From contig CAYJKV010000005.1 in the NCBI GenBank assembly GCA_964371255.1, positions 13,816 through 77,815 on the forward strand: DNA of 64,000 nt, in the 5' to 3' direction. The notes under the pieces were generated by a model that did not search any database, was not told the origin of the DNA, and saw nothing but the letters and a program-made list of their open reading frames with translations. Of the stretch, positions 1 to 64,000 are shown piece by piece. The stretch comes from an uncultured Candidatus Saccharibacteria bacterium. Lineage in GTDB: Bacteria; Patescibacteriota; Andersenbacteria; UBA10190. The translations under genes were made by a program, and so were the position numbers. Position 1 is the stretch's first letter. Each line of letters begins with the position of its first letter.

Positions 1-17
1 CAAAATTGAATCGGAGC

Positions 18-587
18 TTACTTAGCCTCGCTTTTATCCGTACTTTCCGCTTTTCCAGTTTCTTGAGCCTCGTCTGTCTTCTCCCCTTCTGTGCTGACTT
101 CCTTCTGCTCTTCCTTCGCTTCCGCAGCTGCTTTCTCTGCCGCAATCTTTTTCCTTTCTTCCTTGGCCTGCGCTTCGGCTTCTCGCTTAACCTTGTCCTC
201 TGCTAATCGTTTCTTTTCACCCTCTTCCTTAATCAAGCGCTGCATGGACTTTACGTCTTCCGCAAATCGGCGTCGTCCCATTTGTCTTAGATACAATAGC
301 TTCGCCCGTCTAACCTTTTGTCTCTTCACAATAACAATATTCTGGATCAAAGGACTGTACAGCGGGAAAACTCTTTCTACTCCAAAACCACCCGTCTCGC
401 GGCGCACGGTAAATGTAGTCGATGGCCCGCTGCCGCGTATTCCCAACACCGTTCCCTCAAAGGCTTGTAGTCGCGACTTTTCGCCTTCCTGCACCTTTGT
501 TTCTACTCTGACAATATCGCCAGCTTTAAGAACCGGCCGTTCTACGCCGACGATCTGCTTCTTTTCAAAATATCTTAATAAATCCAT
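18..587 (-). CDS. rplS: 50S ribosomal protein L19 with a Lys/Glu/Ala-rich C-terminal extension of about 80 aa
   Basis: N-terminal 110 aa read as canonical L19 (..GDIVRVETKVQEGEKSRLQAFEGTVLGIRG..FTVRRE..GVERVFPLYSPLI..IVKRQKVRRAKLLYLR). The C-terminal half is low-complexity KEEA repeats. Confidence 0.85.
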   Translation of the reverse strand: MDLLRYFEKKQIVGVERPVLKAGDIVRVETKVQEGEKSRLQAFEGTVLGIRGSGPSTTFTVRRETGGFGVERVFPLYSPLIQNIVIVKRQKVRRAKLLYLRQMGRRRFAEDVKSMQRLIKEEGEKKRLAEDKVKREAEAQAKEERKKIAAEKAAAEAKEEQKEVSTEGEKTDEAQETGKAESTDKSEAK

Positions 588-723
588 AGCTAACTCTCGC
601 TTTGTAGTAATTAAAATCTACACTAAAGGGTAAACAACATAATAATCACTAAGCTATTATAAGTCAATATTATTGACCTATATTCACAGCCTGCCCGGTT
701 TTTCCCATTCGTATCTCGATTAT

Positions 724-1311
724 TTAGGGCAGAAACACCACTGTCATCTCTTGAGCTCTCACGCCATGTGCCAGCGCTTCCTGTCGGCTTGGTTTCCATA
801 TATCAACCACATACTTATTATTAAACCTCTCATTCATACGGTCCTGAACAACGTAGACCTTACCATCAAGTTTAACTTTGCTCCCCAGTGGCAAAAAGTT
901 TGCCGCCATGATTCCTGGACCAACTATCGCGCCGCTAGCCGTTATAAACGGATTACCGTCTGTCTGATCAACCGTTGAGGAATAAGCTGTCACCAGCACC
1001 CTGACTGCACTGCCTTCGGCTAAAGAGGATCTTACTTGGAAAGGTTCAGCCCGTAAGACCCGCTCAAATGTTCTGGCCTGCGGCCACTCATCAATACCTA
1101 CAACCGCCATCCCCTCCAGTGCTGGGTCGCGTTGAAACTCCAGGCTTGAGCCTGATATCCCAAGTTTAGTATTAAAAGCCAGCGTTTGTGCCGGGAATAT
1201 GCTCACACCAGCAAAGATCAGTAAGATAGTTAACTCTAATCCGTCCAAAAACCTTGCTCCTGCCTTATGGAGAAGTTGACCCCCCTTTGTTTGGGTCAGG
1301 GAGTTAGTCAT
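724..1311 (-). CDS. 3D-domain (DPBB fold) cell-wall-associated protein with an N-terminal signal anchor
   Basis: The C-terminal segment VLVTAYSSTVDQTDGNPFITASG..GPGIMAANFLPLGSKVKLDGKVYVVQDRMN matches the 3D / MltA-like motif pattern. An N-terminal hydrophobic segment is present. Confidence 0.55.
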   Translation of the reverse strand: MTNSLTQTKGGQLLHKAGARFLDGLELTILLIFAGVSIFPAQTLAFNTKLGISGSSLEFQRDPALEGMAVVGIDEWPQARTFERVLRAEPFQVRSSLAEGSAVRVLVTAYSSTVDQTDGNPFITASGAIVGPGIMAANFLPLGSKVKLDGKVYVVQDRMNERFNNKYVVDIWKPSRQEALAHGVRAQEMTVVFLP

Positions 1312-1486
1312 ATTTATTTATAAAAAGCTTGATTGTTGCGAATCAAGCTCACCTTTTATATTATCATATTTATGTCCACTAGTCAATGACGTATGAACAA
1401 CAATAGTGCACACATCAATCTATCCACGTTCCTTCGACTAATTATTGTTCTCACTCTCAATCTTATAGGTCGCCAAGCAAAATGCC

Positions 1487-2194
1487 TTAATACACTTCGA
1501 CCCGAACATGTCCTAATCCCCCGCTTATACCAATGGCCTGTTTAGTCGCGATCGTTAAGTCGGCCACACGGTTTCCGTATTTGCTTTGGTAAAAGCCGCC
1601 TGTATCCGTGATCAACACATCTACCGACTGCCCAGAGTTAATATTAGTAACTTTGGCCCTATAACCAACTAAGTGTTTTTTATCGGCGCCGATAGCCATA
1701 GTGAGGGCATGGTCGTTCAATGGTTGCCCATTAGCCATGATTCTAAGCGGGTTACAGCCTAAACAGCCGGCCCGGCTATAATAACTGGCTTCACCTTGCA
1801 GCACCACAGGAGCGCCCCCGCGAGGCAATACCCGCTCCGTCACATATGATTCGTTATCGGCCGATGCCAGTTTCCTAGAGGTCCAATCACCTTTCTTTGT
1901 TTCCACCATGGAATTTGCCGTTACCGATCCAGCCGTTCTTTGGGTATATTCCGGTTCACGCACCACCTCCGCGCCATCCTGCCAATCCTCGCTATGCAAG
2001 AGCTGCACTTGTGCCACCAGCTTTTTAGCCGGGGCTTGAGTGTAATCTACTTCAAAAGCCAGCCCGACCTGCGGTACTAACGAATAAGCCAGCACTGCAG
2101 CCATTAAGGTTATTAAGTTTATTCTTTCTGCGATGGATTTTCTTGTTTTGTGTTTGTTTCCTAAAATGCATATCGCTGCCAATAATAAGGCCAT
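1487..2194 (-). CDS. RlpA-like double-psi beta-barrel domain protein (secreted)
   Basis: The C-terminal GEASYYSRAGCLGCNP..IMANGQPLND..LTMA...V.NINSGQSVDVLITDTGGF resembles the RlpA/expansin-like DPBB core (ASWYG..G..TA.G). An N-terminal signal or TM segment is present. Confidence 0.5.
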   Translation of the reverse strand: MALLLAAICILGNKHKTRKSIAERINLITLMAAVLAYSLVPQVGLAFEVDYTQAPAKKLVAQVQLLHSEDWQDGAEVVREPEYTQRTAGSVTANSMVETKKGDWTSRKLASADNESYVTERVLPRGGAPVVLQGEASYYSRAGCLGCNPLRIMANGQPLNDHALTMAIGADKKHLVGYRAKVTNINSGQSVDVLITDTGGFYQSKYGNRVADLTIATKQAIGISGGLGHVRVEVY

Positions 2195-2627
2195 AAAAGC
2201 ATTTAAGGATTAACACAGTAAGGTTTTCCCAAAGGGACCCTGGTGGGAGCGAATATGGCATTTCGCCTATTTCGCTAAAACTGTCCTGGGCTGCCTATAA
2301 CTCATTAATTGGCTGTTTGGGGCTTAGGGGCCCGCCCAGCCACCCCTAAATGGGGTTAATGAGGGCAACAAAAAAGCCTGATAGAACTATTCCTATCAGG
2401 CAAAACAGAGCATAATACCATAACCACATAATATGTCAAGACACGTTTTCTGGCCCTCGTCAAACCCTGGAAACGCGAAAAAACGACCTGAATTTCGCTG
2501 AAGACATCACTCTCTTGTTACTAATGCCTAACTGTCAGCTGGATTATTGACCTCGATAAAATCAAAAGCTAGAGATACAATCAAAAATCATTCTTCATCC
2601 TCATCCGCTCGTGATATAATATAACCA

Positions 2628-3473
2628 ATGATCAAACATTATCTTTCTATACTTGGTATCAGTTTACTGATTGGTGTGTCTTCTTCGACGGCTCAGGCGC
2701 AAACACCTAGCCAAGCACTTCTCTCCTCCCCTACTGCCGAGTCGAATAGTGTCACCGCAGATTCAGCTATTGAAGAGCTATCAGACTCAGATCTTTCCGT
2801 CGATCTGGCCGCTGAAGCCCTGCCCACCCAAAATCAATTTACTTACCGCTGGGAGAACATGCGCAACAGTGTCCTTCGTTTCTTTACGCTGAAAGCGGAA
2901 AATAAAGTCGAACTCTACGAGCGTCATTTGCATACCCTGGATCGCAAACTGGCTGCCTGCGCAGAAATTGGCGATGAGCAATGTACGGAGGCGATAGAAG
3001 CCCGTATTGAGTCACTCACCGCGCGTGCCACAAACTACTTGGAACGTCGCGAGGAACTTCGGGACAAACTGCAGGATAAATTCCAGGCCTGGCGCCAGCA
3101 TCGCGAAGCCATGATCACTGAACGCCAACAGCGGGTCGCTGAACTTAAAGACAAACGCGAAGAATTAGTCGCTGCTCGTCAGGCAGTTACGGAACAAGCC
3201 CGTCAAAACCGAGCTGCTCGGCAAGAGGAGATAAAGACCAACATACAGGAACAGCGCGAACTGATTGAACAAAATATTGATCAGCGTCAAGAGATCCGTC
3301 AGGAGATCCGACAAGACGCCCAAGAACAAAAACAGCTTAATCTTGAACAGCGGCGCGAAAATCAGGAGCAGCTAATTGAGATGCGAAGCCAAAACGTTAA
3401 AGACAAATTGGATAACACCCGCGCTAAAGTCGAGGCTCGCCAGGAAGCTGCTGCCACTCTCGACGCTGAATAA
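2628..3473 (+). CDS. Secreted coiled-coil protein rich in Q/E/R (hypothetical)
   Basis: Signal peptide MIKHYLSILGISLLIGVSSSTAQAQ, followed by a long heptad-like Q/E/R/K-rich sequence. No catalytic motif is visible. Confidence 0.5.
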   Translation: MIKHYLSILGISLLIGVSSSTAQAQTPSQALLSSPTAESNSVTADSAIEELSDSDLSVDLAAEALPTQNQFTYRWENMRNSVLRFFTLKAENKVELYERHLHTLDRKLAACAEIGDEQCTEAIEARIESLTARATNYLERREELRDKLQDKFQAWRQHREAMITERQQRVAELKDKREELVAARQAVTEQARQNRAARQEEIKTNIQEQRELIEQNIDQRQEIRQEIRQDAQEQKQLNLEQRRENQEQLIEMRSQNVKDKLDNTRAKVEARQEAAATLDAE

Positions 3474-3476
3474 CAA

Positions 3477-4085
3477 CTACCCCTGTTTCATTCCGCTCTT
3501 TTTCTTCCTGCTTACCCACCACTCATCGTTCTTGTCCGCAAACCACCAGTGATCAGAATCTGTTTTTAGGATGCGTAAAGCCAGCCGCTTGGCTGGTTTT
3601 GTTATCAGACGTTTAACTGCTGATGGAATCCATGTCTTGGCCCTGGCGTTTCCAGTATCCGCCTGTTCTTTCAAGGATAATATCCAGTCAAGATTATCTG
3701 CATCCTTAGCCAGCCTGGCCTCCTTGGTCCGCCGTTCCTTATATTCCCGGATTATTTCTAGAATATCCTGTCCAAATGGTAAAGTTGCCGCCAAATCTTC
3801 CACCGCCTTTTGCTCATCTGCCTGTGCGTACTTCTGATGCACATAATTCAAGTCTGATGTCCTGGCTTCTGCCAGGTCATGAAAGAGACACATTTTCAAT
3901 ACCTTCTCCATATTTACCCCCTTTTCCATTTGTGCCAGCGCGTAGCCGATAAACACATCACGACAAATATGTTCCGCCACAGACTGCTTACCGCTGCCCA
4001 GAAAATAAAAGCCGCTGCGCGGCGTTTCCGCCAATATCCCAACCTCAAACAGAAAATCCACTATTTGTGCCGTGTCTTTAGACAT
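3477..4085 (-). CDS. HD-domain phosphohydrolase (YfbR-like 5'-deoxynucleotidase family)
   Basis: Carries the H..HD..E metal-binding pattern (SVAEHI....LFHDLAEARTSD) typical of HD hydrolases. Confidence 0.7.
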   Translation of the reverse strand: MSKDTAQIVDFLFEVGILAETPRSGFYFLGSGKQSVAEHICRDVFIGYALAQMEKGVNMEKVLKMCLFHDLAEARTSDLNYVHQKYAQADEQKAVEDLAATLPFGQDILEIIREYKERRTKEARLAKDADNLDWILSLKEQADTGNARAKTWIPSAVKRLITKPAKRLALRILKTDSDHWWFADKNDEWWVSRKKKSGMKQG

Positions 4086-4135
4086 CTAGTCAGCTTAGGG
4101 ATTTTCTCGAAATAAAAAAAGCCCTAGCGTTTATG

Positions 4136-4396
4136 CTAGGGATTTATCGCGATTTTATCCTTCTTACGGTCTCGCCAGAACCAGATATAAATCCCGTAAA
4201 TCCAATTCATTGTATAAGCAATGTTTAGGAGAAATACTCCCCACTGGTCATTCAGATAAGATGTAATAAACCAAAAAGGAGCACTCACCAACCCAATCAC
4301 AAATCCCCACTTATTTTTCCGTGCCACCAAGAAAATAGCCGTCACACCGGTCACGGTTATCATTATTTGGCTGATTAAATCGAGCGTCATCATCAT
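4136..4396 (-). CDS. Small integral membrane protein (2-3 TM, Trp-rich)
   Basis: 86-aa ORF that is mostly hydrophobic helices. No recognisable family. Confidence 0.4.
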   Translation of the reverse strand: MMMTLDLISQIMITVTGVTAIFLVARKNKWGFVIGLVSAPFWFITSYLNDQWGVFLLNIAYTMNWIYGIYIWFWRDRKKDKIAINP

Positions 4397-4424
4397 TCCT
4401 TAAATAAATATTACCACTGCTTCT

Positions 4425-5963
4425 CTACCTTCCGCCAAATCGCCTCAGGTCTCTGGCCAGCAACCACTCTACCGGCGCATAATCATCGGTAAAAATTACC
4501 GTATTCTCACTCGGTTCTTCTAATCCTTCAATTAATTGCGCGGGCAATGACGATAGTATACTGCCAGGCATTAAATTTTCCGGTTCCGCTATCTCCACCC
4601 GCTTGCTAGTCTTAAACCCCACAGCCGCGATGTTTTGAATGTCTTTCGTATCCGGATCTACCGCCGCAAAAAAATAACTGTTCGGCCATACCTTACGCCA
4701 GGTCGCAATTTGCGCCGTCGCGTAGGTTGTCTCTTCTACACCTACATTACCAATCAAATTAGCCACCATAACGCCATTAGCGCTGGTTTTATCTCGCGCT
4801 AACTGTAGAAACTCAAAGGTTGCTAAATGCGGAGGCACATTCCATCCTCGATACGCGTCCAGGTAAATTAAGTCGTATTCACCCGGCGATTTATGCAAAT
4901 ACCTCCGGCCGTCCTCAATGACTACCCTTAAACGCTCACTATCTGGCACTTGAAAATAACGCCTTGCTAAACCAAATAACCTCGGCTCGATTTCCGCCAC
5001 GTCGACTCTAACAGCCGGATCATTTTCTAATAACATCTTAGGCACTATCATCGCTCCCCCGCCGATTACCAGCGCCTTGTTCAATTCCGGCCTGGTCAAT
5101 TTATATAATTCAAAATACTTGTTAAACCCAAACGCCGTTTCCCCGTCCGGCAACAAAATAGCGCTTTCCGCCGTCGCGTCCTGCCAAAGTATACGGGCTA
5201 GCCTGCCTTCATAGATCGTATCGGTTATCGTTATCCGGTCATACAAACCATCTATCATATAAACTACCTTATCCGACCATCTTCCCTGTTGTATTACCCA
5301 CAAAGACATGCCGACCATTACAGCCATTACCACAAAATTAGTCGTCCTTTTCCTACTGCTAAACAATCTTTGGCTATTACCGAGCAGCCCTATACCAAGT
5401 AGCAACAAAGCCACCCCGGTGACAATTAGTCTGAGGCCATAATGTGGGATTAGGTAAAATCCAGTTAAGAAGGTGCCGACAATACTGCCTGCCGTCCCCC
5501 AAAAAAATATACTACCGGCCACCGTCCCGGCCCCCTCCTCGGGCTGTGATTTATGCTGCAAAGCCACCGCGTATGGTGATACCATACCCAGCAATAACGC
5601 TGGGCCAAAAAACAGCAGCACGCTAAATACTGGCGGGCCGCTTACCATTGAGAAAAAATTCACGCTCATAGGCAAGAGGAAGGCTAGTAACAGTTGCAGC
5701 GCCAGCACACTCAAACCACTCAGAATAATTATATTAAACAGATATTCCTCTTTAGTGTACTTATCCGCTATCCGTCCCCCTAAATAATAACCGACACTCA
5801 GTGCGGCTAAAACCACACCAATCACACTCGAGACAGTAAATATGGTCGTGCCAAAAAACGGTGCCAGGATTCTAGTTGCCACCACTTCGACTACGAGTAC
5901 GCAGCCGCCCGTCAAAAAAACCACTGCTTTGAGCTTATTGTTCTTCACCCAGTTAATTAGCAT
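4425..5963 (-). CDS. Fused polytopic membrane domain plus spermidine synthase-like (PABS) aminopropyl/methyltransferase domain
   Basis: N-terminal half has about 8 TM helices. The C-terminal half carries a Rossmann GxGxG-type motif (VIGGGAM) and the spermidine-synthase-like block DLIYLDAY. Confidence 0.7.
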   Translation of the reverse strand: MLINWVKNNKLKAVVFLTGGCVLVVEVVATRILAPFFGTTIFTVSSVIGVVLAALSVGYYLGGRIADKYTKEEYLFNIIILSGLSVLALQLLLAFLLPMSVNFFSMVSGPPVFSVLLFFGPALLLGMVSPYAVALQHKSQPEEGAGTVAGSIFFWGTAGSIVGTFLTGFYLIPHYGLRLIVTGVALLLLGIGLLGNSQRLFSSRKRTTNFVVMAVMVGMSLWVIQQGRWSDKVVYMIDGLYDRITITDTIYEGRLARILWQDATAESAILLPDGETAFGFNKYFELYKLTRPELNKALVIGGGAMIVPKMLLENDPAVRVDVAEIEPRLFGLARRYFQVPDSERLRVVIEDGRRYLHKSPGEYDLIYLDAYRGWNVPPHLATFEFLQLARDKTSANGVMVANLIGNVGVEETTYATAQIATWRKVWPNSYFFAAVDPDTKDIQNIAAVGFKTSKRVEIAEPENLMPGSILSSLPAQLIEGLEEPSENTVIFTDDYAPVEWLLARDLRRFGGR

Positions 5964-6083
5964 ATCTCATGATTATGCGGTAGTAGCCAAGTACAGCGCA
6001 ATCCTACCGTACTGATCTGTTAAGCTGTTCATTACATCCTTAAAAAGGATTATGCTTAACATAAATTATCTCTTTTACTCATT

Positions 6084-6569
6084 ATGACTATCAAACGGCT
6101 CCCTATTCTGCTGTCCTTGTTGGCATTCTCCGTGATTGTTATGGTGGCTTTAGCCTCGTCGCCACAATCCGGCGTTATCTTATCTGCTAGTATCCCGCGC
6201 GAATATTCCGTCCCCAAGTGGCAATGCGACGTCATCTGCAAATGTTCCGCCCCAAGCATGATGTCCGAAATCTTCTATGAGGTAATTGGCACCACCTCTG
6301 GACAGGAAGTAGTTTGTGCTTTGACTGATCCCGCTCCTAACTCCAGCAACCCGGGTAATTATGGCATTCGCAATAGTAGTAACTGTAACACCGAATGCCA
6401 AGCAGCATATCCCAACCGCAACGATGTAAGAGGGGCTTCCATCGTCAGCAGCCGGCAGGCTTGTCACAGAATTGGCGAATGTCTTGTGCCCACTCTGATT
6501 AAATCAAGTTCACAACAAATCCGACCCGCCGAAAATCCGTCTTTGCCGATAAGTCTTTCATCCAGCTAA
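6084..6569 (+). CDS. Secreted Cys-rich hypothetical protein
   Basis: N-terminal signal peptide. At least 10 cysteines in 161 aa. S/N-rich. Confidence 0.4.
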   Translation: MTIKRLPILLSLLAFSVIVMVALASSPQSGVILSASIPREYSVPKWQCDVICKCSAPSMMSEIFYEVIGTTSGQEVVCALTDPAPNSSNPGNYGIRNSSNCNTECQAAYPNRNDVRGASIVSSRQACHRIGECLVPTLIKSSSQQIRPAENPSLPISLSSS

Positions 6570-6966
6570 TACATTCCTTTTAGTCCAAACCAGGCCTACT
6601 CTGGCACTGATTAATTAACAGACCATCCATACGCCAGCGGCGCGATTACTTTATTTATTATGAGTCAGTTCTGGGTTTTACTAGCAAACTGATGTCGCCT
6701 GGTGGCGTCGGAGCAGTGAAGCGATAAGGGAAGGGGTACCTACCCTCCTTCATATAATGAGCTCCTTCGTAAAACCGCATTCGAAGCTTTTAGCAGACTA
6801 CTACAGCTAATTTTTAATTAGCTAATTTTGGTACAAGAATTGCTAAAATGCACGATTTTAGCCTCTGCAAGGCTGCACTTGACTATTTATCAAAAAAAGA
6901 GTATCATATAAAGTCAGTTTTGACCATTCTTTGACAACCTATACCTCCCACTGAAAGGGGTTCACC

Positions 6967-7578
6967 GTGTCCACAATTCAGAGCATTCTGTCAGTGGTCG
7001 CTGGTCTGCTGTTCTTGGCTGGGTTCGTTCCCTACATTATCGCCATCGTTCGTGGCGAAACGAAACCTGCCAAAGCGTCCTGGGTCATTTGGGCATCACT
7101 CGACACCATCACACTCGTCGGTATGTATGTCTCTAACGCCATGAATGGACAAATCATCGGTGCAATGCTCGGTGCCTGGGTTGTGGTTGCACTGGCCATT
7201 AGGTACGGAAAGCCTGGATGGACAAAGCTGGACGCGTTCTGCTTGGTTGGAGCCGTTGTTGGCATCGTTCTCTGGCAAACGTTCAGTAACCCTGTTCTGG
7301 CAATCCTGACGAGCCAATGCGTCGTATTTATCGGTTCGATCCCAACGTTCGTGTCAGCTTGGCATGATCCCAGCAAGGAGGATCGGACTGCCTGGACGAT
7401 CTTTTGGCTGTCCTGTGTGGCTGCTGTGATTGCGATTCATTCGTGGACTCTACAAGACGCAGCCCAGCCTGTCACTTTCTTCACGATTGAGACAGTGATG
7501 ATGTATCTTCTGTACTTACGGTCTAGAGCTTCAAAGCTTCCTGAGAAGAGTGAGCCTATAAGTCCCAATTATGAATGA
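6967..7578 (+). CDS. Polytopic membrane protein (about 6 TM), hypothetical; GTG start
   Basis: Hydrophobic helices throughout. Locally GC-rich compared with the flanks. Preceded by an AT-rich region containing a 12-bp palindrome, aattagctaatt. Confidence 0.45.
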   Translation: MSTIQSILSVVAGLLFLAGFVPYIIAIVRGETKPAKASWVIWASLDTITLVGMYVSNAMNGQIIGAMLGAWVVVALAIRYGKPGWTKLDAFCLVGAVVGIVLWQTFSNPVLAILTSQCVVFIGSIPTFVSAWHDPSKEDRTAWTIFWLSCVAAVIAIHSWTLQDAAQPVTFFTIETVMMYLLYLRSRASKLPEKSEPISPNYE

Positions 7579-7613
7579 GTCGAGAACCGAACACCCCTAC
7601 AAAGGAGAGTAAG

Positions 7614-7826
7614 ATGACTCTACGTGTCGTCGGGTGGGGATGTCAGGCAGGCGAGATGTGTGAGCTCTGTTTCGAAAACAGAGCGACCGTCTACGTCACG
7701 GACACACAAGACAAAGGCATGGATTTGATTCCTGCCTGCAACTCCTGTGTGCCTCCTGGCTCTTGCCCAGACCCCATCGCTGATGTCTTCGCCCGAGTTC
7801 TGGAAAAAGCTTCCGCCAACCAGTAA
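7614..7826 (+). CDS. Small Cys-rich protein (two CxxC-type clusters), hypothetical
   Basis: AAGGAG ribosome-binding site 8 nt upstream of the ATG. Cysteine pattern GCQAGEMCELC ... ACNSCVPPGSC. Same GC-rich patch as the upstream membrane protein. Confidence 0.35.
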   Translation: MTLRVVGWGCQAGEMCELCFENRATVYVTDTQDKGMDLIPACNSCVPPGSCPDPIADVFARVLEKASANQ

Positions 7827-7942
7827 CAAAAGCGTCGATGTCAGACACCCCTAGTAGCTTACGAGCGAACGGGGTTTTCTTTACTCAAATTCCAAATAAA
7901 TAGGGTCAGGTAAATGGGTAAATGAAGTTCAGCCAACGTTTC

Positions 7943-8002
7943 TGCAATTTGCCGAACTTGCAGGCTTTGCCTGCAAACTGAGACCACTGTGTGGTGAAGG
8001 AG
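7943..8002. repeat. 60-bp direct repeat, copy 1 (59/60 identical to 9001-9060); contains an 8-bp-stem hairpin TTGCAGGC-ttt-GCCTGCAA and ends in GGTGAAGGAG
   Basis: Read directly from the sequence. A few partially similar bases also lie immediately upstream (cagccaac vs cagccacc). Confidence 0.9.
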
Positions 8003-8399
8003 TAGAAAAATCACGAAGTGGTGGAATGCAGGCGTCAGGTACTTTTATTCATTAGTCCCACTTCGCTTCCGCCAGTTAGCGGATGGTGGAGCTTCGCGGG
8101 ACCCTTCTTCGCATCTGTCTATGAAGTATCAGACAAGAAGAAATGGCTTTCCCGTCCTTCTTCGCCAAGGCTTCGAAGAACACTTCTTCTAAACTGGTCT
8201 GAAAATTGAATGTTATACCAAAGAAGGGCTTACGCTTCGAAGCTCCTGCGTCAGCAGGAGTGAAGAAGTGAGCTGGCACCAAAAATACACAGCGATGACA
8301 TATATTAATCATGAGAGATATCAATCTTCCGTCTTCCGTCAAAAGCGGGGCACGAGACAGCTAGTCGTGGTTCACCTAGTGCGCTAAACTGTTTCTTGT

Positions 8400-8957
8400 A
8401 TGTTTTATAATGTCTTGTTAGCTGCGGGATCGACCTCTAATCCGGCCCTCGAAGCAGCCATTGCCGTGGAAACTCATAGCTGGTGGTACTACTTCCTTAA
8501 TCCTTTATTGCTGCCAAATCTGGTACCTAGTGGTTACTTTTATTTAGAGAGCGTGTTGTGGATACTTCTAGTGATTGGTTTTGTTCTGCAAAAGAAACCT
8601 CGTCGCTACTATATAAGAAGAATGTCAATTGGAATGGGTATTGCTATAGTCATGGTTGGTTTAGGGCTAATAGTTCCCTCAGCGATAATTCTATTTACAT
8701 TGCCAATATCGCTGTGGATTATGGCGCATGCTCCTTATGTTTATCACTATAATCGTTATCCTGAAGGAATTGGTGATCAGCTGCTAATTATACATGCAAT
8801 TCTAGCGAATGTTCCTATTGCTGGTATATTTTCTGGTGCACTGGGTCACAGTAGTCGTATATATAAGTGGCTTTTTGTAATTGCTTTCCTTTTGCTTTGT
8901 GCCTACAGTTTGTTGATCCTGTTTATGTTTAGGTTTGCTGCTTCTGCTTACGGATAG
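8400..8957 (+). CDS. Polytopic membrane protein, hypothetical (AT-rich)
   Basis: 185 aa with 5-6 hydrophobic helices. Lies between the two 60-bp repeats. Confidence 0.45.
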   Translation: MFYNVLLAAGSTSNPALEAAIAVETHSWWYYFLNPLLLPNLVPSGYFYLESVLWILLVIGFVLQKKPRRYYIRRMSIGMGIAIVMVGLGLIVPSAIILFTLPISLWIMAHAPYVYHYNRYPEGIGDQLLIIHAILANVPIAGIFSGALGHSSRIYKWLFVIAFLLLCAYSLLILFMFRFAASAYG

Positions 8958-9000
8958 GAAACGTGGGGTCAATGATGAATATGCGGGCAGCCACCACTTA

Positions 9001-9060
9001 TGCAATTTGCCGAATTTGCAGGCTTTGCCTGCAAACTGAGACCACTGTGTGGTGAAGGAG
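9001..9060. repeat. 60-bp direct repeat, copy 2
   Basis: tgcaatttgccgaatttgcaggctttgcctgcaaactgagaccactgtgtggtgaaggag, differing from copy 1 by a single base. Confidence 0.9.
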
Positions 9061-9469
9061 CTAGAACAGACCGATCGGGGCGAACCTCAACCTGCTGGTC
9101 GGGCCTCGCTTTTATTATAGCGGGCCGCCCAGCCCTTGGCTGGAGCGAGCCTCGCTCAAAAATCGCTAGCAATTTTTGAGCTCCTTTTTGAGTGACGTGC
9201 TAACTGCGGTTAAGGATATGAAGGTTGTATTCTTTGTGCCTAACTATAGCAGTTCTGCCGCCTATTAGCCCATCTTGGGCAAGAGTAGAGCAACCACCCA
9301 CAACGGGGATTGTGACGTGGCGATGGCTCGTGGAGTGAGCGGCAAGCTGCTTCCTCTCTCTCCACTCGGACTGATGTAGACAGGAGGGATGGGAGCACCC
9401 TAAGACACTCTGCGCGTGTAGGGGTGGTGTTCCATTCGCGCTCGCATTTATATCAAATCCAACAACTAC

Positions 9470-9940
9470 CTAAATTATTCGAGCATCAAGACGTTTTTCG
9501 CTCGCGTCATATGTTATCCAAACAATCTTACCTTGCCACTCACTCGGTGGATTTTTCAGTCTCTCGCTCAACTCGCTCCACATTGCTTCTAGTTCCTTCT
9601 CTTGCTCTGGCAAGATAATGTTCAAGGATTGAGCGAACTCCACTTTGGTTACCGTCATCCATCCACGAAGGTGTTTCTTTGGCCTCATTCGCTTCATTAA
9701 TTTCCAGAGCGCAAGAAGTGTGCCCTGGAAAGCAGTCCACAGCGTCCCATCTCGCAGAAAAGCAACAATATCAAAATTAGCGAAAACAATTTTGACTACT
9801 TCCTGCAAATCACCGTAGGCCTCCGTTCGATACTGATATATGTCAACATTAAAGTTAACCGAACTAAAAATATCCTTTACTTCCTTGAGCTCGGCTGACG
9901 AAATATCACTGATGGCTAATTGGAATTTGTCTTTCTTCAT
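9470..9940 (-). CDS. Hypothetical 156-aa protein; downstream partner of the 766-aa membrane protein
   Basis: Sits 3 bp downstream of the preceding ORF on the same strand. AT-rich. No recognisable motif. Confidence 0.5.
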   Translation of the reverse strand: MKKDKFQLAISDISSAELKEVKDIFSSVNFNVDIYQYRTEAYGDLQEVVKIVFANFDIVAFLRDGTLWTAFQGTLLALWKLMKRMRPKKHLRGWMTVTKVEFAQSLNIILPEQEKELEAMWSELSERLKNPPSEWQGKIVWITYDASEKRLDARII

Positions 9941-9943
9941 TTG

Positions 9944-12241
9944 TTATGAATCCTTATCGTTAGTAATCTGGCGTAGTTCTGCAACCCCTACCCTCACCTC
10001 ATTGTAATTGAGAGTCGAGGCAACCTTCGATTGTGCTTCATTAATACCAGGAATACGGTGCAAAAGATTATAATATTCCTCTTCTAAATTACGAATGCCA
10101 CGGAAGAAATCGAGGCCTATTTTATCATCTTCCTCGCGAAACTTTTTCTTATATTCAGAATAAAGCGCGGATATTTTATCTGACGCGAGTTTTTTGGCAT
10201 CGTTATCTCCCTTTTTTCCTGCATAGAGAACAATGTAGGCAAGTTTATCTGCTATACGTGGTACGCGATAAAAAGCTTCCATATCCTTTTCTAGAATCTT
10301 TTTAGCAGCATAAGCAAGGGAATGTATGGCCGCATCAGTAATTTCTTTAGACTTAATATCAATTCCGTTCATTGCCGAGGTTGCCAGCAGGTCATCAAAA
10401 CCCCAACCTTCCTGCCCCGTAAAATTTGTAAGCTCCTTATATAATTTCTGGAAGTAATAGATTAGCCAGGATGCATCACCCTCGATTTTCTTTTTGTCAG
10501 CCATATTCTCGCCTCGCAGTAGCTCAAAGTAGATTAGTAGAATACTGCGGATATTCATCCCGATTTGATGCAGAAGAAAGGAACCATTCCTCACAATAGG
10601 TATCAGGTCACGGTAGAAGCGATGGCTTAATTCCTCACTGAATTCATAAAAGATATGATGATACTGGTCATAAAGTTCTTCGTTATTTGCACCAATCTTT
10701 TGAGCTAGACCGTAGAATGTATCCACTAAAGTTGTTTCGCCTGCGCCACTCATTATTGGTTCATAAGCGTGCGAAATATCAACTCGTCCCTTTAGGGTGC
10801 CAGTCTCTAATTGCGGTAATGACACAGAAATGAGGGCCTGAATATGTTGTAGTGTAGGTTGCAGTATTTGAGCCGCTATAAAGGGCTCCTGAATCGTGGC
10901 TACGCGCAAGATGCCTCCAAGTCCCTTTAGCGCATATGTAGTTAAATACCACTGCTGGTGAACCAAACCCAGCAGTCCCAATTCCTTTAGTTTTTCTTGG
11001 ATGGTTAAAACGGTAAGATATGACTTCTGTTGAACAAGAAATGCAGCAGTTGCGCCTAAAATACCTGAACCCTGAAGGCCAACATCATACATACCCTTGT
11101 GAATACACGTTTTGATGCTATCAAATAAGAAGCTTATCGCCATCGCAGCGACGCTATTTTCTACATTTTGTTTTGGTATTGGCTTTACCGCAGTAGCCGT
11201 GTAAGCAATTTCAGCAAATTCAGCAATAATCACCGAGGCCATTTCCTTGTCTTTGTTGCTGACTGCAATCTCAACAACGGAATGGAGGCGGTCATACACT
11301 TGTTCCATAAATCGGGAACTGGCAGTGCGAGGAATGCTGGAAGTAAAAAACATCCCCGTAAAATCCATAAAATTATTGAGTCGAATAGCAAGATATTGCC
11401 TAACTAAAATGGCAATGTAGTGCACTCCTGTCTTTACGACATCTAACCGTCGTTGTTCAGCAAAATGCTTAGTTATCTCAAAAATTTCATTGAGGTTGTA
11501 CTCAAATCCTTGCGTAAACTCTTTGGCATTATCGTAAACAAATGCTTGTCTTTCTTCCTTGCTTGGCGCAGGCATTGTTGTGTCCTTTGACGTAACACCG
11601 CCGAATAAAATAAATCTCTCAATATGTAGTGGCAGTTTTCGCAAATGTTTTATGCTGGGTAGAAAGTATAATTCTCGTATTTGGGTCGAGGGGTTAGCCA
11701 TTTTTGCTGCATAAGAAAAGACAGCCCACCAGAGCCCAAAACTTTCGATAAGAAAGAGACAGGCAAAGATTACAATAGGGAGGACAGTATATTTATTGAT
11801 TGGTATGAAGGTGAGAGCAAAAGATGCAAAAGCAATAATCGTCAGCGAAATAAACGCTAGGTAAAAAAGAGGCTTACGGCGAATTGCTTCGGCTGTACCA
11901 ACCGTTGATTTCTCAAGTGTTTGTTGTAAGGCAAATTGAGCCAAGCCAAAGACAATGACAGAGCCAGCGCCTAGAACAGTCCCGATGCCAATGGCAAGTT
12001 GTTGTAAGAGGCCTTCATTAGTTAAGCGGTACAGCAAATAACCTGTTATTGCTTCCTGGTAAAAGCCGAGCAGTACAAGTAGCAAGGCAAACAATGAAAG
12101 GGCAGATGAAAATAGCAATAGTTGCCTATGCGCATATAGCAGGCGCAGAATCTTCCAATAGCCATAAAACCAGGCCTTCAAGGCAGCTATACGAAAACGG
12201 TGCCAAATTCTGTTCTGATGCGGCATAAGCTTATTATGCAT
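9944..12241 (-). CDS. Large 4-TM membrane-anchored all-alpha protein (766 aa), hypothetical
   Basis: After the first ATG (12241) there are four hydrophobic helices, then about 550 aa that look predominantly helical. No Walker, nuclease or known catalytic motif seen. Low GC. Confidence 0.6.
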   Translation of the reverse strand: MHNKLMPHQNRIWHRFRIAALKAWFYGYWKILRLLYAHRQLLLFSSALSLFALLLVLLGFYQEAITGYLLYRLTNEGLLQQLAIGIGTVLGAGSVIVFGLAQFALQQTLEKSTVGTAEAIRRKPLFYLAFISLTIIAFASFALTFIPINKYTVLPIVIFACLFLIESFGLWWAVFSYAAKMANPSTQIRELYFLPSIKHLRKLPLHIERFILFGGVTSKDTTMPAPSKEERQAFVYDNAKEFTQGFEYNLNEIFEITKHFAEQRRLDVVKTGVHYIAILVRQYLAIRLNNFMDFTGMFFTSSIPRTASSRFMEQVYDRLHSVVEIAVSNKDKEMASVIIAEFAEIAYTATAVKPIPKQNVENSVAAMAISFLFDSIKTCIHKGMYDVGLQGSGILGATAAFLVQQKSYLTVLTIQEKLKELGLLGLVHQQWYLTTYALKGLGGILRVATIQEPFIAAQILQPTLQHIQALISVSLPQLETGTLKGRVDISHAYEPIMSGAGETTLVDTFYGLAQKIGANNEELYDQYHHIFYEFSEELSHRFYRDLIPIVRNGSFLLHQIGMNIRSILLIYFELLRGENMADKKKIEGDASWLIYYFQKLYKELTNFTGQEGWGFDDLLATSAMNGIDIKSKEITDAAIHSLAYAAKKILEKDMEAFYRVPRIADKLAYIVLYAGKKGDNDAKKLASDKISALYSEYKKKFREEDDKIGLDFFRGIRNLEEEYYNLLHRIPGINEAQSKVASTLNYNEVRVGVAELRQITNDKDS

Positions 12242-12254
12242 ATATAATGACGGT

Positions 12255-12638
12255 ATGGCACAAAATTTGACGGTTAAACAGCGCAGATTTGTTTCCGCCC
12301 TGGTAGAGCACGGTAATGCCACGCAAGCTGCTATTGATGCTGGCTACGAAGTACAAGACAGGATGTCAGCCAAAGTTATCGCCAGCCAGAACCTGGATAA
12401 GCCGAACATTCGCACAGCCCTTGATGCTGCCCTCTCACAGCGTGGCCTGGATGAGACTGCTATCGTTCAAGGACTTGCACGGCTTCTGGAATCCGAAAAC
12501 TTGGCTCACGTTGCCAGAGGCGTTGAGCTCCTATTAAAAATTAGAGGTGATGCCGCACCAAAACGAAGTATGCACGTACGTATGAGCTATGCCGAGCGAA
12601 TTAGGGAGGAATTAACCAGAAACGACCAACAAAACTGA
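12255..12638 (+). CDS. Phage terminase small-subunit-like protein (Terminase_2-type N-terminal HTH), orphan
   Basis: LTVKQRRFVSALVEHGNATQAAIDAGYEVQDRMSAKVIASQNL matches the conserved N-terminus of P27-family TerS (LT.KQ..F..Y...NATQAA..AGYS). No TerL, portal or capsid genes nearby. Confidence 0.7.
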   Translation: MAQNLTVKQRRFVSALVEHGNATQAAIDAGYEVQDRMSAKVIASQNLDKPNIRTALDAALSQRGLDETAIVQGLARLLESENLAHVARGVELLLKIRGDAAPKRSMHVRMSYAERIREELTRNDQQN

Positions 12639-12703
12639 CAACTGCCCATCCAAACTAAAATCCTGGAGGTCAATCTATGGAATCTGCAGAAATGTGGAAT
12701 TTT

Positions 12704-13474
12704 CTACTCATTATTTTTTACCCAGAAAATCACTCGTTTCTCTAAAAGGACAACCACCCAGAAAAATAAAATTCCAGCCAGTGCCGCCGCAATGACTGCA
12801 CTAAACATTTTTACTATCTCCAAGTGATAGGAGTTAACTAGAATTAAATACCCAATGCCTCTATTTGCACCAACAAACTCACCAACAATTGCCCCAACGA
12901 CAGCGAGCGAGGTTGATATTTTAAGAGCCGAAAAGATATAGGGTAAGGCATTTGGTAATCGCAGCTTAGTAAAAATTTGCCATTTGGTTGCCGACAGGCT
13001 GCGTAGTAGGTCTAATGCTTCAGTATCCACCGCCTTAAGCCCCTTTGTTGTATTAACTATGGCAGGAAAGAAAGCGATTAGGGCTGCCGCAGCAACTTTG
13101 GATGATATACCGTTACCGAACCATAGCAGGAGTAATGGAGCCATTGCGATAATAGGAGTTGTTTTAAGGGCAATAGCATAGGGATATAACCCTTTTTCAA
13201 GCGTAGATGAGTGAGCAAAGACAATAGCGACAAGTACACCAATGGCGTTAGCAAGTGCAAAACCAAGAAAAGCCTCCCAAAGAGTAATACCTGTATGAAA
13301 AGCAAGGGTGTGAATGTTGACGATGAAATCTATAACAATTGCCGATGGCGCAGGAAGAAGATACTGTGGCACCTCAAGTGCACGAACAGTAAACTCCCAA
13401 GCAATGAGTATTGCCACGAAGGCAACAGCAGGAGCAAGGAAGTATGTTATTCGTGAAGTTGATTTCGTAGCCAT
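12704..13474 (-). CDS. ABC transporter permease, NitT/TauT family
   Basis: About 6 TM helices. Genomic context is an ATPase and NMT1-like binding proteins. Confidence 0.8.
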   Translation of the reverse strand: MATKSTSRITYFLAPAVAFVAILIAWEFTVRALEVPQYLLPAPSAIVIDFIVNIHTLAFHTGITLWEAFLGFALANAIGVLVAIVFAHSSTLEKGLYPYAIALKTTPIIAMAPLLLLWFGNGISSKVAAAALIAFFPAIVNTTKGLKAVDTEALDLLRSLSATKWQIFTKLRLPNALPYIFSALKISTSLAVVGAIVGEFVGANRGIGYLILVNSYHLEIVKMFSAVIAAALAGILFFWVVVLLEKRVIFWVKNNE

Positions 13475-14187
13475 TGGATTTGGTCTAAATATTCTTTACT
13501 GCTTTTTGTCTCAATTGCACGGGGACGAGGTAGCTGTATGTCTCTTACTGCCGCGATAGTCGCGGGTCGGTCTGATAAAACTATCACCTTATCTGATAGA
13601 AAAACTGATTCGGATAATGAGTGGGTAACAAAGAGAATAGTTTTCTTAGTCTTCTGCCAAATGTCTAGCAAGACCAAATTCATTCTTTCTCGCGTAAGTT
13701 CATCTAAAGCTCCAAACGGCTCATCCATTAACAGAATGTCGGGATTAAAAACTAGCGCACGAGCTAGGGATACTCGTTGCTTCATTCCACCAGACAACGC
13801 ATCAGGATAGTAGCCCGCAAACTCTTTCAGTCCAATTAGCTCAATGAGCTCTTGTGCTTCGGCAAGAGGAGAAGTATCCCCAATAATCTCTAACGGGAGT
13901 TCTACATTCTTTAATACCGTCCGCCAGGGAAATAAAACGGGGTTCTGGAACACAAAACCAAGTTCTCTTTTTTTAACTGCTACATCAAGCGAACTCTCTT
14001 TGATGCTTATGTGCCCGCGCAGTGGAGGAAGGAGACCCCCAACTATTTTAAGTAGTGTTGTTTTACCACAGCCAGAGGGGCCGACAATACTGACAAACTC
14101 CCCCTCCTGTATTTGGAAATTAATATCACGCAGGACGTGGAGAGAATCATAGGAATGATAAACATTCTGGGCTGCAATGAACGACAT
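13447..14187 (-). CDS. ABC transporter ATP-binding protein, NitT/TauT family
   Basis: Walker A GPSGCGKTT, signature LSGGMKQR, Walker B LLMDEPFGALD. Confidence 0.9.
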   Translation of the reverse strand: MSFIAAQNVYHSYDSLHVLRDINFQIQEGEFVSIVGPSGCGKTTLLKIVGGLLPPLRGHISIKESSLDVAVKKRELGFVFQNPVLFPWRTVLKNVELPLEIIGDTSPLAEAQELIELIGLKEFAGYYPDALSGGMKQRVSLARALVFNPDILLMDEPFGALDELTRERMNLVLLDIWQKTKKTILFVTHSLSESVFLSDKVIVLSDRPATIAAVRDIQLPRPRAIETKSSKEYLDQIQWLRNQLHE

Positions 14188-15197
14188 TATGGTAAAAACT
14201 CATTAGTGAATACCTGACGAGGGTCTAATTCTTGTTTAAGCAATTCCTGCTGCTTTAGAATCTCTGTTGTAGACTCCCACACTGAAGCCTCCATCAAACC
14301 AACCTTTGATTTTGCAGGCTGAACCAGAAGCTTGGTTGCAGAAAAGCTATCTTGCTCAAATTGCTCATTAAGTTGCGGGTCATATTTTCTTGCTAGTGCG
14401 TGTGCCTCTTGCTCATTATTAACTGCATATTCCCACCCACGAATAGTGGCATTGAGAAATTTTTGCACCGTTTCGGGATGTTCATTAATAAAGTCCTCAC
14501 GGGCAAAGATAACCTGGGCATACATAGGAATTCCATAGTCTTTCGGGAAAATGAGATTTGTCTCGAACCCCTGCGCCCTGGCAATGATGGGCTCAACATT
14601 GATGAAGCCTGGCCAGACATCAACTTCCCTTCTAAAGAAAAGGGTCATATCAAATTTTACAGGCACCTCCGTAACATCGCTGGACTTGATATTAAACTGG
14701 CTCAGGAGAGCTCGGTAAAGGATTTCTGTATCAAGGCCAGTCTTAACGCCAATTTTCTTTCCTCTAAAATCGCTAGGTGTGGTTATGCCAGAATCTTTGT
14801 GCGAGAAATAAACGATAGGATTTTCTTTGTAAATCGCTGCTATCGCTTTAATCGGGATGTCTTTATTTCTTGCCTGCAGAACTTCTACTGCCCCAGCCAT
14901 TCCGAAAGTATCAGAGCCGCTAGCAACCAGCAGGATAGAATTATGGTCTACACCTCCTGGGTGAATATCAACCTTTAGTCCTTCGTTTTCATACAATCCT
15001 CTTTCTTGCGCGGCATAATATCCCTCAAATCCTGCACCGTGCAGCCAAGCCAGCCTCAAAGAAATATTTTCTGCGTTATCGCTTTGTTCAGTCCGATTCC
15101 ACCAGAGAGTAGCAGTAATAAGAGCGACGAATACGATAAGAAGTATAGTTGCTTTTGAGCCAGTTATCTTAGGAAATAGTGGCATATTATTGCACAA
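14187..15197 (-). CDS. ABC substrate-binding protein, NMT1/THI5/SsuA-like (paralog 1)
   Basis: Signal anchor, then LRLAWLHGAGFEGYYAAQERGLYENEGLKVD...VASGSDTFG, typical of NMT1-like periplasmic binding proteins. Confidence 0.8.
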   Translation of the reverse strand: MCNNMPLFPKITGSKATILLIVFVALITATLWWNRTEQSDNAENISLRLAWLHGAGFEGYYAAQERGLYENEGLKVDIHPGGVDHNSILLVASGSDTFGMAGAVEVLQARNKDIPIKAIAAIYKENPIVYFSHKDSGITTPSDFRGKKIGVKTGLDTEILYRALLSQFNIKSSDVTEVPVKFDMTLFFRREVDVWPGFINVEPIIARAQGFETNLIFPKDYGIPMYAQVIFAREDFINEHPETVQKFLNATIRGWEYAVNNEQEAHALARKYDPQLNEQFEQDSFSATKLLVQPAKSKVGLMEASVWESTTEILKQQELLKQELDPRQVFTNEFLP

Positions 15198-16194
15198 ACT
15201 CTGTAGTAAAAGTCTTGTCTATTTCTACCGCATTTTTCATAAAGCCTTGCTCCAATAGTAATGTTTGTATTGACCGCCAAGTGGCATCATCCATAAAACC
15301 GACAGGGTTACTGTCTGGCTTCACCAGTGGAATACTTGCTTTCATCATTTTGGTTTCGTGTTCCTGATTAAGCTTGTCGCTAGACTGCAATGTATAAACC
15401 ACCGCCTGTTCAGGATTTTGCAAAGCAGCCTCCCACCCCTCAATAGTTGCTTGGACAACTCGCTGCACCACATCGGGCTTGTTCTTAATCATCTCCTCGG
15501 TAGTGAACAAAGTATCAGCATAGAGATTCACACCATAATCACTCGGCCAAATTAAATTGACCTGATGACCTTGTTCTTCAGCAGTAAGCGGTTCATTAAT
15601 GGCATAACCTGGCCAAACGTCTACCTGCCTGGTAAGGAGCGGCGTAATATCAAACTTTACAGGAACTTCCTGAAAGGACTTAGAATCAACACCCGCTTTC
15701 TTAAGTACAGCACGATACGTTAATTCCTCATTGCCGCCCAACTTCACACCCACCTTCTTGCCAACAAAATCTTTCGGCGAAGTAATATCAGAATCTTTTA
15801 GTGAAAATAGTACAAAGGGACTTTTTCGGTAAATAACCGCAAGTGCCACGACAGGAATTTCCTTTTCTCGCGCCAGCAAAATCTGGTCTGCCCCTGTTAC
15901 ACCAAATTGGTCTGACCCGCTAGCAACCATCTGAATTGCAGGAAAATCAACACCCCCTGGCTGAAGTGTGACGTTTAGATTTTTATCCTTGTAGAATCCT
16001 CCTTTATCGGCAAAGTAGAAACCTGCAAATTGAGCTTGGTTTAGCCACTTAAGACGAATAGAGACATTTTCTCCGTTTCCTGTCTCTAATAATGAATTAT
16101 TTTTACGAGCTGAAATTCCCCACCACAGAAGGGCACCTATTCCCATCACTATTATTGCGGCAATCAAAGTTTTCTTACTTGAGTTCATTATCAT
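15187..16194 (-). CDS. ABC substrate-binding protein, NMT1/THI5/SsuA-like (paralog 2)
   Basis: Paralogous to 14187-15197 (IRLKWLNQAQFAGFYFADKGGFYKDKNLNVTLQPGGVD..MVASGSDQFG). Confidence 0.8.
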   Translation of the reverse strand: MIMNSSKKTLIAAIIVMGIGALLWWGISARKNNSLLETGNGENVSIRLKWLNQAQFAGFYFADKGGFYKDKNLNVTLQPGGVDFPAIQMVASGSDQFGVTGADQILLAREKEIPVVALAVIYRKSPFVLFSLKDSDITSPKDFVGKKVGVKLGGNEELTYRAVLKKAGVDSKSFQEVPVKFDITPLLTRQVDVWPGYAINEPLTAEEQGHQVNLIWPSDYGVNLYADTLFTTEEMIKNKPDVVQRVVQATIEGWEAALQNPEQAVVYTLQSSDKLNQEHETKMMKASIPLVKPDSNPVGFMDDATWRSIQTLLLEQGFMKNAVEIDKTFTTEFVQ

Positions 16195-16265
16195 ATTTGC
16201 TATTTATAAAATGCAGTGGTTTCAGGAAAAAGTCCACTTTTCCTGTACCCTAAAGAGCAAATATT

Positions 16266-16484
16266 TTAATGCAGTCCTCGGAAGAGTTCTGCTAAAGAGA
16301 CTCCTAAAGCTCTAGCAATTTTCTCAATGTTAATGATGGATACGTTCTGCTCACCACGCTCAACAGAGCCAATGTAGGTGCGGTGTATTTTAGCTTTCAT
16401 CCCCAAGTCCTCTTGCGAGAAGCCACGCTGTAGCCGTAGCTGCCGCACTCGTTCCCCTAAGTAATAACGTATATCCCGTGCCAT
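16266..16484 (-). CDS. XRE-family helix-turn-helix transcriptional regulator (cI/Cro-like)
   Basis: LRLQRGFSQEDLGMKAKIHRTYIGSVERGEQNVSIINIEKIARALGVSLAEL is a classic HTH_3 sequence. Divergent from the downstream + strand gene block. Confidence 0.8.
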   Translation of the reverse strand: MARDIRYYLGERVRQLRLQRGFSQEDLGMKAKIHRTYIGSVERGEQNVSIINIEKIARALGVSLAELFRGLH

Positions 16485-16589
16485 ATCTGTATGGTCGGGC
16501 TGATGCAGTCAATGAATCTACAGACAATAACTAGCATTAGCATTGAGCTAGTGATACGGTAGTAATGATGACTATAACTAGCGTTCTTT

Positions 16590-16958
16590 ATGCCGCTTCG
16601 TAATATATTCATAACCCTGGCTATAATTGTTTTAGGCTGTTTGGTGCTGGGGTGGCTGTTTGGTTCAATCACAAGTGCTGCATATTCTTACAGAAAACGG
16701 ATAGACCCTGTTGGGCAATATTATCTGGATATTTTGTGGTGGAAACAGCAAGGGTGGGACTTGCTTAGATACGGCATAGGCGGATTCTTTATCTGTGTAC
16801 CGATGATTTTTGCTTTCTTTTTTCTGTTTGATAGTTTTAATGACTTGTTCAATCAAAATCCGCTTTCGCCAGTATTCCTCGGCAAGATGTTAATTCTATT
16901 TTTCGTGTCGGGTTTTTTGATGTATTCAGCCAACTCAATTCTTGAAAGCAGAGAATAA
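16590..16958 (+). CDS. Small membrane protein, hypothetical
   Basis: 122 aa with 3-4 hydrophobic helices. Confidence 0.45.
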   Translation: MPLRNIFITLAIIVLGCLVLGWLFGSITSAAYSYRKRIDPVGQYYLDILWWKQQGWDLLRYGIGGFFICVPMIFAFFFLFDSFNDLFNQNPLSPVFLGKMLILFFVSGFLMYSANSILESRE

Positions 16959-17342
16959 ATGACAAAAAAGCACGGTATCGTTCGCCTCGCCTTTCTTGAC
17001 GACGGCCTATCATCGCTGGCGTATGTCCTACACACGCTACAATCAGCCCAGCCTGTGTTGGAGAGTCAGGGAGTAATAATAGCCCTCACCATCCTGCCTA
17101 AGTCCTTACCCCAAACCAGGCACTACGTTGAAACAATGATACTGCGGCAGCAAGATATTCTCTTGTATAACCAGGAGCATCTAAAAAATGACACAGCCAC
17201 CTTATTTGGGGTTAAAGAAGTACAACCATACAGACTATGGCTACGGGAAGGTCAAGAGCACAATTCTGACGACTACGGCACGCTCCAAGAAGCCCTGCAA
17301 GCCGTGTTTGCTCACCTTAAAGTACAAACCCCAGCACTATGA
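16959..17342 (+). CDS. Hypothetical protein
   Basis: Starts at the stop of the previous ORF. No recognisable motif. Confidence 0.4.
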   Translation: MTKKHGIVRLAFLDDGLSSLAYVLHTLQSAQPVLESQGVIIALTILPKSLPQTRHYVETMILRQQDILLYNQEHLKNDTATLFGVKEVQPYRLWLREGQEHNSDDYGTLQEALQAVFAHLKVQTPAL

Positions 17343-17508
17343 TTACTCTCGAACAAGCCCGTAAATTTTATCCCAAAGACCAGTGTCCGCCTGACGACGT
17401 GATACTCCGCGTTCTCGCTTCATCTTACCGCCTCGCAGAAATGGAGTGGGACATTATGATGGACGAAAAAGCAGCAGAACGAAAAAAGAAAGATGGTAAG
17501 AAAAACCT

Positions 17509-17715
17509 ATGACTGTTGCCGAAGCACGCAAGTACCTTACTCCCGAAGATAACCAACGTCTGTCAGACGCAGAGGTGCAAAAACTCTTGGCCGAGGATTA
17601 TACTCTGGCAGATATAGCCATTGATGAAGTGCTGAACAATGGGCCGTTTTACAGGAAGTTGAAAAAGGAGAAAGATAAAAACAATGCCAAAGACTATCCG
17701 CATTCTGTTACTTGA
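17509..17715 (+). CDS. Hypothetical small protein
   Basis: 68 aa. Overlaps the next ORF. Confidence 0.3.
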   Translation: MTVAEARKYLTPEDNQRLSDAEVQKLLAEDYTLADIAIDEVLNNGPFYRKLKKEKDKNNAKDYPHSVT

Positions 17716-18097
17716 GGACGACCTGGCAACAGTTTCGGCTATCGCCCAAAAGCTGGCTGAGTTGGAACAGGATTTGCAGGAGCGCGGCACCGACATCGCC
17801 TTAACTGTACTATCTGAATACACGCAGGTGGAGCAATACATCAACACTGATAAAGTTCATCAATATGATATTGTCCTCCTTGACCGCGACTGCAAAGCTG
17901 GCGGGTCTTTCCACGCCCTGGATTTTGAGAGGATTGGCGTTGAGAAAATAATCTCCATTTCATCTACCCCGCAGTGGAACGAAGAAGCGCAAGCGCGAGG
18001 TATAACTAACGTTGTTTGGAAGGATTATAGCAACCTTGAAAACTTTGCAGCCGAACTATCGCACATTATCAGGAGCACCATAGCTGACTTGGCGTAA
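17684..18097 (+). CDS. Stand-alone CheY-like receiver-domain protein
   Basis: IRILLLEDD...DIVLLDRDC...IISISS resembles the acidic pocket, phospho-acceptor Asp and conserved Ser/Thr of REC domains. No output domain. Confidence 0.5.
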   Translation: MPKTIRILLLEDDLATVSAIAQKLAELEQDLQERGTDIALTVLSEYTQVEQYINTDKVHQYDIVLLDRDCKAGGSFHALDFERIGVEKIISISSTPQWNEEAQARGITNVVWKDYSNLENFAAELSHIIRSTIADLA

Positions 18098-18144
18098 CTG
18101 CTTTTCAGAGCCACACTAAAATTGGTTGCGTAAGGCGGCCACTA

Positions 18145-18909
18145 ATGAAAATGACGATGAAAGAACACGATAAAACTTTAGCTGACTATTATGCTGATGT
18201 AGTGCGGCGGATTAGCGAGCAGGCGGCGATTGAGGGGTATGGCAGTGAAATGATGGTTACTTTGCATCCGCCAAAACAAAAGACAGAAGCAGACATTATC
18301 TACAATTTGCATAATCGCGGAGCCCTGTGCATTACTGACAACAGCCAAGACACGATAACCCTGATAGCTTTACCTGAATTACAACGCTTACTTACTCCAA
18401 CGAACCGTGACATTAAATCCACCCGTGACCTCGCGACCATTGACTACGCTTTGCCACGGCCATCTGACGAGCGCAAGACATCGCCTGTTATGCAAAGCAG
18501 TGGCAACGCTTCAATTAAGTACCGAGACGAACCGCCCAAACCCAAACAAAAGCTGGGCTGGAAAGATACTTATTATCAACCAGGACACGCCGTATTTGAG
18601 CGCACTGCTGACAATAAAGGAGCCCTGAAAATTGTCGGCTACCAATCACTTTCATTTGAGAACATCCCCGCAGATATTGTTGAGTTTTTCTGTGCTCTAC
18701 CCCACCCCGACTCAAAGAAGCCGCGAACTTATGGTGACCTTCCAACAAGGATAAGGGACAAATGTAATAGTGAGCGGTATAGGAAAGCCATCGCAGAAAT
18801 TAACAAACGGTTCCGCAGGCATACGGAAGAAAAGTTTGGTGACCTAATCCATCGGGTAAAAAAAGAGCCTGGATACAACGAAGCCAACGAATACTATTGG
18901 GGATTATAG
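18145..18909 (+). CDS. Hypothetical protein (254 aa)
   Basis: No recognisable motif. Confidence 0.45.
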   Translation: MKMTMKEHDKTLADYYADVVRRISEQAAIEGYGSEMMVTLHPPKQKTEADIIYNLHNRGALCITDNSQDTITLIALPELQRLLTPTNRDIKSTRDLATIDYALPRPSDERKTSPVMQSSGNASIKYRDEPPKPKQKLGWKDTYYQPGHAVFERTADNKGALKIVGYQSLSFENIPADIVEFFCALPHPDSKKPRTYGDLPTRIRDKCNSERYRKAIAEINKRFRRHTEEKFGDLIHRVKKEPGYNEANEYYWGL

Positions 18910-19433
18910 TCCGTCGGGTGGTCGTCGGGTGTAGATAACTTTTGATTGAAAGGCTACATAAGCTTTCAATTTTTTGGCTAAAAATTACGTAAGCGTCCTG
19001 TTCCCGTCCGACGAGACGCGACCCTACCGTTGTAGGTAATGACACGAAGCATTACCTCAACTCAACACTGGACGACCAGCGACCTCGCAATGGCTGCTGC
19101 TATTTCGTTATGGGAACCAATTGAGGACATTGATACTTCGCGACCACGAGCAGTTTTCAAGTTTGCAAACTGTCAGCGAGTACAAGAACTGGCAGACAAA
19201 TACCACCGTGGAGTAATTCGCATCGAGCCACGCCAATTTTTTGACCAAATCCGCGCCGTCAAAGCGCGGATATACGCCTAATTTTATGCAGCCCACTGCC
19301 ACACAGGTTGCCCGTTACCAAGAACTGTACCGCCGCTACGGTATTGAAATTACCGAACAGCAAGCCCGCGAGGAAGGTGCAGCCCTAATGCAGCTTGTGT
19401 CGCGTATTTACCGACCCTTAACGCAAAAGGAAT

Positions 19434-19910
19434 ATGAACACTACCGACCAACCAAGCGATAATACAAAAAAAGAACCGCTCCCAACCACGGAAACGGTTT
19501 CTTCTATTTCCAGTGTACCGCAGGAGGACTACTACGCAAGCCGAGGTACTAAAGAGTGGCGTCAGGAACAAATTAGGAGCCTACGGGAGCGGCTGACTGA
19601 CCCGCGCTGGCACGTTCGTATGCCTGGAACGCTCTTTACGACCAAATGGCGAGAACTGTTAGGAAAAGGTACCTGTTATCAACTTTTAGCGGTGTTGATG
19701 CGAACGTGTAGCTGGGAACGCCGTGAGTGGCACGGGAACATCTTTCAGTTGGCAGCAGTTATGGGGTTATCCGAGCGGACGGTGCGCTATCAACTCAACA
19801 AACTAAAGCAGATTGATGGTTTCAAGGTACACCGTCACCCGTGGTCAATCACGATTTATATGCCTGACCGCATTTTTCCCAAAGATAAACGAGAGGGAAA
19901 GAAGGTATGA
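19434..19910 (+). CDS. Winged-helix DNA-binding protein (replication-initiator / DnaD-like?)
   Basis: The C-terminal region LAAVMGLSERTVRYQLNKLKQIDGF looks like a wHTH recognition helix. Confidence 0.4.
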   Translation: MNTTDQPSDNTKKEPLPTTETVSSISSVPQEDYYASRGTKEWRQEQIRSLRERLTDPRWHVRMPGTLFTTKWRELLGKGTCYQLLAVLMRTCSWERREWHGNIFQLAAVMGLSERTVRYQLNKLKQIDGFKVHRHPWSITIYMPDRIFPKDKREGKKV

Positions 19911-20190
19911 CCAGCTTACTAAAATGCGCGGCAATGGACTTCCAGCGTGCGGCAACCATACAAACACACATCGGCAATCGTCGTCCAGTGAACGGCAACA
20001 TAACGGATTTTGACAGCTTTTTTCCTTTTGGAAAAGTTACTCAATTTAGCCAGGAAATAAGGGTGAACGGCAATTTTTGTGCGCGCTGTACTAACTCCTT
20101 ATCGAATACGAATATCCAGCTCTTTTTAACAACTCATTCGAGAGGTGCGCAGATTTTTCTGAAGAAAAATCTGCTGCCCCAGGGGGCTTT

Positions 20191-20469
20191 ATGGAAAAAA
20201 TGACGGATAATCGTCCCAATCGCAATCGCATCCCCGTAAGCAAGTTTCAACCTCGCACACGGGAGGAACGGGTGATATACGAAATCGCGCAAGCGTTGAA
20301 CGAACCGTACATTGATTTTATTAAAAGTATCAAAGACCGCTTTGGTTTCGACCTCATTTGGGATGCGTGGCAGGAATACAAGGAAGTAATGAAGCGGGGC
20401 GCGCCTATTGAGCACCCGCGCGGTTTCTTTAACTACCTTATCAAAATCAGGCGGCCTGATAGGAAGTGA
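20191..20469 (+). CDS. Hypothetical protein
   Basis: 92-aa basic protein. Confidence 0.35.
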   Translation: MEKMTDNRPNRNRIPVSKFQPRTREERVIYEIAQALNEPYIDFIKSIKDRFGFDLIWDAWQEYKEVMKRGAPIEHPRGFFNYLIKIRRPDRK

Positions 20470-20777
20470 CTTGCCATTACTTAACCCTATGACGGCAGAA
20501 AAACTATCGAATCTATATAAACAGAGGAGGTGATGCGTACACGCAGTAAGCTCTTAAAAGAATTGAGAACGGCAATTTACTGCCGAACTGGACTTAGCAC
20601 CAAATGCAATGATATTATTAAAGCGTTGTCCCAGAGTCCGTTGTCATATCCGAAGTTTTTTTATTGGCCTTCCTGTCGCCAAAAGGGCGGTTCTGCCAGG
20701 AAGCCAACTCTTCGGAGAAAGCGGACTGGGACAACCAGAACCGTCCTTTTAGTTTGTAATGACTTGAAATAACTACT

Positions 20778-22388
20778 ATGGAAAATAAAAAAATGCGGTA
20801 CGTTATGTACCTTCGTAAAAGTACTGATGAGGATAATCGCCAGGTGCAGTCAATTGACGACCAGAAAAAAGAACTCGACCGCGTGGTGGAGCAGCACGGC
20901 TTAAATATTGTGGAGATTATCAGTGAGTCGCGGTCAGCCAAAAAACTTGGGCGGTCAGGCTTCAATAAAATGATTGAAATGATTGTAAGTGGCAGTGCCG
21001 ATGCAATTTTATGCTGGGAGGCAACCCGCCTCGCGCGTAATCCCGTTGATGGTGGAAAAATCCAGTGGCTTATGCTGGAAGGGAAAATTAAAGTGGTGCA
21101 CACCCCGCAACGAAAATACCTCTGTACTGACAATGTCATTATGATGGCTGTGGAGTTTGGTATGTCCACCCAGTTCAGTGTTGACCTGGCAAAAAATGTG
21201 AAGCGCGGAATGTTAAGCAAAGCAGAAAAAGGCTGGCGGCCAGGACAGGCTCCACTTGGCTATCTGAACGATAAGGTAGAAGAAAAAGGCAATAAGCGTA
21301 TCTACACGGATAATGAAAAGTTCCCTATTGTTCGTAAGCTATGGGACTTATTGCTATCAGGCAATTACACCGTCCCTGCGCTCGTCACTATTGCTAACGA
21401 GCAGCTTGGCCTGCGTACCAAGCGAGGCAAGAAAATCAGCCTGGGCAGCCTGTATCACCTGTTCAATGATAAGTTCTACTACGGTGAATACACTTTTGAC
21501 GGTGAAGTCTACCAGGGCAAGCACAAGCCAATGATTTCTGCCGAGGAGTTTGACCGCACCCAAAAGATTTTAGGCCGTGCGGGACGGCCGCGACCAAAGT
21601 ACAAGCGGCTACCATTTAATGGGTTAATCCAATGCGCTGCCTGCGGTCGCACTATCACCTGCGATGAGCGGGTCAAGGTCATTAAGCGTACAGGCGAAAC
21701 CAAAAGTTTTATGTACCATCGCTGCACGCATAAAACTAGGAACCACTACTGCCCGCAGCCGCCCGTGACATTTGGCAACTTGGTCGAGCAGGTGCAGCAG
21801 TACCTGGGTAACATCACTATCCCGCCAGAGTTCTTAGAGTGGGCCGTACAGTCACTACGCGAGCAGCAGAAGCTGGAAGAAACGAACCGCAACCAAATCC
21901 TCGCCAACCTACGGAACAACCACCAGAACGTGATTGACCGCATTGATAGTCTGGTCAACAACTATATCGCGCCAGAAAATGCCAAGCGCGAACTAATTAG
22001 CGACGATGATATGAAGCGGCAAAAGGCTGCGCTCCTGCAAGAGAAGTCAGTGATTGAGCGGGAGTTGAGTAACACAAGTCTGCGCGTTAATGAGTGGGTG
22101 GACTTAACCATCAAAACTTTTCACTTCGCCACCTACGCCAAAGCCTGGTTTGATAAAGGCGACTACGAAACCAAGACTGCTATTCTCCGCGCGCTTGGCG
22201 TGACATTCACACTCAAAGACCGTAGCCTCCTGTTGGACTTGAAAGGGCCGTACGTCGTCATTAAAAAAGGTGTTGCAGCAGGATTGTTTGAGAACCCCGT
22301 ACTCGGACTGGTCAGGAAGGCTCTGCAAGAGCCTGCGCTGGCTCAACAGCCTGAAATTGCATCCGTATTATCCAGTTGGAGCGGGTAA
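20778..22388 (+). CDS. Large serine recombinase (resolvase catalytic domain + recombinase domain + Zn ribbon)
   Basis: N-terminal YVMYLRKSTDEDNRQ..SIDDQ is the catalytic-Ser motif region. Mid-section matches the recombinase domain. C-terminal CAACGR..C...YHRCTHK..HYC is a Zn ribbon. The stop codon lies inside the tRNA-Gly 3' end. Confidence 0.9.
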   Translation: MENKKMRYVMYLRKSTDEDNRQVQSIDDQKKELDRVVEQHGLNIVEIISESRSAKKLGRSGFNKMIEMIVSGSADAILCWEATRLARNPVDGGKIQWLMLEGKIKVVHTPQRKYLCTDNVIMMAVEFGMSTQFSVDLAKNVKRGMLSKAEKGWRPGQAPLGYLNDKVEEKGNKRIYTDNEKFPIVRKLWDLLLSGNYTVPALVTIANEQLGLRTKRGKKISLGSLYHLFNDKFYYGEYTFDGEVYQGKHKPMISAEEFDRTQKILGRAGRPRPKYKRLPFNGLIQCAACGRTITCDERVKVIKRTGETKSFMYHRCTHKTRNHYCPQPPVTFGNLVEQVQQYLGNITIPPEFLEWAVQSLREQQKLEETNRNQILANLRNNHQNVIDRIDSLVNNYIAPENAKRELISDDDMKRQKAALLQEKSVIERELSNTSLRVNEWVDLTIKTFHFATYAKAWFDKGDYETKTAILRALGVTFTLKDRSLLLDLKGPYVVIKKGVAAGLFENPVLGLVRKALQEPALAQQPEIASVLSSWSG

Positions 22389-22451
22389 CGGGAGTCGAAC
22401 CCGTATCTCTACCTTGGCAAGGTAGTGTAAAAGCCATTATACGATACCCGC
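22377..22451 (-). tRNA. tRNA-Gly (anticodon GCC), CCA encoded
   Basis: Reverse-complement folds as acceptor GCGGGTA/TACCCGC, anticodon stem CTACC/GGTAG with loop TTGCCAA, T-arm ACGGG-TTCGACT-CCCGT, discriminator T, then CCA. Confidence 0.85.
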
Positions 22452-22520
22452 AGGTGATATTATTTGTACCTAATTATTATCAATGCATCAATAGCGTGTA
22501 AACAAATCGCCTGCACGCAA

Positions 22521-22560
22521 TGTTTTTCATTTTTCGCTTTACGCTTTTCGTTTCTCTTGT
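22521..22560. repeat. Conserved T-rich tRNA-trailer motif, copy A (gtttttcatttttcgctttacgcttttcg)
   Basis: About 25/29 identical to the motif at 63731-63779, and similar to the one at 58616-58668. Confidence 0.7.
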
Positions 22561-22631
22561 GCCGCGGGTCAGAGTTGAACTGACTACGCCGACCTCTTCA
22601 GGGTCGCGCTCTACCGATGAGCTACCGCGGC
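22560..22631 (-). tRNA. tRNA-Phe (anticodon GAA)
   Basis: Reverse-complement GCCGCGGTAGCTCATCGGTAGAGCGCGACCCTGAAGAGGTCGGCGTAGTCAGTTCAACTCTGACCCGCGGCA. Anticodon loop is CTGAAGA. Confidence 0.8.
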
Positions 22632-22860
22632 GTTTAAACAATTATTAGTTGTATCTCTGAGGATAAGAGAAAGAGCAATTAATATCAATTATTTCCCTGT
22701 CCAACCCTTAAAGCTAGCCAACCTATACGTAGGCGTAGCCAGCTGATCAAAGATTGACAAGATTAATAATAGCTACTAATTTTATAGGTCATGCATGAGG
22801 CTGTTTTTTCGTCAGCAAGGAAGTACTTTTTACAACTCTTTTTGTGGAAGGAAGTGAGAC

Positions 22861-23865
22861 GTGGGACGACCAGTAACTTTGTTCACAGGACAATGGGCAG
22901 ATCTGAAACTTGAGGAGCTAGCCGCCAAAGCAGCCAATTTCGGCTACGATGGGCTGGAACTCGCTTGTTGGGGAGACCATTTCGAAGTAGATCGAGCCAT
23001 CAATGAAGATGGCTACTGTGCCAAGCAACGCGCGATACTGGAGCGTTATGGATTGAAGTGTTACGCCATCAGCGCTCACCTGGTTGGTCAAGCCGTGTGT
23101 GACCTCATCGACGAACGTCATAAAAGCATCCTGCCTGAAGATGTATGGGGAGATGGTGATCCCGCGGGTGTGCGTTGGCGAGCTGCGGAGAAGATGAAGC
23201 AAACAGCCATAGCGGCCAAGAGATTCGGTGTCGAAGTAGTTAACGGCTTCGTGGGCAGCTCAATTTGGCACTTACTTTATTCTTTCCCACCAGCCTCGAG
23301 AGAAACGATCGCCGCCGGCTTCACCGATTTCAAAGAAAGGTGGACTCCAATTCTCGATCACTTTCGGGCAGTAGGCGTTAAGTTTGCTCTGGAGGTTCAC
23401 CCCACCGAAATCGCCTTTGATATTGCCTCAGCCAGTCGAGCCTTACAAGCTGTTGACTGGCACCGATCTTTCGGATTCAATTATGACCCGTCTCATCTCG
23501 CCTATCAAGGAGTAGACTACGTCAGATTCATCCGTGAGTTTGGGCAACGTGTCTTCCATGTACACATGAAGGACGTCTGGTGGAACCACGGTGACGGCAG
23601 CGTAGGAGTGTTTGGCGGACACACAGCCTTCGGTGATCCACGACGTTATTGGGACTTCCGCTCGCTTGGGCATGGCGATGTTAATTTCGAAGAGATCATC
23701 GTAGCGCTCAATGATGCTGGTTACCAAGGACCGCTTTCGGTGGAATGGGAAGACATGCGCATGGATCGTGAGCACGGGGCAGCAGAAGCCTGCCAGTTTG
23801 TGAGACGAGCAGACTTCAAACCATCAAACGTCGCTTTTGACGCCGCCTTCGATAAGGAATCATGA
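22861..23865 (+). CDS. Sugar phosphate isomerase/epimerase (xylose-isomerase-like TIM barrel family)
   Basis: GTG start. [17 protein letters not shown]...H.KD..W is characteristic of the AP-endonuclease-2/XylA-like TIM barrel. GC-rich. A TTGACA(17)TAATTT-like promoter lies upstream. Confidence 0.75.
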
Positions 23866-23964
23866 CCATCACCACCTATCGGTTGATGCTAGTAGCATTA
23901 ACCGATTTTTTATGCCGATATTTACAATCATAATATGTTAAGGTAAAACCATTATATCCATGCG

Positions 23965-24036
23965 GGGCGGTTAGCTCAGTGGTAGAGCAGTGCGTTTACA
24001 TCGCAAAGGTCGGGGGTTCGAACCCCTCACCGCCCA
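23965..24036 (+). tRNA. tRNA-Val (anticodon TAC)
   Basis: GGGCGGTTAGCTCAGTGGTAGAGCAGTGCGTTTACATCGCAAAGGTCGGGGGTTCGAACCCCTCACCGCCCA. Anticodon loop is TTTACAT. Confidence 0.85.
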
Positions 24037-24137
24037 CCTTACACAGCGTCCTCGCCTAACACGGCATATCCAATATTTACTACCTAAAAGCTTTAGCCAG
24101 AACAACTAAAGACTATATCCACTGTTAATATCATTAG

Positions 24138-24222
24138 TGCGGACGGTGGGATTTGAACCCACAACCTCGTAATGAGGCACAGCCCCTCAAGCTGCTGCGT
24201 AAACCAATTCCGCCACGTCCGC
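24138..24222 (-). tRNA. tRNA-Leu (anticodon GAG), long variable arm
   Basis: Reverse-complement GCGGACGTGGCGGAATTGGTTTACGCAGCAGCTTGAGGGGCTGTGCCTCATTACGAGGTTGTGGGTTCAAATCCCACCGTCCGCA. Anticodon loop is TTGAGGG. Confidence 0.8.
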
Positions 24223-24256
24223 ATAGTGAAGAGAGTAGCTTTGTTCTCATGATGTT

Positions 24257-24967
24257 TCAAGCGATTCGCAATATCGACCCGCCCTTTTTGTAGCCTTTGG
24301 GTTGCTGTCCTTTCTGGGCGAGGTAATTAGCTGCCCATTGGCGATCAAGTTTTGCTTTTTTGCGCTGAAGACATGCGATGCAATCAGAGTAATACATTGC
24401 CTGGTAAATCTTCAGTGAGTTTTGTTTTGCATATTTCAAACAATATACCTTGGAGCCACGACGAACATGTCCAGATATTCCAGCTAATTTATTGACTGTT
24501 TGGTCAAGCCATACTAAATGTTTTTTACTAGCACAGGCAAAGCTAATGTAAAGCGAAACACTACTGTGCCATCGAGTATCCCAGTAGGCATGTGATGATC
24601 CATCGCCATCAAATTCTCCGCGTAAATAATCAAAAAAATATTGGTCTGGGATTTGTACTTTACCAATAGTGTGAGTTTTACGAGGAGTAATGCCTATAGA
24701 AACAAACCACTCGTAAAGGGTTACGTCACCAAATTGCACTTGTGAGCAACGATTTCCGTCACCCGAGGGCTTGCTGCTTATCTTAACATTTAAACTTAAG
24801 CATTTTTTAAATGTTTCTAATAATTGAGTATCCTTAGAAGTTAGGCTCAAGTGTCTACCGTCAGAATATAGGCATCCGTCAGTAGCCATAAGACCACAAG
24901 CGTAAGCTAACTCTGGTGTCCATTCTGGAATTCGTAGGCGCCTTGGTTTTGAACCTCTTTTCCCCAT
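24257..24967 (-). CDS. Free-standing double-motif LAGLIDADG homing endonuclease
   Basis: Motif 1 LAYACGLMATDGCL. Motif 2 YLRGEFDGDGSS, about 100 aa later. 236 aa with a basic C-terminus. Confidence 0.8.
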   Translation of the reverse strand: MGKRGSKPRRLRIPEWTPELAYACGLMATDGCLYSDGRHLSLTSKDTQLLETFKKCLSLNVKISSKPSGDGNRCSQVQFGDVTLYEWFVSIGITPRKTHTIGKVQIPDQYFFDYLRGEFDGDGSSHAYWDTRWHSSVSLYISFACASKKHLVWLDQTVNKLAGISGHVRRGSKVYCLKYAKQNSLKIYQAMYYSDCIACLQRKKAKLDRQWAANYLAQKGQQPKGYKKGGSILRIA

Positions 24968-25107
24968 ATGTAAAAGAATTCAAAGTCACTTATTTTTATT
25001 GTACGCCTCTTGTTTACACGATCACATGGTTAAAAAAGCTGAGCTAAAATATGCCATTTTCTGCGTCGATTAGCTGTATACAACCAGAACACAGTAAAAT
25101 ATGTTTT

Positions 25108-25746
25108 TCAAAATAACGCTGCCTGCTTTTGTTGGGACAATATTTCTTTTTGGCTCTCCTCTTCTTTGTTTATTGGATTACCTTGTTTCAGTAATTTCAG
25201 TACTTTAGGAATATTTTGAAAATCAGTCAACAGTACCGGTCGTAAATTCCCCCGGTAAAGCGCTGCGGCCGGATGATACATAGGAATTACCACTTGGTCC
25301 TTCTTGTTTCTTTTTGGCTGCCCATGAATTTTTGAGATCGATAAAGTTTCACCCAAAAAATGAGCCATTGAGTACCTGCCTAAAGTCACAATCAATTTTG
25401 GCTGTATGATCGCTACTTGTCCATCCAGCCATGGTGCATAAGCTATTAACTCCTCCGGTAGCGGATCTCGATTTCCCGGCGGTCTATGCTTTACCATATT
25501 CGCAATAAAGACATCTTCCCTCTTGAGCCCGATACTGCCAATCAACTCCGTTAAAAATCGGCCTGCCGCCCCGACAAACGGCCTGCCTTGTTCATCTTCA
25601 TCTTTGCCGGGTCCTTCCCCGACAAATAAGAGTGCGGCGTCTGGATCCCCCTCCCCCGGGACCCCTTGGGTAGCCGTGGCCTTGAGCGGCAACTCCTTAG
25701 CTATCCATTCTTTGTTTAACTCTTCTAGTTGTTGCTGTTTGGACAT
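25108..25746 (-). CDS. Uracil-DNA glycosylase, family 4
   Basis: GEGPGKDEDEQGRPFVGAAGRFL and the HPAA region match UDG family 4 motifs. The start is taken at MSKQQQ. Confidence 0.85.
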   Translation of the reverse strand: MSKQQQLEELNKEWIAKELPLKATATQGVPGEGDPDAALLFVGEGPGKDEDEQGRPFVGAAGRFLTELIGSIGLKREDVFIANMVKHRPPGNRDPLPEELIAYAPWLDGQVAIIQPKLIVTLGRYSMAHFLGETLSISKIHGQPKRNKKDQVVIPMYHPAAALYRGNLRPVLLTDFQNIPKVLKLLKQGNPINKEEESQKEILSQQKQAALF

Positions 25747-25764
25747 ACAGAATATAATTATAAA

Positions 25765-26005
25765 TCCAAATTCCAAAGCTCAAATGCCAAATTAATATCA
25801 AATGACTAAACGACAAAATCTCAGACATTAGTCATTTGGATTTTGATTAATCATCGAAATTTGGCCTCTAAGAGGTCCCATAAGGATCATTGATCATTAT
25901 AAACCTTGTTTGAAATTTGGTCTTTGTAAATTGAAAAGTGTTGCTCCTTGTTTGAAATTTGGTCATTCGGATTTGATTGGGATTTGGGATTTGGACATTG
26001 GGATT
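25765..26005. repeat. Array of CCAAAT (x4, 25765-25792) and inverted ATTTGG-type (x7 or more, 25855-26005) hexamer motifs, with an 11-bp perfect inverted repeat caaatgactaa/ttagtcatttg (25799-25809 / 25828-25838) and a 19-bp direct repeat cttgtttgaaatttggtc (x2)
   Basis: Read directly from the sequence. Intergenic between the nfo stop and the UDG start, and extending into the nfo 3' end. Confidence 0.8.
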
Positions 26006-26871
26006 TTTTTCACTGTTCTCCATTCCTTTAGCCTCTCCAAATCCTGTCCAATCAGTTCGTCCTGTTTCGTCTCCAGCACAAAATTGACCTGTTGAAAATA
26101 TGGATGGGCTAATATGGCCTTAAATCCATCCTCTCCAATCTTGCCTAGTCCGATATGTTCATGGCGGTCCTTTTGTTCACCTAAGCCAGCCTTTGAATCA
26201 TTGATATGCACCAGTTTCAACCGCTCAATGCCTAAAGATTGCTTAAATTGAACCATTGTTTCATCTAGCGCCGCTCTTGTTCTTATATCATAACCGCTGG
26301 CAAACATATGACACGTATCTAAACAAACCTGCATGTCTTTCTTACCTAAACCTTTGATAATATACGCTAGCTCTTCGAATGAATTGCCAATCAACGCTCC
26401 AGCACCCGCGGAAATCTCCAACAACAAGCGCGCGGTAAACTTTGGGTTGCCGTGTAGCACCGCCCGCAGTCCCTTGATCGTTCGTTTTAATGCCCCACCG
26501 GGTGTTTTACCCTTTTCCACACCTGGCCAATCCCTGGCGCTGCCCAAATGCGTTACCACGTATTTTACTCCCAATAAACTAGCTCTCTCCATCTCCTCTC
26601 GTACCACCCTGACAGTATTCTCCGCCAACTCCTTCTTGGGAGCAGCAAAGTTAATGTAGTAAGGCGTATGCATATAACTTTCCATCTCATACTGCTGGCA
26701 GCGTTGCCTGAATAGCAATGCATCATCTTCGCTTATTTGGGGAGCTACTCCACCGCGCGGACTGCGCGAAAAAAACTGGAAACACTCCGCGCCGACCTCT
26801 TTCGCTCGGTCCGGTGCCTTGGCCACTCCCCCGGCCGCCGATACATGTAATCCTACTTGCTGGTATTTCAT
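25963..26871 (-). CDS. nfo: Endonuclease IV (AP endonuclease family 2)
   Basis: YMHTPYYINFA...HLGSA...CLDTCHMFASGYD are the conserved Nfo metal-binding blocks. The C-terminal tail of about 20 aa is encoded by the repeat array. Confidence 0.9.
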   Translation of the reverse strand: MKYQQVGLHVSAAGGVAKAPDRAKEVGAECFQFFSRSPRGGVAPQISEDDALLFRQRCQQYEMESYMHTPYYINFAAPKKELAENTVRVVREEMERASLLGVKYVVTHLGSARDWPGVEKGKTPGGALKRTIKGLRAVLHGNPKFTARLLLEISAGAGALIGNSFEELAYIIKGLGKKDMQVCLDTCHMFASGYDIRTRAALDETMVQFKQSLGIERLKLVHINDSKAGLGEQKDRHEHIGLGKIGEDGFKAILAHPYFQQVNFVLETKQDELIGQDLERLKEWRTVKKIPMSKSQIPIKSE

Positions 26872-26881
26872 ACCCTCTATC

Positions 26882-27205
26882 TTATTCCTGACCAGAAATT
26901 CCGCTTAAGCACATCTCATAATCTTCACAATTCCTGATCCCCTGGGTTTTGCATTGGTCTTTCACTATATTGCATAGCTCAACATCGGCGGCGATCCTCG
27001 GCGCCCCTTCAAATTCTATCGCGTATTCTTCCAGCGCGACCTGTTCTAAAGGTTGGGGAATCTCTGGTGCCATAGTCGGCCCCGCTGCCTCTTGTTGTGC
27101 CAGTTGTTTACCACTATCCTTCTGCGCGTTAAACCAAAGCGCGGCCCCTGCCAGCACCACCATTAATACTGCCACCGCCAAGATCACTTTCAATAATCCG
27201 TTCAT
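26882..27205 (-). CDS. Small secreted/membrane-anchored protein, hypothetical
   Basis: N-terminal TM segment. 107 aa. 4 Cys. Confidence 0.4.
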   Translation of the reverse strand: MNGLLKVILAVAVLMVVLAGAALWFNAQKDSGKQLAQQEAAGPTMAPEIPQPLEQVALEEYAIEFEGAPRIAADVELCNIVKDQCKTQGIRNCEDYEMCLSGISGQE

Positions 27206-27229
27206 AATATACTTGCCTGTTATAATAAC

Positions 27230-28246
27230 TTATAAACCGCGCGGTTTTTGCGGACTGGCGGCCCGCCAAAACTTCATCACTGTTCTTAGGCGGTCTTCTG
27301 TGCCTATTGCCTCACGGCGGTTTGGCTGCGCGACCAGTCTGGGTGCATAGTACGACCAAATATCCCAGGTGACAAATCGCTCTCCCAACTCTTCCCGAAT
27401 AATAGCGTTCAGCCTGGGCAGCAATTTTGCGCCCGTTGTTTTAGCTCCTTTGACAACTCCGCTTTGCGGCGCTCTGATTTTATCCAACTTTGGGTCGGTA
27501 CTAAGAGCCCAGGCATCGATAAAGAAATTGCGGTCGGTCACCTCGTTTGTTACGTCCTGTCTATCATAAACATCATTGATAAACTTAAAACTAATCTCGC
27601 TGCCCGCGAAACTCCGCAGTAAACCCACTTGGTGTATGCGGTATTTATTATCCCCTTGCTCCATGGTTAAAACCTTCCACGCTTGCCCGTCTATATATAC
27701 CGCCACCTGGACCGGTTCCGGTTGATCATGGCGAGCGGTGATGTACAACCAATAGTTCTCACGCGTCACCCGAACAACCTTACTAACCGTTGACGTGTTC
27801 CCGGCCAGTCTTGCTACCACCCGTTCCTGGTCTTCAACGATAGTTGTATTACTGCCGCTGGTCTGATGCCCCCGTTCCGGCGCAAATGGATAAGTAACGA
27901 TATTGATGCTGGCTGCCGCGTCACCCCCGACACCGCCCGATCCCCCTCCGCCTTCATCGCCGCTCGTTTCTTCCCCGCTATCTGTCGGCCCCAGTACTTT
28001 TATTGTCACCGGTTCGCTTTGTGCCAGCGTGTCACCAATCTGCCCATCTTCCACTGTAATATTAAACGTATGATCACCTGGAGGGGCATCGGCGGGAATG
28101 GTAATAGCTACTTTCTGCTCCAAGATTGTTTCTGAAACAACTGAGGTCGTTATAAATTTTTGTATTTCTGGCACACTAAGTACGATGCTTCCCGTGATCA
28201 CCGCCCCGGCTAATAGAAATAAATACAGTTTAGATGTTTTTTTCAT
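27230..28246 (-). CDS. Secreted protein with a Gly/Ser-rich linker, hypothetical
   Basis: Signal peptide MKKTSKLYLFLLAGAV. Linker GGGGSGGVGG. No recognisable catalytic motif. Confidence 0.5.
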   Translation of the reverse strand: MKKTSKLYLFLLAGAVITGSIVLSVPEIQKFITTSVVSETILEQKVAITIPADAPPGDHTFNITVEDGQIGDTLAQSEPVTIKVLGPTDSGEETSGDEGGGGSGGVGGDAAASINIVTYPFAPERGHQTSGSNTTIVEDQERVVARLAGNTSTVSKVVRVTRENYWLYITARHDQPEPVQVAVYIDGQAWKVLTMEQGDNKYRIHQVGLLRSFAGSEISFKFINDVYDRQDVTNEVTDRNFFIDAWALSTDPKLDKIRAPQSGVVKGAKTTGAKLLPRLNAIIREELGERFVTWDIWSYYAPRLVAQPNRREAIGTEDRLRTVMKFWRAASPQKPRGL

Positions 28247-31059
28247 TATTTAATTTCACTGAAGTAGATATTAACTGTCATCTTCAACAGCAAACGGGCC
28301 TTGTCTAAAATATTTGACCTAACTGTAAAAGGTACTTCAATGGTCTGCCCAGGCCTGGCTTCTAATCTAGTCTGTCCTGGAATATTGATTGTTGCTTGGC
28401 GGGACACCGCCCTTACTATTGTCTCGTCATAAGCCGTCAGATTACCGTCATTGGCCATTAATCTTAAAACATATTCCCCTTCTTGCCTGAAGATTGCGTT
28501 AGTGGTTGCTGTTTGGCTATCACTTAACTCCATCTGTCCCGCTGGCCCACTGACCTGAGCCCATTCTACCAGCAGCGGGTTTGCTCCTGATATTCCATCA
28601 TCACTGACCACCCCCGTCATCTGAACAGGTTCATTGATCAGAAGCTGCAGGTCTTCCCCGGCCGAAACTTGCGGAGCATTATGGACAATCACCGCCACCT
28701 CATCAGCTGCCAACAGTTCACCGTCACTGGCACTGAGCCGTAGTATATAACGACCAGGTAAAGTAAAATCAACCGACGTGGCAGCCTGGTCGTATCCATT
28801 TATACTCACTTCGCCCGGTCCGCTAATTTTACTCCACAGGAGGTTCACCTGTCCTGGCTCCGTTGGTTTTCCGTCATCGGTCACCACTCCGGACAGCTGC
28901 ACTGCACTGCCCCATTCGGCGATAATATCATTTCCCGCGCTTACCTGGGGAGCTGCGTTGCGTACAATCACGGACACCTCGACTGTGCTAATAGATGAAC
29001 TCGCCTTACTATCTGAAGACACGTAAGTGAAAGTATCTTTCCCTGCAAAAAATCGATCCGACAAGTAAAGAAAGGAGCCGTTCGCATTGAGTGTCACATT
29101 ACCATGCTGTGACTCTTGTACTAGTTGTGCTGTTAAAATGTCGCTGTCTTCATCTGTGTCATTCGCCAATACGCCAGGTGCGGGGATCGTTAATTCCTCG
29201 TATTGAAAAGCCTCATAACTATCATTCTGGCCCACCGGCACCGTGTTCACTTGCACGATGATTTCGTCGGAAGATATTAATTCCCCATCACCTGCCTGCA
29301 ATCTTAAAGTATAATCTCCAGCTTCACTGAATGTAGCGCTAGTCGCAGCCAAAGTATCGTCTATAAACACCACTTCACCTGTCCCGCTTACTTTGCTCCA
29401 CATTATTTGCTGGGGCTGCCCCGGCGGCTCACCGTCGTCTTCCACTGTCCCAAGCAGTATTGCGGCATCGGGTAGATTAATTATCATATCCTCTCCCGCC
29501 TGTACCACTGGCGCGGCATTTCTGACCGCTACGGTTATTTCTACTGTGACCGGCTGTGATGTGGTTACTCCATCAAATGCCTGATAAGTAAAACTATCTA
29601 CCCCCCGCCAGTCGCTATTAGATGTATAACTAAACGAACCGTTGGCACTTAACGCTAATTCACCATGTTGCACATTATCGACCAGCTGTGCGGATAATTG
29701 ATCTCCGTCTGGATCGGTATCATTCTGTAATACGCCATTAGACATTTCTATCTGCAACGATTCACCTCTCCAGGCGTCATATTCTTCGTCATTAGCGCTC
29801 GGTGCTTGATTTTCCGCCTTGACCGTTATTACTACATCGTCGGTAGATGTCAAAGTTCCGTCTCCTGCTGACAATTCCAACACGTACACCCCTGCTTCCA
29901 AAAACGTGGCTGTTGTTGTCAATGCGGTCGCATCACCGAAAATCACCCCGTCAGGCCCGTTTACCTTACTCCATGCTACCGCTACGCTCGCTGGAGGATC
30001 CGGCAAGCCGTCGTCTGACATAGTACCATTCAGATTAACCTGACTAAGCGGCAACCTTATTTGTTGATCAACGCCGGCATTCACTGCCGGTGGAGAATTT
30101 TCCACCAAGACATTAATCACCGCTTCTCCGGTAACAATATCAGGGATGATTTCGTAACTGTCTGTCTCTATTAAAACATTGCCAAAAGGCTTACTAGATG
30201 ACTTATTGGCTGTCGTGACTGTTGTTTGTCCCACCCCCACTGCTTTGAAAGTGAATATCCCTAAAGTACCGGCGCCGCTATTATTATTGGCTAGGCTAAA
30301 ACCGCCCGATCTCACCTCTCCGGAACTGTTAATCGTACTCAAGCCCCGCGTATCAGCAATAAAAGTCGCAAAGTCCCCACTCTGTTGATCGACCAATGCC
30401 AGTTTAGTCTGGTCGAACCTCAAATATTGCGCCCAGTTCGCAAATGGAGTTGCTTCCTCCAGCCTTACTCTAATTTCTACGTTATCGCCCAAAGCCAGCT
30501 TTGTCTTGTTTGTTTGCAATGATAAATCTGGCGCCGGTGGTGCCGCCTCAACCGTTAAGATGATTTCATCGCTGCCGCTGGTTTGCCCGTCATTGGCTGT
30601 CAGTGCTAATGCGTACGTTCCGGCGACAGAAAAAGCGGCCGTTGTTTGCAATGCGTTTACAGATCCAAACGCCACATCACCAGGACCAGATATTTTGCTC
30701 CAATTAATTGTCATTTCGCCCGGCACTATGGGTAACCCATCATCGGTAGCTGTACCTGCCAAATTCGCTTCTTGAGGTAGACGAACAGTACTATCGTCTC
30801 CGGCTGCGACTGTTGGCGGCACATTCTTGGCCGTCACCACCACTTTCACGGGATCACTGGAAAAAGTATCAATACTGTCATTGGCGGTAAACTGGATTGA
30901 ATGTTCACCAATCAAACTTAGGTCATCAGGCACCGTATAGTGAAATATCTTTTGTATTTCCTGCTCGGGGGGCAAGACCTGTGTTCTAATATATTGCGTC
31001 AGCATACTGCCGGCAGCGACCAGCAACAGTAAGCCAGCTGCCACTACTATACCAGTCAT
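28246..31059 (-). CDS. Giant surface protein: N-terminal TM anchor, a cohesin-like domain, and at least 7 PKD/K319L-like Ig-fold repeats
   Basis: Repeating unit of about 95 aa: P.V.AG.D....LP.....L.G...DDG.P.......WSK.SGPG.V.F........A.FS..G.Y.L.L.A.DG.L...DE. Cohesin-like segment VRLEEATPFANWAQYLRFD...GGFSLANNNSGAGTLGIFTF. Start taken at MTGIVVAAG (31059). Confidence 0.7.
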   Translation of the reverse strand: MTGIVVAAGLLLLVAAGSMLTQYIRTQVLPPEQEIQKIFHYTVPDDLSLIGEHSIQFTANDSIDTFSSDPVKVVVTAKNVPPTVAAGDDSTVRLPQEANLAGTATDDGLPIVPGEMTINWSKISGPGDVAFGSVNALQTTAAFSVAGTYALALTANDGQTSGSDEIILTVEAAPPAPDLSLQTNKTKLALGDNVEIRVRLEEATPFANWAQYLRFDQTKLALVDQQSGDFATFIADTRGLSTINSSGEVRSGGFSLANNNSGAGTLGIFTFKAVGVGQTTVTTANKSSSKPFGNVLIETDSYEIIPDIVTGEAVINVLVENSPPAVNAGVDQQIRLPLSQVNLNGTMSDDGLPDPPASVAVAWSKVNGPDGVIFGDATALTTTATFLEAGVYVLELSAGDGTLTSTDDVVITVKAENQAPSANDEEYDAWRGESLQIEMSNGVLQNDTDPDGDQLSAQLVDNVQHGELALSANGSFSYTSNSDWRGVDSFTYQAFDGVTTSQPVTVEITVAVRNAAPVVQAGEDMIINLPDAAILLGTVEDDGEPPGQPQQIMWSKVSGTGEVVFIDDTLAATSATFSEAGDYTLRLQAGDGELISSDEIIVQVNTVPVGQNDSYEAFQYEELTIPAPGVLANDTDEDSDILTAQLVQESQHGNVTLNANGSFLYLSDRFFAGKDTFTYVSSDSKASSSISTVEVSVIVRNAAPQVSAGNDIIAEWGSAVQLSGVVTDDGKPTEPGQVNLLWSKISGPGEVSINGYDQAATSVDFTLPGRYILRLSASDGELLAADEVAVIVHNAPQVSAGEDLQLLINEPVQMTGVVSDDGISGANPLLVEWAQVSGPAGQMELSDSQTATTNAIFRQEGEYVLRLMANDGNLTAYDETIVRAVSRQATINIPGQTRLEARPGQTIEVPFTVRSNILDKARLLLKMTVNIYFSEIK

Positions 31060-31170
31060 TACCTCGCCCTTGTTTAACACCGATGCCTCAAGGTTACCTG
31101 GCCGGCAGCCTGTCGGCTCTCTCTTTACTCTCTGCCCTGGGCTATGCAGTAAATTAATCATCAGCCTTGA

Positions 31171-32376
31171 TTATTCAAATATTGAATCGGTAAACACTTG
31201 CGGACTGTCCGTTATAAAGTTGAATAATAAACTTGTCAGGTCCACATTACGACCTCTGACCGTAATTGGTATTGCAGCGTTACTGCCAATTTCTACATAA
31301 ACAACATCCGGGGCGACAAAGTACACTTCCGGTGCCGGTTGAACCGATATTGTTACTTCGTCTGTCGTGTTCAGCGCCCCGTCATTAGCTGTTAGTCGCA
31401 GCACGTATGTTCCATCCGTGCTGAATGTCGCTGTAGTGGTTGTCTTATCACCAGAGCCAAAAGTCACCGTGCCTGGCCCGGACACTTTGCTCCATTGCTT
31501 AGTTACCAGCGCTGGTGGTGTAGGCAAGCCATCGTCGGACACCGCCCCTATTAAAGTTATTGAGTTAGGTAGTCTGATTGTCTTATCCTCCCCCGCTGCC
31601 ACCACCGGAGCAGTATTATGCGGCCAGACATTTATTACTAATTCTCCTCCGCCTACCGTTGGAACAAAATCTGTTCCGCCGGTATCGCTAAATCGGTTAC
31701 CAAACAAGTTGGACGCGGAATAATTCTCAGTCGTAATCTTGACTGGCACCGGCACGGTTGCTGCCGCCGGCAAACTAGACTCAACCCTAAACGTAAAACT
31801 GCCTAATGTCCCGCTCCCCCCCTCGTTATTGGTCAAGCTAAAGCCACCGGCTCTAATCTCGTCCGTTTGGTTGATTGTTTGCAGACTTCTTGAATCCGGG
31901 ACAAACGTTGGCCAACTGCCGCCATTTTGTTGTTCCAGTTTTAGCAACCGATTATCGCCATTAAAGCCCAGCCATTCTTGCCAGCTGGCAAACGCAGCAG
32001 CGTCCGCCAGGTTCATGGTCACTGTCACGGCCTCACCAACAGTCACATTCTCTTTATCAACGCTAATTGTTAAATTAGTGTCACCTTCTCGGGCAAAATT
32101 GGCAATCACGATCATTAAGTCAGTATTATTAACCGCTCCGTCGCTATTAGCATCGGCGCGGCCATCCAAGTCTGGATCTCCCGTTGTTTTGCCAAAGTTA
32201 GCTGAAACTAGCATTAGGTCGGTAATATTCACTACCCCATCACCATTCAAATCGCCTAAAGTCCCAGCCGCTTCCGCCTTGATCGCCTGACCCCATATTA
32301 TGGCTAGCACAAATAGCCCTTTCAGAACGACCGAAGATTTCCAAGAAGCATTCATAAGGACAACAAAAGTATGCAT
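31171..32376 (-). CDS. Surface protein with signal peptide, type-I dockerin repeats, a cohesin-like domain and one PKD-like repeat (paralog of 28246-31059)
   Basis: Dockerin-like GDLNGDGVVNITDLMLVSANFG and ADANSDGAVNNTDLMIVIANFA. Cohesin-like VTMNLADAAAFASWQEWLGFN..GGFSLTNNEGGSGTLGSFTF. PKD-like APVVAAGEDKTIRLP..SDDGLP..WSKVSGPG. Confidence 0.7.
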   Translation of the reverse strand: MHTFVVLMNASWKSSVVLKGLFVLAIIWGQAIKAEAAGTLGDLNGDGVVNITDLMLVSANFGKTTGDPDLDGRADANSDGAVNNTDLMIVIANFAREGDTNLTISVDKENVTVGEAVTVTMNLADAAAFASWQEWLGFNGDNRLLKLEQQNGGSWPTFVPDSRSLQTINQTDEIRAGGFSLTNNEGGSGTLGSFTFRVESSLPAAATVPVPVKITTENYSASNLFGNRFSDTGGTDFVPTVGGGELVINVWPHNTAPVVAAGEDKTIRLPNSITLIGAVSDDGLPTPPALVTKQWSKVSGPGTVTFGSGDKTTTTATFSTDGTYVLRLTANDGALNTTDEVTISVQPAPEVYFVAPDVVYVEIGSNAAIPITVRGRNVDLTSLLFNFITDSPQVFTDSIFE

Positions 32377-32483
32377 TTATTGTACTATACCGCCTATTAA
32401 AAAGCAGTATGCCAATATGGGCGACTAAGCTGGTTTGATTGCTTTTTTCGCTTAAAGTTGTGTTGTTCGGCTTAATTTTTTCT

Positions 32484-34013
32484 CTAACGGGCGACGGCGC
32501 TTGTTCTTGTCTCTCTGATTACGTTTACCCTGACATCACCCGGATAAGTTAACTCTTGCTCAATTCTCTTTGCGATCCCCTGCGCCAGTTTGATGGCCTG
32601 TAAATCATCGATATCGCTCGGTTTAACGAATACTCGCACTTCCCGTCCCGCGTAAATCGCGTAAGCTTTTTCCACCCCTTCAAAACTGCTCGCAATATTT
32701 TCCAGATCCTCCATGCGTTTGATGTATTTTTCTGCCGTGTCTCGTCGGGCACCAGGCCGGGCGGCTGAAATGGCATCGGCTACCTGTACGATCACTGCTT
32801 CCACCGTCTCGAAGGGATAATCCTCGTGGTGTGCTGACGCCGCTTTAATAATTTCATCTGCGATGCCGAACTTCTTCATGATCTTCTCCCCAATCTCAAC
32901 GTGGTTGCCTTCCACTTCGTGGTCGATAGCTTTACCAATGTCGTGTAACAAAGTTGCTCTCTTGGCAATATTGACGTCCGCGCCAAGTTCTTCGGCCAGC
33001 ATCGTCGCAATATGAGCGGCTTCCCAACTGTGCTTAAGAATGTTTTGCCGATAGCTTGTTCGATACTTTAAGCGGCCAATCAGCTGGACTAACTGTTCTG
33101 GCAAATCCATCAAACCTAAATCATAAACAACCGCTTCGCCCGCCTCTTTAATATCGTCATTGATTTTCTTTTTCGCCTCTTCTACTACCTCTTCAATTCG
33201 GCCGGGATGGATGCGCCCATCAGTCAGCAATTTTTCCAGGGCCGTTTTCGCCACTTGCCGGCGGACCGGTGAAAAACCCGACACCATTATCGAGTTAGGC
33301 GTCTCGTCTATCACTACTTCACAGCCGGTTAAACGCTCTAAATGTTGGATATTCCTGCCTTCTTTGCCTATCACCCGACCTATCATGCTCTCATCTTCCA
33401 CATGGACATGTGTGGTTGTTGTTTCTGACACATGTGATGCTGCGTAGCGTTGTATAATGCTCGCAAGAATATTACGAGCCTCATCCTCCAGACGTTTTTC
33501 GCCTTCTTTCTCTAATTTACGGACCCTGCGCACAATCTCTTCTGATGTCCTCTCTTCCGCCAATTCCAGTACTCGCTTCTCTGCCTGGTCGGGTGTTAAA
33601 CCGGAAATTTCGGCCAGTTGATGTTCTTCCTCGGTCTTTAATTCTACTAATCGCTGTTTCTGCTTGTCGAGCTCGGCTTGGGTATTCTTAATAGTTGTAT
33701 CTTTCTTATCGAGCTCCATAATTTTTGTTTCCAGTGACTCCTCGCGGTCTGCTACCCGCTTCTCCAAATTCACTAATTGGTCGCGGCGCTTATCCAAGTC
33801 TTTCTCTGCCCTTGTCTTTATTTCCCGCGCATCTTTCTCGGCTTTTTCCCGTAAAGCCACCACTTTTTTCTTTGCTTCGGCTAATTTCTGTTCCAGTTTA
33901 TTCTCTAGTGATTTGGCAGACTTCACGCCAAAGCGTTTTCGCCAAACATAATCAATCACTGCTCCCAGGCCAGCTGCCACCACCGCTATCGCAAGAGCTG
34001 CTATAGTCGTCAT
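32484..34013 (-). CDS. rny: Ribonuclease Y
   Basis: N-terminal TM, coiled coil, KH domain (GRVIGKEGRNI), and HD domain (HVEIGEKIM...LLHDIGKA). Confidence 0.9.
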   Translation of the reverse strand: MTTIAALAIAVVAAGLGAVIDYVWRKRFGVKSAKSLENKLEQKLAEAKKKVVALREKAEKDAREIKTRAEKDLDKRRDQLVNLEKRVADREESLETKIMELDKKDTTIKNTQAELDKQKQRLVELKTEEEHQLAEISGLTPDQAEKRVLELAEERTSEEIVRRVRKLEKEGEKRLEDEARNILASIIQRYAASHVSETTTTHVHVEDESMIGRVIGKEGRNIQHLERLTGCEVVIDETPNSIMVSGFSPVRRQVAKTALEKLLTDGRIHPGRIEEVVEEAKKKINDDIKEAGEAVVYDLGLMDLPEQLVQLIGRLKYRTSYRQNILKHSWEAAHIATMLAEELGADVNIAKRATLLHDIGKAIDHEVEGNHVEIGEKIMKKFGIADEIIKAASAHHEDYPFETVEAVIVQVADAISAARPGARRDTAEKYIKRMEDLENIASSFEGVEKAYAIYAGREVRVFVKPSDIDDLQAIKLAQGIAKRIEQELTYPGDVRVNVIRETRTSAVAR

Positions 34014-34447
34014 AATATATTTACTCCTTCTTCCACGTAATTATCGTGGATTAATTATCAAGTTAAGAAGGGCCCTGATTGTTTTAGCGAGCTGCTTACC
34101 TGTCTGATAACTTTGACGGTTTTAGTAATGTCGCTGCCTTCTATGCTCTCTCTGCTCTCATTCAAGTCTTAGCATGATTGGTAGCGGCCATATCCTTGCT
34201 ATTCCCGGGTTAATTTCTTTAAGTGGGAACAACCGTGAGTTTTTAATTATTACGCAAACTTGCTAGACCTACCATTCCATCAGTTCTTATTATCAGACTC
34301 GTAAGCGCTTACTGAACAAATCGAGCTCCTATCAAAGACTTCGCTATTTATCGTTCAACACCAACATGTCTTTGCGCAGAGTAATGCGCCGAGTACAAAC
34401 TGTTATTGATTTTGTTAACCCTGCACCGTTTGACCTGTCGTCACTTT

Positions 34448-35053
34448 TTAAGACTTTGCGGCCTGGCGTGCAATCGGGATAATAATTTCATCAATCAGCC
34501 CATACTCCTTAGCTTCCTCCGCAGACATATAATAGTCTCGATCAGAATCTTTTTCCACTTTTTTTACAGGCTGACCAGTATGTAGAGCCAAAATTTTATT
34601 CAAACGCTCTTTAATCTTCAAAATATGTCGCGCGTTTATTTCAATATCTGATGCTTGTCCCTCGGCGCCTCCCATGACCTGGTGGATCATCACCTCTGCG
34701 TTTTGCAGTATTAATCGCTTACCCGCGGTCCCTCCTGCCAGCAAAGTGGCCGCCATACTGGCTGCCATGCCCACACAAATCGTCGATATATCTGGGGTGA
34801 TGAATTGCATGGTGTCATATATTGCCATGCCAGACGTTACTGAACCGCCTGGTGAGTTAATGTACAACTTTATATCCTTTTTAGGATCCTCGTGTTCCAA
34901 GAATATTAATTGCGCGATTATTAAATTAGCTACATCGTCACCGATCGGTCCTCCGAGAAAAATAATTCTCTCTTTTAGCAGCCTTGAGTAAATATCATAC
35001 GCCCTTTCTCCGAACTGTGATTTTTCCAGCACGGTTGGAATTAAATACGACAT
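34448..35053 (-). CDS. clpP: ATP-dependent Clp protease proteolytic subunit
   Basis: [21 protein letters not shown]...[12 protein letters not shown]...MIHQ carries the ClpP Ser-His-Asp triad blocks. Confidence 0.9.
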
Positions 35054-35193
35054 ATAGAATGAATTTAGCAAATGAAATAAACTACTCTCCACCTATACTA
35101 TACAACAATCCCCTCCTCTTTCGCTAAGCTTATCCGCAGAGACCTTTAACTAGCGGCCAAACATTACCGCCACAATTCCCTTCTACTCAGCTA

Positions 35194-35748
35194 TCATTCC
35201 CGTGATTGAACAAATACTCGCTTAAGATACCTTTCATTGCTGGTGAAAGCCAGCGTCTCGGGCTTATAGTCCGTCACGTCAAGCCACTTTATACTCTTTA
35301 TCTCACTTGGATCTGCCCGATAAGGCTTCCCTTTAGATATTCGTGCTAACCATCCCACCGTCAATGTCGTTTCCCAAATACCTTGGTAAAAATAGTGGTC
35401 GATTTCGAACCCCAGCAAGTTTATCAATTCCACCTCCACACCAATTTCTTCTCGAGCTTCCCTGATTGCAGCGTTCCTCGGGTGTTCACCAAGCTTCATG
35501 AAGCCTCCCGGCAAATCCAATTTACCTTTATCCGGCTCTATGCCCCTTTCCGTCATTAGTACTCGCCCTTTATCGTCCTGGATAACCGTTACCACGCAAG
35601 GCTTTGAATTCTGCCAGAAAATGAAGCCACAGGCCTCATTCTGGCAGGTCGGCATTAGCTCTTCTCCCTGCTCTCTTGGCACCATTTTGCTGCCGCACTT
35701 CGGACAAAATTTATATGCTTTTAGAAAATCTCTATCTGTCTGTTGCAT
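35194..35748 (-). CDS. NUDIX hydrolase with N-terminal zinc ribbon (NudC-like)
   Basis: CPKCGS...C....CG zinc ribbon. Nudix box GGFMKLGEHPRNAAIREAREEIGVEV. Confidence 0.8.
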   Translation of the reverse strand: MQQTDRDFLKAYKFCPKCGSKMVPREQGEELMPTCQNEACGFIFWQNSKPCVVTVIQDDKGRVLMTERGIEPDKGKLDLPGGFMKLGEHPRNAAIREAREEIGVEVELINLLGFEIDHYFYQGIWETTLTVGWLARISKGKPYRADPSEIKSIKWLDVTDYKPETLAFTSNERYLKRVFVQSRE

Positions 35749-35795
35749 TCTACGGTGTTATTTTCCCTTTTCCCTTGATGTTTTACTGTTTCAAT

Positions 35796-37100
35796 CTAAG
35801 CCGCTTTTGCCTCTTTAACTGTCACTTTTGTTTCCAGTAATTCCATCGCCTTTTGGTTCCTCAGCAAGTAAGTTAAATGCTCACGTAATTCTTCCGGGTC
35901 AATTTTTTTCGCCGCTTCTTTGCTGGAACCAAAGCGTTTTAAATAGTCTTGAATCTTCTCTTCCAGTTCATTTTCATCAATCACCACTCCCTCTTGCTTG
36001 GCAAATGACCGCAGCGCCAGTCCGACTTTAACGCTTTTCTCGGCGTTAGGTTTCATTTCTTCTCGTATTTGTTCTATCGTTCGGCTTTTTTCCAGGCAAT
36101 AATCATTAATTGTTTTTTGTTGCCACTGCAGCATTTGCTCAAATTCTCCCAATAAACGATCGATTTCTTTATCGATCAACACTTCATGGATTTTCGAAAA
36201 AGTAGCGCCTGCAGCCAGTTTCTCTGTCATCTCGCCTTGCCGGCGCTCTTCTTCTCGATGTAACCTCTCGTGCTGTAAATTATCCTTCATATGTTTCTTG
36301 AGATCATCCAAGTCCGTAAACTTACCGAGCTGCTTAGCAAAAGCATCATTCACTTCCGGCACCATCCTTTTTTGCACCGCCTTAGCCTGCACCCAAGCCT
36401 CTGCCTCTTTGCCCGCTAAATTACCTTTCTTGTAGTCCTCCGGAAACTTAATTTTGAATTCGCGCACATCACCGGCTGCAATCCCCACTAATTTCTCCTC
36501 AAAGTCCGGTACAAAATGACCTTCCCCCAATTGCACGGTTTGGTCTTTGCCTTCTCCGCCCTCCAGCATTACGCCTCCCACGGAAATCTTGAAATCAACT
36601 ACTATTGTGTCGCCCTTGCCGGCCGGTCGCGCTACTTCCAGGGCTGAACTGCGCATTTTAGCAAGGCGTTCCAGCTCTTTGTCTACCTCGCTGTCCGTGA
36701 CTTCCACTGTTCTTTTCTCGATCTCTATTTTGCTCAAGTCGCCTAGCGTAACCGTGGGCAGAACAGCGGCTGTAGCCGTAAATTTTATGCCCTTGTCTCG
36801 GCCAATTTCCTCAACAGCCACCTTCGGGCGGGCAATGGCATCAATATCATTATCCAATACCGCTTCTATAAAAAAGCGTGGAATAGCTCGATCCATCGCC
36901 TCGTTTAACAATCGCCCCGTACCGAATACTTCCTCTACTACCTCTACTGGCGCTTTACCCGGTCGAAAACCCTTAATTGATTTTTCTTTGGATAATTTCT
37001 TAGCCGCGTCTTTTACGTACGGCGCAAAGTCGTCCGCTGAGGCGCTAATCTTCAGTTCAACTTCTGACTTTTCCTGGTTTGGTTTGATGTCAACTTTCAT
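35796..37100 (-). CDS. tig: Trigger factor
   Basis: N-terminal ribosome-binding domain (GFRPGKAPVEVVEE), a central PPIase-like domain, and a C-terminal helical arm. 434 aa. Confidence 0.85.
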   Translation of the reverse strand: MKVDIKPNQEKSEVELKISASADDFAPYVKDAAKKLSKEKSIKGFRPGKAPVEVVEEVFGTGRLLNEAMDRAIPRFFIEAVLDNDIDAIARPKVAVEEIGRDKGIKFTATAAVLPTVTLGDLSKIEIEKRTVEVTDSEVDKELERLAKMRSSALEVARPAGKGDTIVVDFKISVGGVMLEGGEGKDQTVQLGEGHFVPDFEEKLVGIAAGDVREFKIKFPEDYKKGNLAGKEAEAWVQAKAVQKRMVPEVNDAFAKQLGKFTDLDDLKKHMKDNLQHERLHREEERRQGEMTEKLAAGATFSKIHEVLIDKEIDRLLGEFEQMLQWQQKTINDYCLEKSRTIEQIREEMKPNAEKSVKVGLALRSFAKQEGVVIDENELEEKIQDYLKRFGSSKEAAKKIDPEELREHLTYLLRNQKAMELLETKVTVKEAKAA

Positions 37101-37193
37101 ATTAATGTTGTAAACAATAGGGGATTAATGGTCAAATTGCAACCCTGCACTCACTATTGTTAGAACTTACTCCTAACCATATACTTAGCTAAT

Positions 37194-37463
37194 ATGAATG
37201 AAGTAGACGAACTTGCCCAAATCACCAAGAAAAGCTTTGACCAAGTAGACAAGCAATTTATTGAAGTCAAGCAAGCCATTAAAGCTATTAGAAAGGAATT
37301 GAAAGTCAATCAAAAAGTTATCATTAACGAATTCAAAGTCTTAGCCGAAAACATTCACCAGGACGTAGCTGGTGCTAATCAAGATAAGATTTCCCTCATT
37401 GAACAAAAACAAGCTGTACTCGATAAGAGACTTACTAGAGTGGAACACAAAGTTGGCGTATAG
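37194..37463 (+). CDS. Small coiled-coil protein, hypothetical
   Basis: 89-aa helical, charged ORF. Confidence 0.35.
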   Translation: MNEVDELAQITKKSFDQVDKQFIEVKQAIKAIRKELKVNQKVIINEFKVLAENIHQDVAGANQDKISLIEQKQAVLDKRLTRVEHKVGV

Positions 37464-37586
37464 CCAGCTACATTCCGTCCGATATTACTTTCCGTAACCG
37501 ACAATTTTCGAATTGTGGCTTGGAAGAAGAGTGCCCACAACCAGCCGTCAGCATCAGCCATTTGCGGCATTCTTGATGGATTTTGT

Positions 37587-37642
37587 ATAAAAAAACGCCG
37601 TAGGGAACTCGTTATATAAGACAATAATTCACCTACGACGGC
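37587..37642 (-). terminator. Putative rho-independent terminator on the minus strand (stem gccgtcgtagg/cctacggcg plus T7 tract)
   Basis: Plus strand reads ataaaaaaacgccgtaggg...(26 nt)...cctacgacggc. On the minus strand this is a hairpin followed by TTTTTTT. Confidence 0.4.
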
Positions 37643-37662
37643 TAAAGAAACGCTACCAATGA

Positions 37663-37968
37663 CTAGTCCCAAGACGGATCCGGTCCTGGTCTATCCGGAA
37701 GCTTACGTGGGTTGTTTTGCCACCGAAAAAATCGACCAAAGGAATCTCCCCAGTAAGATGTCATCGGCCGTTTGTCGCTGCCAGGGCACCTTTTGTCTTC
37801 TCGCTTGTGTTCTCCGAAAGCCTCATTGGGTGGAGCCTCAGCCGCCCCTGGCCCAGCGGATAAAGATATGGGACCTCTTCTGTGGGCACTATCACAATCT
37901 TCGCAAACCAACCATTCTACAGCCATCGATACTTCCTTTCGTGCGGTAACCAAAATATTTATGAACAA
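37663..37968 (-). CDS. Hypothetical small protein (possible Zn-ribbon, CEDCD...CPG)
   Basis: The ORF ends just upstream of the putative minus-strand terminator, in an otherwise 617-bp gap. Confidence 0.3.
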   Translation of the reverse strand: MFINILVTARKEVSMAVEWLVCEDCDSAHRRGPISLSAGPGAAEAPPNEAFGEHKREDKRCPGSDKRPMTSYWGDSFGRFFRWQNNPRKLPDRPGPDPSWD

Positions 37969-38080
37969 ACGAACAAAACACTAGACAGTACCGCAAAATA
38001 ATACGGTAGTCAACAATAAATTCATTTAGTTTATTCAGTATATTAGCTCGCTCTTAGTTTCAAATTTTGCATTTCTATCC

Positions 38081-40063
38081 CTACAACAGCGGTGCGATAA
38101 TCAGCGCGACGATCGACATTAACTTGATCAATATGTTTAAGGCGGGACCGCTTGTATCTTTAAATGGATCACCAACCGTATCGCCTACTACCGCTGCCTT
38201 ATGCGTCGCTGATCCTTTGCCGCCGAGAGCTCCGGCTTCAATATATTTCTTGGCATTATCCCAAGCACCGCCTGAATTAGCCATCATTACGGCGAGCAAA
38301 AAACCTGTGACGATGCTGCCTGCCAGCACGCCGCCCAATGCCTCTGCGCCCAACGTAAACCCAATCACGACCGGTACAGCGATGGCTAACAGGCCTGGAA
38401 TTAACATTTCTCTTAAAGCCGCTTTAGTCGAAATATCCACACAGGCTTTATAGTCAGGCTTATTTTCTTTGGTCATGATTCCCGGAATTTCCTTGAACTG
38501 CCGCCTGACTTCTTCCACCATCTTAATTGCGGACTTGCCTACTGCCTGCATCGAAAAAGCGGAGAACAAAAAGGGCAGCATACCGCCGATAAATAATCCC
38601 GACATTACAGTTGGTGACAGCAAGTTTACTACTTCAATTTTAGCGACCGTCACGTAACTGACCATCAAAGCAATGGCTGTTAAGGCAGCTGATCCGATCG
38701 CAAACCCTTTACCAATAGCTGCCGTGGTATTACCCACTGCGTCCAGCGCTTCCGCTCGTTCCCTGGTCTCGGCTCCCATCCCTGCCATCTCAGCAATACC
38801 GGCCGCGTTATCAGCTACCGGACCGTAAGTATCAGAAGCTAATGTCATGCCTAAAGTCGAAAGCATCCCAACTGCCGCTACTGCGATACCATAAATACCA
38901 GCTATCTTGTATGACATTAATATTGCTACTACCACAATCACAACCGGCAACGCTGTTGAGAACATACCCAATGCCAAACCACTGATAATATTAGTAGCCG
39001 GTCCAGTCTGGGCTGCGTCCGCTACCCGGCGGACCGGTGCCCGGTCATGACTGGTGTAATATTCCGTCACTAGCCCGATCAAGACTCCGGCAATTAGACC
39101 AGTCACGACCGCCCAGAACAGAGACAATTCGCCAAACAAATTATCTGTCCACCACCACGCCCCCACAATCAATAAACCGGCCGACGTGAAAACGCCGCGA
39201 TTGAATGCCTGTTGTATTTTTTGCTCATTATTAGTCCGTACGAGTGCAATGCCTATCACACTAGCAATAATGCCTAGTGCCGCCACTCCCAGCGGGTAAA
39301 TCGCCCCCAGTGTTCCGTGTGTCGGCAGCGCCACTAAACCCAAAGCCATAGCGGCAATTAAGGTATCGACATAGCTTTCAAACAAATCGGCTCCCATGCC
39401 GGCCACATCCCCCACGTTATCGCCGACGTTATCGGCGATCACGGCTGGATTTCTGGGATCATCTTCCGGAATTCCTTGTTCTACCTTTCCAACCAAATCA
39501 GCTCCGACATCAGCTGCCTTAGTGTAAATACCTCCCCCGACGCGCGCGAACAAAGCTACCGCTGAAGCGCCAAAACCAAAACCATACACCATATTAGGAT
39601 CCTTAAATATCATCCATAGGATTACAACGCCCAGAAGCCCCAAGCTTACCACCGACAACCCCATGACAGAACCTGACGAAAAAGCGACTTTCAGTCCTTG
39701 TGCCAATCCTTTTTTGGCCGCTTCCGCTGTCCTGACATTGGCTAAAGTCGCCACCCGCATTCCGATATAACCGGTAATAACTGAGAAGATCGAACCCGTA
39801 ATAAAAGAAATTATAATTTGCGGTGCGATCGGTTGTTCTGTAAAAAATCTAGTTACCCACATTAGCAAGGCCACCGCCACTACTACCATTGCTAAAATCC
39901 TGTACTCACGATTTAGAAAAGCCATCGCTCCTTCTCTGATTGCCAGGGCGATACTGCTCGCTTCTTCGCTTTCCACCTTTTGCACCGATATCATCCAGGC
40001 CCGCCAGCCCGCGAAGATCAGTGCCACTATCGCTGCTCCGCCTATCCAAAATTCATATAACAT
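38081..40063 (-). CDS. hppA: Membrane-bound proton/sodium-translocating pyrophosphatase
   Basis: [53 protein letters not shown] are hallmark H+-PPase motifs. About 15 TM helices. Confidence 0.9.
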
Positions 40064-40318
40064 ATGACTCTATACGTTAAGTAATAAATAACAAATTAAT
40101 GTACATGATAATTTCTTTATAGTAAACCAACCACCTTGATTATGGAACGATCATTTATTTATCATATCCAATGATTATCTGCCCTCCGGCTTGCCGTCCA
40201 ATTCCAGAAAAAGGCTCATCCGCACCGTCTGCGTGCAGGGATTTTTCTGCTCACTCTCTATTACGCGGTTTCCTTCTTTATCGGCGCTTTAACCGTCTCA
40301 CCCTTTTCTCTTACCAGC

Positions 40319-41611
40319 CTACGCTTTCTCGTCGGTGGCCTCTGTCACTTCGTCACTAGCCTTTTTCTCAGTCAATACTGCTGGATCAGCCGCCGCCGTT
40401 TCCGTGCCATCGCCTACTGCCGGTTCGTTATCAACTGCCGCGGCTTCCTGCTCTTCCTCCTTCGCCACGTCACCTTTCTCTGTCTGGTCTGCGCTCTCTT
40501 CTTTTTTGTCGCTAGTTGCTCCTTCATCTGCTATTGCTTCCAATTCAACAGGTTCTTCTTCACCGGCCCGCACAATGTCGATTCTCCAGCCGGTTAACTT
40601 AGCGGCCAGTCGTACATTTTGACCTCGCTTACCGATCGCCAAACTCAACTGATGTTCTTCCACGTGTGCCACAGCGCGCTTTTCTTTCTCATAGACATCG
40701 ACTGCTACCACCCGTGCTGGCGACAAGGCGTTAGCAATGTATCGGGCCGGCTCCTCGTCCCATTGAATGATATCAATCTTTTCGCCAGATAATTCCGCAA
40801 TAATGGTTTGGATCCTAGTGCCCCGTTGTCCGATACACGCCCCGACCGGATCAATCCCTTCTTCTTTAGCCCAAACGGACACTTTTGATCGCTCCGATGC
40901 TTCCCGTGCAATTGCCTTAATATCAACGCTGCCGGCGAAAATTTCTGGTACTTCCAATTCAAATAAGCGGCGCAGCATACCGGGATGGCTACGCGATAAA
41001 ACAATTTCCGGTTCGCGGCTGGCGACATCCACCCGCACCACGAATACTCGGATTCTTTGGTTCGGCCGGTATCGTTCCCCTCGGACCTGCTCGTTGGACG
41101 GCAGCACTCCAGTCGTTCGGCCGATATCAACATAGACCGTGTCTCCCTCCACCCGCTGTACGATCCCTGAGATAATTTCGCCTTCCTTATCTTTAAATTC
41201 TTCAAACGTTGCGTCTCTCTCCGCTTCGCGAATTCGTTGAATAATCACTTGCTTGGCCGTCTGGGCCGCGACCCGGCCATAATGCGGATCTTCTGGAGTT
41301 ACATCCTCTACATACTCTTTGCCTGCTTCCGCCTCCTTGTCTTGCTCCTTCGCTTCCGTCAGCGCAATTTGAGCCGCGGCGTTTTCGATCGCGCCGTCTT
41401 CTACTACCGTCATCACTTTATACACCCTAGCCGACCCGTCCACCTCGTTAAACTCAGCCCGGACGTCCTGCCCTTTTTCACCATAATCTTTGCGGTAGGC
41501 CGCCGCTAAAGCCGCTTCAATTGTTTCTAATACTTTCTCTCGGCTAATACCCTTTTCTGCCACCAGCTGATCAATCGCCGAGCCAAAACTTACATTTTGT
41601 TCATCACTCAT
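40319..41611 (-). CDS. nusA: Transcription termination/antitermination factor NusA with an acidic C-terminal tail
   Basis: N-terminal domain, S1 domain (GEIISGIVQRVEGDTVYVDIG), tandem KH domains, and a Glu/Asp-rich tail. Confidence 0.9.
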   Translation of the reverse strand: MSDEQNVSFGSAIDQLVAEKGISREKVLETIEAALAAAYRKDYGEKGQDVRAEFNEVDGSARVYKVMTVVEDGAIENAAAQIALTEAKEQDKEAEAGKEYVEDVTPEDPHYGRVAAQTAKQVIIQRIREAERDATFEEFKDKEGEIISGIVQRVEGDTVYVDIGRTTGVLPSNEQVRGERYRPNQRIRVFVVRVDVASREPEIVLSRSHPGMLRRLFELEVPEIFAGSVDIKAIAREASERSKVSVWAKEEGIDPVGACIGQRGTRIQTIIAELSGEKIDIIQWDEEPARYIANALSPARVVAVDVYEKEKRAVAHVEEHQLSLAIGKRGQNVRLAAKLTGWRIDIVRAGEEEPVELEAIADEGATSDKKEESADQTEKGDVAKEEEQEAAAVDNEPAVGDGTETAAADPAVLTEKKASDEVTEATDEKA

Positions 41612-41831
41612 AACTCATTTATTTAATTGTTATTAAATTTTATCATCCGTTAAAAAACCGCGGGACTCACCGCGGTATCTGATGCCACCATAATACAAAA
41701 AAAAGACCCTCACTGTCAACTTTATCTATTACGCCTCCCCATCTCAATTTAAGAATCATTTACCGCAAATGTGCAGCTGTCTTGGTCCAAATAACAACAA
41801 TTATGCGCACTAGGTGCGTCATACCTTTTAT

Positions 41832-42245
41832 TTATGTGCCAAAAGCATCTTTAATATGCTCAATTTGCCACTTTTTATGCCCTTCGGGAATGACCGCCAC
41901 CACATCAAAACGCACATCACCCCACCAACCACTCTGCTGCAAATAAAACTTCGTCGCTTTAATTATCTTCACTTGTTTTTTATGATTAACCGTCTCAGTC
42001 GCTAATCCATACTCCGCTGATGCGCGCATGCGTACCTCCACTACTACCAGCGTTTCTCCGTCTTTCATGACTAAATCTAGTTCACCCCATCGGCAACCAA
42101 AATTTCGCGCCACAAATTTCATCCCCTGTGTTTGTAAATATAACCGCGCCTCTTCTTCACCCACACTCCCAGCTTTTTTTGGTTGTTGGCGTTCTTTTTT
42201 CTTTATTGGAAAAAACTTCATTCTGCGGCCAGTCCTTCTTCCCAT
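41832..42245 (-). CDS. YraN/UPF0102-family endonuclease-like protein
   Basis: EEEARLYLQTQGMKFVARNFGCRWGELDLVMKDGETLVVVEVRMR matches the YraN family core. Confidence 0.7.
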   Translation of the reverse strand: MGRRTGRRMKFFPIKKKERQQPKKAGSVGEEEARLYLQTQGMKFVARNFGCRWGELDLVMKDGETLVVVEVRMRASAEYGLATETVNHKKQVKIIKATKFYLQQSGWWGDVRFDVVAVIPEGHKKWQIEHIKDAFGT

Positions 42246-44944
42246 TTCTTCATCGGCGGACTGACTGCATCATCCACCCTGATGGCACTGCCTGCTAGCG
42301 GCCGCCATCCGTCGGAGACTGGCCATACAATTTTTCTTAGGTCAATCAGCACCACCGTGGTCAACGCCAGCCCGATAATGATATACCAGTCGCGTAATGA
42401 CAGTGGCACAGTATCAAAGATAAGTTGCATCTTTGGCACGTAAATCGCCAGTAAATGCAAGCTGGCTGATACCGCCATGGAGATTAATACCCATTTATTT
42501 CCCCATATTCCTCGTTTCCAGATAGACTCTTTTAGCGACCGAAAGCTCCACACCGACAACAAGGACACAAACGAAATAAATGTGAAGGACATGGTTCGGA
42601 CATATATCAAATTCTGTGAGATATCTCGGAGCAAGTAAACGTACAAACCCATCGTCATAGCCGTGACGACTGCTCCTGGCACCGCAATATGATAAAGCAT
42701 CTCGCGGTTAAGCAAAGCGGCATCAGGTTCTGTTGGTTTGCGTTTCATGACATCACGCTCCTTAGGTTCCAGCGACAAAGCAATGTCTGCCGTACCATCA
42801 GTCACCAGGTTCACCCACAATATCTGAGCCGGTAAAAGAGGCAATGGCATGCCCAACATCAAACTGACAAAAAAGATCGCTACCTCCGCGGCGTTCGTGG
42901 CCAGCAAAAAAGCCAAAACCTTCTTGATGTTGTCCCGCAGTATTCGTCCCTCTTTGATCGCTTCCACAATGGTCTCAAACCGATCGTCCAGTAGCACCAG
43001 ATCAGATGCTTCCTTGGCAATATCTTTACCGCTTCCCATTGCCACGCCGATATCAGCGCTCTTTAATGCGACCGCGTCATTGACCCCGTCACCTGTCATC
43101 GCCACCACATGCCCTTGTCGTTGTAAGGCCTTTATCACCCGCTGTTTATCGATAGGCGTAGCCCGGGCGATCACCGTCGTATTGTTAAGCACATCCATTA
43201 ATTCGTTGTCCGTCATTTTTTGTACATCGTCGCTTGTCAGCAGCGTGTCATCCGTCTCCATAATGCCTACTTCCCTCGCTACGGATTTCGCCGTTTCAAA
43301 ATGGTCTCCAGTAATTAAAATAACTTTGATCCCCGCTCTTCGGGCTTGCTGAATAACGGCCCCAACGCCTTCACGGGCGTCGTCATTAATAACTAATACT
43401 CCTAAAAACAAAAGTTCATTAATATCATCGTGATCGATATCTGTCTCCAGTACATTTCTCTTCACCCCGATGCCTAGCAGTCTCTTGCCTGTCGCTGCCA
43501 TATTCTCTACCTCCTGCTGAATCTCAAATCTGTCTTTATCTCGTATCTCCGTCACTTCACCGCTCGGCGCGATCCATGTGTTAGCCCTGGCCAAGATCGT
43601 TTCTGGCGCGCCGTTAACAAATAAATAACGCACTGGTTGACTGGGATGATCATTTAAAGTGGCGCGATATTTCCATTGCCTGTTAAAACTAATTTCATCT
43701 CTCTGCCGCCACAGTTTGCGGGCATCCTCCTGTTTTACTCCGCCTTTTTCTGCAAACTCTAACGCTGCCCTTTCCGTTGCTGATCCGATATACCTGATTA
43801 TTTTATCGTCCAAAGCCGCGCGATGGGCATCACTGGCCAGCGTTAAGCTGATCAATGCCAGATGATACCACGGATTATTGTCCTTTGTATCACTAATTAC
43901 CGCGTTGCCGTTCAATAACGCTATCTTAGAGGCCGTCATATTCCCATGAGTAATAGTGCCTGTCTTGTCGGTGCAAATTACCGTGGCTGATCCTAGGGTT
44001 TCTGCCGCGCTAAGCTCACGCACAACTCCTTGGTGGCGTAAAATTTTTGTGACTCCGACCGTTAACGCGATTGTTAAAATCATTGTCAGGTCCTCTGGTA
44101 CGGCACTAACTATTAATGTAATCGCCGTTACTATGGTCTCGAGCCAACCTTGCCCGGCCGCCACCCCAGCCACCATTAACACTGCGATCGCTGCTATTAC
44201 ACTCACACCGATCTGTATCCCGGTGCGGTTCAGTTGTCTGCTCAATAAGGATTTAGGCGACTTGCTGACTTTTAATACCTGGGCAATCTTACCAATTTCT
44301 GTCACTACTCCAGTGGCCGTTACAATCGCCAAGCCCGACCCGTCAGTCACTAATGTCCCCATATATAACATATTTTTTCGGTTGCTCACCGGCGTTCGTT
44401 TTTTTAGCACCAAAGCGTCTTTCTCGTTATCGTCTGATTCACCTGTCAAAGAAGCTTCCTGTGCTTTCAAGCCTCGAGTTTCAAATATCCTGGCATCAGC
44501 CGGCACTCGTTCCCCGGCTCGGACCTCAATTATATCTCCCGGTACCAATTTAGCGGCATCAATTTTTTTTATACTGCCTTCCCGTAAGACTATGGCTGTT
44601 GGCTGCAGCTGTTCTCGTAATTTTCTTAATGTATTCTCGGTTCGTAAAACCTGTGTGAAACTAAGTGTGGCATCAATCAAAATTACTATTCCGATTAACA
44701 GCGCGTCGCCATATCGGCCCAACACTAATGATGCAGCTGTACCTAACACCAACACCACTACCAACAAATCCCTGAATCTATCCAAAAATAACCAGACGTA
44801 AGATCGCTTGTTATCTGATGGTATGAAATTTTCACCGTATTTCTCCTGCCTCTTTTTCACTTCCTGCGTCGACAAGCCGCGGCTTTTCTCCACCATCAAC
44901 TCGCGTTCAATCTCGTACACTTGTTTTAAATGCCACTCATTCAT
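42218..44944 (-). CDS. Cation-transporting P-type ATPase (type IIA/IIB, Ca2+-ATPase-like)
   Basis: DKTGTIT phosphorylation motif. TGDHFETA and GDGVNDAVALKSADIGVAMG hinge motifs. 10 TM. Confidence 0.9.
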   Translation of the reverse strand: MNEWHLKQVYEIERELMVEKSRGLSTQEVKKRQEKYGENFIPSDNKRSYVWLFLDRFRDLLVVVLVLGTAASLVLGRYGDALLIGIVILIDATLSFTQVLRTENTLRKLREQLQPTAIVLREGSIKKIDAAKLVPGDIIEVRAGERVPADARIFETRGLKAQEASLTGESDDNEKDALVLKKRTPVSNRKNMLYMGTLVTDGSGLAIVTATGVVTEIGKIAQVLKVSKSPKSLLSRQLNRTGIQIGVSVIAAIAVLMVAGVAAGQGWLETIVTAITLIVSAVPEDLTMILTIALTVGVTKILRHQGVVRELSAAETLGSATVICTDKTGTITHGNMTASKIALLNGNAVISDTKDNNPWYHLALISLTLASDAHRAALDDKIIRYIGSATERAALEFAEKGGVKQEDARKLWRQRDEISFNRQWKYRATLNDHPSQPVRYLFVNGAPETILARANTWIAPSGEVTEIRDKDRFEIQQEVENMAATGKRLLGIGVKRNVLETDIDHDDINELLFLGVLVINDDAREGVGAVIQQARRAGIKVILITGDHFETAKSVAREVGIMETDDTLLTSDDVQKMTDNELMDVLNNTTVIARATPIDKQRVIKALQRQGHVVAMTGDGVNDAVALKSADIGVAMGSGKDIAKEASDLVLLDDRFETIVEAIKEGRILRDNIKKVLAFLLATNAAEVAIFFVSLMLGMPLPLLPAQILWVNLVTDGTADIALSLEPKERDVMKRKPTEPDAALLNREMLYHIAVPGAVVTAMTMGLYVYLLRDISQNLIYVRTMSFTFISFVSLLSVWSFRSLKESIWKRGIWGNKWVLISMAVSASLHLLAIYVPKMQLIFDTVPLSLRDWYIIIGLALTTVVLIDLRKIVWPVSDGWRPLAGSAIRVDDAVSPPMKKWEEGLAAE

Positions 44945-44953
44945 ATATATCCA

Positions 44954-45964
44954 TTATACATATTTTAACCGATATGTTCCGCTTACCTTGATTATGCTTA
45001 CCGCTATTATTAGGTACACAAGGGCTGCCAGCTTTGTGATGAAAAAATGATCAAGCAGAATAACTGGCACTAAAGCAGCCAATATTGTCATTGACGTTCT
45101 GCCTAAAGTCATCAGCATCCACAGTAAAATTCCAATAATTATCAAACTTCCGCTAATCGCTCCAATCTGCGATAAAATCATTAATGGAACTGAGTGTGCG
45201 TAATCAATCTCCCAGGGCTGATATGAAATATGTTCTGCATCCAAATAACTTCTCAGTTCCATTTTGTAGTTACGTACACCAAGGCCAGTCCAATCATTGT
45301 GTAATTTTATAATTTGTACACTCCACTCATATCCTCTTAATCTCTCCGGTTTAGCCAAATCGCGACTATCATTCAATCGTTGTGACAACAGGGGCCATAG
45401 AACGATCATGAATAAAACAATTATGTTTATTGATAAATAACGACGGTTGCTATTGTCCATCGCAAAAATACCTGATGCTAATAATATCCATCCCAATATT
45501 GCTGCGCGCGAAAAAGCCATACACAAACCAAAACCTAAAGTAAATACAATGATAACGAAAATTATCTTCGCGCCTCTTTCGCCCCAAAGGCGCTCTGTCA
45601 TAATTAATGCTAATAAACACAGGCCCCCTAAAATATTAGCGTGTTCAAATGGTCCATAGCCCCGCACAATTCCATTCCCGAATTTTGCCACGCCGCTCAT
45701 TGAACTGTTAATTACGGATTCCCCAATTAGCCTCAATCCCAAATCATGCTGCAATACAAATTGGGCTACACCCCATTGGGCAAAAATGCATATTATTAAT
45801 ATCATGATCCACCCCAAAACAATCTTCTCTTTCTTGTCCACGAAAGCGACGCTTGCCAGCACTGCGATGACTAATATCAATTTAGCCGCATAATTATCAA
45901 CAAATCCCAAACCAAACATTGCTAAGCCTCCAGTAATAACTAACCACATGTGTTGATAGCTCAT
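44954..45964 (-). CDS. O-antigen ligase-like polytopic membrane protein
   Basis: About 10 TM helices, with a Wzy_C-like loop (AFSRAAILGW, PFEHANILGG). Confidence 0.55.
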   Translation of the reverse strand: MSYQHMWLVITGGLAMFGLGFVDNYAAKLILVIAVLASVAFVDKKEKIVLGWIMILIICIFAQWGVAQFVLQHDLGLRLIGESVINSSMSGVAKFGNGIVRGYGPFEHANILGGLCLLALIMTERLWGERGAKIIFVIIVFTLGFGLCMAFSRAAILGWILLASGIFAMDNSNRRYLSINIIVLFMIVLWPLLSQRLNDSRDLAKPERLRGYEWSVQIIKLHNDWTGLGVRNYKMELRSYLDAEHISYQPWEIDYAHSVPLMILSQIGAISGSLIIIGILLWMLMTLGRTSMTILAALVPVILLDHFFITKLAALVYLIIAVSIIKVSGTYRLKYV

Positions 45965-46030
45965 ATAAACTCCTAATGATTATTGTTGTTTAATTTTACT
46001 GTTTTGTATAATGTGCCTATAATACTGTTT

Positions 46031-46104
46031 CGGGCCCATAGCTCAGTTGGCTAGAGCGTTCGCATGGCATGCGAAAGGTCGGGAGTTCGAGTCTCCCTGG
46101 GTCC
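46031..46104 (+). tRNA. tRNA-Ala (anticodon GGC), G3:U70 present
   Basis: GGGCCCATAGCTCAGTTGGCTAGAGCGTTCGCATGGCATGCGAAAGGTCGGGAGTTCGAGTCTCCCTGGGTCCA. Confidence 0.85.
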
Positions 46105-46269
46105 ACGATTCAACAGAGTGCCTCATGGCACCCCACATGCCTGGTCCGCTCGCCCTATTTGTTACACACTCCACCGCGACCTTGCTTAGTAGTCAGAACT
46201 TTCCATATCAATTTATATAGATTAATCGTTGATGAGATTGTATATACGGTGTAAAATCTGAAATGACTT

Positions 46270-46341
46270 GGGCCAGTAGCTCAGTGGTAGAGCGCTACAT
46301 TCGCATTGTAGAAGTCAGGGGTTCGAGTCCCCTCTGGTCCA
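46270..46341 (+). tRNA. tRNA-Ala (anticodon CGC), G3:U70 present
   Basis: GGGCCAGTAGCTCAGTGGTAGAGCGCTACATTCGCATTGTAGAAGTCAGGGGTTCGAGTCCCCTCTGGTCCA. Confidence 0.85.
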
Positions 46342-46397
46342 CAGTTAGATTCAGTACTCTTACCAATCTCATAGTCAATCAATTTTGGAGCGTCGCT

Positions 46398-46604
46398 ATG
46401 GCTAAAGAATCGGTTCCATCATACAAAACCGCAGACGAACTGATGCAGGGCGCAGAGAAATCAACTCTGTTACAAGATGTACGCAAACAGATTGCAGAAG
46501 AAAGTGCATTAGATCTGAGCGATTCAGACGTAGTTTATGAGTTGGAAGGTTGGAGTTTGATCGCCAATAAAATTGTCGGGCATGAAGATGAACCAACGCT
46601 ATAG
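46398..46604 (+). CDS. Small hypothetical protein (68 aa) between tRNA genes
   Basis: The track ORF 46263-46604 overlaps the tRNA, so it was trimmed to the internal ATG at 46398 (MAKESVPSYK...). Confidence 0.3.
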   Translation: MAKESVPSYKTADELMQGAEKSTLLQDVRKQIAEESALDLSDSDVVYELEGWSLIANKIVGHEDEPTL

Positions 46605-46784
46605 CCAGCTGTCTCAGACCTCAGGCATGTCTATGCACGATCCACTTTCAAAATTCTTCAATACCTTATCGCTCAACAGTGTTGAAACTTGAGGGCTATG
46701 GGGTTTTTTTTGGATCAGTAATATATCTGTACGATCAAAACCATTATTGTGTCATAATTAACTTACTGCTATTTTATTTCCAAT

Positions 46785-46856
46785 CGGGGATTAGCGCAGT
46801 GGTAGCGCGCAGCGTTCGGGACGCTGAGGCCGCGAGTTCGAATCTCGCATCCCCGA
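46785..46856 (+). tRNA. tRNA-Pro (anticodon CGG), C1:G72
   Basis: CGGGGATTAGCGCAGTGGTAGCGCGCAGCGTTCGGGACGCTGAGGCCGCGAGTTCGAATCTCGCATCCCCGA. Confidence 0.85.
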
Positions 46857-47036
46857 CAAATCTCAACATGTTTTATTGGGTGTCAAACCAAAAATAAACT
46901 TTTCATTGGTGAAATCGTATAGTCGATCAGCCCAGTATCATTGATTACAGGTACGCCAAACCACAAAATAATATCCTGATTCCAACCCATGGAGTCAAGA
47001 TTATAATAAGTCGTATGACGTAGAACGACCGGCCGA

Positions 47037-48164
47037 TTATTTTAAAGTCAATCCTAATCGATGCTCTTTTGGCTGAAGAGAAATAATTTTGAATTTAATT
47101 TTCTTGCCAACCTCTAAGACACTAGTTGGGTCAGTCGCAAATTCGGGGGGTAACTCTGATACATGGACCAGTCCATGAATGTCGTTATCAAGTTTAATAA
47201 AACCTCCAAACGGTGTTACCTTAATAACTTCACCTTTAACTTCGTCACCTACTTTATATCTATCCTCAACCTTGCTCCACGGATCATCCTGTAATTGCTT
47301 GATCGATAGCGAAATTCGTAATCCATCAACACCAATAACTCGAGCCTTAATCATTTCACCTACACTCACAATATCACCGGGATTATCAATGCGTTGCCAG
47401 GCTAATTCTGAGATATGTACTAGCCCCTCCAATTCGCTATCACCTTTGTTGAACTTAATAAATATTCCAAATTCAACTATGCCGCTTACCATACCTTCAA
47501 CAATGTCCCCCTCATTAATATCTTTCAATATATGACTCATCTCATCACCAATCGCTGCTTTTTCTGATACTATTAATTTTTCTGAATCACGTTCTGCGCC
47601 AATAATTTTCACTTTAAACTTTTCTCCAACGTAGCTTTTCAATCGTTCGAGAATTTTATTTTTATCCCCGCCTTCCACGCGAGGATAATGATCAGGCGCC
47701 AATTGTGAAACAGGTAGGAAACCTGTGACACCCTGAATCCTAACAATTAACCCTCCCTTATTGGCGTCCAAAATTTCAACCTCTAATATATTGCCAGATT
47801 CCAGCACAGATTTAATCTCGCTCCAGCTCTGCTCAATAGAGATAGACCGCAGCGACAACTCTATCAGTTCATCCTCATTATCAATACTTTGTACCGTTGC
47901 GTTCAGTTGATCACCAAGTTTGGTCTCGCGGAACTTTTCACTGTCTTCCAGCAGCTCACGGCCATAAATAACACCCACACCAAGGTGCCCCAAATCGAGA
48001 TATAAGGCATTACGTGCCTTATCGATTACCTGCCCAGTCACAATTTCCCCGACTTTTGGGACGTTGAGCATGTCTTCTCGTTGTTCTACGATTGATTTCA
48101 TTGCCTCACTCATAGCGCATATAATGCCATATCCATTCCATTGGTGCAAATTTATTTTTCTCAT
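47037..48164 (-). CDS. rpsA: 30S ribosomal protein S1 (four S1 domains)
   Basis: Four repeated S1/OB units (G.IV.G.V........G.....G..H.SE). The exact start is uncertain (48164 or 48113). Confidence 0.8.
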   Translation of the reverse strand: MRKINLHQWNGYGIICAMSEAMKSIVEQREDMLNVPKVGEIVTGQVIDKARNALYLDLGHLGVGVIYGRELLEDSEKFRETKLGDQLNATVQSIDNEDELIELSLRSISIEQSWSEIKSVLESGNILEVEILDANKGGLIVRIQGVTGFLPVSQLAPDHYPRVEGGDKNKILERLKSYVGEKFKVKIIGAERDSEKLIVSEKAAIGDEMSHILKDINEGDIVEGMVSGIVEFGIFIKFNKGDSELEGLVHISELAWQRIDNPGDIVSVGEMIKARVIGVDGLRISLSIKQLQDDPWSKVEDRYKVGDEVKGEVIKVTPFGGFIKLDNDIHGLVHVSELPPEFATDPTSVLEVGKKIKFKIISLQPKEHRLGLTLK

Positions 48165-48297
48165 TCTTAAAATTCATAGTAAGGCACAAACAGTCACCTT
48201 AAATTCCTTCATTATCAAGCAGTGACTAAACAAATATTTCCTAGTTTTACGACAAAAAAGATTGGATTAGTTATGAATTTTCATGTAGTATTTTTCC

Positions 48298-48930
48298 ATG
48301 ACTATCACCTGGGCCGGACACTATGCGGTAAAGCTATTCAACAGCTCTACCACTATTATTATCAACCCCTACTCACCAACTATTGGTCTGCCCCCATTTC
48401 GTTCCAAAGCTAACTTTGTTTTTCTGACAAATCCTACTGACCCAACCATGTCTCATCTTAATGGTATACAAGGTGACTATATTAATATTAATGTTGCCGG
48501 TGAATATTCCTTCGAAAATTTAACTGCCTACGGTATCGGTTGGTTTGCAGAAGCATCCAGCACTGAACAAATAATTTATCGGATAATATTTGATGATCTT
48601 TCCATTCTTTACCTGGGGTCACTAAGCAAGAAACTTAATCAGGCTGAGCTTCAGCTTATAGAACAATCGGACACAGATGTACTCATCGTTCCAATTGGAG
48701 GTTCCACTAGCATTGATACAGCGGCGGCTATCGACCTCGTTTCCACTATCGAGCCCAATGTTGTTATTCCTATCAATTACTTAATTCCCAAACTGAACCA
48801 CAAAGTAGATCCTGTGACTAAGTTTGCTAATGAGATGGGAGTCAGTCCAAAATCAGACTTAAAAAAGATCACGCTTTCTTCCAGCAAGATTGATCGTGAA
48901 AACATCACTACCATTATTCTCAACCCCTAG
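48298..48930 (+). CDS. MBL-fold metal-dependent hydrolase (Lactamase_B_3-like, short form)
   Basis: N-terminus MTITWAGHYAV..L resembles the ItwlGHss start of this family. 210 aa. Confidence 0.55.
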   Translation: MTITWAGHYAVKLFNSSTTIIINPYSPTIGLPPFRSKANFVFLTNPTDPTMSHLNGIQGDYININVAGEYSFENLTAYGIGWFAEASSTEQIIYRIIFDDLSILYLGSLSKKLNQAELQLIEQSDTDVLIVPIGGSTSIDTAAAIDLVSTIEPNVVIPINYLIPKLNHKVDPVTKFANEMGVSPKSDLKKITLSSSKIDRENITTIILNP

Positions 48931-49006
48931 CATATTTCCATCTGAGATTTTATTACGATTCCATCTATATAATAACCAACCACCAACCCAACACTAAAGT
49001 CAAAAC

Positions 49007-51478
49007 TTGATTATGGCTAACAAATCAAACACCGGATCAATTATCGGCCGGGACCTTTCTGAAGAAATCCAACAAAGTTATTTGGATTATGCCATGTCCG
49101 TGATCGTCTCACGCGCTCTGCCTGATGTTAGAGATGGCATGAAACCTGTTGCCCGCCGTATTTTATTCTCGATGTGGCAACAGGGCCTCCGATCCACCGC
49201 TAAATTTCGTAAATCCGCGAATGTCGTCGGTGACGTCTTGGGTAAATATCACCCTCATAGTGATACCGCTGTCTATGATGCCTTGGCTCGTTTAGCCCAG
49301 GACTTCTCTCTCCGCTATGAGCTAATTGAAGGGCAGGGGAACTGGGGAAGCCTGGACGGCGACGCCCCGGCGGCTATGCGTTATACCGAGGCGCGCCTGT
49401 CAAAGGTGGCTGACGAGATGATGATTAATATTGAAAAGGATACGGTTGATTTTACGGACAATTATGACGGTACCAGGCGCGAACCAATTGTTCTGCCCAG
49501 TGCGCTGCCGAATTTCATAATTAACGGCACTCTCGGCATTGCGGTCGGTATGGCCACCACAGTTCCGCCTCATAACCTAACAGAAGTGTGCGATGCTGCA
49601 ATTCACCTGATTGACCACCCCAATGCGACGGTAGAAAATTTGCTTCAATTTGTTAAAGGCCCCGACTTTCCTACTGGTGGCGCTATCTATGACCAACAAG
49701 AGATTATGCGCGCCTATGCTACCGGTAAAGGCAGTATTATTACACGCGCGCTGGCCGATATTGAAGAGGATAAAGGGCAGGCTTTTCGGATTATTGTTCG
49801 TGAAATTCCTTACCTCGTGAATAAGTCTGTCTTGGTCGCAAAAATTGCAGAGAGTGTCAAAACCAAAAAGATCGAGGGTATTCGGGACCTGCGGGATGAG
49901 TCGGATAAGGATGGCGTCCGCATCGTTATTGAATTAAAAAAGGATGCGTATCCGCGCAAAGTCCTTAACCGTTTGTTTGCCATTACAGACCTGCAAAAAA
50001 CTTTCCACGTTAACATGCTTGCCCTGGTGGACCAGGGCCGTCAACCCAAAGTTCTTTCCTTAAAGGAAGTACTTGAAGAACATATCAAGCATCGCCAGGT
50101 CGTTATAACCCGCCGGACCAAGTATGACCTCGATCGTGCTAAGGAACGAGCCCATATTCTCGAGGGCTTGAAAAAGGCGCTGGATCATATCAATGAAATA
50201 ATCTCCACCATTAGGAAAAGCCGCACCAAAGAAACTGCCCATGAGAATCTGCGCAAAAATTTCGTATTGTCCTCCGCGCAGGCCACTGCCATTTTGGAAA
50301 TGCGCTTGCAAACCCTGGCCGGCTTGGAGCGTCAGAAAGTCGAGGATGAATTAGCGGAAAAGAAAAAAATAATTGCCGAACTAGCGGCTATTTTAAAAGA
50401 TCCTAAAAAAGTATTGACGATGATCCGGTCAGATTATAAATCCCTTAAGGAAAACTATGGTGACGAACGGCGGACTCGCGTCTTTAAACAATCCATCAGC
50501 AACTTTTCCCAGGAGGATTTGATACCAGATGATCCGACCGTTATTATCGTCACTCGCGGCGGCTACATTAAACGTTTAGCCACTTCGGCCTATCGCGTCC
50601 AAAATCGCGGCGGCCAAGGAGTCAAAGGGATGGTTACTAAGGAAGAAGACATTGTGGATACTCTGCTGGCCACCACTACACATAAGGACCTCCTCTTCTT
50701 TACTAATCTGGGACGTGTCTTTACGACCAAGGCTTACGAAATACCGGCCACCACCCGAGCGGCTAGGGGACAGGCTTTGCCAAACTTTCTAGACTTATCG
50801 ACCGATGAGAAAGTCACTGCTGTGCAAGCGCTGCCCTCCAAGGACGAAAATGGAGAATATTTAGTCATGGCTACCCGCCAGGGGATTATCAAAAAAACAC
50901 CTCGCGAAGACTTTACGAATATCCGCCGCTCAGGACTCAAGGCCATCACGCTTAAAGACGGCGATACCTTAGAATGGGTCAGCGTCTCGTCAGGTAAGGA
51001 CGATATTTTACTTACCACCGGCGGGGGACAGGCTATTCACTTCTCAGAAAAGGACGTCCGTCCGATGGGCCGCACTGCGGCCGGCGTCCACGGTATGAAA
51101 CTTAAGCACTCTGATACTATAGTTACCATGCACGTCATACCTGCTGGTACAGCCAATAAACCACAGGTTCTGGTTATTACTGAGCAAGGTTATGGTAAGA
51201 GAACTCCACTGGCCAGCTATCGACGGCAACGTCGAGGTGGCAGTGGCATCAAAACTGCGCATATCACGGCTAAGACTGGCCGACTAGTGCAGGCTGCCAT
51301 CATTAATAAACAGAACCTATCAACGTCCGACCTCTTGATTATCTCCGAAAAGGGCCAAGTCATTCGCATCAACGCTGCCACTGTCAGTGAACAAAGTCGC
51401 GCTACTCAGGGTGTTAAAGTTATGAAGCCCACCGCTCAATCTGGCCGCATCGCCACCTTTACTACTTGGACCGACTAA
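49007..51478 (+). CDS. gyrA: DNA gyrase subunit A
   Basis: N-terminal breakage-reunion domain (AMSVIVSRALPDVRDGMKPVARRIL, active-site region ..AMRYTEARL). C-terminal beta-pinwheel with GyrA box QNRGGQGVKG. Confidence 0.9.
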   Translation: MIMANKSNTGSIIGRDLSEEIQQSYLDYAMSVIVSRALPDVRDGMKPVARRILFSMWQQGLRSTAKFRKSANVVGDVLGKYHPHSDTAVYDALARLAQDFSLRYELIEGQGNWGSLDGDAPAAMRYTEARLSKVADEMMINIEKDTVDFTDNYDGTRREPIVLPSALPNFIINGTLGIAVGMATTVPPHNLTEVCDAAIHLIDHPNATVENLLQFVKGPDFPTGGAIYDQQEIMRAYATGKGSIITRALADIEEDKGQAFRIIVREIPYLVNKSVLVAKIAESVKTKKIEGIRDLRDESDKDGVRIVIELKKDAYPRKVLNRLFAITDLQKTFHVNMLALVDQGRQPKVLSLKEVLEEHIKHRQVVITRRTKYDLDRAKERAHILEGLKKALDHINEIISTIRKSRTKETAHENLRKNFVLSSAQATAILEMRLQTLAGLERQKVEDELAEKKKIIAELAAILKDPKKVLTMIRSDYKSLKENYGDERRTRVFKQSISNFSQEDLIPDDPTVIIVTRGGYIKRLATSAYRVQNRGGQGVKGMVTKEEDIVDTLLATTTHKDLLFFTNLGRVFTTKAYEIPATTRAARGQALPNFLDLSTDEKVTAVQALPSKDENGEYLVMATRQGIIKKTPREDFTNIRRSGLKAITLKDGDTLEWVSVSSGKDDILLTTGGGQAIHFSEKDVRPMGRTAAGVHGMKLKHSDTIVTMHVIPAGTANKPQVLVITEQGYGKRTPLASYRRQRRGGSGIKTAHITAKTGRLVQAAIINKQNLSTSDLLIISEKGQVIRINAATVSEQSRATQGVKVMKPTAQSGRIATFTTWTD

Positions 51479-51673
51479 CACCGTCAGACAAGGCATCTCC
51501 AGGAGTAGCCAGGTTTAGCTTCAAATCAGCCTCTGGTCTGGGGACTTGATTGAACATTTAACGTTAGTCTTTTCATTAAGTTTATTTCTCGAACCAGAGC
51601 TTCCTCTCATTTCCAATTTATCTTGCTGTTTGTCGTAGTTGTTAGTGTCAGCCTCGTTTGGTATCTTATAAAC

Positions 51674-52219
51674 ATGGCTCAACCCGAATCGTTCCTTCGT
51701 CCTGATCAGTTTTGGTCTGATCTTGATCTCCGTACAAATCAAACCGTTATCCACCTAGGTTGTGGTCCTGGCTTTTTTCTCTTGCCAGCTGCTCGTATTG
51801 TCGGCAAGCATGGGCAAGTTATCGGTGTCGACATCCGTGAAGACATGCTGCGCGAAACAGAGGGGCAGGCTAGACGTGAAGGCTTGTCAGATATCGTTCA
51901 GACTATTCGATCCGACTTAGAGCAAGGACCTACCAAAAGTATTAAAGCTAATATTGCGGACTGGACCCTCTTAGTAAATATTCTCCCCCAGGCTGATCCC
52001 AAAAAAATACTTCGCGAGGCAAAACGCGTGACCAAAACAGGGGGAATCATTATTATTGTGGAGTGGCTGCTTTCCCAAGCAACAATTGGTCCTCCGGTTG
52101 CAAATCGCATTACCAGAAGCGAAATTTTGTCTATAATTGATGAATTAAAATTAACCTTATACAAAACCTTTAGTCCCAGTTCATATCACTATGGCCTCCT
52201 CATTAAGGTTGAAAATTAG
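51674..52219 (+). CDS. Class I SAM-dependent methyltransferase
   Basis: SAM-binding motif VIHLGCGPGFF. The acidic residue after beta-2 is in VIGVDIRED. Confidence 0.75.
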   Translation: MAQPESFLRPDQFWSDLDLRTNQTVIHLGCGPGFFLLPAARIVGKHGQVIGVDIREDMLRETEGQARREGLSDIVQTIRSDLEQGPTKSIKANIADWTLLVNILPQADPKKILREAKRVTKTGGIIIIVEWLLSQATIGPPVANRITRSEILSIIDELKLTLYKTFSPSSYHYGLLIKVEN

Positions 52220-53510
52220 CGCCTCGATATTAACAGTAATAAGTCTGTTTACCTTAACGGGTGTTAGTTGTAATCCATTTAGCGGTAATGGCGGAAATTC
52301 TAACACTGATACACCCTTAGTAGTTTGGGGTTTGTGGGAAGAAAGTGTTGCGCTAGAGCCTATCATCACCAGTTTTCAGGAAGAAACAGGTGTTAATGTT
52401 GAATATCGCAAAATCGCCTCAGTCGCTGATTACGAAAATGAATTATTATCAGCCATTGCCGAGGATCGTGGTCCGGACATTTTTGTCATTCATCATACCT
52501 GGGTCGAAACCAAGCGGGGTTTAATGAGCCCCGCGGACCCTACTATTATTGACGAGCGTGCCCTGCGCGAAGAATTTGTTGATGTTGTGGCCGATGATCT
52601 AATCCGCGATGGCCATGTCTATGCCTTGCCGACCTCTGTTGATACCTTGGCGCTTTATTACAATAAAGACCTCCTGAGCGCTGCTGGCGTTGCCAGACCG
52701 CCTCGCACCTGGGATGAATTTCTATCCGTTATTGAACGCATCACTCGCGTCAATCGATTAGGTGTGATTGAACAAAGTGCTGCGGCATTAGGTACTGCCG
52801 TCAATATCAGCCGTGCGACTGACATTATTCAGCTGCTCTTTTTGCAAAGCGGCATCTCTTTAACCAATGCTGATAAAAAAATCCAATTATCCAACGACAT
52901 TGGGGTCAACGCCCTCACTTTCTATACCGACTTCGCCAATAAATCAAAAACGGCCTACACCTGGAATTTACAACAAGAACATTCTTTAGATGCCTTTTCC
53001 CAAGGGAAAACAGCGATGATGATAAATTACTCTTATCACATCCCCACCGTCCGGGCGAAGAATCCACGTTTACGATTTGACATTGCGCCCGTTCCTCAAA
53101 TCGTCGACAGTAAAGTCCAAAATTTTGCTTCCTATTGGCCTTACGCAGTCTCAAATAAATCCAGCGCCCCTGATACAGCTTGGCAATTTTTACGCCGTCT
53201 GACTAACACGGATGGTGCGATGGCCATTATTCGTCATCACCAGATTCCGCCTGCCCGACGCGATGGCGTCGCGGCTCTAAGCCGCGATCCAATCTTAGGC
53301 GTCTTTTCCGAACAATCTTTAACTGCCGTCACCTGGCCAAGAGGGGACATTGTGGCCATTGATGCTATCATGAATGCCATGATCGACAATGTTGTTACTG
53401 GTGCCTCAACCATTAACGCCAGCCTTGTCCGCGCCCAGGAGCAAATTAACCTGATTCAACCCACGCCAGCTGTCGAGCCAGCCGACCAGCCACCAGTCGG
53501 CGGTCTGTAG
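52191..53510 (+). CDS. ABC transporter substrate-binding lipoprotein (solute-binding family 1, sugar-type), orphan
   Basis: Lipobox LTGVSC. SBP_bac_1-like sequence. No permease or ATPase adjacent. Confidence 0.7.
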   Translation: MASSLRLKISASILTVISLFTLTGVSCNPFSGNGGNSNTDTPLVVWGLWEESVALEPIITSFQEETGVNVEYRKIASVADYENELLSAIAEDRGPDIFVIHHTWVETKRGLMSPADPTIIDERALREEFVDVVADDLIRDGHVYALPTSVDTLALYYNKDLLSAAGVARPPRTWDEFLSVIERITRVNRLGVIEQSAAALGTAVNISRATDIIQLLFLQSGISLTNADKKIQLSNDIGVNALTFYTDFANKSKTAYTWNLQQEHSLDAFSQGKTAMMINYSYHIPTVRAKNPRLRFDIAPVPQIVDSKVQNFASYWPYAVSNKSSAPDTAWQFLRRLTNTDGAMAIIRHHQIPPARRDGVAALSRDPILGVFSEQSLTAVTWPRGDIVAIDAIMNAMIDNVVTGASTINASLVRAQEQINLIQPTPAVEPADQPPVGGL

Positions 53511-53537
53511 TAATATATCTACCGATTTTGAATTTTA

Positions 53538-53912
53538 ATGTATACTAAGCCCATGTCCATTATCACCCGTTATACCAAGCGATTATCCGTTATTCTGACC
53601 CTTGGGCTATTATTTTTGCCCCTTATCTCCCAGGCTCAGGCTACGCCCGCCAACTTTGAAAATCCCCTAGACCCTGTCAGGGACGTCCGGGTTCTAATTC
53701 AAAACCTAATTATTTGGCTTGTTGGATTATCGGCCCTCATCGCCCTTCTTGCTTTGGTTGTGGGAGGTATGCGTCTGATCGTTGGCGGTTTCGACAATGA
53801 ACAAGAAGCTGCCAAAGCAAAAAGAATTATTACCTGGGCTGTTATCGGCCTGGTTGTGGTAGCTATGGCGGCAGGCATTCTGTCTACACTCAGCGACGTA
53901 CTCGACATTTAA
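53538..53912 (+). CDS. TrbC/VirB2-like (CPR-type) pilin, single domain
   Basis: Signal peptide, then hydrophobic helix-GG-R-hydrophobic-acidic/basic loop-hydrophobic helix: LVVGGMRLIVGGFDNEQEAAKAKRIITWAVIGLVVVAMAAGI. Confidence 0.65.
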   Translation: MYTKPMSIITRYTKRLSVILTLGLLFLPLISQAQATPANFENPLDPVRDVRVLIQNLIIWLVGLSALIALLALVVGGMRLIVGGFDNEQEAAKAKRIITWAVIGLVVVAMAAGILSTLSDVLDI

Positions 53913-53930
53913 TCGATTAGATCATCACTT

Positions 53931-54563
53931 ATGCCTAAATTCCTGCCATCACTTATCATAATCCTGCTCGCTTGCGTCTTTTTAGTCTTACCCGTTCAAA
54001 TTCTTCATGCTCAAACGTCGTGCGACAACCTGTCCGCCTGCATAACCGAGACGTATTCTTGGGCCACCGAGACGGTTAGATTATCTCCATACACCATTAG
54101 TGAATTTCTGACTAACATCATAGTTTTTGTATCTTCCTTTGTTGCCATTGTGACAGCGGTCGTAATTTTGTTCGGTGGTCTCATGTACGTCTTTTCTGCT
54201 GGTGATGAAAGACGTGCCGCGCAAGCCAAAAACATTATTTTATTCGCCATTATTGGGCTAATCATTGCCGTCAATACCAGTATCATCGTCGGACTTATCC
54301 AAGACGTCGCTGGCGACCCTGCTGGTCCTGGTCTTGGGGTTGGGCCGATAATCGAACTGATTGGTCAGATTGGTATTATTATACTTGCTCCACTTGCTTT
54401 GATAGCCACTGGGGCCATCGTTTATGGCGGTTATATGTATATCACCTCGGCTGGTGAAGAAGATCGGGCTCGTCGTGGAAAACAAATAATTATCTACGCT
54501 CTCGTTGGTGTCTTTATTACCTTAATTTCAGCCTTAATAGTTAATGTTGTGATTTCGTTATAG
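53931..54563 (+). CDS. Tandem two-domain TrbC/VirB2-like pilin fusion
   Basis: Two copies of the pilin unit (..ILFGGLMYVFSAGDERRAAQAKNIILFAIIGL.. and ..IVYGGYMYITSAGEEDRARRGKQIIIYALVGV..) joined by a Gly/Pro linker. Confidence 0.65.
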   Translation: MPKFLPSLIIILLACVFLVLPVQILHAQTSCDNLSACITETYSWATETVRLSPYTISEFLTNIIVFVSSFVAIVTAVVILFGGLMYVFSAGDERRAAQAKNIILFAIIGLIIAVNTSIIVGLIQDVAGDPAGPGLGVGPIIELIGQIGIIILAPLALIATGAIVYGGYMYITSAGEEDRARRGKQIIIYALVGVFITLISALIVNVVISL

Positions 54564-54595
54564 CATTAAGCATCCTCACTAAAACTTTTAAGACC

Positions 54596-54985
54596 ATGCC
54601 TTTTAAGAACACCCTGCCCAAGTTACTGCAAACACGCATCTTATTATACGTCGTGTTCGTGTCATCTTTGTTTCCATTATCGACCTACGCCCAAGCTGTC
54701 AGGCCAGTGCCCAACCTGTGGTGTAGTCTGTGGGGAATCCGCTGCGGCGGTGGAGCGCCGCTTAATACTCTGTGGGGCATGCTGTGGTCAGTTGTCACCA
54801 TTGCTTTATCTTTTGTTGCCATTGTTGCTACTGCTTTTTTGGTCTATTATGGCTTTCTTTATGTAATGTCACGCGGCGAAGAGGACAACGCTCGTCGTGC
54901 CAAAGCCGGTATTGTTTATGCGATCCTGGGTATGATTGTTGCCGGTACAGCCGCTTGGCTGGTTAACGCTGTCATTAATATATAA
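54596..54985 (+). CDS. TrbC/VirB2-like pilin variant with a Cys pair in the mature N-terminus
   Basis: LWCSLWGIRCGG, then the pilin unit LVYYGFLYVMSRGEEDNARRAKAGIVYAILGM. Confidence 0.6.
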   Translation: MPFKNTLPKLLQTRILLYVVFVSSLFPLSTYAQAVRPVPNLWCSLWGIRCGGGAPLNTLWGMLWSVVTIALSFVAIVATAFLVYYGFLYVMSRGEEDNARRAKAGIVYAILGMIVAGTAAWLVNAVINI

Positions 54986-54987
54986 TT

Positions 54988-55812
54988 ATGGCCAGTATAG
55001 CAAAATCATTATTCTTTGTTGCCACCATCACTATCTTGGCCCTAAGCGTCTTCCCGGTTATCGCTCAAGTCCAACCAATTATTGCCCCCGATTGTGGTTT
55101 CTTGGGCATGAACTGTACGGGCGGTGAAACTTTTGGCGGCAATTTCGCTCCCTTTATGCTTACTCTCATCAACGTCGCTCTCGGCTTAATTGGTACCATA
55201 TCAACCGCCTTCATTGTTATTGGTGGCTACTTGTATGTCACCTCCACCGGTGACGAGCACAAGGCGGAAAGAGCTAAAAATCAGATTATTTACGCCATTC
55301 TTGGTCTTGTTGTTGCCGGTGGCGCATTTGCGCTAGTCAACACAGTCACTACTGTTACTTCCACTCCGCTCGTGTTTTACCTTGTGCCTTACGTTTTGAT
55401 GGCCTTATCTTTAGTTAGTATTATTGCCGCCATATACCTTGTTTATGCCGGATACTTATACATCACCTCCACCGGTGACGAGGAAAATTCTGCTCGCGCC
55501 AAACGGCAAATAGTCTACGCCATGCTCGGAATGTTTATTGCCAGTTCTGCTCTTGTTATCGTCAATGTTATCGCTAGTCGTGATGCCACGGGTCTAATCG
55601 TTAATATTCGCAGTGTTGTTAACACCCTTTTAACTATTCTGGGCGTCGCGGCGGCTGTGTATATTATTATCGCCGGCGCCATGTATATAACCTCTACTGG
55701 CGACCAAGACAAGTCGGCCAGGGCAAAAATGCAAATCGTCTACGCTCTGATCGGGATTGTTGTTATAATCTTGTCTGCCGTAGCTGTCAATCTCATCGTT
55801 AGGGCGGTCTAG
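54988..55812 (+). CDS. Tandem three-domain TrbC/VirB2-like pilin fusion
   Basis: Three pilin units (..GGYLYVTSTGDEHKAERAKNQIIYAILGL.. ; ..AGYLYITSTGDEENSARAKRQIVYAMLGM.. ; ..AGAMYITSTGDQDKSARAKMQIVYALIGI..). Starts 3 bp after the previous gene. Confidence 0.65.
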   Translation: MASIAKSLFFVATITILALSVFPVIAQVQPIIAPDCGFLGMNCTGGETFGGNFAPFMLTLINVALGLIGTISTAFIVIGGYLYVTSTGDEHKAERAKNQIIYAILGLVVAGGAFALVNTVTTVTSTPLVFYLVPYVLMALSLVSIIAAIYLVYAGYLYITSTGDEENSARAKRQIVYAMLGMFIASSALVIVNVIASRDATGLIVNIRSVVNTLLTILGVAAAVYIIIAGAMYITSTGDQDKSARAKMQIVYALIGIVVIILSAVAVNLIVRAV

Positions 55813-55890
55813 CCTCTCCCTTCCCGCGCCGTCCAAAATCCCTATTATCTAAATTTTATAAATAAGCTATATTAACATCACACCAAGGAG

Positions 55891-56250
55891 GTGAATTTTA
55901 TGAAAATAAAAACTACCCTTTTCGTTTTAGCGTTTCTCATGTTTCTGTTGGTCCCCACTGCATCTTTAGTTGCTAGCGGCCTGACGACAGTGACACCTTT
56001 TGAGGGTACTGCCACAAATAGGGATCCTATCGTGGCCATAACTAACCTGGTTAACGGTTTGCTGGTTGTTGTCGGTATTATCGCGGCTATTTTCGTTGTT
56101 ATTGGTGGTATGCGCTATATCTTCTCGCAAGGCGATGAAGACGCTCAGGTTCAGGCGCGTAACACAATTCTCGCGGCCGTGATAGGTATCGTTGTGGTTA
56201 TTCTATCCGCCGTGGTTGTGAACTTGGTGATCAGGGCTGCTCGAGGATAA
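55891..56250 (+). CDS. TrbC/VirB2-like pilin, single domain
   Basis: AGGAGGTGA ribosome-binding site. Signal peptide. VVIGGMRYIFSQGDEDAQVQARNTILAAVIGIVVV. Confidence 0.7.
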   Translation: MNFMKIKTTLFVLAFLMFLLVPTASLVASGLTTVTPFEGTATNRDPIVAITNLVNGLLVVVGIIAAIFVVIGGMRYIFSQGDEDAQVQARNTILAAVIGIVVVILSAVVVNLVIRAARG

Positions 56251-56548
56251 ACTATTACAATCTAAATCATTGTCTGGGTCGCTGACGGCTTCTGCGGCGA
56301 TTTTTGCTAAGCAAACAAGATATTTACTCAAGCAAACATCCAGTCACGCGCTTAGCGCAATTATTTACCTGCTAATTTAACAGACACCGATGGTCTCGGC
56401 ACAAACGTAGATAACCTACACTGGACTCTGCTGTTTTAACTCATGAAGACTGCCGGCAAAAATTTGCGACTATAGTTTACTCAAGAAAAGTGCTATATTT
56501 TTCATATAATCCACGCCCAGACAGAAGGCGTTATAAATTTTTCAGGAG

Positions 56549-56902
56549 GTGATACAAATGATTTGCAAAAAAACTATACTAACCATCTCGCTCGTGAGTT
56601 TAGTGCTTCCTCTGGTCGTCAGCGCCCAAGGATTCTCGCCTGTCACACCGTTTGCTGGCACTTCTACTGGCACCTTGATTCAGGCCATCACCAACATAGT
56701 TAACGCGTTATTAGCCCTCGCTGCTGTTATCGCTGCTATTTTCGTCATTATTGGCGGAGTTCGTTATGTTACCTCCCAAGGCGACGAGGATGCTTCCGAG
56801 CAGGCTAAAGGCACTGTCCTTTATGCAATAGTCGGCATTATCATAATCGCCCTGTCAGCTGTTATTGTGAACTATATTATTGCCGCTGTCCCAGCGGGAT
56901 AA
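56549..56902 (+). CDS. TrbC/VirB2-like pilin, single domain (close paralog of 60036-60377)
   Basis: AGGAGGTGA ribosome-binding site. QGFSPVTPFAGTSTGTLIQAITNIVNALLALAAVIAAIFVIIGGVRYVTSQGDEDASEQAKG. Confidence 0.7.
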   Translation: MIQMICKKTILTISLVSLVLPLVVSAQGFSPVTPFAGTSTGTLIQAITNIVNALLALAAVIAAIFVIIGGVRYVTSQGDEDASEQAKGTVLYAIVGIIIIALSAVIVNYIIAAVPAG

Positions 56903-57222
56903 TATTCTTTGGTCAGAAAGTAAACAACCAATTTAGCTGTCTCAATTTTCCGGCCATCGCCATCTGTTAGTACGTGATTCGGTGAGTCGCGTACTTTTGT
57001 GTATACACCAGAAAAATACCAGACAAAAAAGAGTCATGGGTTGTCAGGTGGCACCTGGCATTGATTTGCCCTCTCTCAGGAGCATTTCCGCTTTGGTATT
57101 TGGACTTTGTGTCCCCGTGCTTGAAACTTATATGATTGGTTATTAATTGAAAATTGAATCCTTTCTAATTCTAACGCACTGTACTTTGTATCCTTTTTCT
57201 AATTTACTTATAAGTATCACCT

Positions 57223-58416
57223 ATGTGCTCATCTCCCACCCGCGTCCTGATTATCGCTCCCACCCCCTTCTTCGCCGACCGGGGTTGCCATATTCATATC
57301 GCCGAACAAGCCTTGGCGCTGCAGCGCCAAGGGCTTGTCACACTAATGGTCACATATGGTCTCGGCCGGGATGTTGACGGTATTAAAACCATGCGTACAT
57401 GGCGGTTGCCCTGGTATAAACAAGAAGCCATCGGCCCCAGTTGGCATAAGTTCTATCTTGACGTGTTTTTGTTTATTGTAGCCCTTCTAGCCGTCCGGCG
57501 ATTTAAGCCTCAGGTAATCCACGGCCATTTACATGAAGGCTGCCTGATCGCATGGAGCATTAGCCGCCTTTTTAAAATCCCCTTTGTTTTTGATTGCCAG
57601 GGGAGTTTAACAGGGGAATTACTTGTCCATAATTTCATTCTGGCCAAAACCAACTGGTTAAAAGGCTTCTGGTACGCGTTAGAACAAGCCATCGATCATT
57701 TGCCCAATATTATCCTCGCTCAATCAACGGAAATGCGTCGTGAGCTCATTGTGCGTTTTAAGATTGATCCCAGTCGTATTGTGATGGCTTACGACGGTGT
57801 TAATACTCACGTCTTTCACCCCCAACAAAAAGACCCACAACTTCTCCGGGAATTAAAACTGCCTGCCGACCAACCAATTATCGTGTATCTAGGGGGGCTA
57901 AGTCCGCACAAAGGAGTTGATGTATTGCTTAAAGCCTTTCAGGTTGTGTTGCAGACCCACCCTGCTGTTTTCCTGTTGCTTATGGGCTATCCCCACGAAG
58001 CCAACTACCAACAGTTAGCGCAATCGCTTCGGATAAATCATCGCACTCGGATCACGGGCCGTGTCCGCTACCAAGACGCTCCGCGCTATCTTGCCCTTGG
58101 TGACATCGCGGTTGCTCCCAAGCGTACCCAGACTGAAGCCAATGGGAAAATCTATAACTACATGGCCACCGGATTGCCCACTGTTGCTTTTGATACGGTG
58201 GTCAACCGTGACATCTTAGGTGATATCGGCGTTTATACCAATCCATCTGATGATTATCGTGGTCTGGCCCAAGCCCTGAACAAATTATTAAATGATCCGT
58301 CAGCAGCGCGTCTTATTGCCGGTCAAGTACGTACCAAAGCTGTCGCTCGCTATTCGTGGGATCGTGTTGCTGATCGTATAATAGCTGCTTATCAGCGCAT
58401 TCAAGCTCCCTTTTAG
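57223..58416 (+). CDS. Glycosyltransferase family 4 (GT-B, RfaG-like)
   Basis: The C-terminal domain (GGLSPHKGVDVLLKAF ... E...G.P) is GT4-like. Confidence 0.8.
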   Translation: MCSSPTRVLIIAPTPFFADRGCHIHIAEQALALQRQGLVTLMVTYGLGRDVDGIKTMRTWRLPWYKQEAIGPSWHKFYLDVFLFIVALLAVRRFKPQVIHGHLHEGCLIAWSISRLFKIPFVFDCQGSLTGELLVHNFILAKTNWLKGFWYALEQAIDHLPNIILAQSTEMRRELIVRFKIDPSRIVMAYDGVNTHVFHPQQKDPQLLRELKLPADQPIIVYLGGLSPHKGVDVLLKAFQVVLQTHPAVFLLLMGYPHEANYQQLAQSLRINHRTRITGRVRYQDAPRYLALGDIAVAPKRTQTEANGKIYNYMATGLPTVAFDTVVNRDILGDIGVYTNPSDDYRGLAQALNKLLNDPSAARLIAGQVRTKAVARYSWDRVADRIIAAYQRIQAPF

Positions 58417-58615
58417 TTTCTCCACATGTCAAACTGGTAGGGGACATGCCCCTAGTGAGAATGGGCAACCTTAGAAACACAAAAGGAAAAACGGAAAGTG
58501 AAAATCGCTGTGTAAAAAAATACATCGATATAATCCGCATAAACTAAGTAGTAACAGAGTGATAGACATTATAAATACAGACTGGGATCCTCAATTAGCT
58601 AAAAATACCAAGCTA

Positions 58616-58668
58616 TTTTTTGAATTTTTAATTGTTGTTTTTCGTTTTTAGCTTTACGTTTTTCGTTC
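58616..58668. repeat. Conserved T-rich motif, copy B (aattgttgtttttcgtttttagctttacgtttttcg), not next to a tRNA
   Basis: Shares the 14-mers aattgttgtttttc and ctttacgtttttcg with copy C at 63731-63779. Confidence 0.7.
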
Positions 58669-58768
58669 TTTCAGATTTCCTTCAGTTTATCCCTAGGGAA
58701 CCCCATCGGGGGATTTCGGATTTAACTCATTAGTCTTTTAACCCTTCTTACGATATTGTTCTTAATAA

Positions 58769-59929
58769 ATGACAACAAAATTCAACCCCCACCTCTTTTT
58801 AGCTGTCTTTTTAGTCTCCTTTCTGATTCATTCCAGCTATTTTCGGTTAATAACTTTTGCGGACTATGACAAATGGGTCGCACGAACCATTAACTTGTCA
58901 GAGGACATATTGACCCCATCACCGCAAATACGTTTTTTTGACGTGAATCACGAATACCGTTATGGTTCGCATCCCGGCACAACCTTTCTTCTGCCCGCTG
59001 CCTCTTTATATAAACTTGGCCTGCCTGGTCCCACCAGCCTCTTCCTCAGCATTACATTCATTTCTTCTTTCTTGACCGCTTCTATTGCAGCTGCCTGCCA
59101 TCACTTAAGGCCCAGAAGTCCCTGGTGGCTGATATCGTCGATTATTCTCTTTATCCACCCGCTCTACTTCTACAGCACACCGACTAATGCTATTATCGGG
59201 CCCATCACTGCCTTGCTTTTCCTCTTAGCCCTAATTGTGTACGAGCAAAGGAAGCAATCGTTGTCTGTTGGTTTAATATTGTTTATATCATTCATTTTTG
59301 GGCTAGGCTTATCTACTCGCTTGCACGATACAGTATTCATTGGTGCTCCCCTGATCACTTTTATAGGTGCCTATGTGCGTAAAAAACACCTTATCTTAAT
59401 GATCTTGGCAGCGGCTTTATTCGCTTTCGTCCTTAACCCGTTCCTCTGGTTCATTCCCCTGGAATATCTGAAGACCGCCATTCTACGCACCTCTTCTCAT
59501 CTCGCCTACACTGGGATGCCTGGTTTCAACCTTACTCTTCTTTGGGCGCTTTATTATACGCCGCTGACCATTATCTCTATTGCCCTCGCGGTCGTGTCCT
59601 TTATCTTTGCCCGAAAAAAACTACCCGTTTCTTCTCCCTTTCTTCTCACTCTGTTTCTCATTACTGCCATCACCATCGGTCTGTTCCGAAGCGCCAACTT
59701 TAAAACGCTTCGCTATTTCTACCCATTAATTTTTACTTGGGATATTTTCTTGCCGCTATTTCTCCTTTGCTTGTCTGACAATATTTACTTTCCTTTTATT
59801 TCTTCAGTGCGTTCTGCCCTCTACGCCCGTCATTTAACGCGCCTCGTGCTAATGGTAATCGTCGTTTTTGGCTTTGCTTTTCTGACCGCCTATAACTTGC
59901 TTTTGCCTGGTTCTCAAGGACTTATTTAA
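58769..59929 (+). CDS. Polytopic membrane protein (about 11 TM), possible glycosyl/oligosaccharyl-transferase-like
   Basis: Hydrophobic throughout, with short loops. The only functional hint is its position next to the GT4 gene and the pilin genes. Confidence 0.45.
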   Translation: MTTKFNPHLFLAVFLVSFLIHSSYFRLITFADYDKWVARTINLSEDILTPSPQIRFFDVNHEYRYGSHPGTTFLLPAASLYKLGLPGPTSLFLSITFISSFLTASIAAACHHLRPRSPWWLISSIILFIHPLYFYSTPTNAIIGPITALLFLLALIVYEQRKQSLSVGLILFISFIFGLGLSTRLHDTVFIGAPLITFIGAYVRKKHLILMILAAALFAFVLNPFLWFIPLEYLKTAILRTSSHLAYTGMPGFNLTLLWALYYTPLTIISIALAVVSFIFARKKLPVSSPFLLTLFLITAITIGLFRSANFKTLRYFYPLIFTWDIFLPLFLLCLSDNIYFPFISSVRSALYARHLTRLVLMVIVVFGFAFLTAYNLLLPGSQGLI

Positions 59930-60035
59930 ACACAAAAATGTGTATGGAGAATAATATGACAATTAACCAGTTAGTGTGTTATTATTTATGCATACCTAAA
60001 CGTCTAACATTACCAGAGAAGGAGGTGAGGAGGAC

Positions 60036-60377
60036 ATGAACATTAAGAAAGTATTAGCTACCACAGCCGCTGTCGGTTTGATAGCGATTCCAATGATTGC
60101 CTCTGCTCAAGGATTTGCACCGGTGACTCCATTTGAAGGGACTTCAACCGGCACACTGATTCAAGCCATCACCAACATTGTTAACGCTCTACTCACCTTG
60201 GCTGCTGTTATCGCCGCTATCTTTGTCATCATCGGTGGCGTGCGGTACATAACCGCTCAAGGAGATGAAGATGCAGTCGCAGCTGCGAAGAACACAGTTA
60301 TCTATGCCGTCATCGGTATAGTCGTGATTGCTTTATCAGCCGTAGTCGTCAACTTCATTATTGCTGCCATCCCGTAA
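60036..60377 (+). CDS. TrbC/VirB2-like pilin, single domain
   Basis: AAGGAGGTGAGGAGG ribosome-binding site. QGFAPVTPFEGTSTGTLIQAITNIVNALLTLAAVIAAIFVIIGGVRYITAQGDEDAVAAAKN. Confidence 0.7.
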   Translation: MNIKKVLATTAAVGLIAIPMIASAQGFAPVTPFEGTSTGTLIQAITNIVNALLTLAAVIAAIFVIIGGVRYITAQGDEDAVAAAKNTVIYAVIGIVVIALSAVVVNFIIAAIP

Positions 60378-60397
60378 GTTTGGCGTTATTTATACAA

Positions 60398-60432
60398 GGC
60401 GCTCGATTCAACTAGGAATCGCGCGCTTTTGT
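60398..60432 (+). terminator. Putative rho-independent terminator after the last pilin gene
   Basis: GGCGCTCGATTC-aactag-GAATCGCGCGC stem-loop followed by TTTTG. Confidence 0.5.
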
Positions 60433-60662
60433 AATTAAGCAACGAATCGTTCAAAATAAATTTTTTAAAAATAACCCATCTCCATTATTTTGTGGGCAGG
60501 AACAGCCATTGCCTAATACCTGATTTCTAATATATCAATTAGGACTTAAGAGCTGCTTAGCCTGCCTGCCGATAGGGAGGCCTGTGGATAGGCCGGGACT
60601 TCTTCGTTTCTAACTCCTGATTTATATTTTCTTAAGAATCCGCATTAAGATACACTACACCT

Positions 60663-60890
60663 ATGACCATTCTTCCCCCTGAAGTTATTTTAGCTGTCAA
60701 CGCCGCCTTGTTGCTTATATCTGGCATCATTACGATGCTTTTGCTACGCACCGGCGTCCATTACGCCCATAGTGTCGGAGATTCCGCCGCCCAAGACACT
60801 CAAAAGAAGGCTATCTTAATATTCGTCTTGTCCCTTTTCGCTCTCAGCCTTCTGGCCGCCTCGTTTAACGTCCTGGTTTCCTCCGTCTAA
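60663..60890 (+). CDS. Small membrane protein, hypothetical
   Basis: 75 aa, 2 TM. Confidence 0.3.
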   Translation: MTILPPEVILAVNAALLLISGIITMLLLRTGVHYAHSVGDSAAQDTQKKAILIFVLSLFALSLLAASFNVLVSSV

Positions 60891-61013
60891 TAATAATCAG
60901 AACAAATACGCGCGTTTCTTATGATCGGGTATTCACGACTAGCCTTTATAACCAATAAAAAAAGCCTCAGATAAATTCCAAGGCTTTCAAAGAACGAATA
61001 AACGTACAACAAC

Positions 61014-62255
61014 TTACTTACTCTCTGCGTCCGCTACCGGGAAGAAAACTTCCCAATAAACTAACGCCGGCGTTGGTGGCTGGAAGTAAACAACCGCCCG
61101 CTCAACCTGTTCATCCGGATTTCCTTCCCAGAACCTCCTCACCTCAGCTGACGTGACAGTGAAACTGTCACGTGTCGGGCTCTCTCTCGCGGGAAATAAA
61201 GGCCGGAGCTCTTTCCTGAACACAGACACAGCGTCCATACCCGCTTTAAGCGCTTCTGGGTTCGAATTGTCCAGAGTAACGTTCTCGGGCATCAACCACA
61301 ACCTCGGCTGCTGTGTGTCATAGAAGCCTGGAACAGTAATTGTCTCCTTAAGTTCCCACGCTCCCGGTGCAACAGGTTCCGACGGAATAAAGGTTATTCG
61401 CATCGTCCAACTCACTTCCTCCCCATCAACCCTAAACGGTACCACGCCTGGTACCTGGAGAGAGTTCGGCATGCACGTACTGTACGAACCAACCCAAAGA
61501 ACACTGTCATTTGGCAGTTTTGTCACAGTTGCTGTGCATTCCAAACCGTTCACGCCAACTGTTCTACCAAAATTAGGATGTCTTGAGTATCCGGAAGTAC
61601 TCCGAACCTCTAAGAACAACGCCACTTCGTTGGTACCTATGCGGTTTTCATCACCACATACTTGGAATGGTTCCTGATCCTGCCTAGTAATCCACCACGC
61701 GGGTGTTGCTGGCAGCGAACTTCCTCCTAACCTGGTTTCCACCATCGCGCCTTGTAATAGCGGTCCAATTGGCAGCGGTAGATATCCGTGCTTATCAATC
61801 GAACCTGTCCATTCCCTGCGCATCCTGTTCCATCCTTCGTCTGGTCCAGTCATAGACCGTAGCATCCAATCATTTATCTGGTCAGGCGCAACATTCGTCA
61901 TCACCGTCTTTGGACCACCAACAATAGTTCCGTCAGCACCATCTTCAGCAATAGGGGGTATAGCATGTATCTCCCTCCCATTTTCCACTGCTGTTGAAAT
62001 TGCGTCAGGTTTTTCGTCGGACAGTTCGTCGCTACATCCTTTCGGGAAGAACATCCAACACAGAATCAATAAGAGGATGATTGTCATGCGTCCCAGATAG
62101 CGTTGAATCCAGCCTAGCACACTTAAAAACGCCGCTGGTCCTAGTCTGGGGATATGCGCACCGAACGCTCTGGTAATTTTCACGATCACGATCACGATCA
62201 CAGCCACGATGAATAAAGCGCATATCACGGCAATGAAATGTAGTACCACGCTCAT
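61014..62255 (-). CDS. Membrane-anchored extracytoplasmic protein, hypothetical
   Basis: Two N-terminal TM helices followed by an extracellular domain of about 330 aa. Same strand as, and 12 bp downstream of, the SPFH gene. Confidence 0.5.
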   Translation of the reverse strand: MSVVLHFIAVICALFIVAVIVIVIVKITRAFGAHIPRLGPAAFLSVLGWIQRYLGRMTIILLLILCWMFFPKGCSDELSDEKPDAISTAVENGREIHAIPPIAEDGADGTIVGGPKTVMTNVAPDQINDWMLRSMTGPDEGWNRMRREWTGSIDKHGYLPLPIGPLLQGAMVETRLGGSSLPATPAWWITRQDQEPFQVCGDENRIGTNEVALFLEVRSTSGYSRHPNFGRTVGVNGLECTATVTKLPNDSVLWVGSYSTCMPNSLQVPGVVPFRVDGEEVSWTMRITFIPSEPVAPGAWELKETITVPGFYDTQQPRLWLMPENVTLDNSNPEALKAGMDAVSVFRKELRPLFPARESPTRDSFTVTSAEVRRFWEGNPDEQVERAVVYFQPPTPALVYWEVFFPVADAESK

Positions 62256-62267
62256 TCTAGCTCTCCT

Positions 62268-63413
62268 TTAGGGGTTTTCTTTTTTCAGGAATCCTTCAAT
62301 GGCTGATAGCACATCCGCTGCGTCTTTCACGTTTATGGCAGATAATTTTATTTCGCCTGCCTTGCTGCGAATCACATCCATTAGGAATGCTTTCTGTTTG
62401 TCATCTGTCAGACCCAGCTTATCTGCCAGTGCTTCGATACCTTCCGCTTCACCAATGCGACGCAGTCTTTCGATCGCCTGTTGTTTTAAGCCTTCCTGAT
62501 GGCCAATAAAACTTAGATCAATCGCTCTGGATGCCTCAGCATCGTCTGGGGAAGCGGGTTGAAGCTGAATTTTCTCAACTACGATATTGCACACTAACAG
62601 AGAATCACCGGTCTCAAATGTATCATCATCAGGAGTAGGTCCAGGAATACGTCTAAGCAGCTTGCCCTGGATGAAGATGGTGTCGTCATCTTCGGTAAGC
62701 GCTTTACGCACTTTCCTCTCAAATAGACCCCTTTCTCTGATTATGTCATTGTTCACAACATCTCCCGCTGCCGGAAACACAGAAAAAGTGAAGAACGTAG
62801 CCGCTTCTCGCATAGCTTCCTTCATTGGCTTATTTACTACCCGGAAAAAACGTGCAGCAATTCGTTTGACTGACTCTTCCACCCCGTTCTCCTGAATAAG
62901 CACCTCGTGGTTAGTCAAATCCCTCGCACTCTTTGACAGGTAGTAATTCAGATCCTGCTTAAACAGGGAGAAAACTATCCCCAGATGCACCGGGTTTTCT
63001 GACAAACGGATTTGAAGAGTGGCGTCTCCTTCAACTCTTACTCTTGGATACTGCGTATTTGATGAGTCTGTGTACATCATTGAGGCATGGATAGGCACCT
63101 CAAACTGATCTGTCGGTACGCGATATCCAAGGTAAAGCGGCCACAAGCCGAAAGCCCAACTGCCCTTCCAAAAGGCCAACTTAACGGTATCTTGGTCAGG
63201 CACCTTAGCTCGGTTGCTGATGTTTTGGTCTCCAGCCCATGATTCGTCCCAATAGGAACGACCCAGCACCGTTCTCTCATACTGACCAAAGCGGTAAAAC
63301 ACAATTTTTTCATTAGCCCTCAGCATGTACAACGACTGGTAGATGATCACAGCCGCAACCATTGCTAGAGCCAACCCCACAACAGCCAATTCCACGATCG
63401 TTAACGTGTCCAT
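62268..63413 (-). CDS. SPFH/band-7 (stomatin/flotillin-like) membrane protein
   Basis: N-terminal TM, then IVFYRFGQYERTVLG (SPFH core start), and a C-terminal coiled coil. Confidence 0.65.
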   Translation of the reverse strand: MDTLTIVELAVVGLALAMVAAVIIYQSLYMLRANEKIVFYRFGQYERTVLGRSYWDESWAGDQNISNRAKVPDQDTVKLAFWKGSWAFGLWPLYLGYRVPTDQFEVPIHASMMYTDSSNTQYPRVRVEGDATLQIRLSENPVHLGIVFSLFKQDLNYYLSKSARDLTNHEVLIQENGVEESVKRIAARFFRVVNKPMKEAMREAATFFTFSVFPAAGDVVNNDIIRERGLFERKVRKALTEDDDTIFIQGKLLRRIPGPTPDDDTFETGDSLLVCNIVVEKIQLQPASPDDAEASRAIDLSFIGHQEGLKQQAIERLRRIGEAEGIEALADKLGLTDDKQKAFLMDVIRSKAGEIKLSAINVKDAADVLSAIEGFLKKENP

Positions 63414-63730
63414 TTCTTAACTCCTGTTCGGGTAGGTTAGATTGTCAACGAGCTGCCAAAACAGCCCAAAAGCACACAAAAACTACAACACTTTACTATA
63501 TGTCATAATAACCGTCATGTCAAGTTATTAACCGTCAGTTCTCAACAGTCAAGAAAAACCGTGTATTGACCCCAGAAAAGATGAATGAAGGGGGTTTCAT
63601 TTCCAGACATTAGCGACAAACCCTTCTAACTGTCAGAATATCTATGCGAATATACCCTCAACCGGTGAGCGCTTACTTTCAGTCATTATTCGGACCCTTA
63701 CCTTATCAATAACTCACAAAACCAGAGAAT

Positions 63731-63779
63731 CTTTTAATTTTCAATTGTTGTTTTTCACTTTTCACTTTACGTTTTTCGC
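63731..63779. repeat. Conserved T-rich tRNA-trailer motif, copy C
   Basis: cttttaattttcaattgttgtttttcacttttcactttacgtttttcgc, immediately 3' of tRNA-Leu(TAG). Confidence 0.7.
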
Positions 63780-63787
63780 TGTCTAAG

Positions 63788-63869
63788 TGCGGATGAGAGG
63801 ACTCGAACCTCCAAGGGTTGCCCCACATGGTCCTAAACCATGCGCCTTTACCAATTTGGCCACATCCGC
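63788..63869 (-). tRNA. tRNA-Leu (anticodon TAG), long variable arm
   Basis: Reverse-complement GCGGATGTGGCCAAATTGGTAAAGGCGCATGGTTTAGGACCATGTGGGGCAACCCTTGGAGGTTCGAGTCCTCTCATCCGCA. Anticodon loop is TTTAGGA. Confidence 0.8.
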
Positions 63870-64000
63870 AGAAAACCTATCTACCAACCATACTAACCAT
63901 AACCTCTAAACGTCGCAGCGCCAAGCAACCAGCCTATGCACGTCAAGCATCCATGCATCAGTCTGAGCAGTAAAACTACCCTAGGTGTAAAGCTTGGCAA

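Follow-up and report, generated by a model that had tools for sequence, protein, structure and literature searches.

Two genes on the minus strand occupy positions 9470 to 12241 of the window, the whole 64,000-nucleotide stretch of DNA that was analysed. The first (9944..12241) encodes a 765-aa protein with a four-helix membrane anchor like the N-terminal part of DUF2254 and a predicted cytoplasmic alpha-solenoid, and the second (9470..9940) encodes a soluble partner of 156 aa. As the earlier note on this DNA had recorded, the stop of the large gene and the small gene are 3 bp apart; the small gene has its own ribosome-binding site (AAGGA, 10 nt before its ATG), and one transcript probably serves both genes. 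Both reading frames from the ORF list are real genes: for the large one there are 149 homologues and an AlphaFold2 model of pLDDT 92, and for the small one a homologue in synteny. The large protein had been given as 766 aa, which is off by one because 766 codons count the stop; public gene calls start it either at the ATG of 9944..12241 (765 aa) or at M6, at 12226 (760 aa).

The pair lies inside an accessory island, as first proposed, and the island is both real and mobile. A large serine integrase gene at its right end (20778..22388, plus strand; Pfam Resolvase and Recombinase domains, PHROG 95 integrase at 5.5e-66, and an NCBIfam match) abuts a tRNA-Gly(GCC) gene (22377..22451, minus strand; ARAGORN and Rfam), running with its stop into the 3′ end of this likely integration target; no att repeat was found for the island. 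Divergent from the large gene and 13 to 28 bp from its start is an orphan small-terminase (TerS) homologue of the SPP1 G1P type (12255..12638, plus strand; Pfam Terminase_2, 1.5e-14; PHROG 51), which the earlier note had named as an orphan terminase small-subunit gene, with 36 to 40% identity to SPP1-like TerS over ~90% of its length. There follow an ABC transporter operon carried as cargo (permease, ATPase and two NMT1-type binding proteins; 12704..16194, minus strand), the Cro/CI-type HTH regulator of the island (16266..16484, minus strand) and, divergent from this regulator, a block of small unknown ORFs (16590 to 20469). Downstream of the pair is the second copy (8988..9060, plus strand) of a direct repeat whose first copy is at 7930 to 8002; a 185-aa multi-TM ORF lies between the two copies, and the repeat, previously put at 60 bp, measures 73 nt. 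The GC content of the pair, described as well below that of core genes, does deviate, though only moderately: it is 41.6%, the mean of the window being 45.9% (z = −2.0), and a value this low was reached by just 3.9% of windows of equal size. The GC3 of the large gene is 0.39, that of gyrA, PPase and RNase Y ~0.50. A cyanobacterial source of the window was considered and rejected, as HIP1 is not enriched.

Phage-inducible chromosomal islands, or phage satellites, can carry defence cargo (PMC9122126). The island resembles them in its integrase, its Cro/CI-like regulator, its own TerS with accessory genes beside it, and its lack of phage structural genes. It differs from them in that no primase or replicase and no capsid-remodelling gene was recognized in it, no helper phage is known, and its integrase is a large serine enzyme, whereas that of phage satellites is a tyrosine recombinase.

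The AlphaFold2 model of the large protein, built with the 149 relatives, is all-alpha and of high confidence (pLDDT 92.1, pTM 0.88), and hydropathy places four hydrophobic segments at residues ~40 to 62, 81 to 105, 123 to 149 and 150 to 176, in agreement with the original description of a four-TM, all-alpha protein. The membrane module (residues 39 to 185; 11687..12127, minus strand) was delimited by hydropathy, family conservation and the PF10011 matches of relatives; conserved within it are a motif in TM2, G..AI.FS...F..Q(106), and N183-P184 just after TM4. The positive-inside distribution read from the sequence would put the N-terminus, loop 2 and the C-terminal domain on the cytoplasmic side. 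That C-terminal domain is an alpha-solenoid of ~23 helices and ~550 residues (residues 228 to 765; 9947..11560, minus strand), recognized by AlphaFold2 secondary structure, Foldseek and conservation by region. Its proximal part (residues 266 to 400) is conserved across the family, with Y283, D331, Y371, D386 and G391, and conservation falls off distally; in this fast-diverging family, the distal solenoid is less conserved than either the proximal solenoid or the membrane module. The signature residues of the family are G87, F98, Q106, D123, N183-P184, Y283, D331, Y371 and D386. The window protein retains G87, F98, Q106, N183, P184, Y283, D331, D386 and G391, and departs from the consensus at K123 (for D), Y177 (for R), S309 (for D) and F371 (for Y). 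No catalytic motif was found in the family. Foldseek with the solenoid returned generic HEAT/ARM/toroid repeats only (probability ~1.0, E = 1e-4 to 1e-2). HEAT/ARM-type alpha-solenoids, such as importins and designed alpha/alpha toroids, are thus the generic fold class of the cytoplasmic domain; at TM-scores of 0.1 to 0.37 and 10 to 14% identity the likeness is an analogy of repeat architecture only, and none of these comparators is membrane-anchored or serves bacterial immunity.

A word-indexed search of 5.8 billion proteins with both window proteins and with the family profile recovered self matches only, a result that on its own would have wrongly suggested ORFans; exhaustive HMMER searching with the large protein brought up 149 relatives at E ≤ 1e-3 (42 at E ≤ 1e-10), 15 to 41% identical to it in alignments spanning residues ~20 to 750. 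The homology is collinear and full-length, to proteins of ~700 to 820 aa built from the same two modules, and the N-terminal extensions of longer relatives, considered as possible fused domains, consist merely of additional sequence that is hydrophobic or of low complexity. Phage, plasmid and IMG/VR viral collections yielded no relatives, tblastn of the window protein and two relatives against phages and plasmids gave no match, and neither did scans of genome contigs. Sequence-profile searches of the PDB with the whole family, the anchor alone and the small partner returned designed repeat proteins or noise only.

The two window proteins had been described as lacking recognizable domains. This held in direct searches, with no match for either in Pfam, NCBIfam, PADLOC or PHROGs (for the large protein, none in Pfam even at E ≤ 1), but not for the four-TM part, which is DUF2254-N-like by way of its relatives. 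PF10011 (DUF2254) was matched by 25 of 40 relatives at profile positions ~9 to 168 of 368, and among the ten nearest relatives that were scanned, four (P0012, P0016, P0017 and P0022; 29.8 to 48.3 bits) passed its gathering threshold of 28.8 bits, a score that the window protein did not reach; its membership of DUF2254 is therefore transitive only, through the family. The shared module is the N-terminal four-helix membrane bundle. All matches end at profile position 142 to 179, and the C-terminal half (~169 to 368), a knotted or slip-knotted domain in DUF2254 proper (PMC11184937), is absent and replaced by the solenoid. Because DUF2254 has no assigned function, the match names a fold and not a mechanism; the literature on DUF2254, COG4325 and PF10011 held nothing on function, and none was found on the family. 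The remote-homology and structural comparisons that the earlier note had recommended thus yielded a DUF2254-N-like anchor via relatives and a generic solenoid. No characterized relatives emerged from PADLOC, NCBIfam, the PDB or the literature, and homology of the large protein to a housekeeping membrane complex, which would have told against the reading in the note, was found in none of the sequence, profile or structure searches.

A profile built from 40 members picked up the two modules in 21 ORFs, either as fusions or separately, and in at least six loci (L016, L018, L019, L020/21, L022 and L023) anchor and solenoid are encoded by separate, adjacent and mostly overlapping genes. The truly conserved two-part unit is thus the membrane anchor plus the solenoid, fused or split, and not the two-gene module originally proposed. 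The sole homologue of the small partner is a 156-aa ORF in locus L008, where it overlaps by 4 bp the stop of P0011, the closest homologue of the large protein (32% identity, E = 2e-30, against 41% identity between the large proteins). The partner was absent from all ORFs of 15 other family loci, where the downstream genes resemble neither the partner nor one another, so that co-conservation of the pair, proposed as a check, is confined to P0011, and the partner is absent or replaced in all more distant members examined. Another 156-aa ORF, upstream of P0022, was considered as a partner homologue and is unrelated, and all-against-all BLAST revealed no hidden family among the downstream neighbours. 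Searches of Pfam, PADLOC, the PDB, phages and viral contigs returned no match to the small partner, and AlphaFold2 from its single sequence gave an unusable model (pLDDT 43). To judge from this distribution, the 156-aa protein is a lineage-specific accessory, not a hallmark of the family.

Recognized defence genes lie within a few genes of the family member in seven of 13 informative neighbourhoods, a raw count from a small sample without a matched background. They comprise ApeA (twice), MmeI/Eco57I (four times), AbiE, AbiC, Cas1 and PIN. The ApeA HEPN gene directly adjoins the family gene in L026, which also has PIN, and in L018; MmeI/Eco57I type IIG enzymes are found near family genes in L010, L027, L028 and L029, one of them overlapping the start of the family gene by 4 bp; L028 further contains AbiEi/AbiEii, putAbiC, a REase and Cas1; and L012 has Fic and an S24 repressor. 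In L008 the pair is preceded by an SNase gene, whose product fits a nuclease model of PADLOC at 8e-45. Recombinases or transposases occur in six of the 13 neighbourhoods; they are present in the window, L008, L016, L027 and L029. The island in the window itself holds no canonical defence gene, the neighbours of the pair being the ABC transporter and TerS, and PADLOC-DB v2.0.0, which includes Kiwa, gave no match to either window protein at E ≤ 1 and only two isolated weak matches among 40 relatives (OloA, 5e-4; SspB, 9e-3). The earlier suggestion of a defence or conflict system therefore gains from the repeated occurrence of the family in defence islands and integrative elements, and loses the conserved two-gene unit on which it was framed.

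On this combination of architecture and neighbourhoods, the reading we favour, at a probability of roughly 0.4, is a module for phage exclusion or abortive infection that acts at the membrane, with a variable solenoid sensor joined to a conserved membrane effector. Foreign composition, fast divergence with no catalytic motif and the lack of housekeeping homology also speak for it; against it stand the departures of the window protein from the family consensus, the relatives located among housekeeping or cell-envelope genes, the negative searches of phage, plasmid and viral collections and of PADLOC, and the want of a canonical defence gene in the island of the window. The pair is cargo of a satellite-like integrative element (serine integrase at tRNA-Gly, Cro/CI-like regulator, orphan SPP1-type TerS), and the large gene is a divergent member of an uncharacterized family whose two modules are a four-helix inner-membrane bundle and the solenoid. 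The variable solenoid may sense a perturbed cell state or a protein derived from an invader, and the signal would run via the conserved proximal repeats and the cytoplasmic face marked by Q106 and N183-P184 to the membrane bundle, which would then compromise membrane function, through ion leak or depolarization, or block DNA entry. The 156-aa protein would act as a lineage-specific modulator, either inhibitor or adaptor, rather than as a core component.

Lambda RexAB, a prophage-encoded abortive infection system, couples a cytoplasmic sensor to a four-TM membrane component, with loss of membrane potential as the expected output. By functional analogy the family has a RexAB-like layout, with a putative cytoplasmic sensor part coupled to a four-TM part on a mobile element; unlike RexAB, the family is usually a single polypeptide and has a large alpha-solenoid as its candidate sensor, and it shows neither a PADLOC model match nor a sequence relationship to that system. 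Sbash gp30/gp31 is described as another prophage-encoded pair of RexAB-like type (PMC6426596). In Kiwa, the four-TM protein KwaA forms a tetramer and acts with the cytosolic KwaB (PMC11785009). The split forms of the family share the Kiwa layout of a four-TM protein and a larger adjacent cytosolic partner, and both occur in defence islands; in contrast to the family, however, KwaB is a DUF4868 alpha/beta protein and not a solenoid, and no PADLOC match to KwaA or KwaB was obtained.

The same genes might instead serve the element that carries them, in superinfection exclusion against related elements or a helper phage, or as a membrane-tethered scaffold in induction, transfer or packaging with the small protein as adaptor. 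Both partner-bearing loci do lie within serine-recombinase elements, the closely spaced, divergent TerS is of a type typical of phage satellites, and the island sequence is 100% identical in every metagenome contig carrying it, which leaves no strain variation for a dN/dS estimate. However, the L008 locus has no TerS, packaging or transfer genes do not adjoin most family members, and several are in chromosomal defence islands without hallmarks of mobile elements (L026 and L028), so that we consider such a role unlikely. We attach a similarly low probability to a non-immune membrane scaffold or sensor, an anchored protein-docking platform that might assist transport or the envelope and would have been gained by horizontal transfer together with the ABC transporter. 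The transporter operon, two genes away, has a GC3 as low as that of the pair, some relatives sit amid housekeeping or cell-envelope genes (glycosyltransferase, phosphoesterase; L015 and L019), alpha-solenoids are generic scaffolds, and DUF2254 proper is a widespread membrane family without defence annotation; against this, no transporter or envelope neighbour is conserved (L008, L010, L012 and L026 to L029 all differ), identity is very low, distribution is patchy, and defence genes recur in the neighbourhoods. An addiction module stabilizing the island, with the membrane protein as toxin and the small downstream protein as antitoxin, is improbable: despite tight spacing on mobile elements in both lineages and a partner that evolves faster than the large protein, most members have no partner or an unrelated downstream gene, and therefore the large protein cannot be constitutively toxic, while 765 aa is far outside the usual toxin size and a large-first gene order is atypical of type II systems.

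For the favoured reading, a membrane-acting exclusion or abortive-infection module, we tentatively propose a broader form, less probable than the reading itself. The anchor-plus-solenoid family may constitute an undescribed, self-contained anti-phage system in which a solenoid receptor directly gates or assembles the four-helix membrane effector, making it a non-enzymatic, NTPase-free pattern-recognition receptor that lineage-specific additions, such as the 156-aa protein, would tune. Even without an immune role, this is a widespread and unannotated family of membrane scaffolds missed by current databases, of which Pfam covers the anchor alone and in some members only. Its natural fused and split forms, together with the high-confidence model, make it experimentally tractable, as sensor and effector are separable and swappable. 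Should the family prove to be immune, a new mechanism would join the membrane-level defences, a little-understood group with few well-studied cases (Rex, Kiwa, Tmn and Zorya), and the large DUF2254 membrane superfamily would for the first time become accessible to functional study.

The earlier note had described two adjacent, AT-rich ORFs, and both are present on the minus strand, 3 bp apart and low in GC. The large gene (9944..12241) encodes 765 amino acids (aa) from its ATG, with an in-frame GTG further upstream that would extend the product to 792 aa and with public gene calls starting at this ATG or at M6; the small gene (9470..9940; 156 aa) has AAGGA 10 nt ahead of its ATG. The pair averaged 41.6% GC and the window 45.9% (z = −2.0), a value as low being found in just 3.9% of equal-sized windows, and GC3 of the large gene was 0.39 compared with ∼0.50 for gyrA, pyrophosphatase and RNase Y. 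Neither protein was matched in Pfam, NCBIfam, PADLOC or PHROGs. The large protein was found on 31 metagenome contigs, all from one study series, and the pair was 100% identical to that of the window in all nine loci retrieved and compared (two full loci that were aligned, L001 and L024, were identical over their entire length). On one 6.8-kb ENA contig the large gene is split into two ORFs (P0004, 293 aa; P0005, 426 aa), which may stem from a frameshift, pseudogene decay or misassembly; the other contigs compared matched the window exactly.

A fast word-indexed search with the large protein, or with the family profile, returned self matches only; exhaustive HMMER comparison with 1.84 billion cluster representatives identified 149 proteins at E ≤ 1e-3 (42 at E ≤ 1e-10), nearly all of 700 to 820 aa and collinear. 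Identity to the large protein was 41% for the best match (P0011) and 15 to 26% for the others, and judged from these alignments the large protein is a member of a real, very divergent family. Pfam DUF2254, which has no assigned function and whose sole substantive literature concerns its knotted topology, was matched by 25 of 40 relatives, with the match confined to their N-terminal membrane part (profile positions ∼9 to 168 of 368); an alpha-solenoid stands in place of the C-terminal DUF2254 domain. Using a profile built from 40 family members, two-gene forms were detected in six metagenome loci (L016, L018, L019, L020/21, L022 and L023), where an anchor-only gene (208 to 280 aa) adjoins a solenoid-only gene (498 to 564 aa), usually with a 4- to 14-bp overlap or 3-bp spacing. 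Anchor and solenoid are thus separable and act as partners. Across the databases and literature searched, this two-module family is without description or assigned function.

Four hydrophobic segments were located in the large protein by Kyte-Doolittle scan (aa ∼40–62, 81–105, 123–149 and 150–176). Lys/Arg, read from the sequence, are concentrated within the first 38 residues, between TM2 and TM3 and past TM4, which gives both termini, and thus the large C-terminal domain, a cytoplasmic location. An AlphaFold2 model from the family alignment was confident (mean pLDDT 92.1, pTM 0.88) and all alpha-helical, with ∼31 helices, predicted to start with an amphipathic helix at the N-terminus, to continue with four TM helices and one long connecting helix, and to end in a ∼23-helix alpha-solenoid. 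Foldseek against PDB and viral models retrieved just generic HEAT/ARM repeats and designed toroids (TM-scores <0.37), and PDB sequence profiles gave no meaningful match for the family. Conservation peaked in TM2 (G87, A95, I96, F98, S99, F103 and Q106 [98%]), directly past TM4 (N183-P184, with P184 at 98%) and in the solenoid's membrane-proximal third (Y283 [94%], D309, E317, D331, Y371, D386 and G391). Variation was greater in the distal 365 residues, and no catalytic motif was evident. The window protein departs from consensus at several conserved positions (K123, Y177 and S309).

Recognized defense genes occurred in 7 of 13 informative contexts of family members, and recombinases or transposases in 6 of 13. 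ApeA (HEPN) and PIN lie directly downstream of the member in L026, and ApeA lies directly upstream of the split pair in L018; a type IIG Eco57I/MmeI enzyme, radical-SAM and DUF5131 genes are upstream in L010; a serine recombinase is followed by an SNF2-PLD protein and an MmeI-type methyltransferase in L027; an SNF2 protein, AbiEi/AbiEii, a 1,311-aa Eco57I-type enzyme (its gene overlapping the start of the family gene by 4 bp), putAbiC, REase and Cas1 accompany the member in L028; in L029 an MmeI gene converges on the member at a distance of 21 bp, with UmuDC, IS110 and a resolvase fragment also present; and L012 carries Fic, an S24 repressor and DUF5131. Non-defense contexts comprised L016 (tyrosine integrase, IS630), L021 (WD40 and STAND-like proteins), and L015 and L019 (envelope or housekeeping genes). 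Thirteen contexts with no matched background are suggestive rather than statistical evidence. ApeA (ApeA_NTD1 plus HEPN_Apea; L026 2710–4056, L018 1565–2965) adjoins two unrelated members, one fused and one split, which may reflect a specific association rather than general defense-island colocation. Four different members have an MmeI/Eco57I type IIG restriction-modification gene no more than three genes away (L010 2117–5353, L027 15120–18259, L028 4069–8004, L029 8159–10246), with SNF2 helicases alongside in L027 and L028.

Together, the evidence points to a conflict-associated, nonenzymatic, membrane-tethered receptor-like protein, best read as a phage-exclusion or abortive-infection module (a probability of roughly 40%). 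A cue from the invader would be bound by the variable distal solenoid and relayed through the conserved repeats nearer the membrane and through Q106 and N183-P184 on the cytoplasmic side of the bundle; the four-helix bundle, probably oligomeric, would then perturb the membrane or block DNA entry. The proposed module would resemble RexAB, the Sbash gp30/31 pair and Kiwa in layout, but no homology to any of them was detected. The two-module family would be a new, putative version of the theme that pairs a cytoplasmic sensor with a small membrane effector, here on a mobile island.

The window is bacterial chromosome (gyrA, RNase Y, trigger factor, Na+-pyrophosphatase), and the island holding the pair has at its right-hand end a large serine integrase (20778–22388) whose stop overlaps the 3′ end of tRNA-Gly(GCC) (22377–22451). 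No att repeat marked its left end, and no direct repeat of the tRNA-Gly end lay between 3400 and 9500. The island also contains a Cro/CI-type HTH gene (16266–16484) and a block of small ORFs without assigned function. Divergent from the pair is an orphan small terminase (12255–12638; 36 to 40% identity over ∼90% of length to SPP1 G1P-type TerS), starting 13 to 28 bp from the large gene, so that their promoters must overlap coding regions. No large terminase, capsid or tail genes were found in the island, which marks it as satellite-like or as a prophage in decay; a function serving the element itself, as exclusion or scaffold, is an unlikely but real alternative. The island's cargo includes a complete ABC importer (12704–16194; two NMT1-type binding proteins, ATPase and permease) with GC3 as low as that of the pair (0.35 to 0.39), and no canonical defense gene was found in this island; that the large protein is a nonimmune membrane scaffold acquired together with the transporter seems similarly improbable. 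Elsewhere, a 73-nt direct repeat (7930–8002 and 8988–9060; 93% identical, the only two copies in the window) flanks a 185-aa multi-TM ORF (8400–8957) for which homologues are lacking in other organisms. The repeat holds two hairpins, folding of 8985–9200 beat all 200 shuffles (z = −2.7), and Rfam gave no match for the region. A 236-aa ORF (24257–24967) beside a tRNA-Leu/Val/Phe/Gly cluster was judged by eye to be LAGLIDADG homing endonuclease-like.

In L008, an NCBI metagenome-assembled genome locus likewise within a serine-recombinase element, the P0011 gene has a 156-aa ORF next downstream, the two overlapping by 4 bp at the P0011 stop. This ORF shares 32% identity with the small protein (E = 2e-30), which shows that the small ORF encodes a protein and that both genes are coinherited in that clade. 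The L008 pair ends a tight same-strand cluster (6210–10741: bPH_2, a 172-aa protein, SNase, large gene, small gene), in which SNase matched PADLOC model PDLC01096 (SNc+LTD, nuclease) at 8e-45. Relatives of the small protein were absent from the other family loci examined, where flanking genes were mutually unrelated, so it is a lineage-specific accessory; searches of Pfam, PADLOC, PDB, phages and viral contigs gave nothing for it, and its single-sequence model (pLDDT 43) was unusable. An addiction module formed by the two coinherited genes is very unlikely. Under the exclusion or abortive-infection reading, the 156-aa protein would modulate the module in its own clade. The suggestion that large and small proteins form a conflict system was thus partly supported: it gained family-level backing from neighborhoods, but what the family conserves is the combination of anchor and solenoid rather than the pair. 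The case for immunity is drawn solely from this small, suggestive set of neighborhoods; the family itself, with a confident predicted structure, is a well-defined and tractable candidate.

Follow-up and report, generated by a model that had tools for sequence, protein, structure and literature searches.

A probable small integrated element in a Candidatus Andersenbacteria bacterium, with a large serine recombinase gene that ends inside a tRNA-Gly gene

Why a recombinase gene should end inside a tRNA gene, and whether the DNA beside it is a mobile element, are the questions raised by a compact gene block in the genome of a Candidatus Andersenbacteria bacterium. Within the window (the whole stretch of 64,000 nt that was analysed), a 536-residue open reading frame on the + strand (20778–22388; gene callers also propose a start at 20805) runs into tRNA-Gly(GCC), which ARAGORN calls at 22377–22451 on the − strand. 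The Rfam tRNA body, without CCA, occupies 22380–22451 (61.7 bits), and the overlap of the two genes measures 12 nt with the encoded CCA and 9 nt without it. The 12-nt overlap reported in the initial annotation is thus borne out by both ARAGORN and the ORF coordinates, as is the presence directly beyond it of tRNA-Phe(gaa), called by ARAGORN at 22559–22631 (−). The final four codons of the reading frame, TGG AGC GGG TAA (22377–22388), specify W-S-G-stop; read in antisense, they are also the CCA, discriminator, and acceptor end of the tRNA.

The product of this gene is predicted from its domain set to be a large serine recombinase (LSR): it comprises a catalytic resolvase domain (PF00239, E = 1.4e-17), a recombinase domain (PF07508, E = 2.7e-9), and a four-cysteine zinc ribbon (Zn_ribbon_recom, PF13408, E = 1.1e-4) whose 22.9 bits fall slightly below the cut-off of 25.3. 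Pfam therefore agrees with the domains first assigned to it, albeit with the zinc ribbon just under threshold. The initial annotation had also considered that the catalytic domain might be degraded; the ORF is intact, and across 39 homologues there is no variation in the catalytic-type residues R13, S15, R84, and R87 or in C286, C289, C316, and C325. Relatives in the PDB are the A118 integrase, SPbeta SprA/YokA, and TnpX (E about 1e-8 to 3e-4), and the C-terminal region, consisting of the recombinase and zinc-ribbon domains, aligns to the C-terminal domain of A118 Int and to SprA. The combination of resolvase, recombinase, and zinc-ribbon domains is shared with the LSRs A118/LI Int, SPbeta SprA, TnpX, phiC31, and Bxb1.

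A scan of GTDB recovered 400 relatives of the LSR, and at 65 of the 72 loci that could be evaluated the stop codon of the LSR falls within a tRNA gene in antisense orientation (Gly at 26 loci, His at 19, Asn at 13, and six others); at a further three the ORF reads through the entire tRNA, and at one it abuts the tRNA. The gene/tRNA overlap recurs with nine tRNA species in dozens of hosts, which excludes chance. The C-terminal residues W/L/M-S-G are conserved across the 39 homologues, and longer ORFs continue to read the tRNA in antisense (for example, WSGQGESNP). Targeted tRNAs across the family encode CCA more often than their neighbours (40/65 versus 32/108; Fisher p = 6e-5). Of the eight tRNA genes in the window, tRNA-Gly alone does so (0/7 others), which fits donation of the CCA by the element, and its 3′ CCA and discriminator (22377–22380) thus appear to be of element origin. 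In a host whose GC content is 62%, tRNA-Gly(UCC) adjoins an LSR 84% identical in amino acid and 81% in nucleotide sequence to that of the window; among GTDB representatives, no LSR exceeds 52% identity, IMG/VR relatives reach 35% at most, and those of GenBank phages and PLSDB plasmids reach 22%–25% at most. The LSR element family is large, almost confined to Patescibacteria (CPR), and apparently undescribed. Its cargo includes restriction-modification and ArsP modules.

The related loci also indicate where the strands are exchanged. The attL and attR of locus L066 and the P-core-P′ junction of L052 have just TGGGGT in common, the last 6 nt of tRNA-His; L012 and L017 carry 17-nt repeats beginning at the discriminator; the sites of L201 and L202 share GC alone; and in element pairs that are 88%–92% identical, similarity ends 6–7 nt into the tRNA. 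These attL, attR, and attP-like junctions point to a crossover in the last 2–6 nt of the tRNA, in which case the LSR ORF spans attP. A P′ motif, GTT(A/C)G(A/C)AC, is present in the DNA that encodes the C-terminal tail of the free-form LSR; five of the six P′ arms read have it at a distance of 15 nt from the core and L010 at 12 nt, while the T-loop motif GTCGAACC of the tRNA arm is 11 nt away from the core. The P′ motif is thus set about 4 nt further out than the tRNA motif, resembling the offset known between attP and attB half-sites of serine integrases. Dyad symmetry in the attP sites so delimited is weak. In serine integrases that have been studied, a palindromic GC core would not set polarity. 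Tandem junctions occur in L052, and L201 contains cassette-like modules flanked by GC+P′ repeats.

Free forms of the family are represented by complete circles. Each of four sequencing runs yielded a contig of 6,960 nt whose ends overlap by 30 nt (L171–L174), and the four are exact circular permutations of one another with 0 mismatches, giving a circle of 6,930 bp; an 8,612-nt contig with a 101-nt terminal overlap (L202) corresponds to a second circle of about 8.5 kb. Among the best 120 protein matches, five are attP-form LSRs, whose sequence diverges straight after W-S or M-S. Because attP lies inside the recombinase ORF, the C terminus differs between the free and integrated states: the free-form LSR carries a different conserved tail of 11–27 aa, encoded beyond the core, with the motif hydrophobic-V-x-x-V-R-T. 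Between L052 and L066, all five differences in the tail are synonymous in the LSR frame and similarity ends at the stop codon of that frame, which argues that the tail is under protein-level selection. For the element in the window, all 17 contigs with an identical LSR show the integrated context, and neither an empty site nor an excised form was seen among them. Over 13,131 nt, a close variant (L200) matches the window at 99.97% identity, covering most of the block to 19723 and stopping short of the LSR end and tRNA junction. No attP-form relative was found for the subclade to which this LSR belongs (P0001–P0005), and no syntenic relatives were found for the protein on the right flank of the block; the nearest relatives of the host have a GyrA 94% identical in amino acid sequence and about 70%–76% nucleotide identity.

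By analogy with the att sites of L066/L052, L012/L017, and L201/L202, the attR of the window would occupy 22355–22410. Its P arm would be the 3′ coding end of the LSR up to 22380, the crossover would fall at the GC of 22381–22382 (tRNA positions 72–71), and the B′ arm would be formed by the acceptor and T arm of the tRNA, with GTCGAACC 11 nt past the core; similarity to an 81%-identical element (L169) stops about 11 nt into the tRNA. The initial annotation had suggested a search for att cores on both sides of the block, and the right-hand site can be read by this analogy, but the left-hand one was not found. The most likely, though unproven, position of attL is 16195–16265, where the candidate core AGAGC (16246–16250) adjoins a hairpin with a 9-bp stem (16224–16246); this interval matches neither attR nor the P′ arms of relatives significantly. 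TTGAGC at 16543–16548 is a further candidate. The 22 kb upstream contain no P′ motif, tail ORF, or recognisable attL, and the repeat search of the same interval agrees with the earlier observation that a direct repeat of the tRNA 3′ end is absent. With a common core of just 2–6 nt at the tRNA end, as in most relatives and presumably in the window, the far end of an element is left without a displaced tRNA fragment. A left boundary near 16.2 kb, though unproven, is plausible.

The leftmost gene of the element is probably 16266–16484 (−), which encodes an XRE/Cro-C1-type HTH protein (HTH_3, E = 9.4e-17) and is divergent from the + strand operon, in keeping with its earlier description as a cI-like repressor. 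In the related elements L005, L026, and L068, an XRE homologue is encoded on the minus strand at the left side; L166 also has one, and in the free circle L171 minus-strand genes come directly after attP. Four small overlapping or abutting ORFs (122, 127, 57, and 68 aa; 16590–17715, +), called as genes on all contigs and without a family match in Pfam or PHROGs, form one + strand operon with 17684–18097, which encodes a 137-aa protein. This protein has no Pfam match; its AlphaFold2 model (pLDDT 68) adopts a (beta-alpha)5 fold, and the top Foldseek matches of the model in the PDB are all response-regulator receiver domains, so that fold and Foldseek together uphold the stand-alone receiver domain first proposed. 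Homologues with 50%–54% identity occur in L024 and L054. The next gene encodes a 254-aa cargo protein (18145–18909, +) with no Pfam or PHROG match and a single weak match, in L028.

It is followed by a pair of small + strand genes, one DUF5659-like (19039–19281) and the other encoding 73 aa (19241–19462); DUF5659 scores E = 1.6e-3 in the window and E = 3e-6 in L171. On sequence evidence, this pair is the signature cargo module of the LSR element family, since tblastn places the two genes side by side, upstream of the recombinase gene, in more than 20 related loci as well as in the 6.9-kb circle L171. For the 158-aa product of 19434–19910 (+), the earlier assignment as a winged-helix protein stands in part, with a weak Pfam HTH signal (HTH_30 and HTH_29, E about 0.005); a 30% homologue is present in the same gene order in L168. 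A small cargo ORF of 89–92 aa (20200–20469, +), without a Pfam or PHROG match, has a 48% identical homologue at the equivalent position beside the LSR of L168. All frames of the cargo operon are open, its genes are tightly packed, and its synteny is common to the window, L168, L171, and more than 20 loci. The XRE, receiver-fold, and HTH proteins and the DUF5659 pair would be cargo or regulatory genes. Neither a directionality factor nor a replication gene was recognised in the block, its small ORFs included; recombination directionality factors are not known to share a sequence signature.

Extending from about 16.2 kb to 22,382, the block is thus best read, with good confidence, as an integrated small element of about 6 kb, plasmid- or satellite-like, of an LSR family found almost only in Patescibacteria. 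The initial annotation had proposed an integrative element with its LSR at a tRNA gene and no need of a long repeat, and more than 60 related loci, the free circles, and the shared cargo point the same way. Counting against the reading are the failure to find attL in the 22 kb upstream, the integrated context of all 17 contigs, the palindromic GC core and weak dyad symmetry noted above, and the lack of a recognised directionality factor or replication gene in the block. By analogy with these relatives, the LSR/tRNA-Gly overlap would be the attachment site itself. The LSR would recombine an attP in its own last codons with an attB at the extreme 3′ end of a tRNA, as relatives show and as is presumed for the window, where attB would be the 3′ end of tRNA-Gly(GCC); inserting at the final tRNA bases, such an enzyme has a gene that crosses the attachment site. 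Strand exchange would take place in the last 2–6 nt of the tRNA, with GC (positions 72–71), just inside the discriminator, as the core in the Gly clade. Following integration, the tRNA body would be host DNA and the discriminator and encoded CCA would be element DNA, with the tRNA antisense completing the LSR ORF as ...W-S-G-stop; in the free circle, the ORF would instead read into the P′ arm and gain the conserved 11–27-aa tail.

Other histories of the block differ in how well they fare. It may have arrived in the same manner and since become a grounded fossil, its attL lost or eroded and excision impossible, with the LSR a remnant or acting in trans. That P′ arm, tail ORF, and core repeat are unrecognisable upstream, and that the 17 contigs and the variant strain hold integrated copies alone, would suit this account; on the other hand, the LSR retains an intact ORF with its catalytic-type residues preserved, the cargo operon is wholly open and tightly packed, and the missing P′ arm lacks a reference in the form of an attP-form relative from P0001–P0005, all of which leave it possible but doubtful. 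It is rather unlikely that the element is a larger composite island extending left to take in the NMT1-type ABC transporter operon (12704–16194), the small-terminase-like (Terminase_2) ORF (12255–12638), and perhaps more, as cargo or as what is left of earlier tandem insertions at this tRNA. NMT1/ABC operons do occur immediately to the left of the L166 element and upstream in L044, and tandem junctions (L052), GC+P′-flanked cassettes (L201), restriction-modification and ArsP modules among family cargo, and the lone Terminase_2 ORF itself are all in accord with such growth. Yet the ABC proteins of the window and L166 are just 28%–45% identical and differ in gene order, the search farther left turned up neither an LSR remnant nor an att-like repeat, and the left-hand genes recur in none of the other 80 loci, generic ABC matches apart.

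A cryptic prophage with a lysogeny switch is brought to mind by the divergent XRE repressor-like gene, the integrase at a tRNA gene, and the small-terminase-like ORF, which lies outside the block, 3.6 kb to its left. Pfam and PHROGs detect no gene for capsid, portal, large terminase, tail, or lysis in the block itself (16266–22388), the complete circle L171 has no virion, packaging, or lysis genes, complete free relatives measure just 6.9 and 8.5 kb, and LSR identities to IMG/VR (≤35%) and GenBank phages (≤25%) are low. The phage-like island of the initial annotation is accordingly not sustained, and a prophage origin is highly improbable; packaging of the element as a satellite is possible. 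The chance that the recombinase is host-domesticated, or its overlap with the tRNA fortuitous, and the locus non-mobile is close to nil: fixation of the element in the sampled population would agree with it, but the family data contradict it, given an overlap repeated with nine tRNA species in dozens of hosts, the existence of free circles, and a near relative in a host of different GC content.

Set beside known systems, the preferred reading, that of a small integrated element, combines familiar features in a different arrangement. Like other serine integrases, the family appears to have short att sites that share little more than a small core, without a long repeat, and its P′ motif is set farther out than the corresponding B′ motif; it differs in targeting the extreme 3′ end of a tRNA, in having attP inside the recombinase ORF, and, in the Gly clade, in what appears to be a palindromic GC core. 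Islander-type islands and prophages (PMC4383910) likewise leave the tRNA functional and have an integrase gene adjoining it, and the displaced tRNA 3′ fragment that marks them is also kept, as 17 nt at attL, in L012 and L017; they use a tyrosine integrase, however. An island of this type was rejected for the window, where the enzyme is a serine recombinase and a tRNA-fragment repeat is absent within 22 kb.

The SSV-type 'suicidal' integrases of archaea (PMC8371274) resemble the family in having the recombination site within their own coding sequence, so that integration alters the gene product. They are tyrosine recombinases whose gene is split and inactivated, whereas in the family only the 11–27-aa tail is exchanged and the catalytic and DNA-binding domains are left intact. 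Enzymes of this type with attP in int are found exclusively in archaea according to the same review (PMC8371274). A self-splitting integrase was rejected here, as the enzyme is a serine recombinase and the exchange is limited to the codons after W-S. In the integration-dependent immunity of mycobacteriophages (PMC3694055), the attP core likewise falls close to where an ORF ends, integration is again into a tRNA gene, and the viral and prophage proteins differ at the C terminus; there, a tyrosine integrase acts and the repressor gene is affected, with removal of a degradation tag, whereas in the family it is the serine recombinase itself that is changed. Prochlorococcus tycheposons (10.1101/2020.12.28.424599) are similarly small tRNA-associated elements with modular cargo, a minority of them with large serine recombinases (910 of 937 use tyrosine recombinases). 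They belong to a different host phylum, and the text consulted makes no mention of an attachment site within the recombinase gene.

A bolder and more tentative proposal concerns the family as a whole. In these mini-elements of 3.5–10 kb, an LSR that straddles attP could exchange a selected tail for tRNA-antisense residues and thereby 'know' whether it is free or integrated, while rewriting the tRNA 3′ end with CCA, hopping between tRNA species and hosts, and stacking cargo cassettes at a single tRNA. As the recognised half-site would be the conserved acceptor and T arm, one enzyme clade could move among tRNA species and hosts in this way. If this is true, the C terminus of the LSR would report the free or integrated state of the element, and could serve as a directionality or stability switch, possibly substituting for a separate directionality factor.

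The claim of the initial annotation that the recombinase gene ends inside the 3′ end of tRNA-Gly is borne out by ARAGORN and Rfam tRNA calls and by the position of the stop codon. ARAGORN places tRNA-Gly(GCC) at 22377–22451 (−) and tRNA-Phe(GAA) at 22559–22631 (−), and Rfam scores the tRNA-Gly body without its CCA (22380–22451) at 61.7 bits. The open reading frame (ORF) of the large serine recombinase (LSR; 20778–22388, +; 536 aa) finishes with TGG AGC GGG TAA at 22377–22388, which is the reverse complement of ...TTACCCGC-T-CCA, the 3′ strand of the tRNA-Gly acceptor stem followed by the discriminator and CCA; on the LSR side, the window sequence runs up to 22,381 as ...CCAGTTGGAGC. Among the eight tRNA genes of the window, only tRNA-Gly encodes its CCA, and this fits a P arm (the 3′ coding end of the LSR gene before the crossover core) that ends in ...TGGA and donates CCA and discriminator.

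The proposed catalytic serine, recombinase, and zinc ribbon domains are all recovered by Pfam as Resolvase (E=1.4e-17), Recombinase (E=2.7e-9), and Zn_ribbon_recom (E=1.1e-4, slightly under its cut-off), a domain set that makes the enzyme a large serine recombinase. The closest solved structures are those of the A118 integrase, SPbeta SprA/YokA, and TnpX. Residues R13, S15, R84, and R87 and four cysteines are invariant across 39 aligned homologues; the catalytic domain is hence not degraded, a state that had been named as evidence against an integrative element.

Homologues of the LSR number in the hundreds at 46%–84% identity, many of them named Moranbacteria, Parcubacteria, or Patescibacteria. 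A C-terminal W/L/M-S-G is conserved, with S535 invariant in the same alignment of 39, and a few longer homologues run on into a backwards reading of tRNA-Gly ('WSGQGESNPHHQLGKL' or similar). A GTDB scan with one genome per species returned 400 relatives, of which 80 loci were kept for evaluation, and each ORF was extended to its stop codon before ARAGORN was run. The stop codon lay within an antisense tRNA gene at 65 of the 80 loci; three ORFs read through the whole tRNA, one stopped 4 nt short of it, three ended without a tRNA, and eight could not be evaluated because the contig ended before any stop, or less than 60 nt past it with no callable tRNA. The 65 overlapped genes comprise tRNA-Gly (26), His (19), Asn (13), and Gln (2), with one each of Thr, Lys, Tyr, Asp, and Ala. 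Relatives more than about 43% identical to the window LSR sit almost exclusively at tRNA-Gly, with one at tRNA-Thr, and the clade at around 40% identity sits mostly at tRNA-His, tRNA-Asn, and others, with a few at tRNA-Gly. CCA is encoded by 40/65 targeted tRNAs versus 32/108 other tRNAs of the same loci (Fisher p=6e-5). Across these gene sequences, the LSR–tRNA overlap is a mark of the family and not a product of chance.

The closest non-self LSR (84% amino acid and 81% nucleotide identity) is located at tRNA-Gly(UCC) in a different host; its gene has 51% GC within surrounding DNA of 62% GC, and similarity to the window stops about 11 nt into the tRNA. In loci of the Gly clade (e.g., L005, L009, L015, L016, and L017), the last LSR codons contain, 8–30 nt upstream of the tRNA 3′ end, a conserved inverted repeat (AACAG-N(8-10)-CTGTT) with T-rich sequence after it. 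Absent from the subclade of the window, this repeat may act as a terminator or belong to the P half-site.

Free forms of related elements reveal what the LSR gene looks like outside a tRNA. Five of the best 120 protein matches have no tRNA-antisense end and diverge right after W-S or M-S into tails of their own (CIVRQVSTYFQNNTDYIYIPDFS, SLVMDVRTVVAQLV, WMIDVARTLYK, SLVNTVRTGFMGKSFV, and PCIRAHAPILSKIRDFG), and the LSRs of two further loci, L052 and L010, likewise diverge into tails. Contigs encoding one of these five proteins (P0038) were recovered from four sequencing runs; each measures 6,960 nt, and its ends overlap by 30 nt. The four are circularly permuted versions of the same sequence without a single mismatch and thus represent a 6,930-bp circle (L171). 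A second LSR in this form, P0107, lies on an 8,612-nt contig (L202) whose 101-nt terminal overlap indicates a circle of about 8.5 kb. The latter carries a DNA methylase, an NgoPII-like restriction enzyme, and an ImmA-like peptidase, and so the family moves defence cargo. Given these tailed LSRs and free circles, the LSR gene reads across attP, the site of the free element. In the free form, the tail is encoded by the P′ arm (element DNA past the core), and integration swaps it for tRNA-antisense codons up to the first stop. The replacement end amounts to G-stop in the window and elsewhere to at most about 25 residues where the stop lies inside the tRNA, with more in the three read-through loci.

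On a further contig, L201, a module at 2213–3709 comprising an ArsP permease, a thioredoxin, and an ArsR-type HTH protein is bracketed by two direct repeats of about 100 nt (2112–2204 and 3920–4017). In their right halves, these repeats consist of 'GC' and then the P′ arm belonging to the LSR attP on the same contig, as though cassettes had accreted at att-like sites.

The position of the crossover can be narrowed by comparing junctions. In the His clade, the left junction (attL) of the L066 element reads ...gttcgatttttat TGGGGT cacatcgtcgagg... and its right junction (attR, at tRNA-His) ...ctattctcga TGGGGT ggctagtgggg..., while at L052, where the LSR is followed directly by the left end of another element, the sequence is ...tatttctcga TGGGGT cacatcgtagagg.... 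All three share nothing but TGGGGT, which comprises CCA, discriminator, and two acceptor bases. The L066 element spans only about 3.5 kb, and its left arm is a terminator-like hairpin, as expected downstream of a tRNA gene. Elements that are 88%–92% identical in different hosts (L073/L080, L041/L043/L058, and L046/L052) lose similarity 6–7 nt into the tRNA. Within the Gly clade, L012 and L017 possess a 17-nt direct repeat (AGC GGG TA...) beginning exactly at the discriminator, 8.5 and 9.3 kb upstream, and only 'GC' is common to attR, the attP-form junctions of L202 and L201, and the two attL-like sites of L201. Since His-clade junctions, close-element pairs, and Gly-clade sites agree, we infer that exchange takes place at tRNA positions 72–71, or within a base or two, which in the window would be GC at 22381–22382. 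This putative Gly-clade core is palindromic; a dyad-symmetry search for the central dinucleotide was outscored by hairpins internal to the P arm. On the 759-kb chromosomal contig of L052, a second element takes the place of the tRNA, its P′ arm and cargo adjoining the LSR directly (11564–11640). By implication, elements can stand in tandem, and an attR-like site can act as a target.

Comparison of L052 with the L066 attL shows five differences in a conserved block of 75 nt, all of them synonymous in the LSR frame. Similarity stops at the stop codon of that frame, and all other frames contain stops or replacements; by this substitution pattern, the LSR tail is under selection. Tails across clades have in common the motif hydrophobic-V-x-x-V-(R/S)-T. 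Six P′ arms were read at the DNA level: five (L052, L171, L175, L201, and L202) have GTT(A/C)G(A/C)AC 15 nt past the core, and the sixth (L010) has a related motif, GTTATTGGAAC, 12 nt past it; the tRNA arm carries the T-loop sequence GTCGAACC 11 nt past the core. At serine-integrase sites, as reported in work on the A118/LI integrase, attP-type half-sites are shifted outward by around 4–5 bp relative to attB-type half-sites (those of the empty target). Because the offset between the P′ and tRNA motifs resembles this shift, the tail may reflect DNA constraint and protein constraint both.

Genes of the block in the window (about 16.2–22.4 kb) recur in relatives. The XRE gene at 16266–16484 (−), taken initially for a repressor, does encode a clear HTH_3 protein according to Pfam. 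The 'receiver domain' at 17684–18097 has no Pfam match, but its structural model adopts a (beta-alpha)5 fold whose best PDB matches are all response-regulator receivers; for the 'winged-helix' protein at 19434–19910, Pfam gives only weak HTH matches. Homologues of the 19434 gene and of the 20200 gene keep their order with the LSR in L168, whose LSR is 80% identical, and more than 20 loci have the gene pair 19039 and 19241 upstream of their LSR. A DUF5659-like gene and a small partner gene are common to the window and the 6,930-bp circle, and homologues of the receiver-fold protein occur also in L024 and L054. The XRE genes of L005, L026, and L068 lie on the minus strand at the left side of the element; in the 6,930-bp circle, attP is followed at once by minus-strand genes and then by a plus-strand operon, and the window is arranged alike. 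PHROGs and Pfam searches of the cargo ORFs of the window and its relatives gave almost no matches, the exceptions being DUF5659 and, in L068, an 815-aa protein with a Toprim domain. The phage-like character suggested earlier found no support, with no phage structural gene detected in the block by Pfam or PHROGs. Relatives of the LSR in IMG/VR reach at most 35% identity, and matches in GenBank phages and PLSDB plasmids reach about 25% at most.

The left end of the element is best placed just past the XRE stop codon, in the 71-nt gap at 16195–16265, as a candidate that draws on the encoded CCA, the nearest relative, the shared cargo order, and the layout of the 6,930-bp circle taken together. 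Within this gap, AGAGC at 16246–16250 adjoins a hairpin and is a candidate core of the putative attL. As the initial annotation had stated, there is no direct repeat of the tRNA 3′ end: searches of the window for direct or inverted repeats of that end or of the P arm returned nothing significant, including in the 22 kb upstream. An alternative attL at 16543 was rejected as no better than background, with 100/232 control windows scoring at least equally.

Across the window, GTT(A/C)G(A/C)AC and the tail peptide motif gave no credible match, and no remnant of a second LSR was found. No attP-form relative of the window subclade (P0001–P0005) was present among the best 120 protein matches. The attL of the window element may have eroded, in keeping with the 22 kb upstream yielding no repeat, dyad partner, P′ motif, or tail ORF. 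Alternatively, older insertions may lie left of the block, where an ABC transporter operon of two NMT1-type binding proteins, an ATPase, and a permease occupies 12704–16194 (−). In L166, too, an NMT1/ABC operon immediately borders the element on its left, and L044 has one upstream; tandem or cassette-like arrangements are present in L052 and L201.

The host is a patescibacterium (CPR), as its GyrA shares 94% identity with proteins named Candidatus Andersenbacteria; trigger factor, RNase Y, H+-pyrophosphatase, and P-type ATPase are further housekeeping genes elsewhere in the window. The identical LSR occurs on 17 contigs from several samples, with the same context in all, and every 90% cluster of flanking or element proteins holds only the window's own population. 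A variant contig (L200; 99.97% identical) also carries the element, and the Andersenbacteria genomes with GyrA at 94% conserve local synteny with only 70%–76% nucleotide identity across gyrA and its 10-kb flank. A metagenome scan for an empty site, using the AP-endonuclease-like gene of the right flank, gave 80 loci at 66%–76% identity without synteny. This AP_endonuc_2/sugar-phosphate isomerase gene (22861–23865, +) has its best non-self matches, at 75%–77%, in proteins named Planctomycetota or Sedimentisphaerales; the region is probably horizontally acquired DNA beside the tRNA cluster, which suggests that the cluster is a hotspot.

Several other features of the window were recorded. A 73-nt direct repeat (93% identical; 7930–8002 and 8988–9060) brackets an ORF for a 185-aa membrane protein (8400–8957) within the largely non-coding 7.6–9.4 kb and bears no relation to the LSR att sites. 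Adjacent to the ABC operon on its left, a lone small-terminase-like ORF (12255–12638, +; Terminase_2 E=1.5e-14) overlaps the start of a 760–792-aa ORF (9944–12322, −) without a Pfam match, and the former could be a remnant of another mobile element. Directly upstream of tRNA-Leu(GAG) (24137–24222, −) lies a LAGLIDADG-type ORF (24257–24967, −), for which the patescibacterial locus L073 has a homologue at 40% identity. Group I introns are reported in patescibacterial tRNA genes (PMC13011429), and Rfam detected none in the window at gathering score. Three tandem-like copies of a 31-nt unit (CCTTGTTTGAAATTTGGTC...) at 25904–26001 overlap the start of an ORF at 25963–26871. Three Andersenbacteria relatives (L195–L197) have a row of T4SS_pilin-family genes downstream of gyrA (15250–17770), to which the window ORFs at 53931–55812 align with about 67%–69% nucleotide identity (the equivalent of ~53.9–55.8 kb of the window).

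Taken as an integrative element with an LSR at a tRNA, the original interpretation stands by virtue of the family loci, the junctions, and the free circles of relatives: the stretch shared by recombinase and tRNA serves as the attachment site for mini-elements of a widespread Patescibacteria family, whose serine integrase gene straddles attP. tRNA genes are classic targets of tyrosine integrases, and serine integrases are major genome-engineering tools. The window element works like other tRNA-targeting integrative elements but, unlike those with tyrosine integrases, has a serine enzyme and a core of 2–6 nt at the very end of the tRNA. In actinophage R4, attP is said to lie perhaps in the sre gene. 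Placement of the att site inside the recombinase gene, as in the LSR family, is otherwise known only from archaeal SSV-type tyrosine integrases; their gene is split by integration, and these enzymes have been stated to be exclusive to archaea (PMC8371274). An analogous layout is found in mycobacteriophage integration-dependent immunity, in which att lies near the 3′ end of the repressor ORF and integration alters the C terminus, albeit of the repressor (PMC3694055). A few tycheposons are LSR-bearing tRNA elements (10.1101/2020.12.28.424599). A full-text search of a limited collection found no account of an LSR clade targeting tRNA 3′ termini or of its architecture, an absence that is no proof.

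A serine-recombinase gene carrying its att site would, in bacteria, be a new regulatory layout. To our knowledge, little is known about the mobile DNA of reduced-genome Patescibacteria, and the LSR family documents small circular and integrative elements in this group with restriction-modification, transporter, and regulatory cargo. Such elements can be found by two simple markers, the conserved W-S-G end and the encoded CCA, which also help to avoid misannotation of the tRNA or of the recombinase stop codon.

Follow-up and report, generated by a model that had tools for sequence, protein, structure and literature searches.

The 64,000-nt stretch of DNA analyzed here (the window) carries eight tRNA genes, two of which, those for tRNA-Phe(GAA) and tRNA-Leu(TAG), adjoin a T-rich array that is present a third time between two protein-coding genes. 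The three copies of this array, referred to below as the arm, and the two tRNAs are located as follows:

22514..22554, + strand: copy 1 of the T-rich heptad arm (found by pattern and by profile HMM, E 4e-9)
22559..22631, - strand: tRNA-Phe(GAA) (ARAGORN and Rfam; no encoded CCA)
58615..58669, + strand: copy 2 of the T-rich heptad arm (pattern and profile HMM, E 4e-9)
63728..63783, + strand: copy 3 of the T-rich heptad arm (pattern and profile HMM, E 1e-10)
63787..63869, - strand: tRNA-Leu(TAG) (ARAGORN and Rfam; no encoded CCA)

Three copies of a T-rich arm in the window

The degenerate consensus pattern GTTTTTCNYTTTNNRCTTTACGYTTTTCG, allowed up to three mismatches and searched on both strands, matched the window at 22522-22550, 58637-58665 and 63750-63778. 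All three sites are on the + strand, and no match was expected from 100 dinucleotide-preserving shuffles of the window. A profile HMM of the arm returned the same three sites and no others (E 1e-10 to 4e-9), with no fourth copy detected by the profile, whether in the window or in the ~12 kb by which the 76.5-kb source contig extends beyond it. The three 29-nt cores are identical at 25-26 of 29 positions in pairwise comparisons, and alignment shows that the 58.6k and 63.7k copies, which are direct repeats 5.1 kb apart, have a 5´ extension of ~20 more bases in common (..AATTGTTG..). The preliminary description of this DNA had noted a motif at these three sites and a longer extension in the last two, and it was correct on both counts.

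The arm is ~45-55 bp long and is built of ~7 imperfect T-rich heptads with cores of T3-5, namely GTTTTGA, ATTTTGA, ATTRTKG, TTTTTCG, CTTTTCG, CTTTACG and YTTTTCG. Their order is fixed, with inner heptads of the TTTTGAA type, then the TKG heptad, then outer heptads of the TTTTCG/CTTTACG type, and the tandem 7-nt register is visible in every copy. Arrays of at least four TTT[T/A]NNN units occur in the window only at these three sites, compared to 0.01 expected. The arm has neither a GTAG nor a CGTC head. Inner heptads are present in copies 2 (TTTTTGAATTTTTAATTGTTG) and 3; copy 1 is without the inner TTTTGAA heptads.

Copy 1 is located in the spacer of 107 nt that separates tRNA-Phe from tRNA-Gly; its outer CG end is 8-9 nt from the tRNA-Phe 3´ end, and copy 3 is placed at the same distance from the 3´ end of tRNA-Leu(TAG). 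Since both tRNAs are on the - strand, the arm is directly 3´ of each, as first described, and in the sense direction each tRNA is directly followed by the A-rich complement of its copy, copy 1 for Phe and copy 3 for Leu (..CGAAAAGCGTAAAGCGAAAAATGAAAAAC..). Copy 2 lies ~200 nt past a glycosyltransferase gene (57223-58416), and its core ends ~105 nt ahead of the start of a membrane-protein gene (58769-59929). No RNA gene was found beside it by ARAGORN or by an Rfam search of 58350-58850 (nothing credible at E<=10), in agreement with the earlier account of a third copy without a tRNA upstream of a membrane gene.

All three copies in the window are unpaired, with no A-rich partner arm on either strand of the window, and on both strands they fold no better than shuffled sequences (z -0.8 to +1.4). 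No terminator-like site was detected within 300 nt of any copy on either strand, bearing out the initial remark that the motif is not a terminator hairpin, and no sigma-70-type promoter-like site overlaps or follows any of the three. The source contig recurs in >20 metagenome assemblies of one study with the three copies always in place; because all ~20 population contigs carry them, no empty site was seen. Gene density and gene content are those of a bacterium, and the contig is assigned to the Planctomycetota (Sedimentisphaerales-like). The sugar-phosphate isomerase encoded at 22861-23865 has its best homologues, at 75-77% identity, in entries whose sources label them Sedimentisphaerales or Planctomycetota. 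In the closest relatives (75-77% protein identity) synteny is lost.

The surroundings of copy 1 might bring to mind the attachment site, or its scar, of an integrative element that targets tRNAs, for example one carrying the large serine recombinase encoded at 20778-22388. This 536-aa protein has Resolvase, Recombinase and zinc-ribbon domains, and its gene ends 134 nt from copy 1, with its 3´ end overlapping tRNA-Gly; the direct repetition of copies 2 and 3 across 5.1 kb also fits such an origin. However, the arm contains no tRNA sequence and stops 8-9 nt short of the tRNA, the recombinase island has no second bounding copy, and the 5.1-kb segment encodes no integrase, its genes (a pilin-like protein, membrane proteins) resembling those that flank it. 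The arrangement is also fixed in all population contigs, and at other loci the related copies have housekeeping genes on either side and no recombinase in the vicinity. An attachment site is scarcely tenable as an explanation and is largely refuted by these observations.

Related arms and paired copies in other genomes

An exact-pattern scan with TTTTTCNNTTTTNNCTTTACGNTTTT, using one genome per species, gave 44 loci (numbered with the prefix L). Roughly one in two is an unrelated look-alike, apparently from lysine-rich coding sequence or from some other conserved sequence (Acinetobacter, Lachnospiraceae and others), and ~20 of the 44 have common sequence outside the search pattern or an inverted partner. 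The related loci are from Planctomycetia (L005, L011, L029), Sedimentisphaerales (L002, L007), Atribacterota (L001, L026, L028) and CPR bacteria (L004, L014, L023, L034, L039), and a metagenome scan gave 22 further loci, including L052-L059 and L063. The 20 bases upstream read (G)TTTTGAATTTTGAATTATGG or near variants of it in the three Atribacterota loci (L001, L026, L028), in Sedimentisphaerales L007, in CPR L004 and L023, and in L067. The inner 23-mer of the Atribacterota copies did not contribute to the search pattern; even so, its top two matches across both strands of the window are at 58615 (18/23) and 63728 (17/23), in register with copies 2 and 3. Judged by sequence comparison, the same ordered arm is present in at least three phyla (Atribacterota, Planctomycetota and CPR/Patescibacteria), in metagenome-assembled genomes of 30% to 58% GC or more.

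Because the pattern search also catches native lysine-rich coding sequence, some unpaired matches are of uncertain membership. The membership of Bacteroidota L020 and gammaproteobacterial L008 is doubtful. We also considered in-frame insertion into genes, in the manner of the Rickettsia palindromic element, for L008, L040, L056, L071 and L073, and rejected it, as these are coding look-alikes. In an alignment of 60 homologues of the DNA ligase family, SEKRKAKSEK is a native linker of conserved length, and matches inside ORFs at these five loci were accordingly not counted as elements. E. coli genomes and plasmid collections gave no match to the element, phages gave two marginal matches only and IMG/VR gave only lysine-rich coding look-alikes; a phage or plasmid origin was rejected on these grounds. 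With Rfam 15, only tRNAs reached the gathering score in the window, and nothing was found at the elements of eight loci (E<=1). No description of this repeat was found in the literature searched, which took in only a minority of subscription-journal papers, and the heptad-repeat element is apparently undescribed so far.

Many of the relatives are paired, with an A-rich arm, a centre and a T-rich arm in inverted orientation (L004, L005, L011, L014, L023, L026, L029, L034, L039, L052/L063, L058 and L059). Paired copies measure 80-130 nt overall, contain no ORF and end in terminal inverted repeats, in contrast to the single arms of the window. Inspection by eye gave no sign of a small peptide in the element, the reading frames not being conserved and an early stop being present in L026. 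Long A-rich/T-rich hairpins are predicted for L004, L005, L011, L014, L023, L026, L029, L034 and L039, with folding z scores against shuffles of -7.5/-7.9 for L011 and -7.2 for L039. Of nine paired copies, six give the better fold on the T-arm strand and three on the other, a split that does not convincingly track gene direction. At the outer ends of L005, L011, L026, L029 and L039 no target-site duplication was visible by eye, a weak negative given that the exact ends are uncertain.

The centre of the paired form carries two GC-rich mini-hairpins in Planctomycetia-type copies and one in L059. Across six aligned Planctomycetia-type copies, 92.9% of cells are paired, compared to 43-55% after the partner column is shifted. 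In the central mini-hairpins, 5 of 10 pairs change on both sides, a number reached by 0/500 shuffles; compensatory examples are GTCAC/GTGAC, GTCGC/GCGAC, GCCGC/GCGGC and GCCAC/GTGGC. In an alignment of six sequences, these changes are suggestive of covariation in the central hairpins. The motif in the window corresponds to a single arm of this hairpin-forming heptad repeat, which is found in several phyla; this lay beyond the reach of the preliminary description.

Genomic position and polarity

The preliminary description had offered enrichment at tRNA 3´ flanks as the sign that the motif is not randomly scattered. This enrichment holds for the window, where two of the three copies are <=10 nt from a tRNA 3´ end (chance probability ~1.4e-6), but most related copies elsewhere are at protein genes. 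Only two of the eight window tRNAs bear the arm, and among ~30 related copies only four or five are at a tRNA 3´ end (tRNA-Phe and tRNA-Leu in the window, tRNA-Val in L014 and tRNA-Arg in L039). The remaining copies adjoin the ends or starts of protein genes, for example clpP, dnaE, alaS, ftsI-murE and rplE-rpsN. At the four tRNAs the A-rich array begins 0-7 nt past the called 3´ end. The distance from the last conserved heptad to the discriminator base is 9 nt at both window tRNAs and at the Saccharibacteria tRNA-Val of L014, and 8 nt at the tRNA-Arg of L039; the 9 nt adjoining the tRNAs are not conserved in sequence. Random insertion would not lead one to expect the same 9-nt offset at tRNAs of three specificities in two phyla.

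A near-constant offset, together with the absence of an encoded CCA from both motif-bearing window tRNAs, is what might be expected of a tRNA 3´ trailer or processing signal, one of the readings first proposed, in which the A-rich complement after tRNA-Phe and tRNA-Leu would guide 3´-end maturation. We consider this most improbable. Six of the eight window tRNAs do without the motif, five of these six also being without an encoded CCA, the third window copy has no neighboring RNA gene, and the 9 nt at the tRNA vary. Most family members adjoin protein genes or precede genes, where the same arm lies upstream, in the opposite relation. We infer that adjacency to tRNAs would come from preferring, or tolerating, the extreme end of a transcription unit and not from a role in tRNA biology.

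Flanking ORFs were identified by translation and 23 spacers were scored. Nearly all (22/23) are between co-directional genes, one is between divergent genes and none is between convergent genes, and some are inside operons (ftsI-murE, rplE-rpsN, clpP-clpP, pabB-pabC, tRNA-tRNA). Throughout, the outer end (..CTTTACGYTTTTCGYT) is oriented to the nearest gene. Read in the gene sense, the A-rich strand usually starts <=~10 nt from where the upstream gene or tRNA ends (68 nt in L027), and in L007 and L023 at least, the TAA within CGTAAAG serves as the stop codon. The distance from the end of the T-rich strand to the downstream start is 5-207 nt. Arms bracketing a transposase gene were not found among the loci fetched; an ORF near L067, placed among the IS3-type transposases by its C-terminal sequence, is 226 nt outside the arm.

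Bidirectional intrinsic terminators consist of an A tract, a GC hairpin and a T tract. The Planctomycetia-type copies and those of L059 and L027 resemble them in having an A-rich arm, one or more GC-rich hairpins and a T-rich arm, and in lying after gene 3´ ends. Unlike such terminators, however, no copy is between convergent genes, several are in operons, and hairpin and T run are not contiguous. Inspected by eye, the hairpin and T run in L005, L011 and L029 read opposite to the flanking genes, and the window copies are hairpin-free.

The direction of the T-rich strand bears on another early suggestion, that of a promoter-like module. A portable promoter or UP-like module along this strand would have a -35 element (TTGTTG/TTATGG), a 17-nt T-rich spacer and a -10 element (TACGYT). 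In many loci the T-rich strand does point towards a same-strand gene or tRNA 5-207 nt away, as for clpP in L002 (16 nt), dnaE in L005 (21 nt), rsmI in L053 (8 nt), tRNA-Lys in L039 (5-9 nt) and the 58.6k copy of the window (~105 nt), and the arrangement is the same in L001, L011, L020, L024, L028, L035 and L037. A good sigma-70-type promoter 2-38 nt past the arm in L028, L037 and L052 would also leave the arm in the position of an UP element. Support of this kind is patchy, though, and the window provides none: no promoter overlaps or follows any of its copies, and two of the three aim at a tRNA 3´ end, antisense to the tRNA gene. The orientation is also opposite to that of the flanking genes in at least L007 and L027, the Planctomycetia copies are without the TTG of the proposed -35, and the distance to real promoters is variable, with many loci having none and no consistent -35/-10 pair emerging. 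A promoter-like module is thus very unlikely.

Turnover between strains and nature of the element

The ftsI-murE spacer allowed orthologous sites to be compared, using contigs of FtsI homologues with 98, 97, 95, 84, 79 and 76% identity to that of Atribacterota L026. Synteny is conserved, and the 70 nt ahead of murE are nearly identical. Only L026 has a paired copy in this spacer; the spacer is 122-145 nt long and without a paired copy in L102-L107 (98%), L099/L100 (97%), L097 (95%) and L094 (84%). This presence or absence indicates gain or loss of the element within the time that strains take to diverge. The L026 copy lies inside ~290 extra nt, so that there is no clean insertion and no visible target duplication. 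A second kind of change was seen in L052 and L063, which are otherwise 98-99% identical and differ by a 21-nt indel of three heptads in the array.

An indel of three heptads would fit polymerase slippage, and the arrays could conceivably be local heptamer minisatellites, arising for example from the A and T tracts that flank terminator-like hairpins, with their likeness in different phyla due to a common mutational bias and no mobility involved. Intergenic heptamer repeats are over-represented in bacteria, for which slippage has been proposed as the explanation (PMC4692102), heptad arrays of the generic T4N3 form but with different unit sequences are frequent in these loci (0.01 expected from shuffles), and the lack of a clean insertion at L026 fits as well. 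Nevertheless, the fixed order of heptad types is common to Atribacterota, Planctomycetota and CPR, including the parts that were not searched for, and between close strains a paired block is either there in full, non-repetitive centre included, or missing altogether. The structure of the central hairpins is also conserved across copies in one genome. For these reasons we regard local slippage as the origin of the family as unlikely.

With the anatomy of the arm, its distribution over phyla, the hairpin with its suggestive covariation, presence or absence between strains, slippage in the array, and the absence from the window of promoter, terminator or known-RNA signatures all shown, we read the three window sites as single unpaired arms of a small, non-coding, non-autonomous propagating repeat resembling MITEs or REPINs, a reading to which we assign a probability of about one half. 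Such an element would have several copies per genome and no coding capacity, and it would lodge in short co-directional spacers with its outer CG end at the boundary of a gene or tRNA. Copies would probably be spread by an enzyme acting in trans or by recombination, and the three window copies would be half-elements with little or no function of their own. The loci fetched contained no transposase, RAYT, mobilizing gene or full-length autonomous copy, which counts against mobility. Of the three readings in the preliminary description, a mobile element that targets tRNAs came closest; its mobile part agrees with the reading that we favor, but strict tRNA targeting does not hold, with four or five of ~30 copies at tRNAs. 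The original observation is genuine and not due to chance; a signal specific to tRNAs is mostly a wrong reading of it, and a mobile element roughly the right one.

The good conservation of unpaired arms without a partner argues that the arm itself is recognized by something and is not a mere decaying half. A functional boundary element, the chief alternative, would meet this point, the arm then being an unstructured heptad array that serves as a putative platform for a conserved DNA- or RNA-binding protein at the ends of transcription units, with roles in insulation, RNA stability or translational coupling across the hairpin, and with spread secondary to function. It would fit unpaired arms that have no pairing partner and the same ordered sequence across phyla, the lack of structure on both strands (z -0.8 to +1.4) expected of a single-strand binding platform, and the strict polarity of the CG end, always towards the nearest gene or tRNA. 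It would likewise fit the compensatory changes in the central hairpins and the many neighbors that are highly expressed core genes (tRNAs, clpP, rplE-rpsN, efp, eno, alaS). The 7-bp register also recalls arrays bound by ribbon-helix-helix proteins. A boundary element would account for the conserved unpaired arms and the exact tRNA offset better than mobility does, but the element is dispensable at ftsI-murE in strains 95-98% identical in FtsI, and only three copies in 76 kb and only two of eight tRNAs would be served. In addition, no candidate protein was found, heptad number is variable, and the neighboring genes have no common theme beyond being core genes of small genomes. We take a boundary role to be possible but on balance doubtful.

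Under a more specific proposal, Atribacterota, Planctomycetota and CPR bacteria would exchange a new kind of small element horizontally, with the arm as its recognition end and with docking at the 3´ ends of tRNA and protein genes in fixed polarity and at the 9-nt tRNA offset. This is rather unlikely; if true, gene or transcript ends would have to be read by targeting machinery of a new kind or by a conserved host protein.

Compared to known systems, the MITE/REPIN-like repeat that we favor has parallels in several and matches none in full. REP, BIME and REPIN sequences with their RAYTs (PMC3116915, PMC3733652, PMC2817692) are likewise short, non-coding extragenic repeats, found as inverted doublets forming long hairpins and as singlets. 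They too are just past stop codons or inside operons, with some copies overlapping gene ends, and REP superfamilies are common to several phyla (PMC3116915, PMC3733652, PMC2817692). Unlike REPs and REPINs, the heptad unit is not palindromic and is unstructured, has no GTAG/CGTC head and no RAYT in sight, and is present at low density (3 copies/76 kb).

Bacterial MITEs are reviewed in PMC10969869 and PMC3184786. Among them, the Correia elements of Neisseria are 80-150 bp long with inverted terminal arms and no ORF, differ in presence between strains, and can supply stop codons at gene boundaries. The heptad element resembles the Correia elements in these respects, but it has no visible target-site duplication and no known parent insertion sequence with the same ends. 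Its arms are tandem heptads of variable number, and one arm sequence is found in several phyla.

The nearest published parallel is the TAACTGA intergenic heptamer repeats of Beggiatoaceae, Cyanobacteria and Bacteroidetes (PMC4679880), which also form tandem arrays, often upstream of start codons and in ribosomal-protein operons. Their distribution is patchy across phyla, suggesting horizontal spread with no evident vehicle (PMC4679880), and in all of this the heptad element is alike. TAACTGA arrays, however, are pure direct repeats of one unit with almost no inverted partner, whereas the heptad element has differing units in a fixed order and often an inverted arm. The heptanucleotide repeats GGGAATC of Xanthomonas and GGGGA(T/C)T of Nostoc, and those of Calothrix (PMC4692102), are similar in being intergenic, length-variable between close relatives and sometimes arranged as inverted stem-loop arrays. 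These are G-rich, genus-specific and proposed to form G-quadruplexes, in contrast to the T/A-rich, cross-phylum element with its polarity towards genes.

Small dispersed repeats such as REPs and MITEs have so far been described mostly in cultivated Proteobacteria, Firmicutes and Cyanobacteria, and the heptad element is apparently confined to uncultured lineages (Atribacterota, Planctomycetota, CPR). An almost constant 50-nt sequence of ordered heptads, with no simple palindrome, is kept in genomes of 30% to 58% GC or more. If the element is mobile, DNA moves between very distant phyla of the same anoxic habitats; if it is functional, the boundaries of transcription units would be marked through a common recognition system. 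Hairpins and unstable arrays at gene ends can break assemblies and shift predicted stop codons, and the element can pass for a regulatory motif or a tRNA-linked signal, as happened here.

A further observation concerns the ftsI-murE spacer itself. At the spot occupied by the paired copy in L026, L101 (98% FtsI identity) has an unrelated palindrome with arms GCCAGAATTCAGGA/TCCTGAATTCTG.., and a relative of this palindrome adjoins the unpaired arm of L001. The ftsI-murE spacer collects small palindromes.

tRNA genes of the window and a probable integrated element at tRNA-Gly

Negative GC skew extends over nearly all of the window (1-64000; cumulative -3.9 over 64 kb), and the T-rich strand is the + strand in all three window copies of the motif. 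Among the eight window tRNA genes, a 3´ CCA is encoded only by tRNA-Gly(GCC); the seven genes without it include both motif-bearing tRNAs. Features near these genes were as follows.

20778-22388, + strand: large serine recombinase, 536 aa, with Resolvase, Recombinase and zinc-ribbon domains
22377-22451, - strand: tRNA-Gly(GCC)
24137-24222, - strand: tRNA-Leu(GAG)
24257-24967, - strand: free-standing LAGLIDADG-type homing-endonuclease ORF, 236 aa

The 3´ end of the recombinase gene overlaps the 3´ end of tRNA-Gly(GCC) by 12 nt, and the gene is preceded by a series of small ORFs, for which no Pfam matches were found. This stretch (16590-22451) probably represents an element that has integrated at tRNA-Gly. 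Further along, three contigs from other samples share one start point ~110 nt past tRNA-Phe (near 22741), and this common start suggests a structural variant at that position. We also noted that tRNA-Leu(GAG) begins 34 nt downstream of the end of the LAGLIDADG-type ORF, and that neither an intron nor an intein was evident around this ORF (24137-24967).

Heptad arrays beside a tRNA and a possible tRNA gene, and a second palindrome family, in other genomes

On a Saccharibacteria contig (L014:1469-1620), a T-rich heptad array lies 7 nt ahead of the 5´ end of tRNA-Val(GAC) and an A-rich arm lies 5 nt past its called 3´ end, such that both arrays face the tRNA, one from each side; in a precursor transcript the two might base-pair with each other across the gene. 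At another locus matched by the arm pattern (L035:6067-6200), a tRNA-like beginning (GCGGGATCGTCTAATGG..) was observed immediately past the heptad arm. No tRNA was called by ARAGORN in this sequence, which may represent an interrupted or unusual tRNA gene.

Atribacterota were additionally found to carry a second family of small palindromic repeats, with arms ..GCCAGAATTCAGGA / TCCTGAATTCTGACTCCTGG.., at the following sites in two different genomes.

L101:3194-3288: second palindromic repeat in the ftsI-murE spacer of one strain
L001:1885-2000: second palindromic repeat directly adjoining an unpaired heptad arm

Coding look-alikes and pilin-like small proteins

A lysine-rich linker (..QLSEKRKAKSEK..) is conserved in ATP-dependent DNA ligases from CPR bacteria and their relatives (L071, a pattern match inside an ORF; homologues P0121-P0180), and in one contig its codons constitute the exact 28-nt search pattern, a caution that native coding sequence gets caught by A/T-rich motif searches.

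Clustered small proteins (53538-56902 and 60036-60377) were observed on either side of a glycosyltransferase gene. ORF 60036-60377, the sole window ORF of the cluster that was scanned, corresponds to T4SS_pilin/TrbC (Pfam), and precomputed gene calls for the same contig list six further upstream genes with the same families. For a contig from Planctomycetota this is an unusual cluster, and it initially pointed to CPR as the source.
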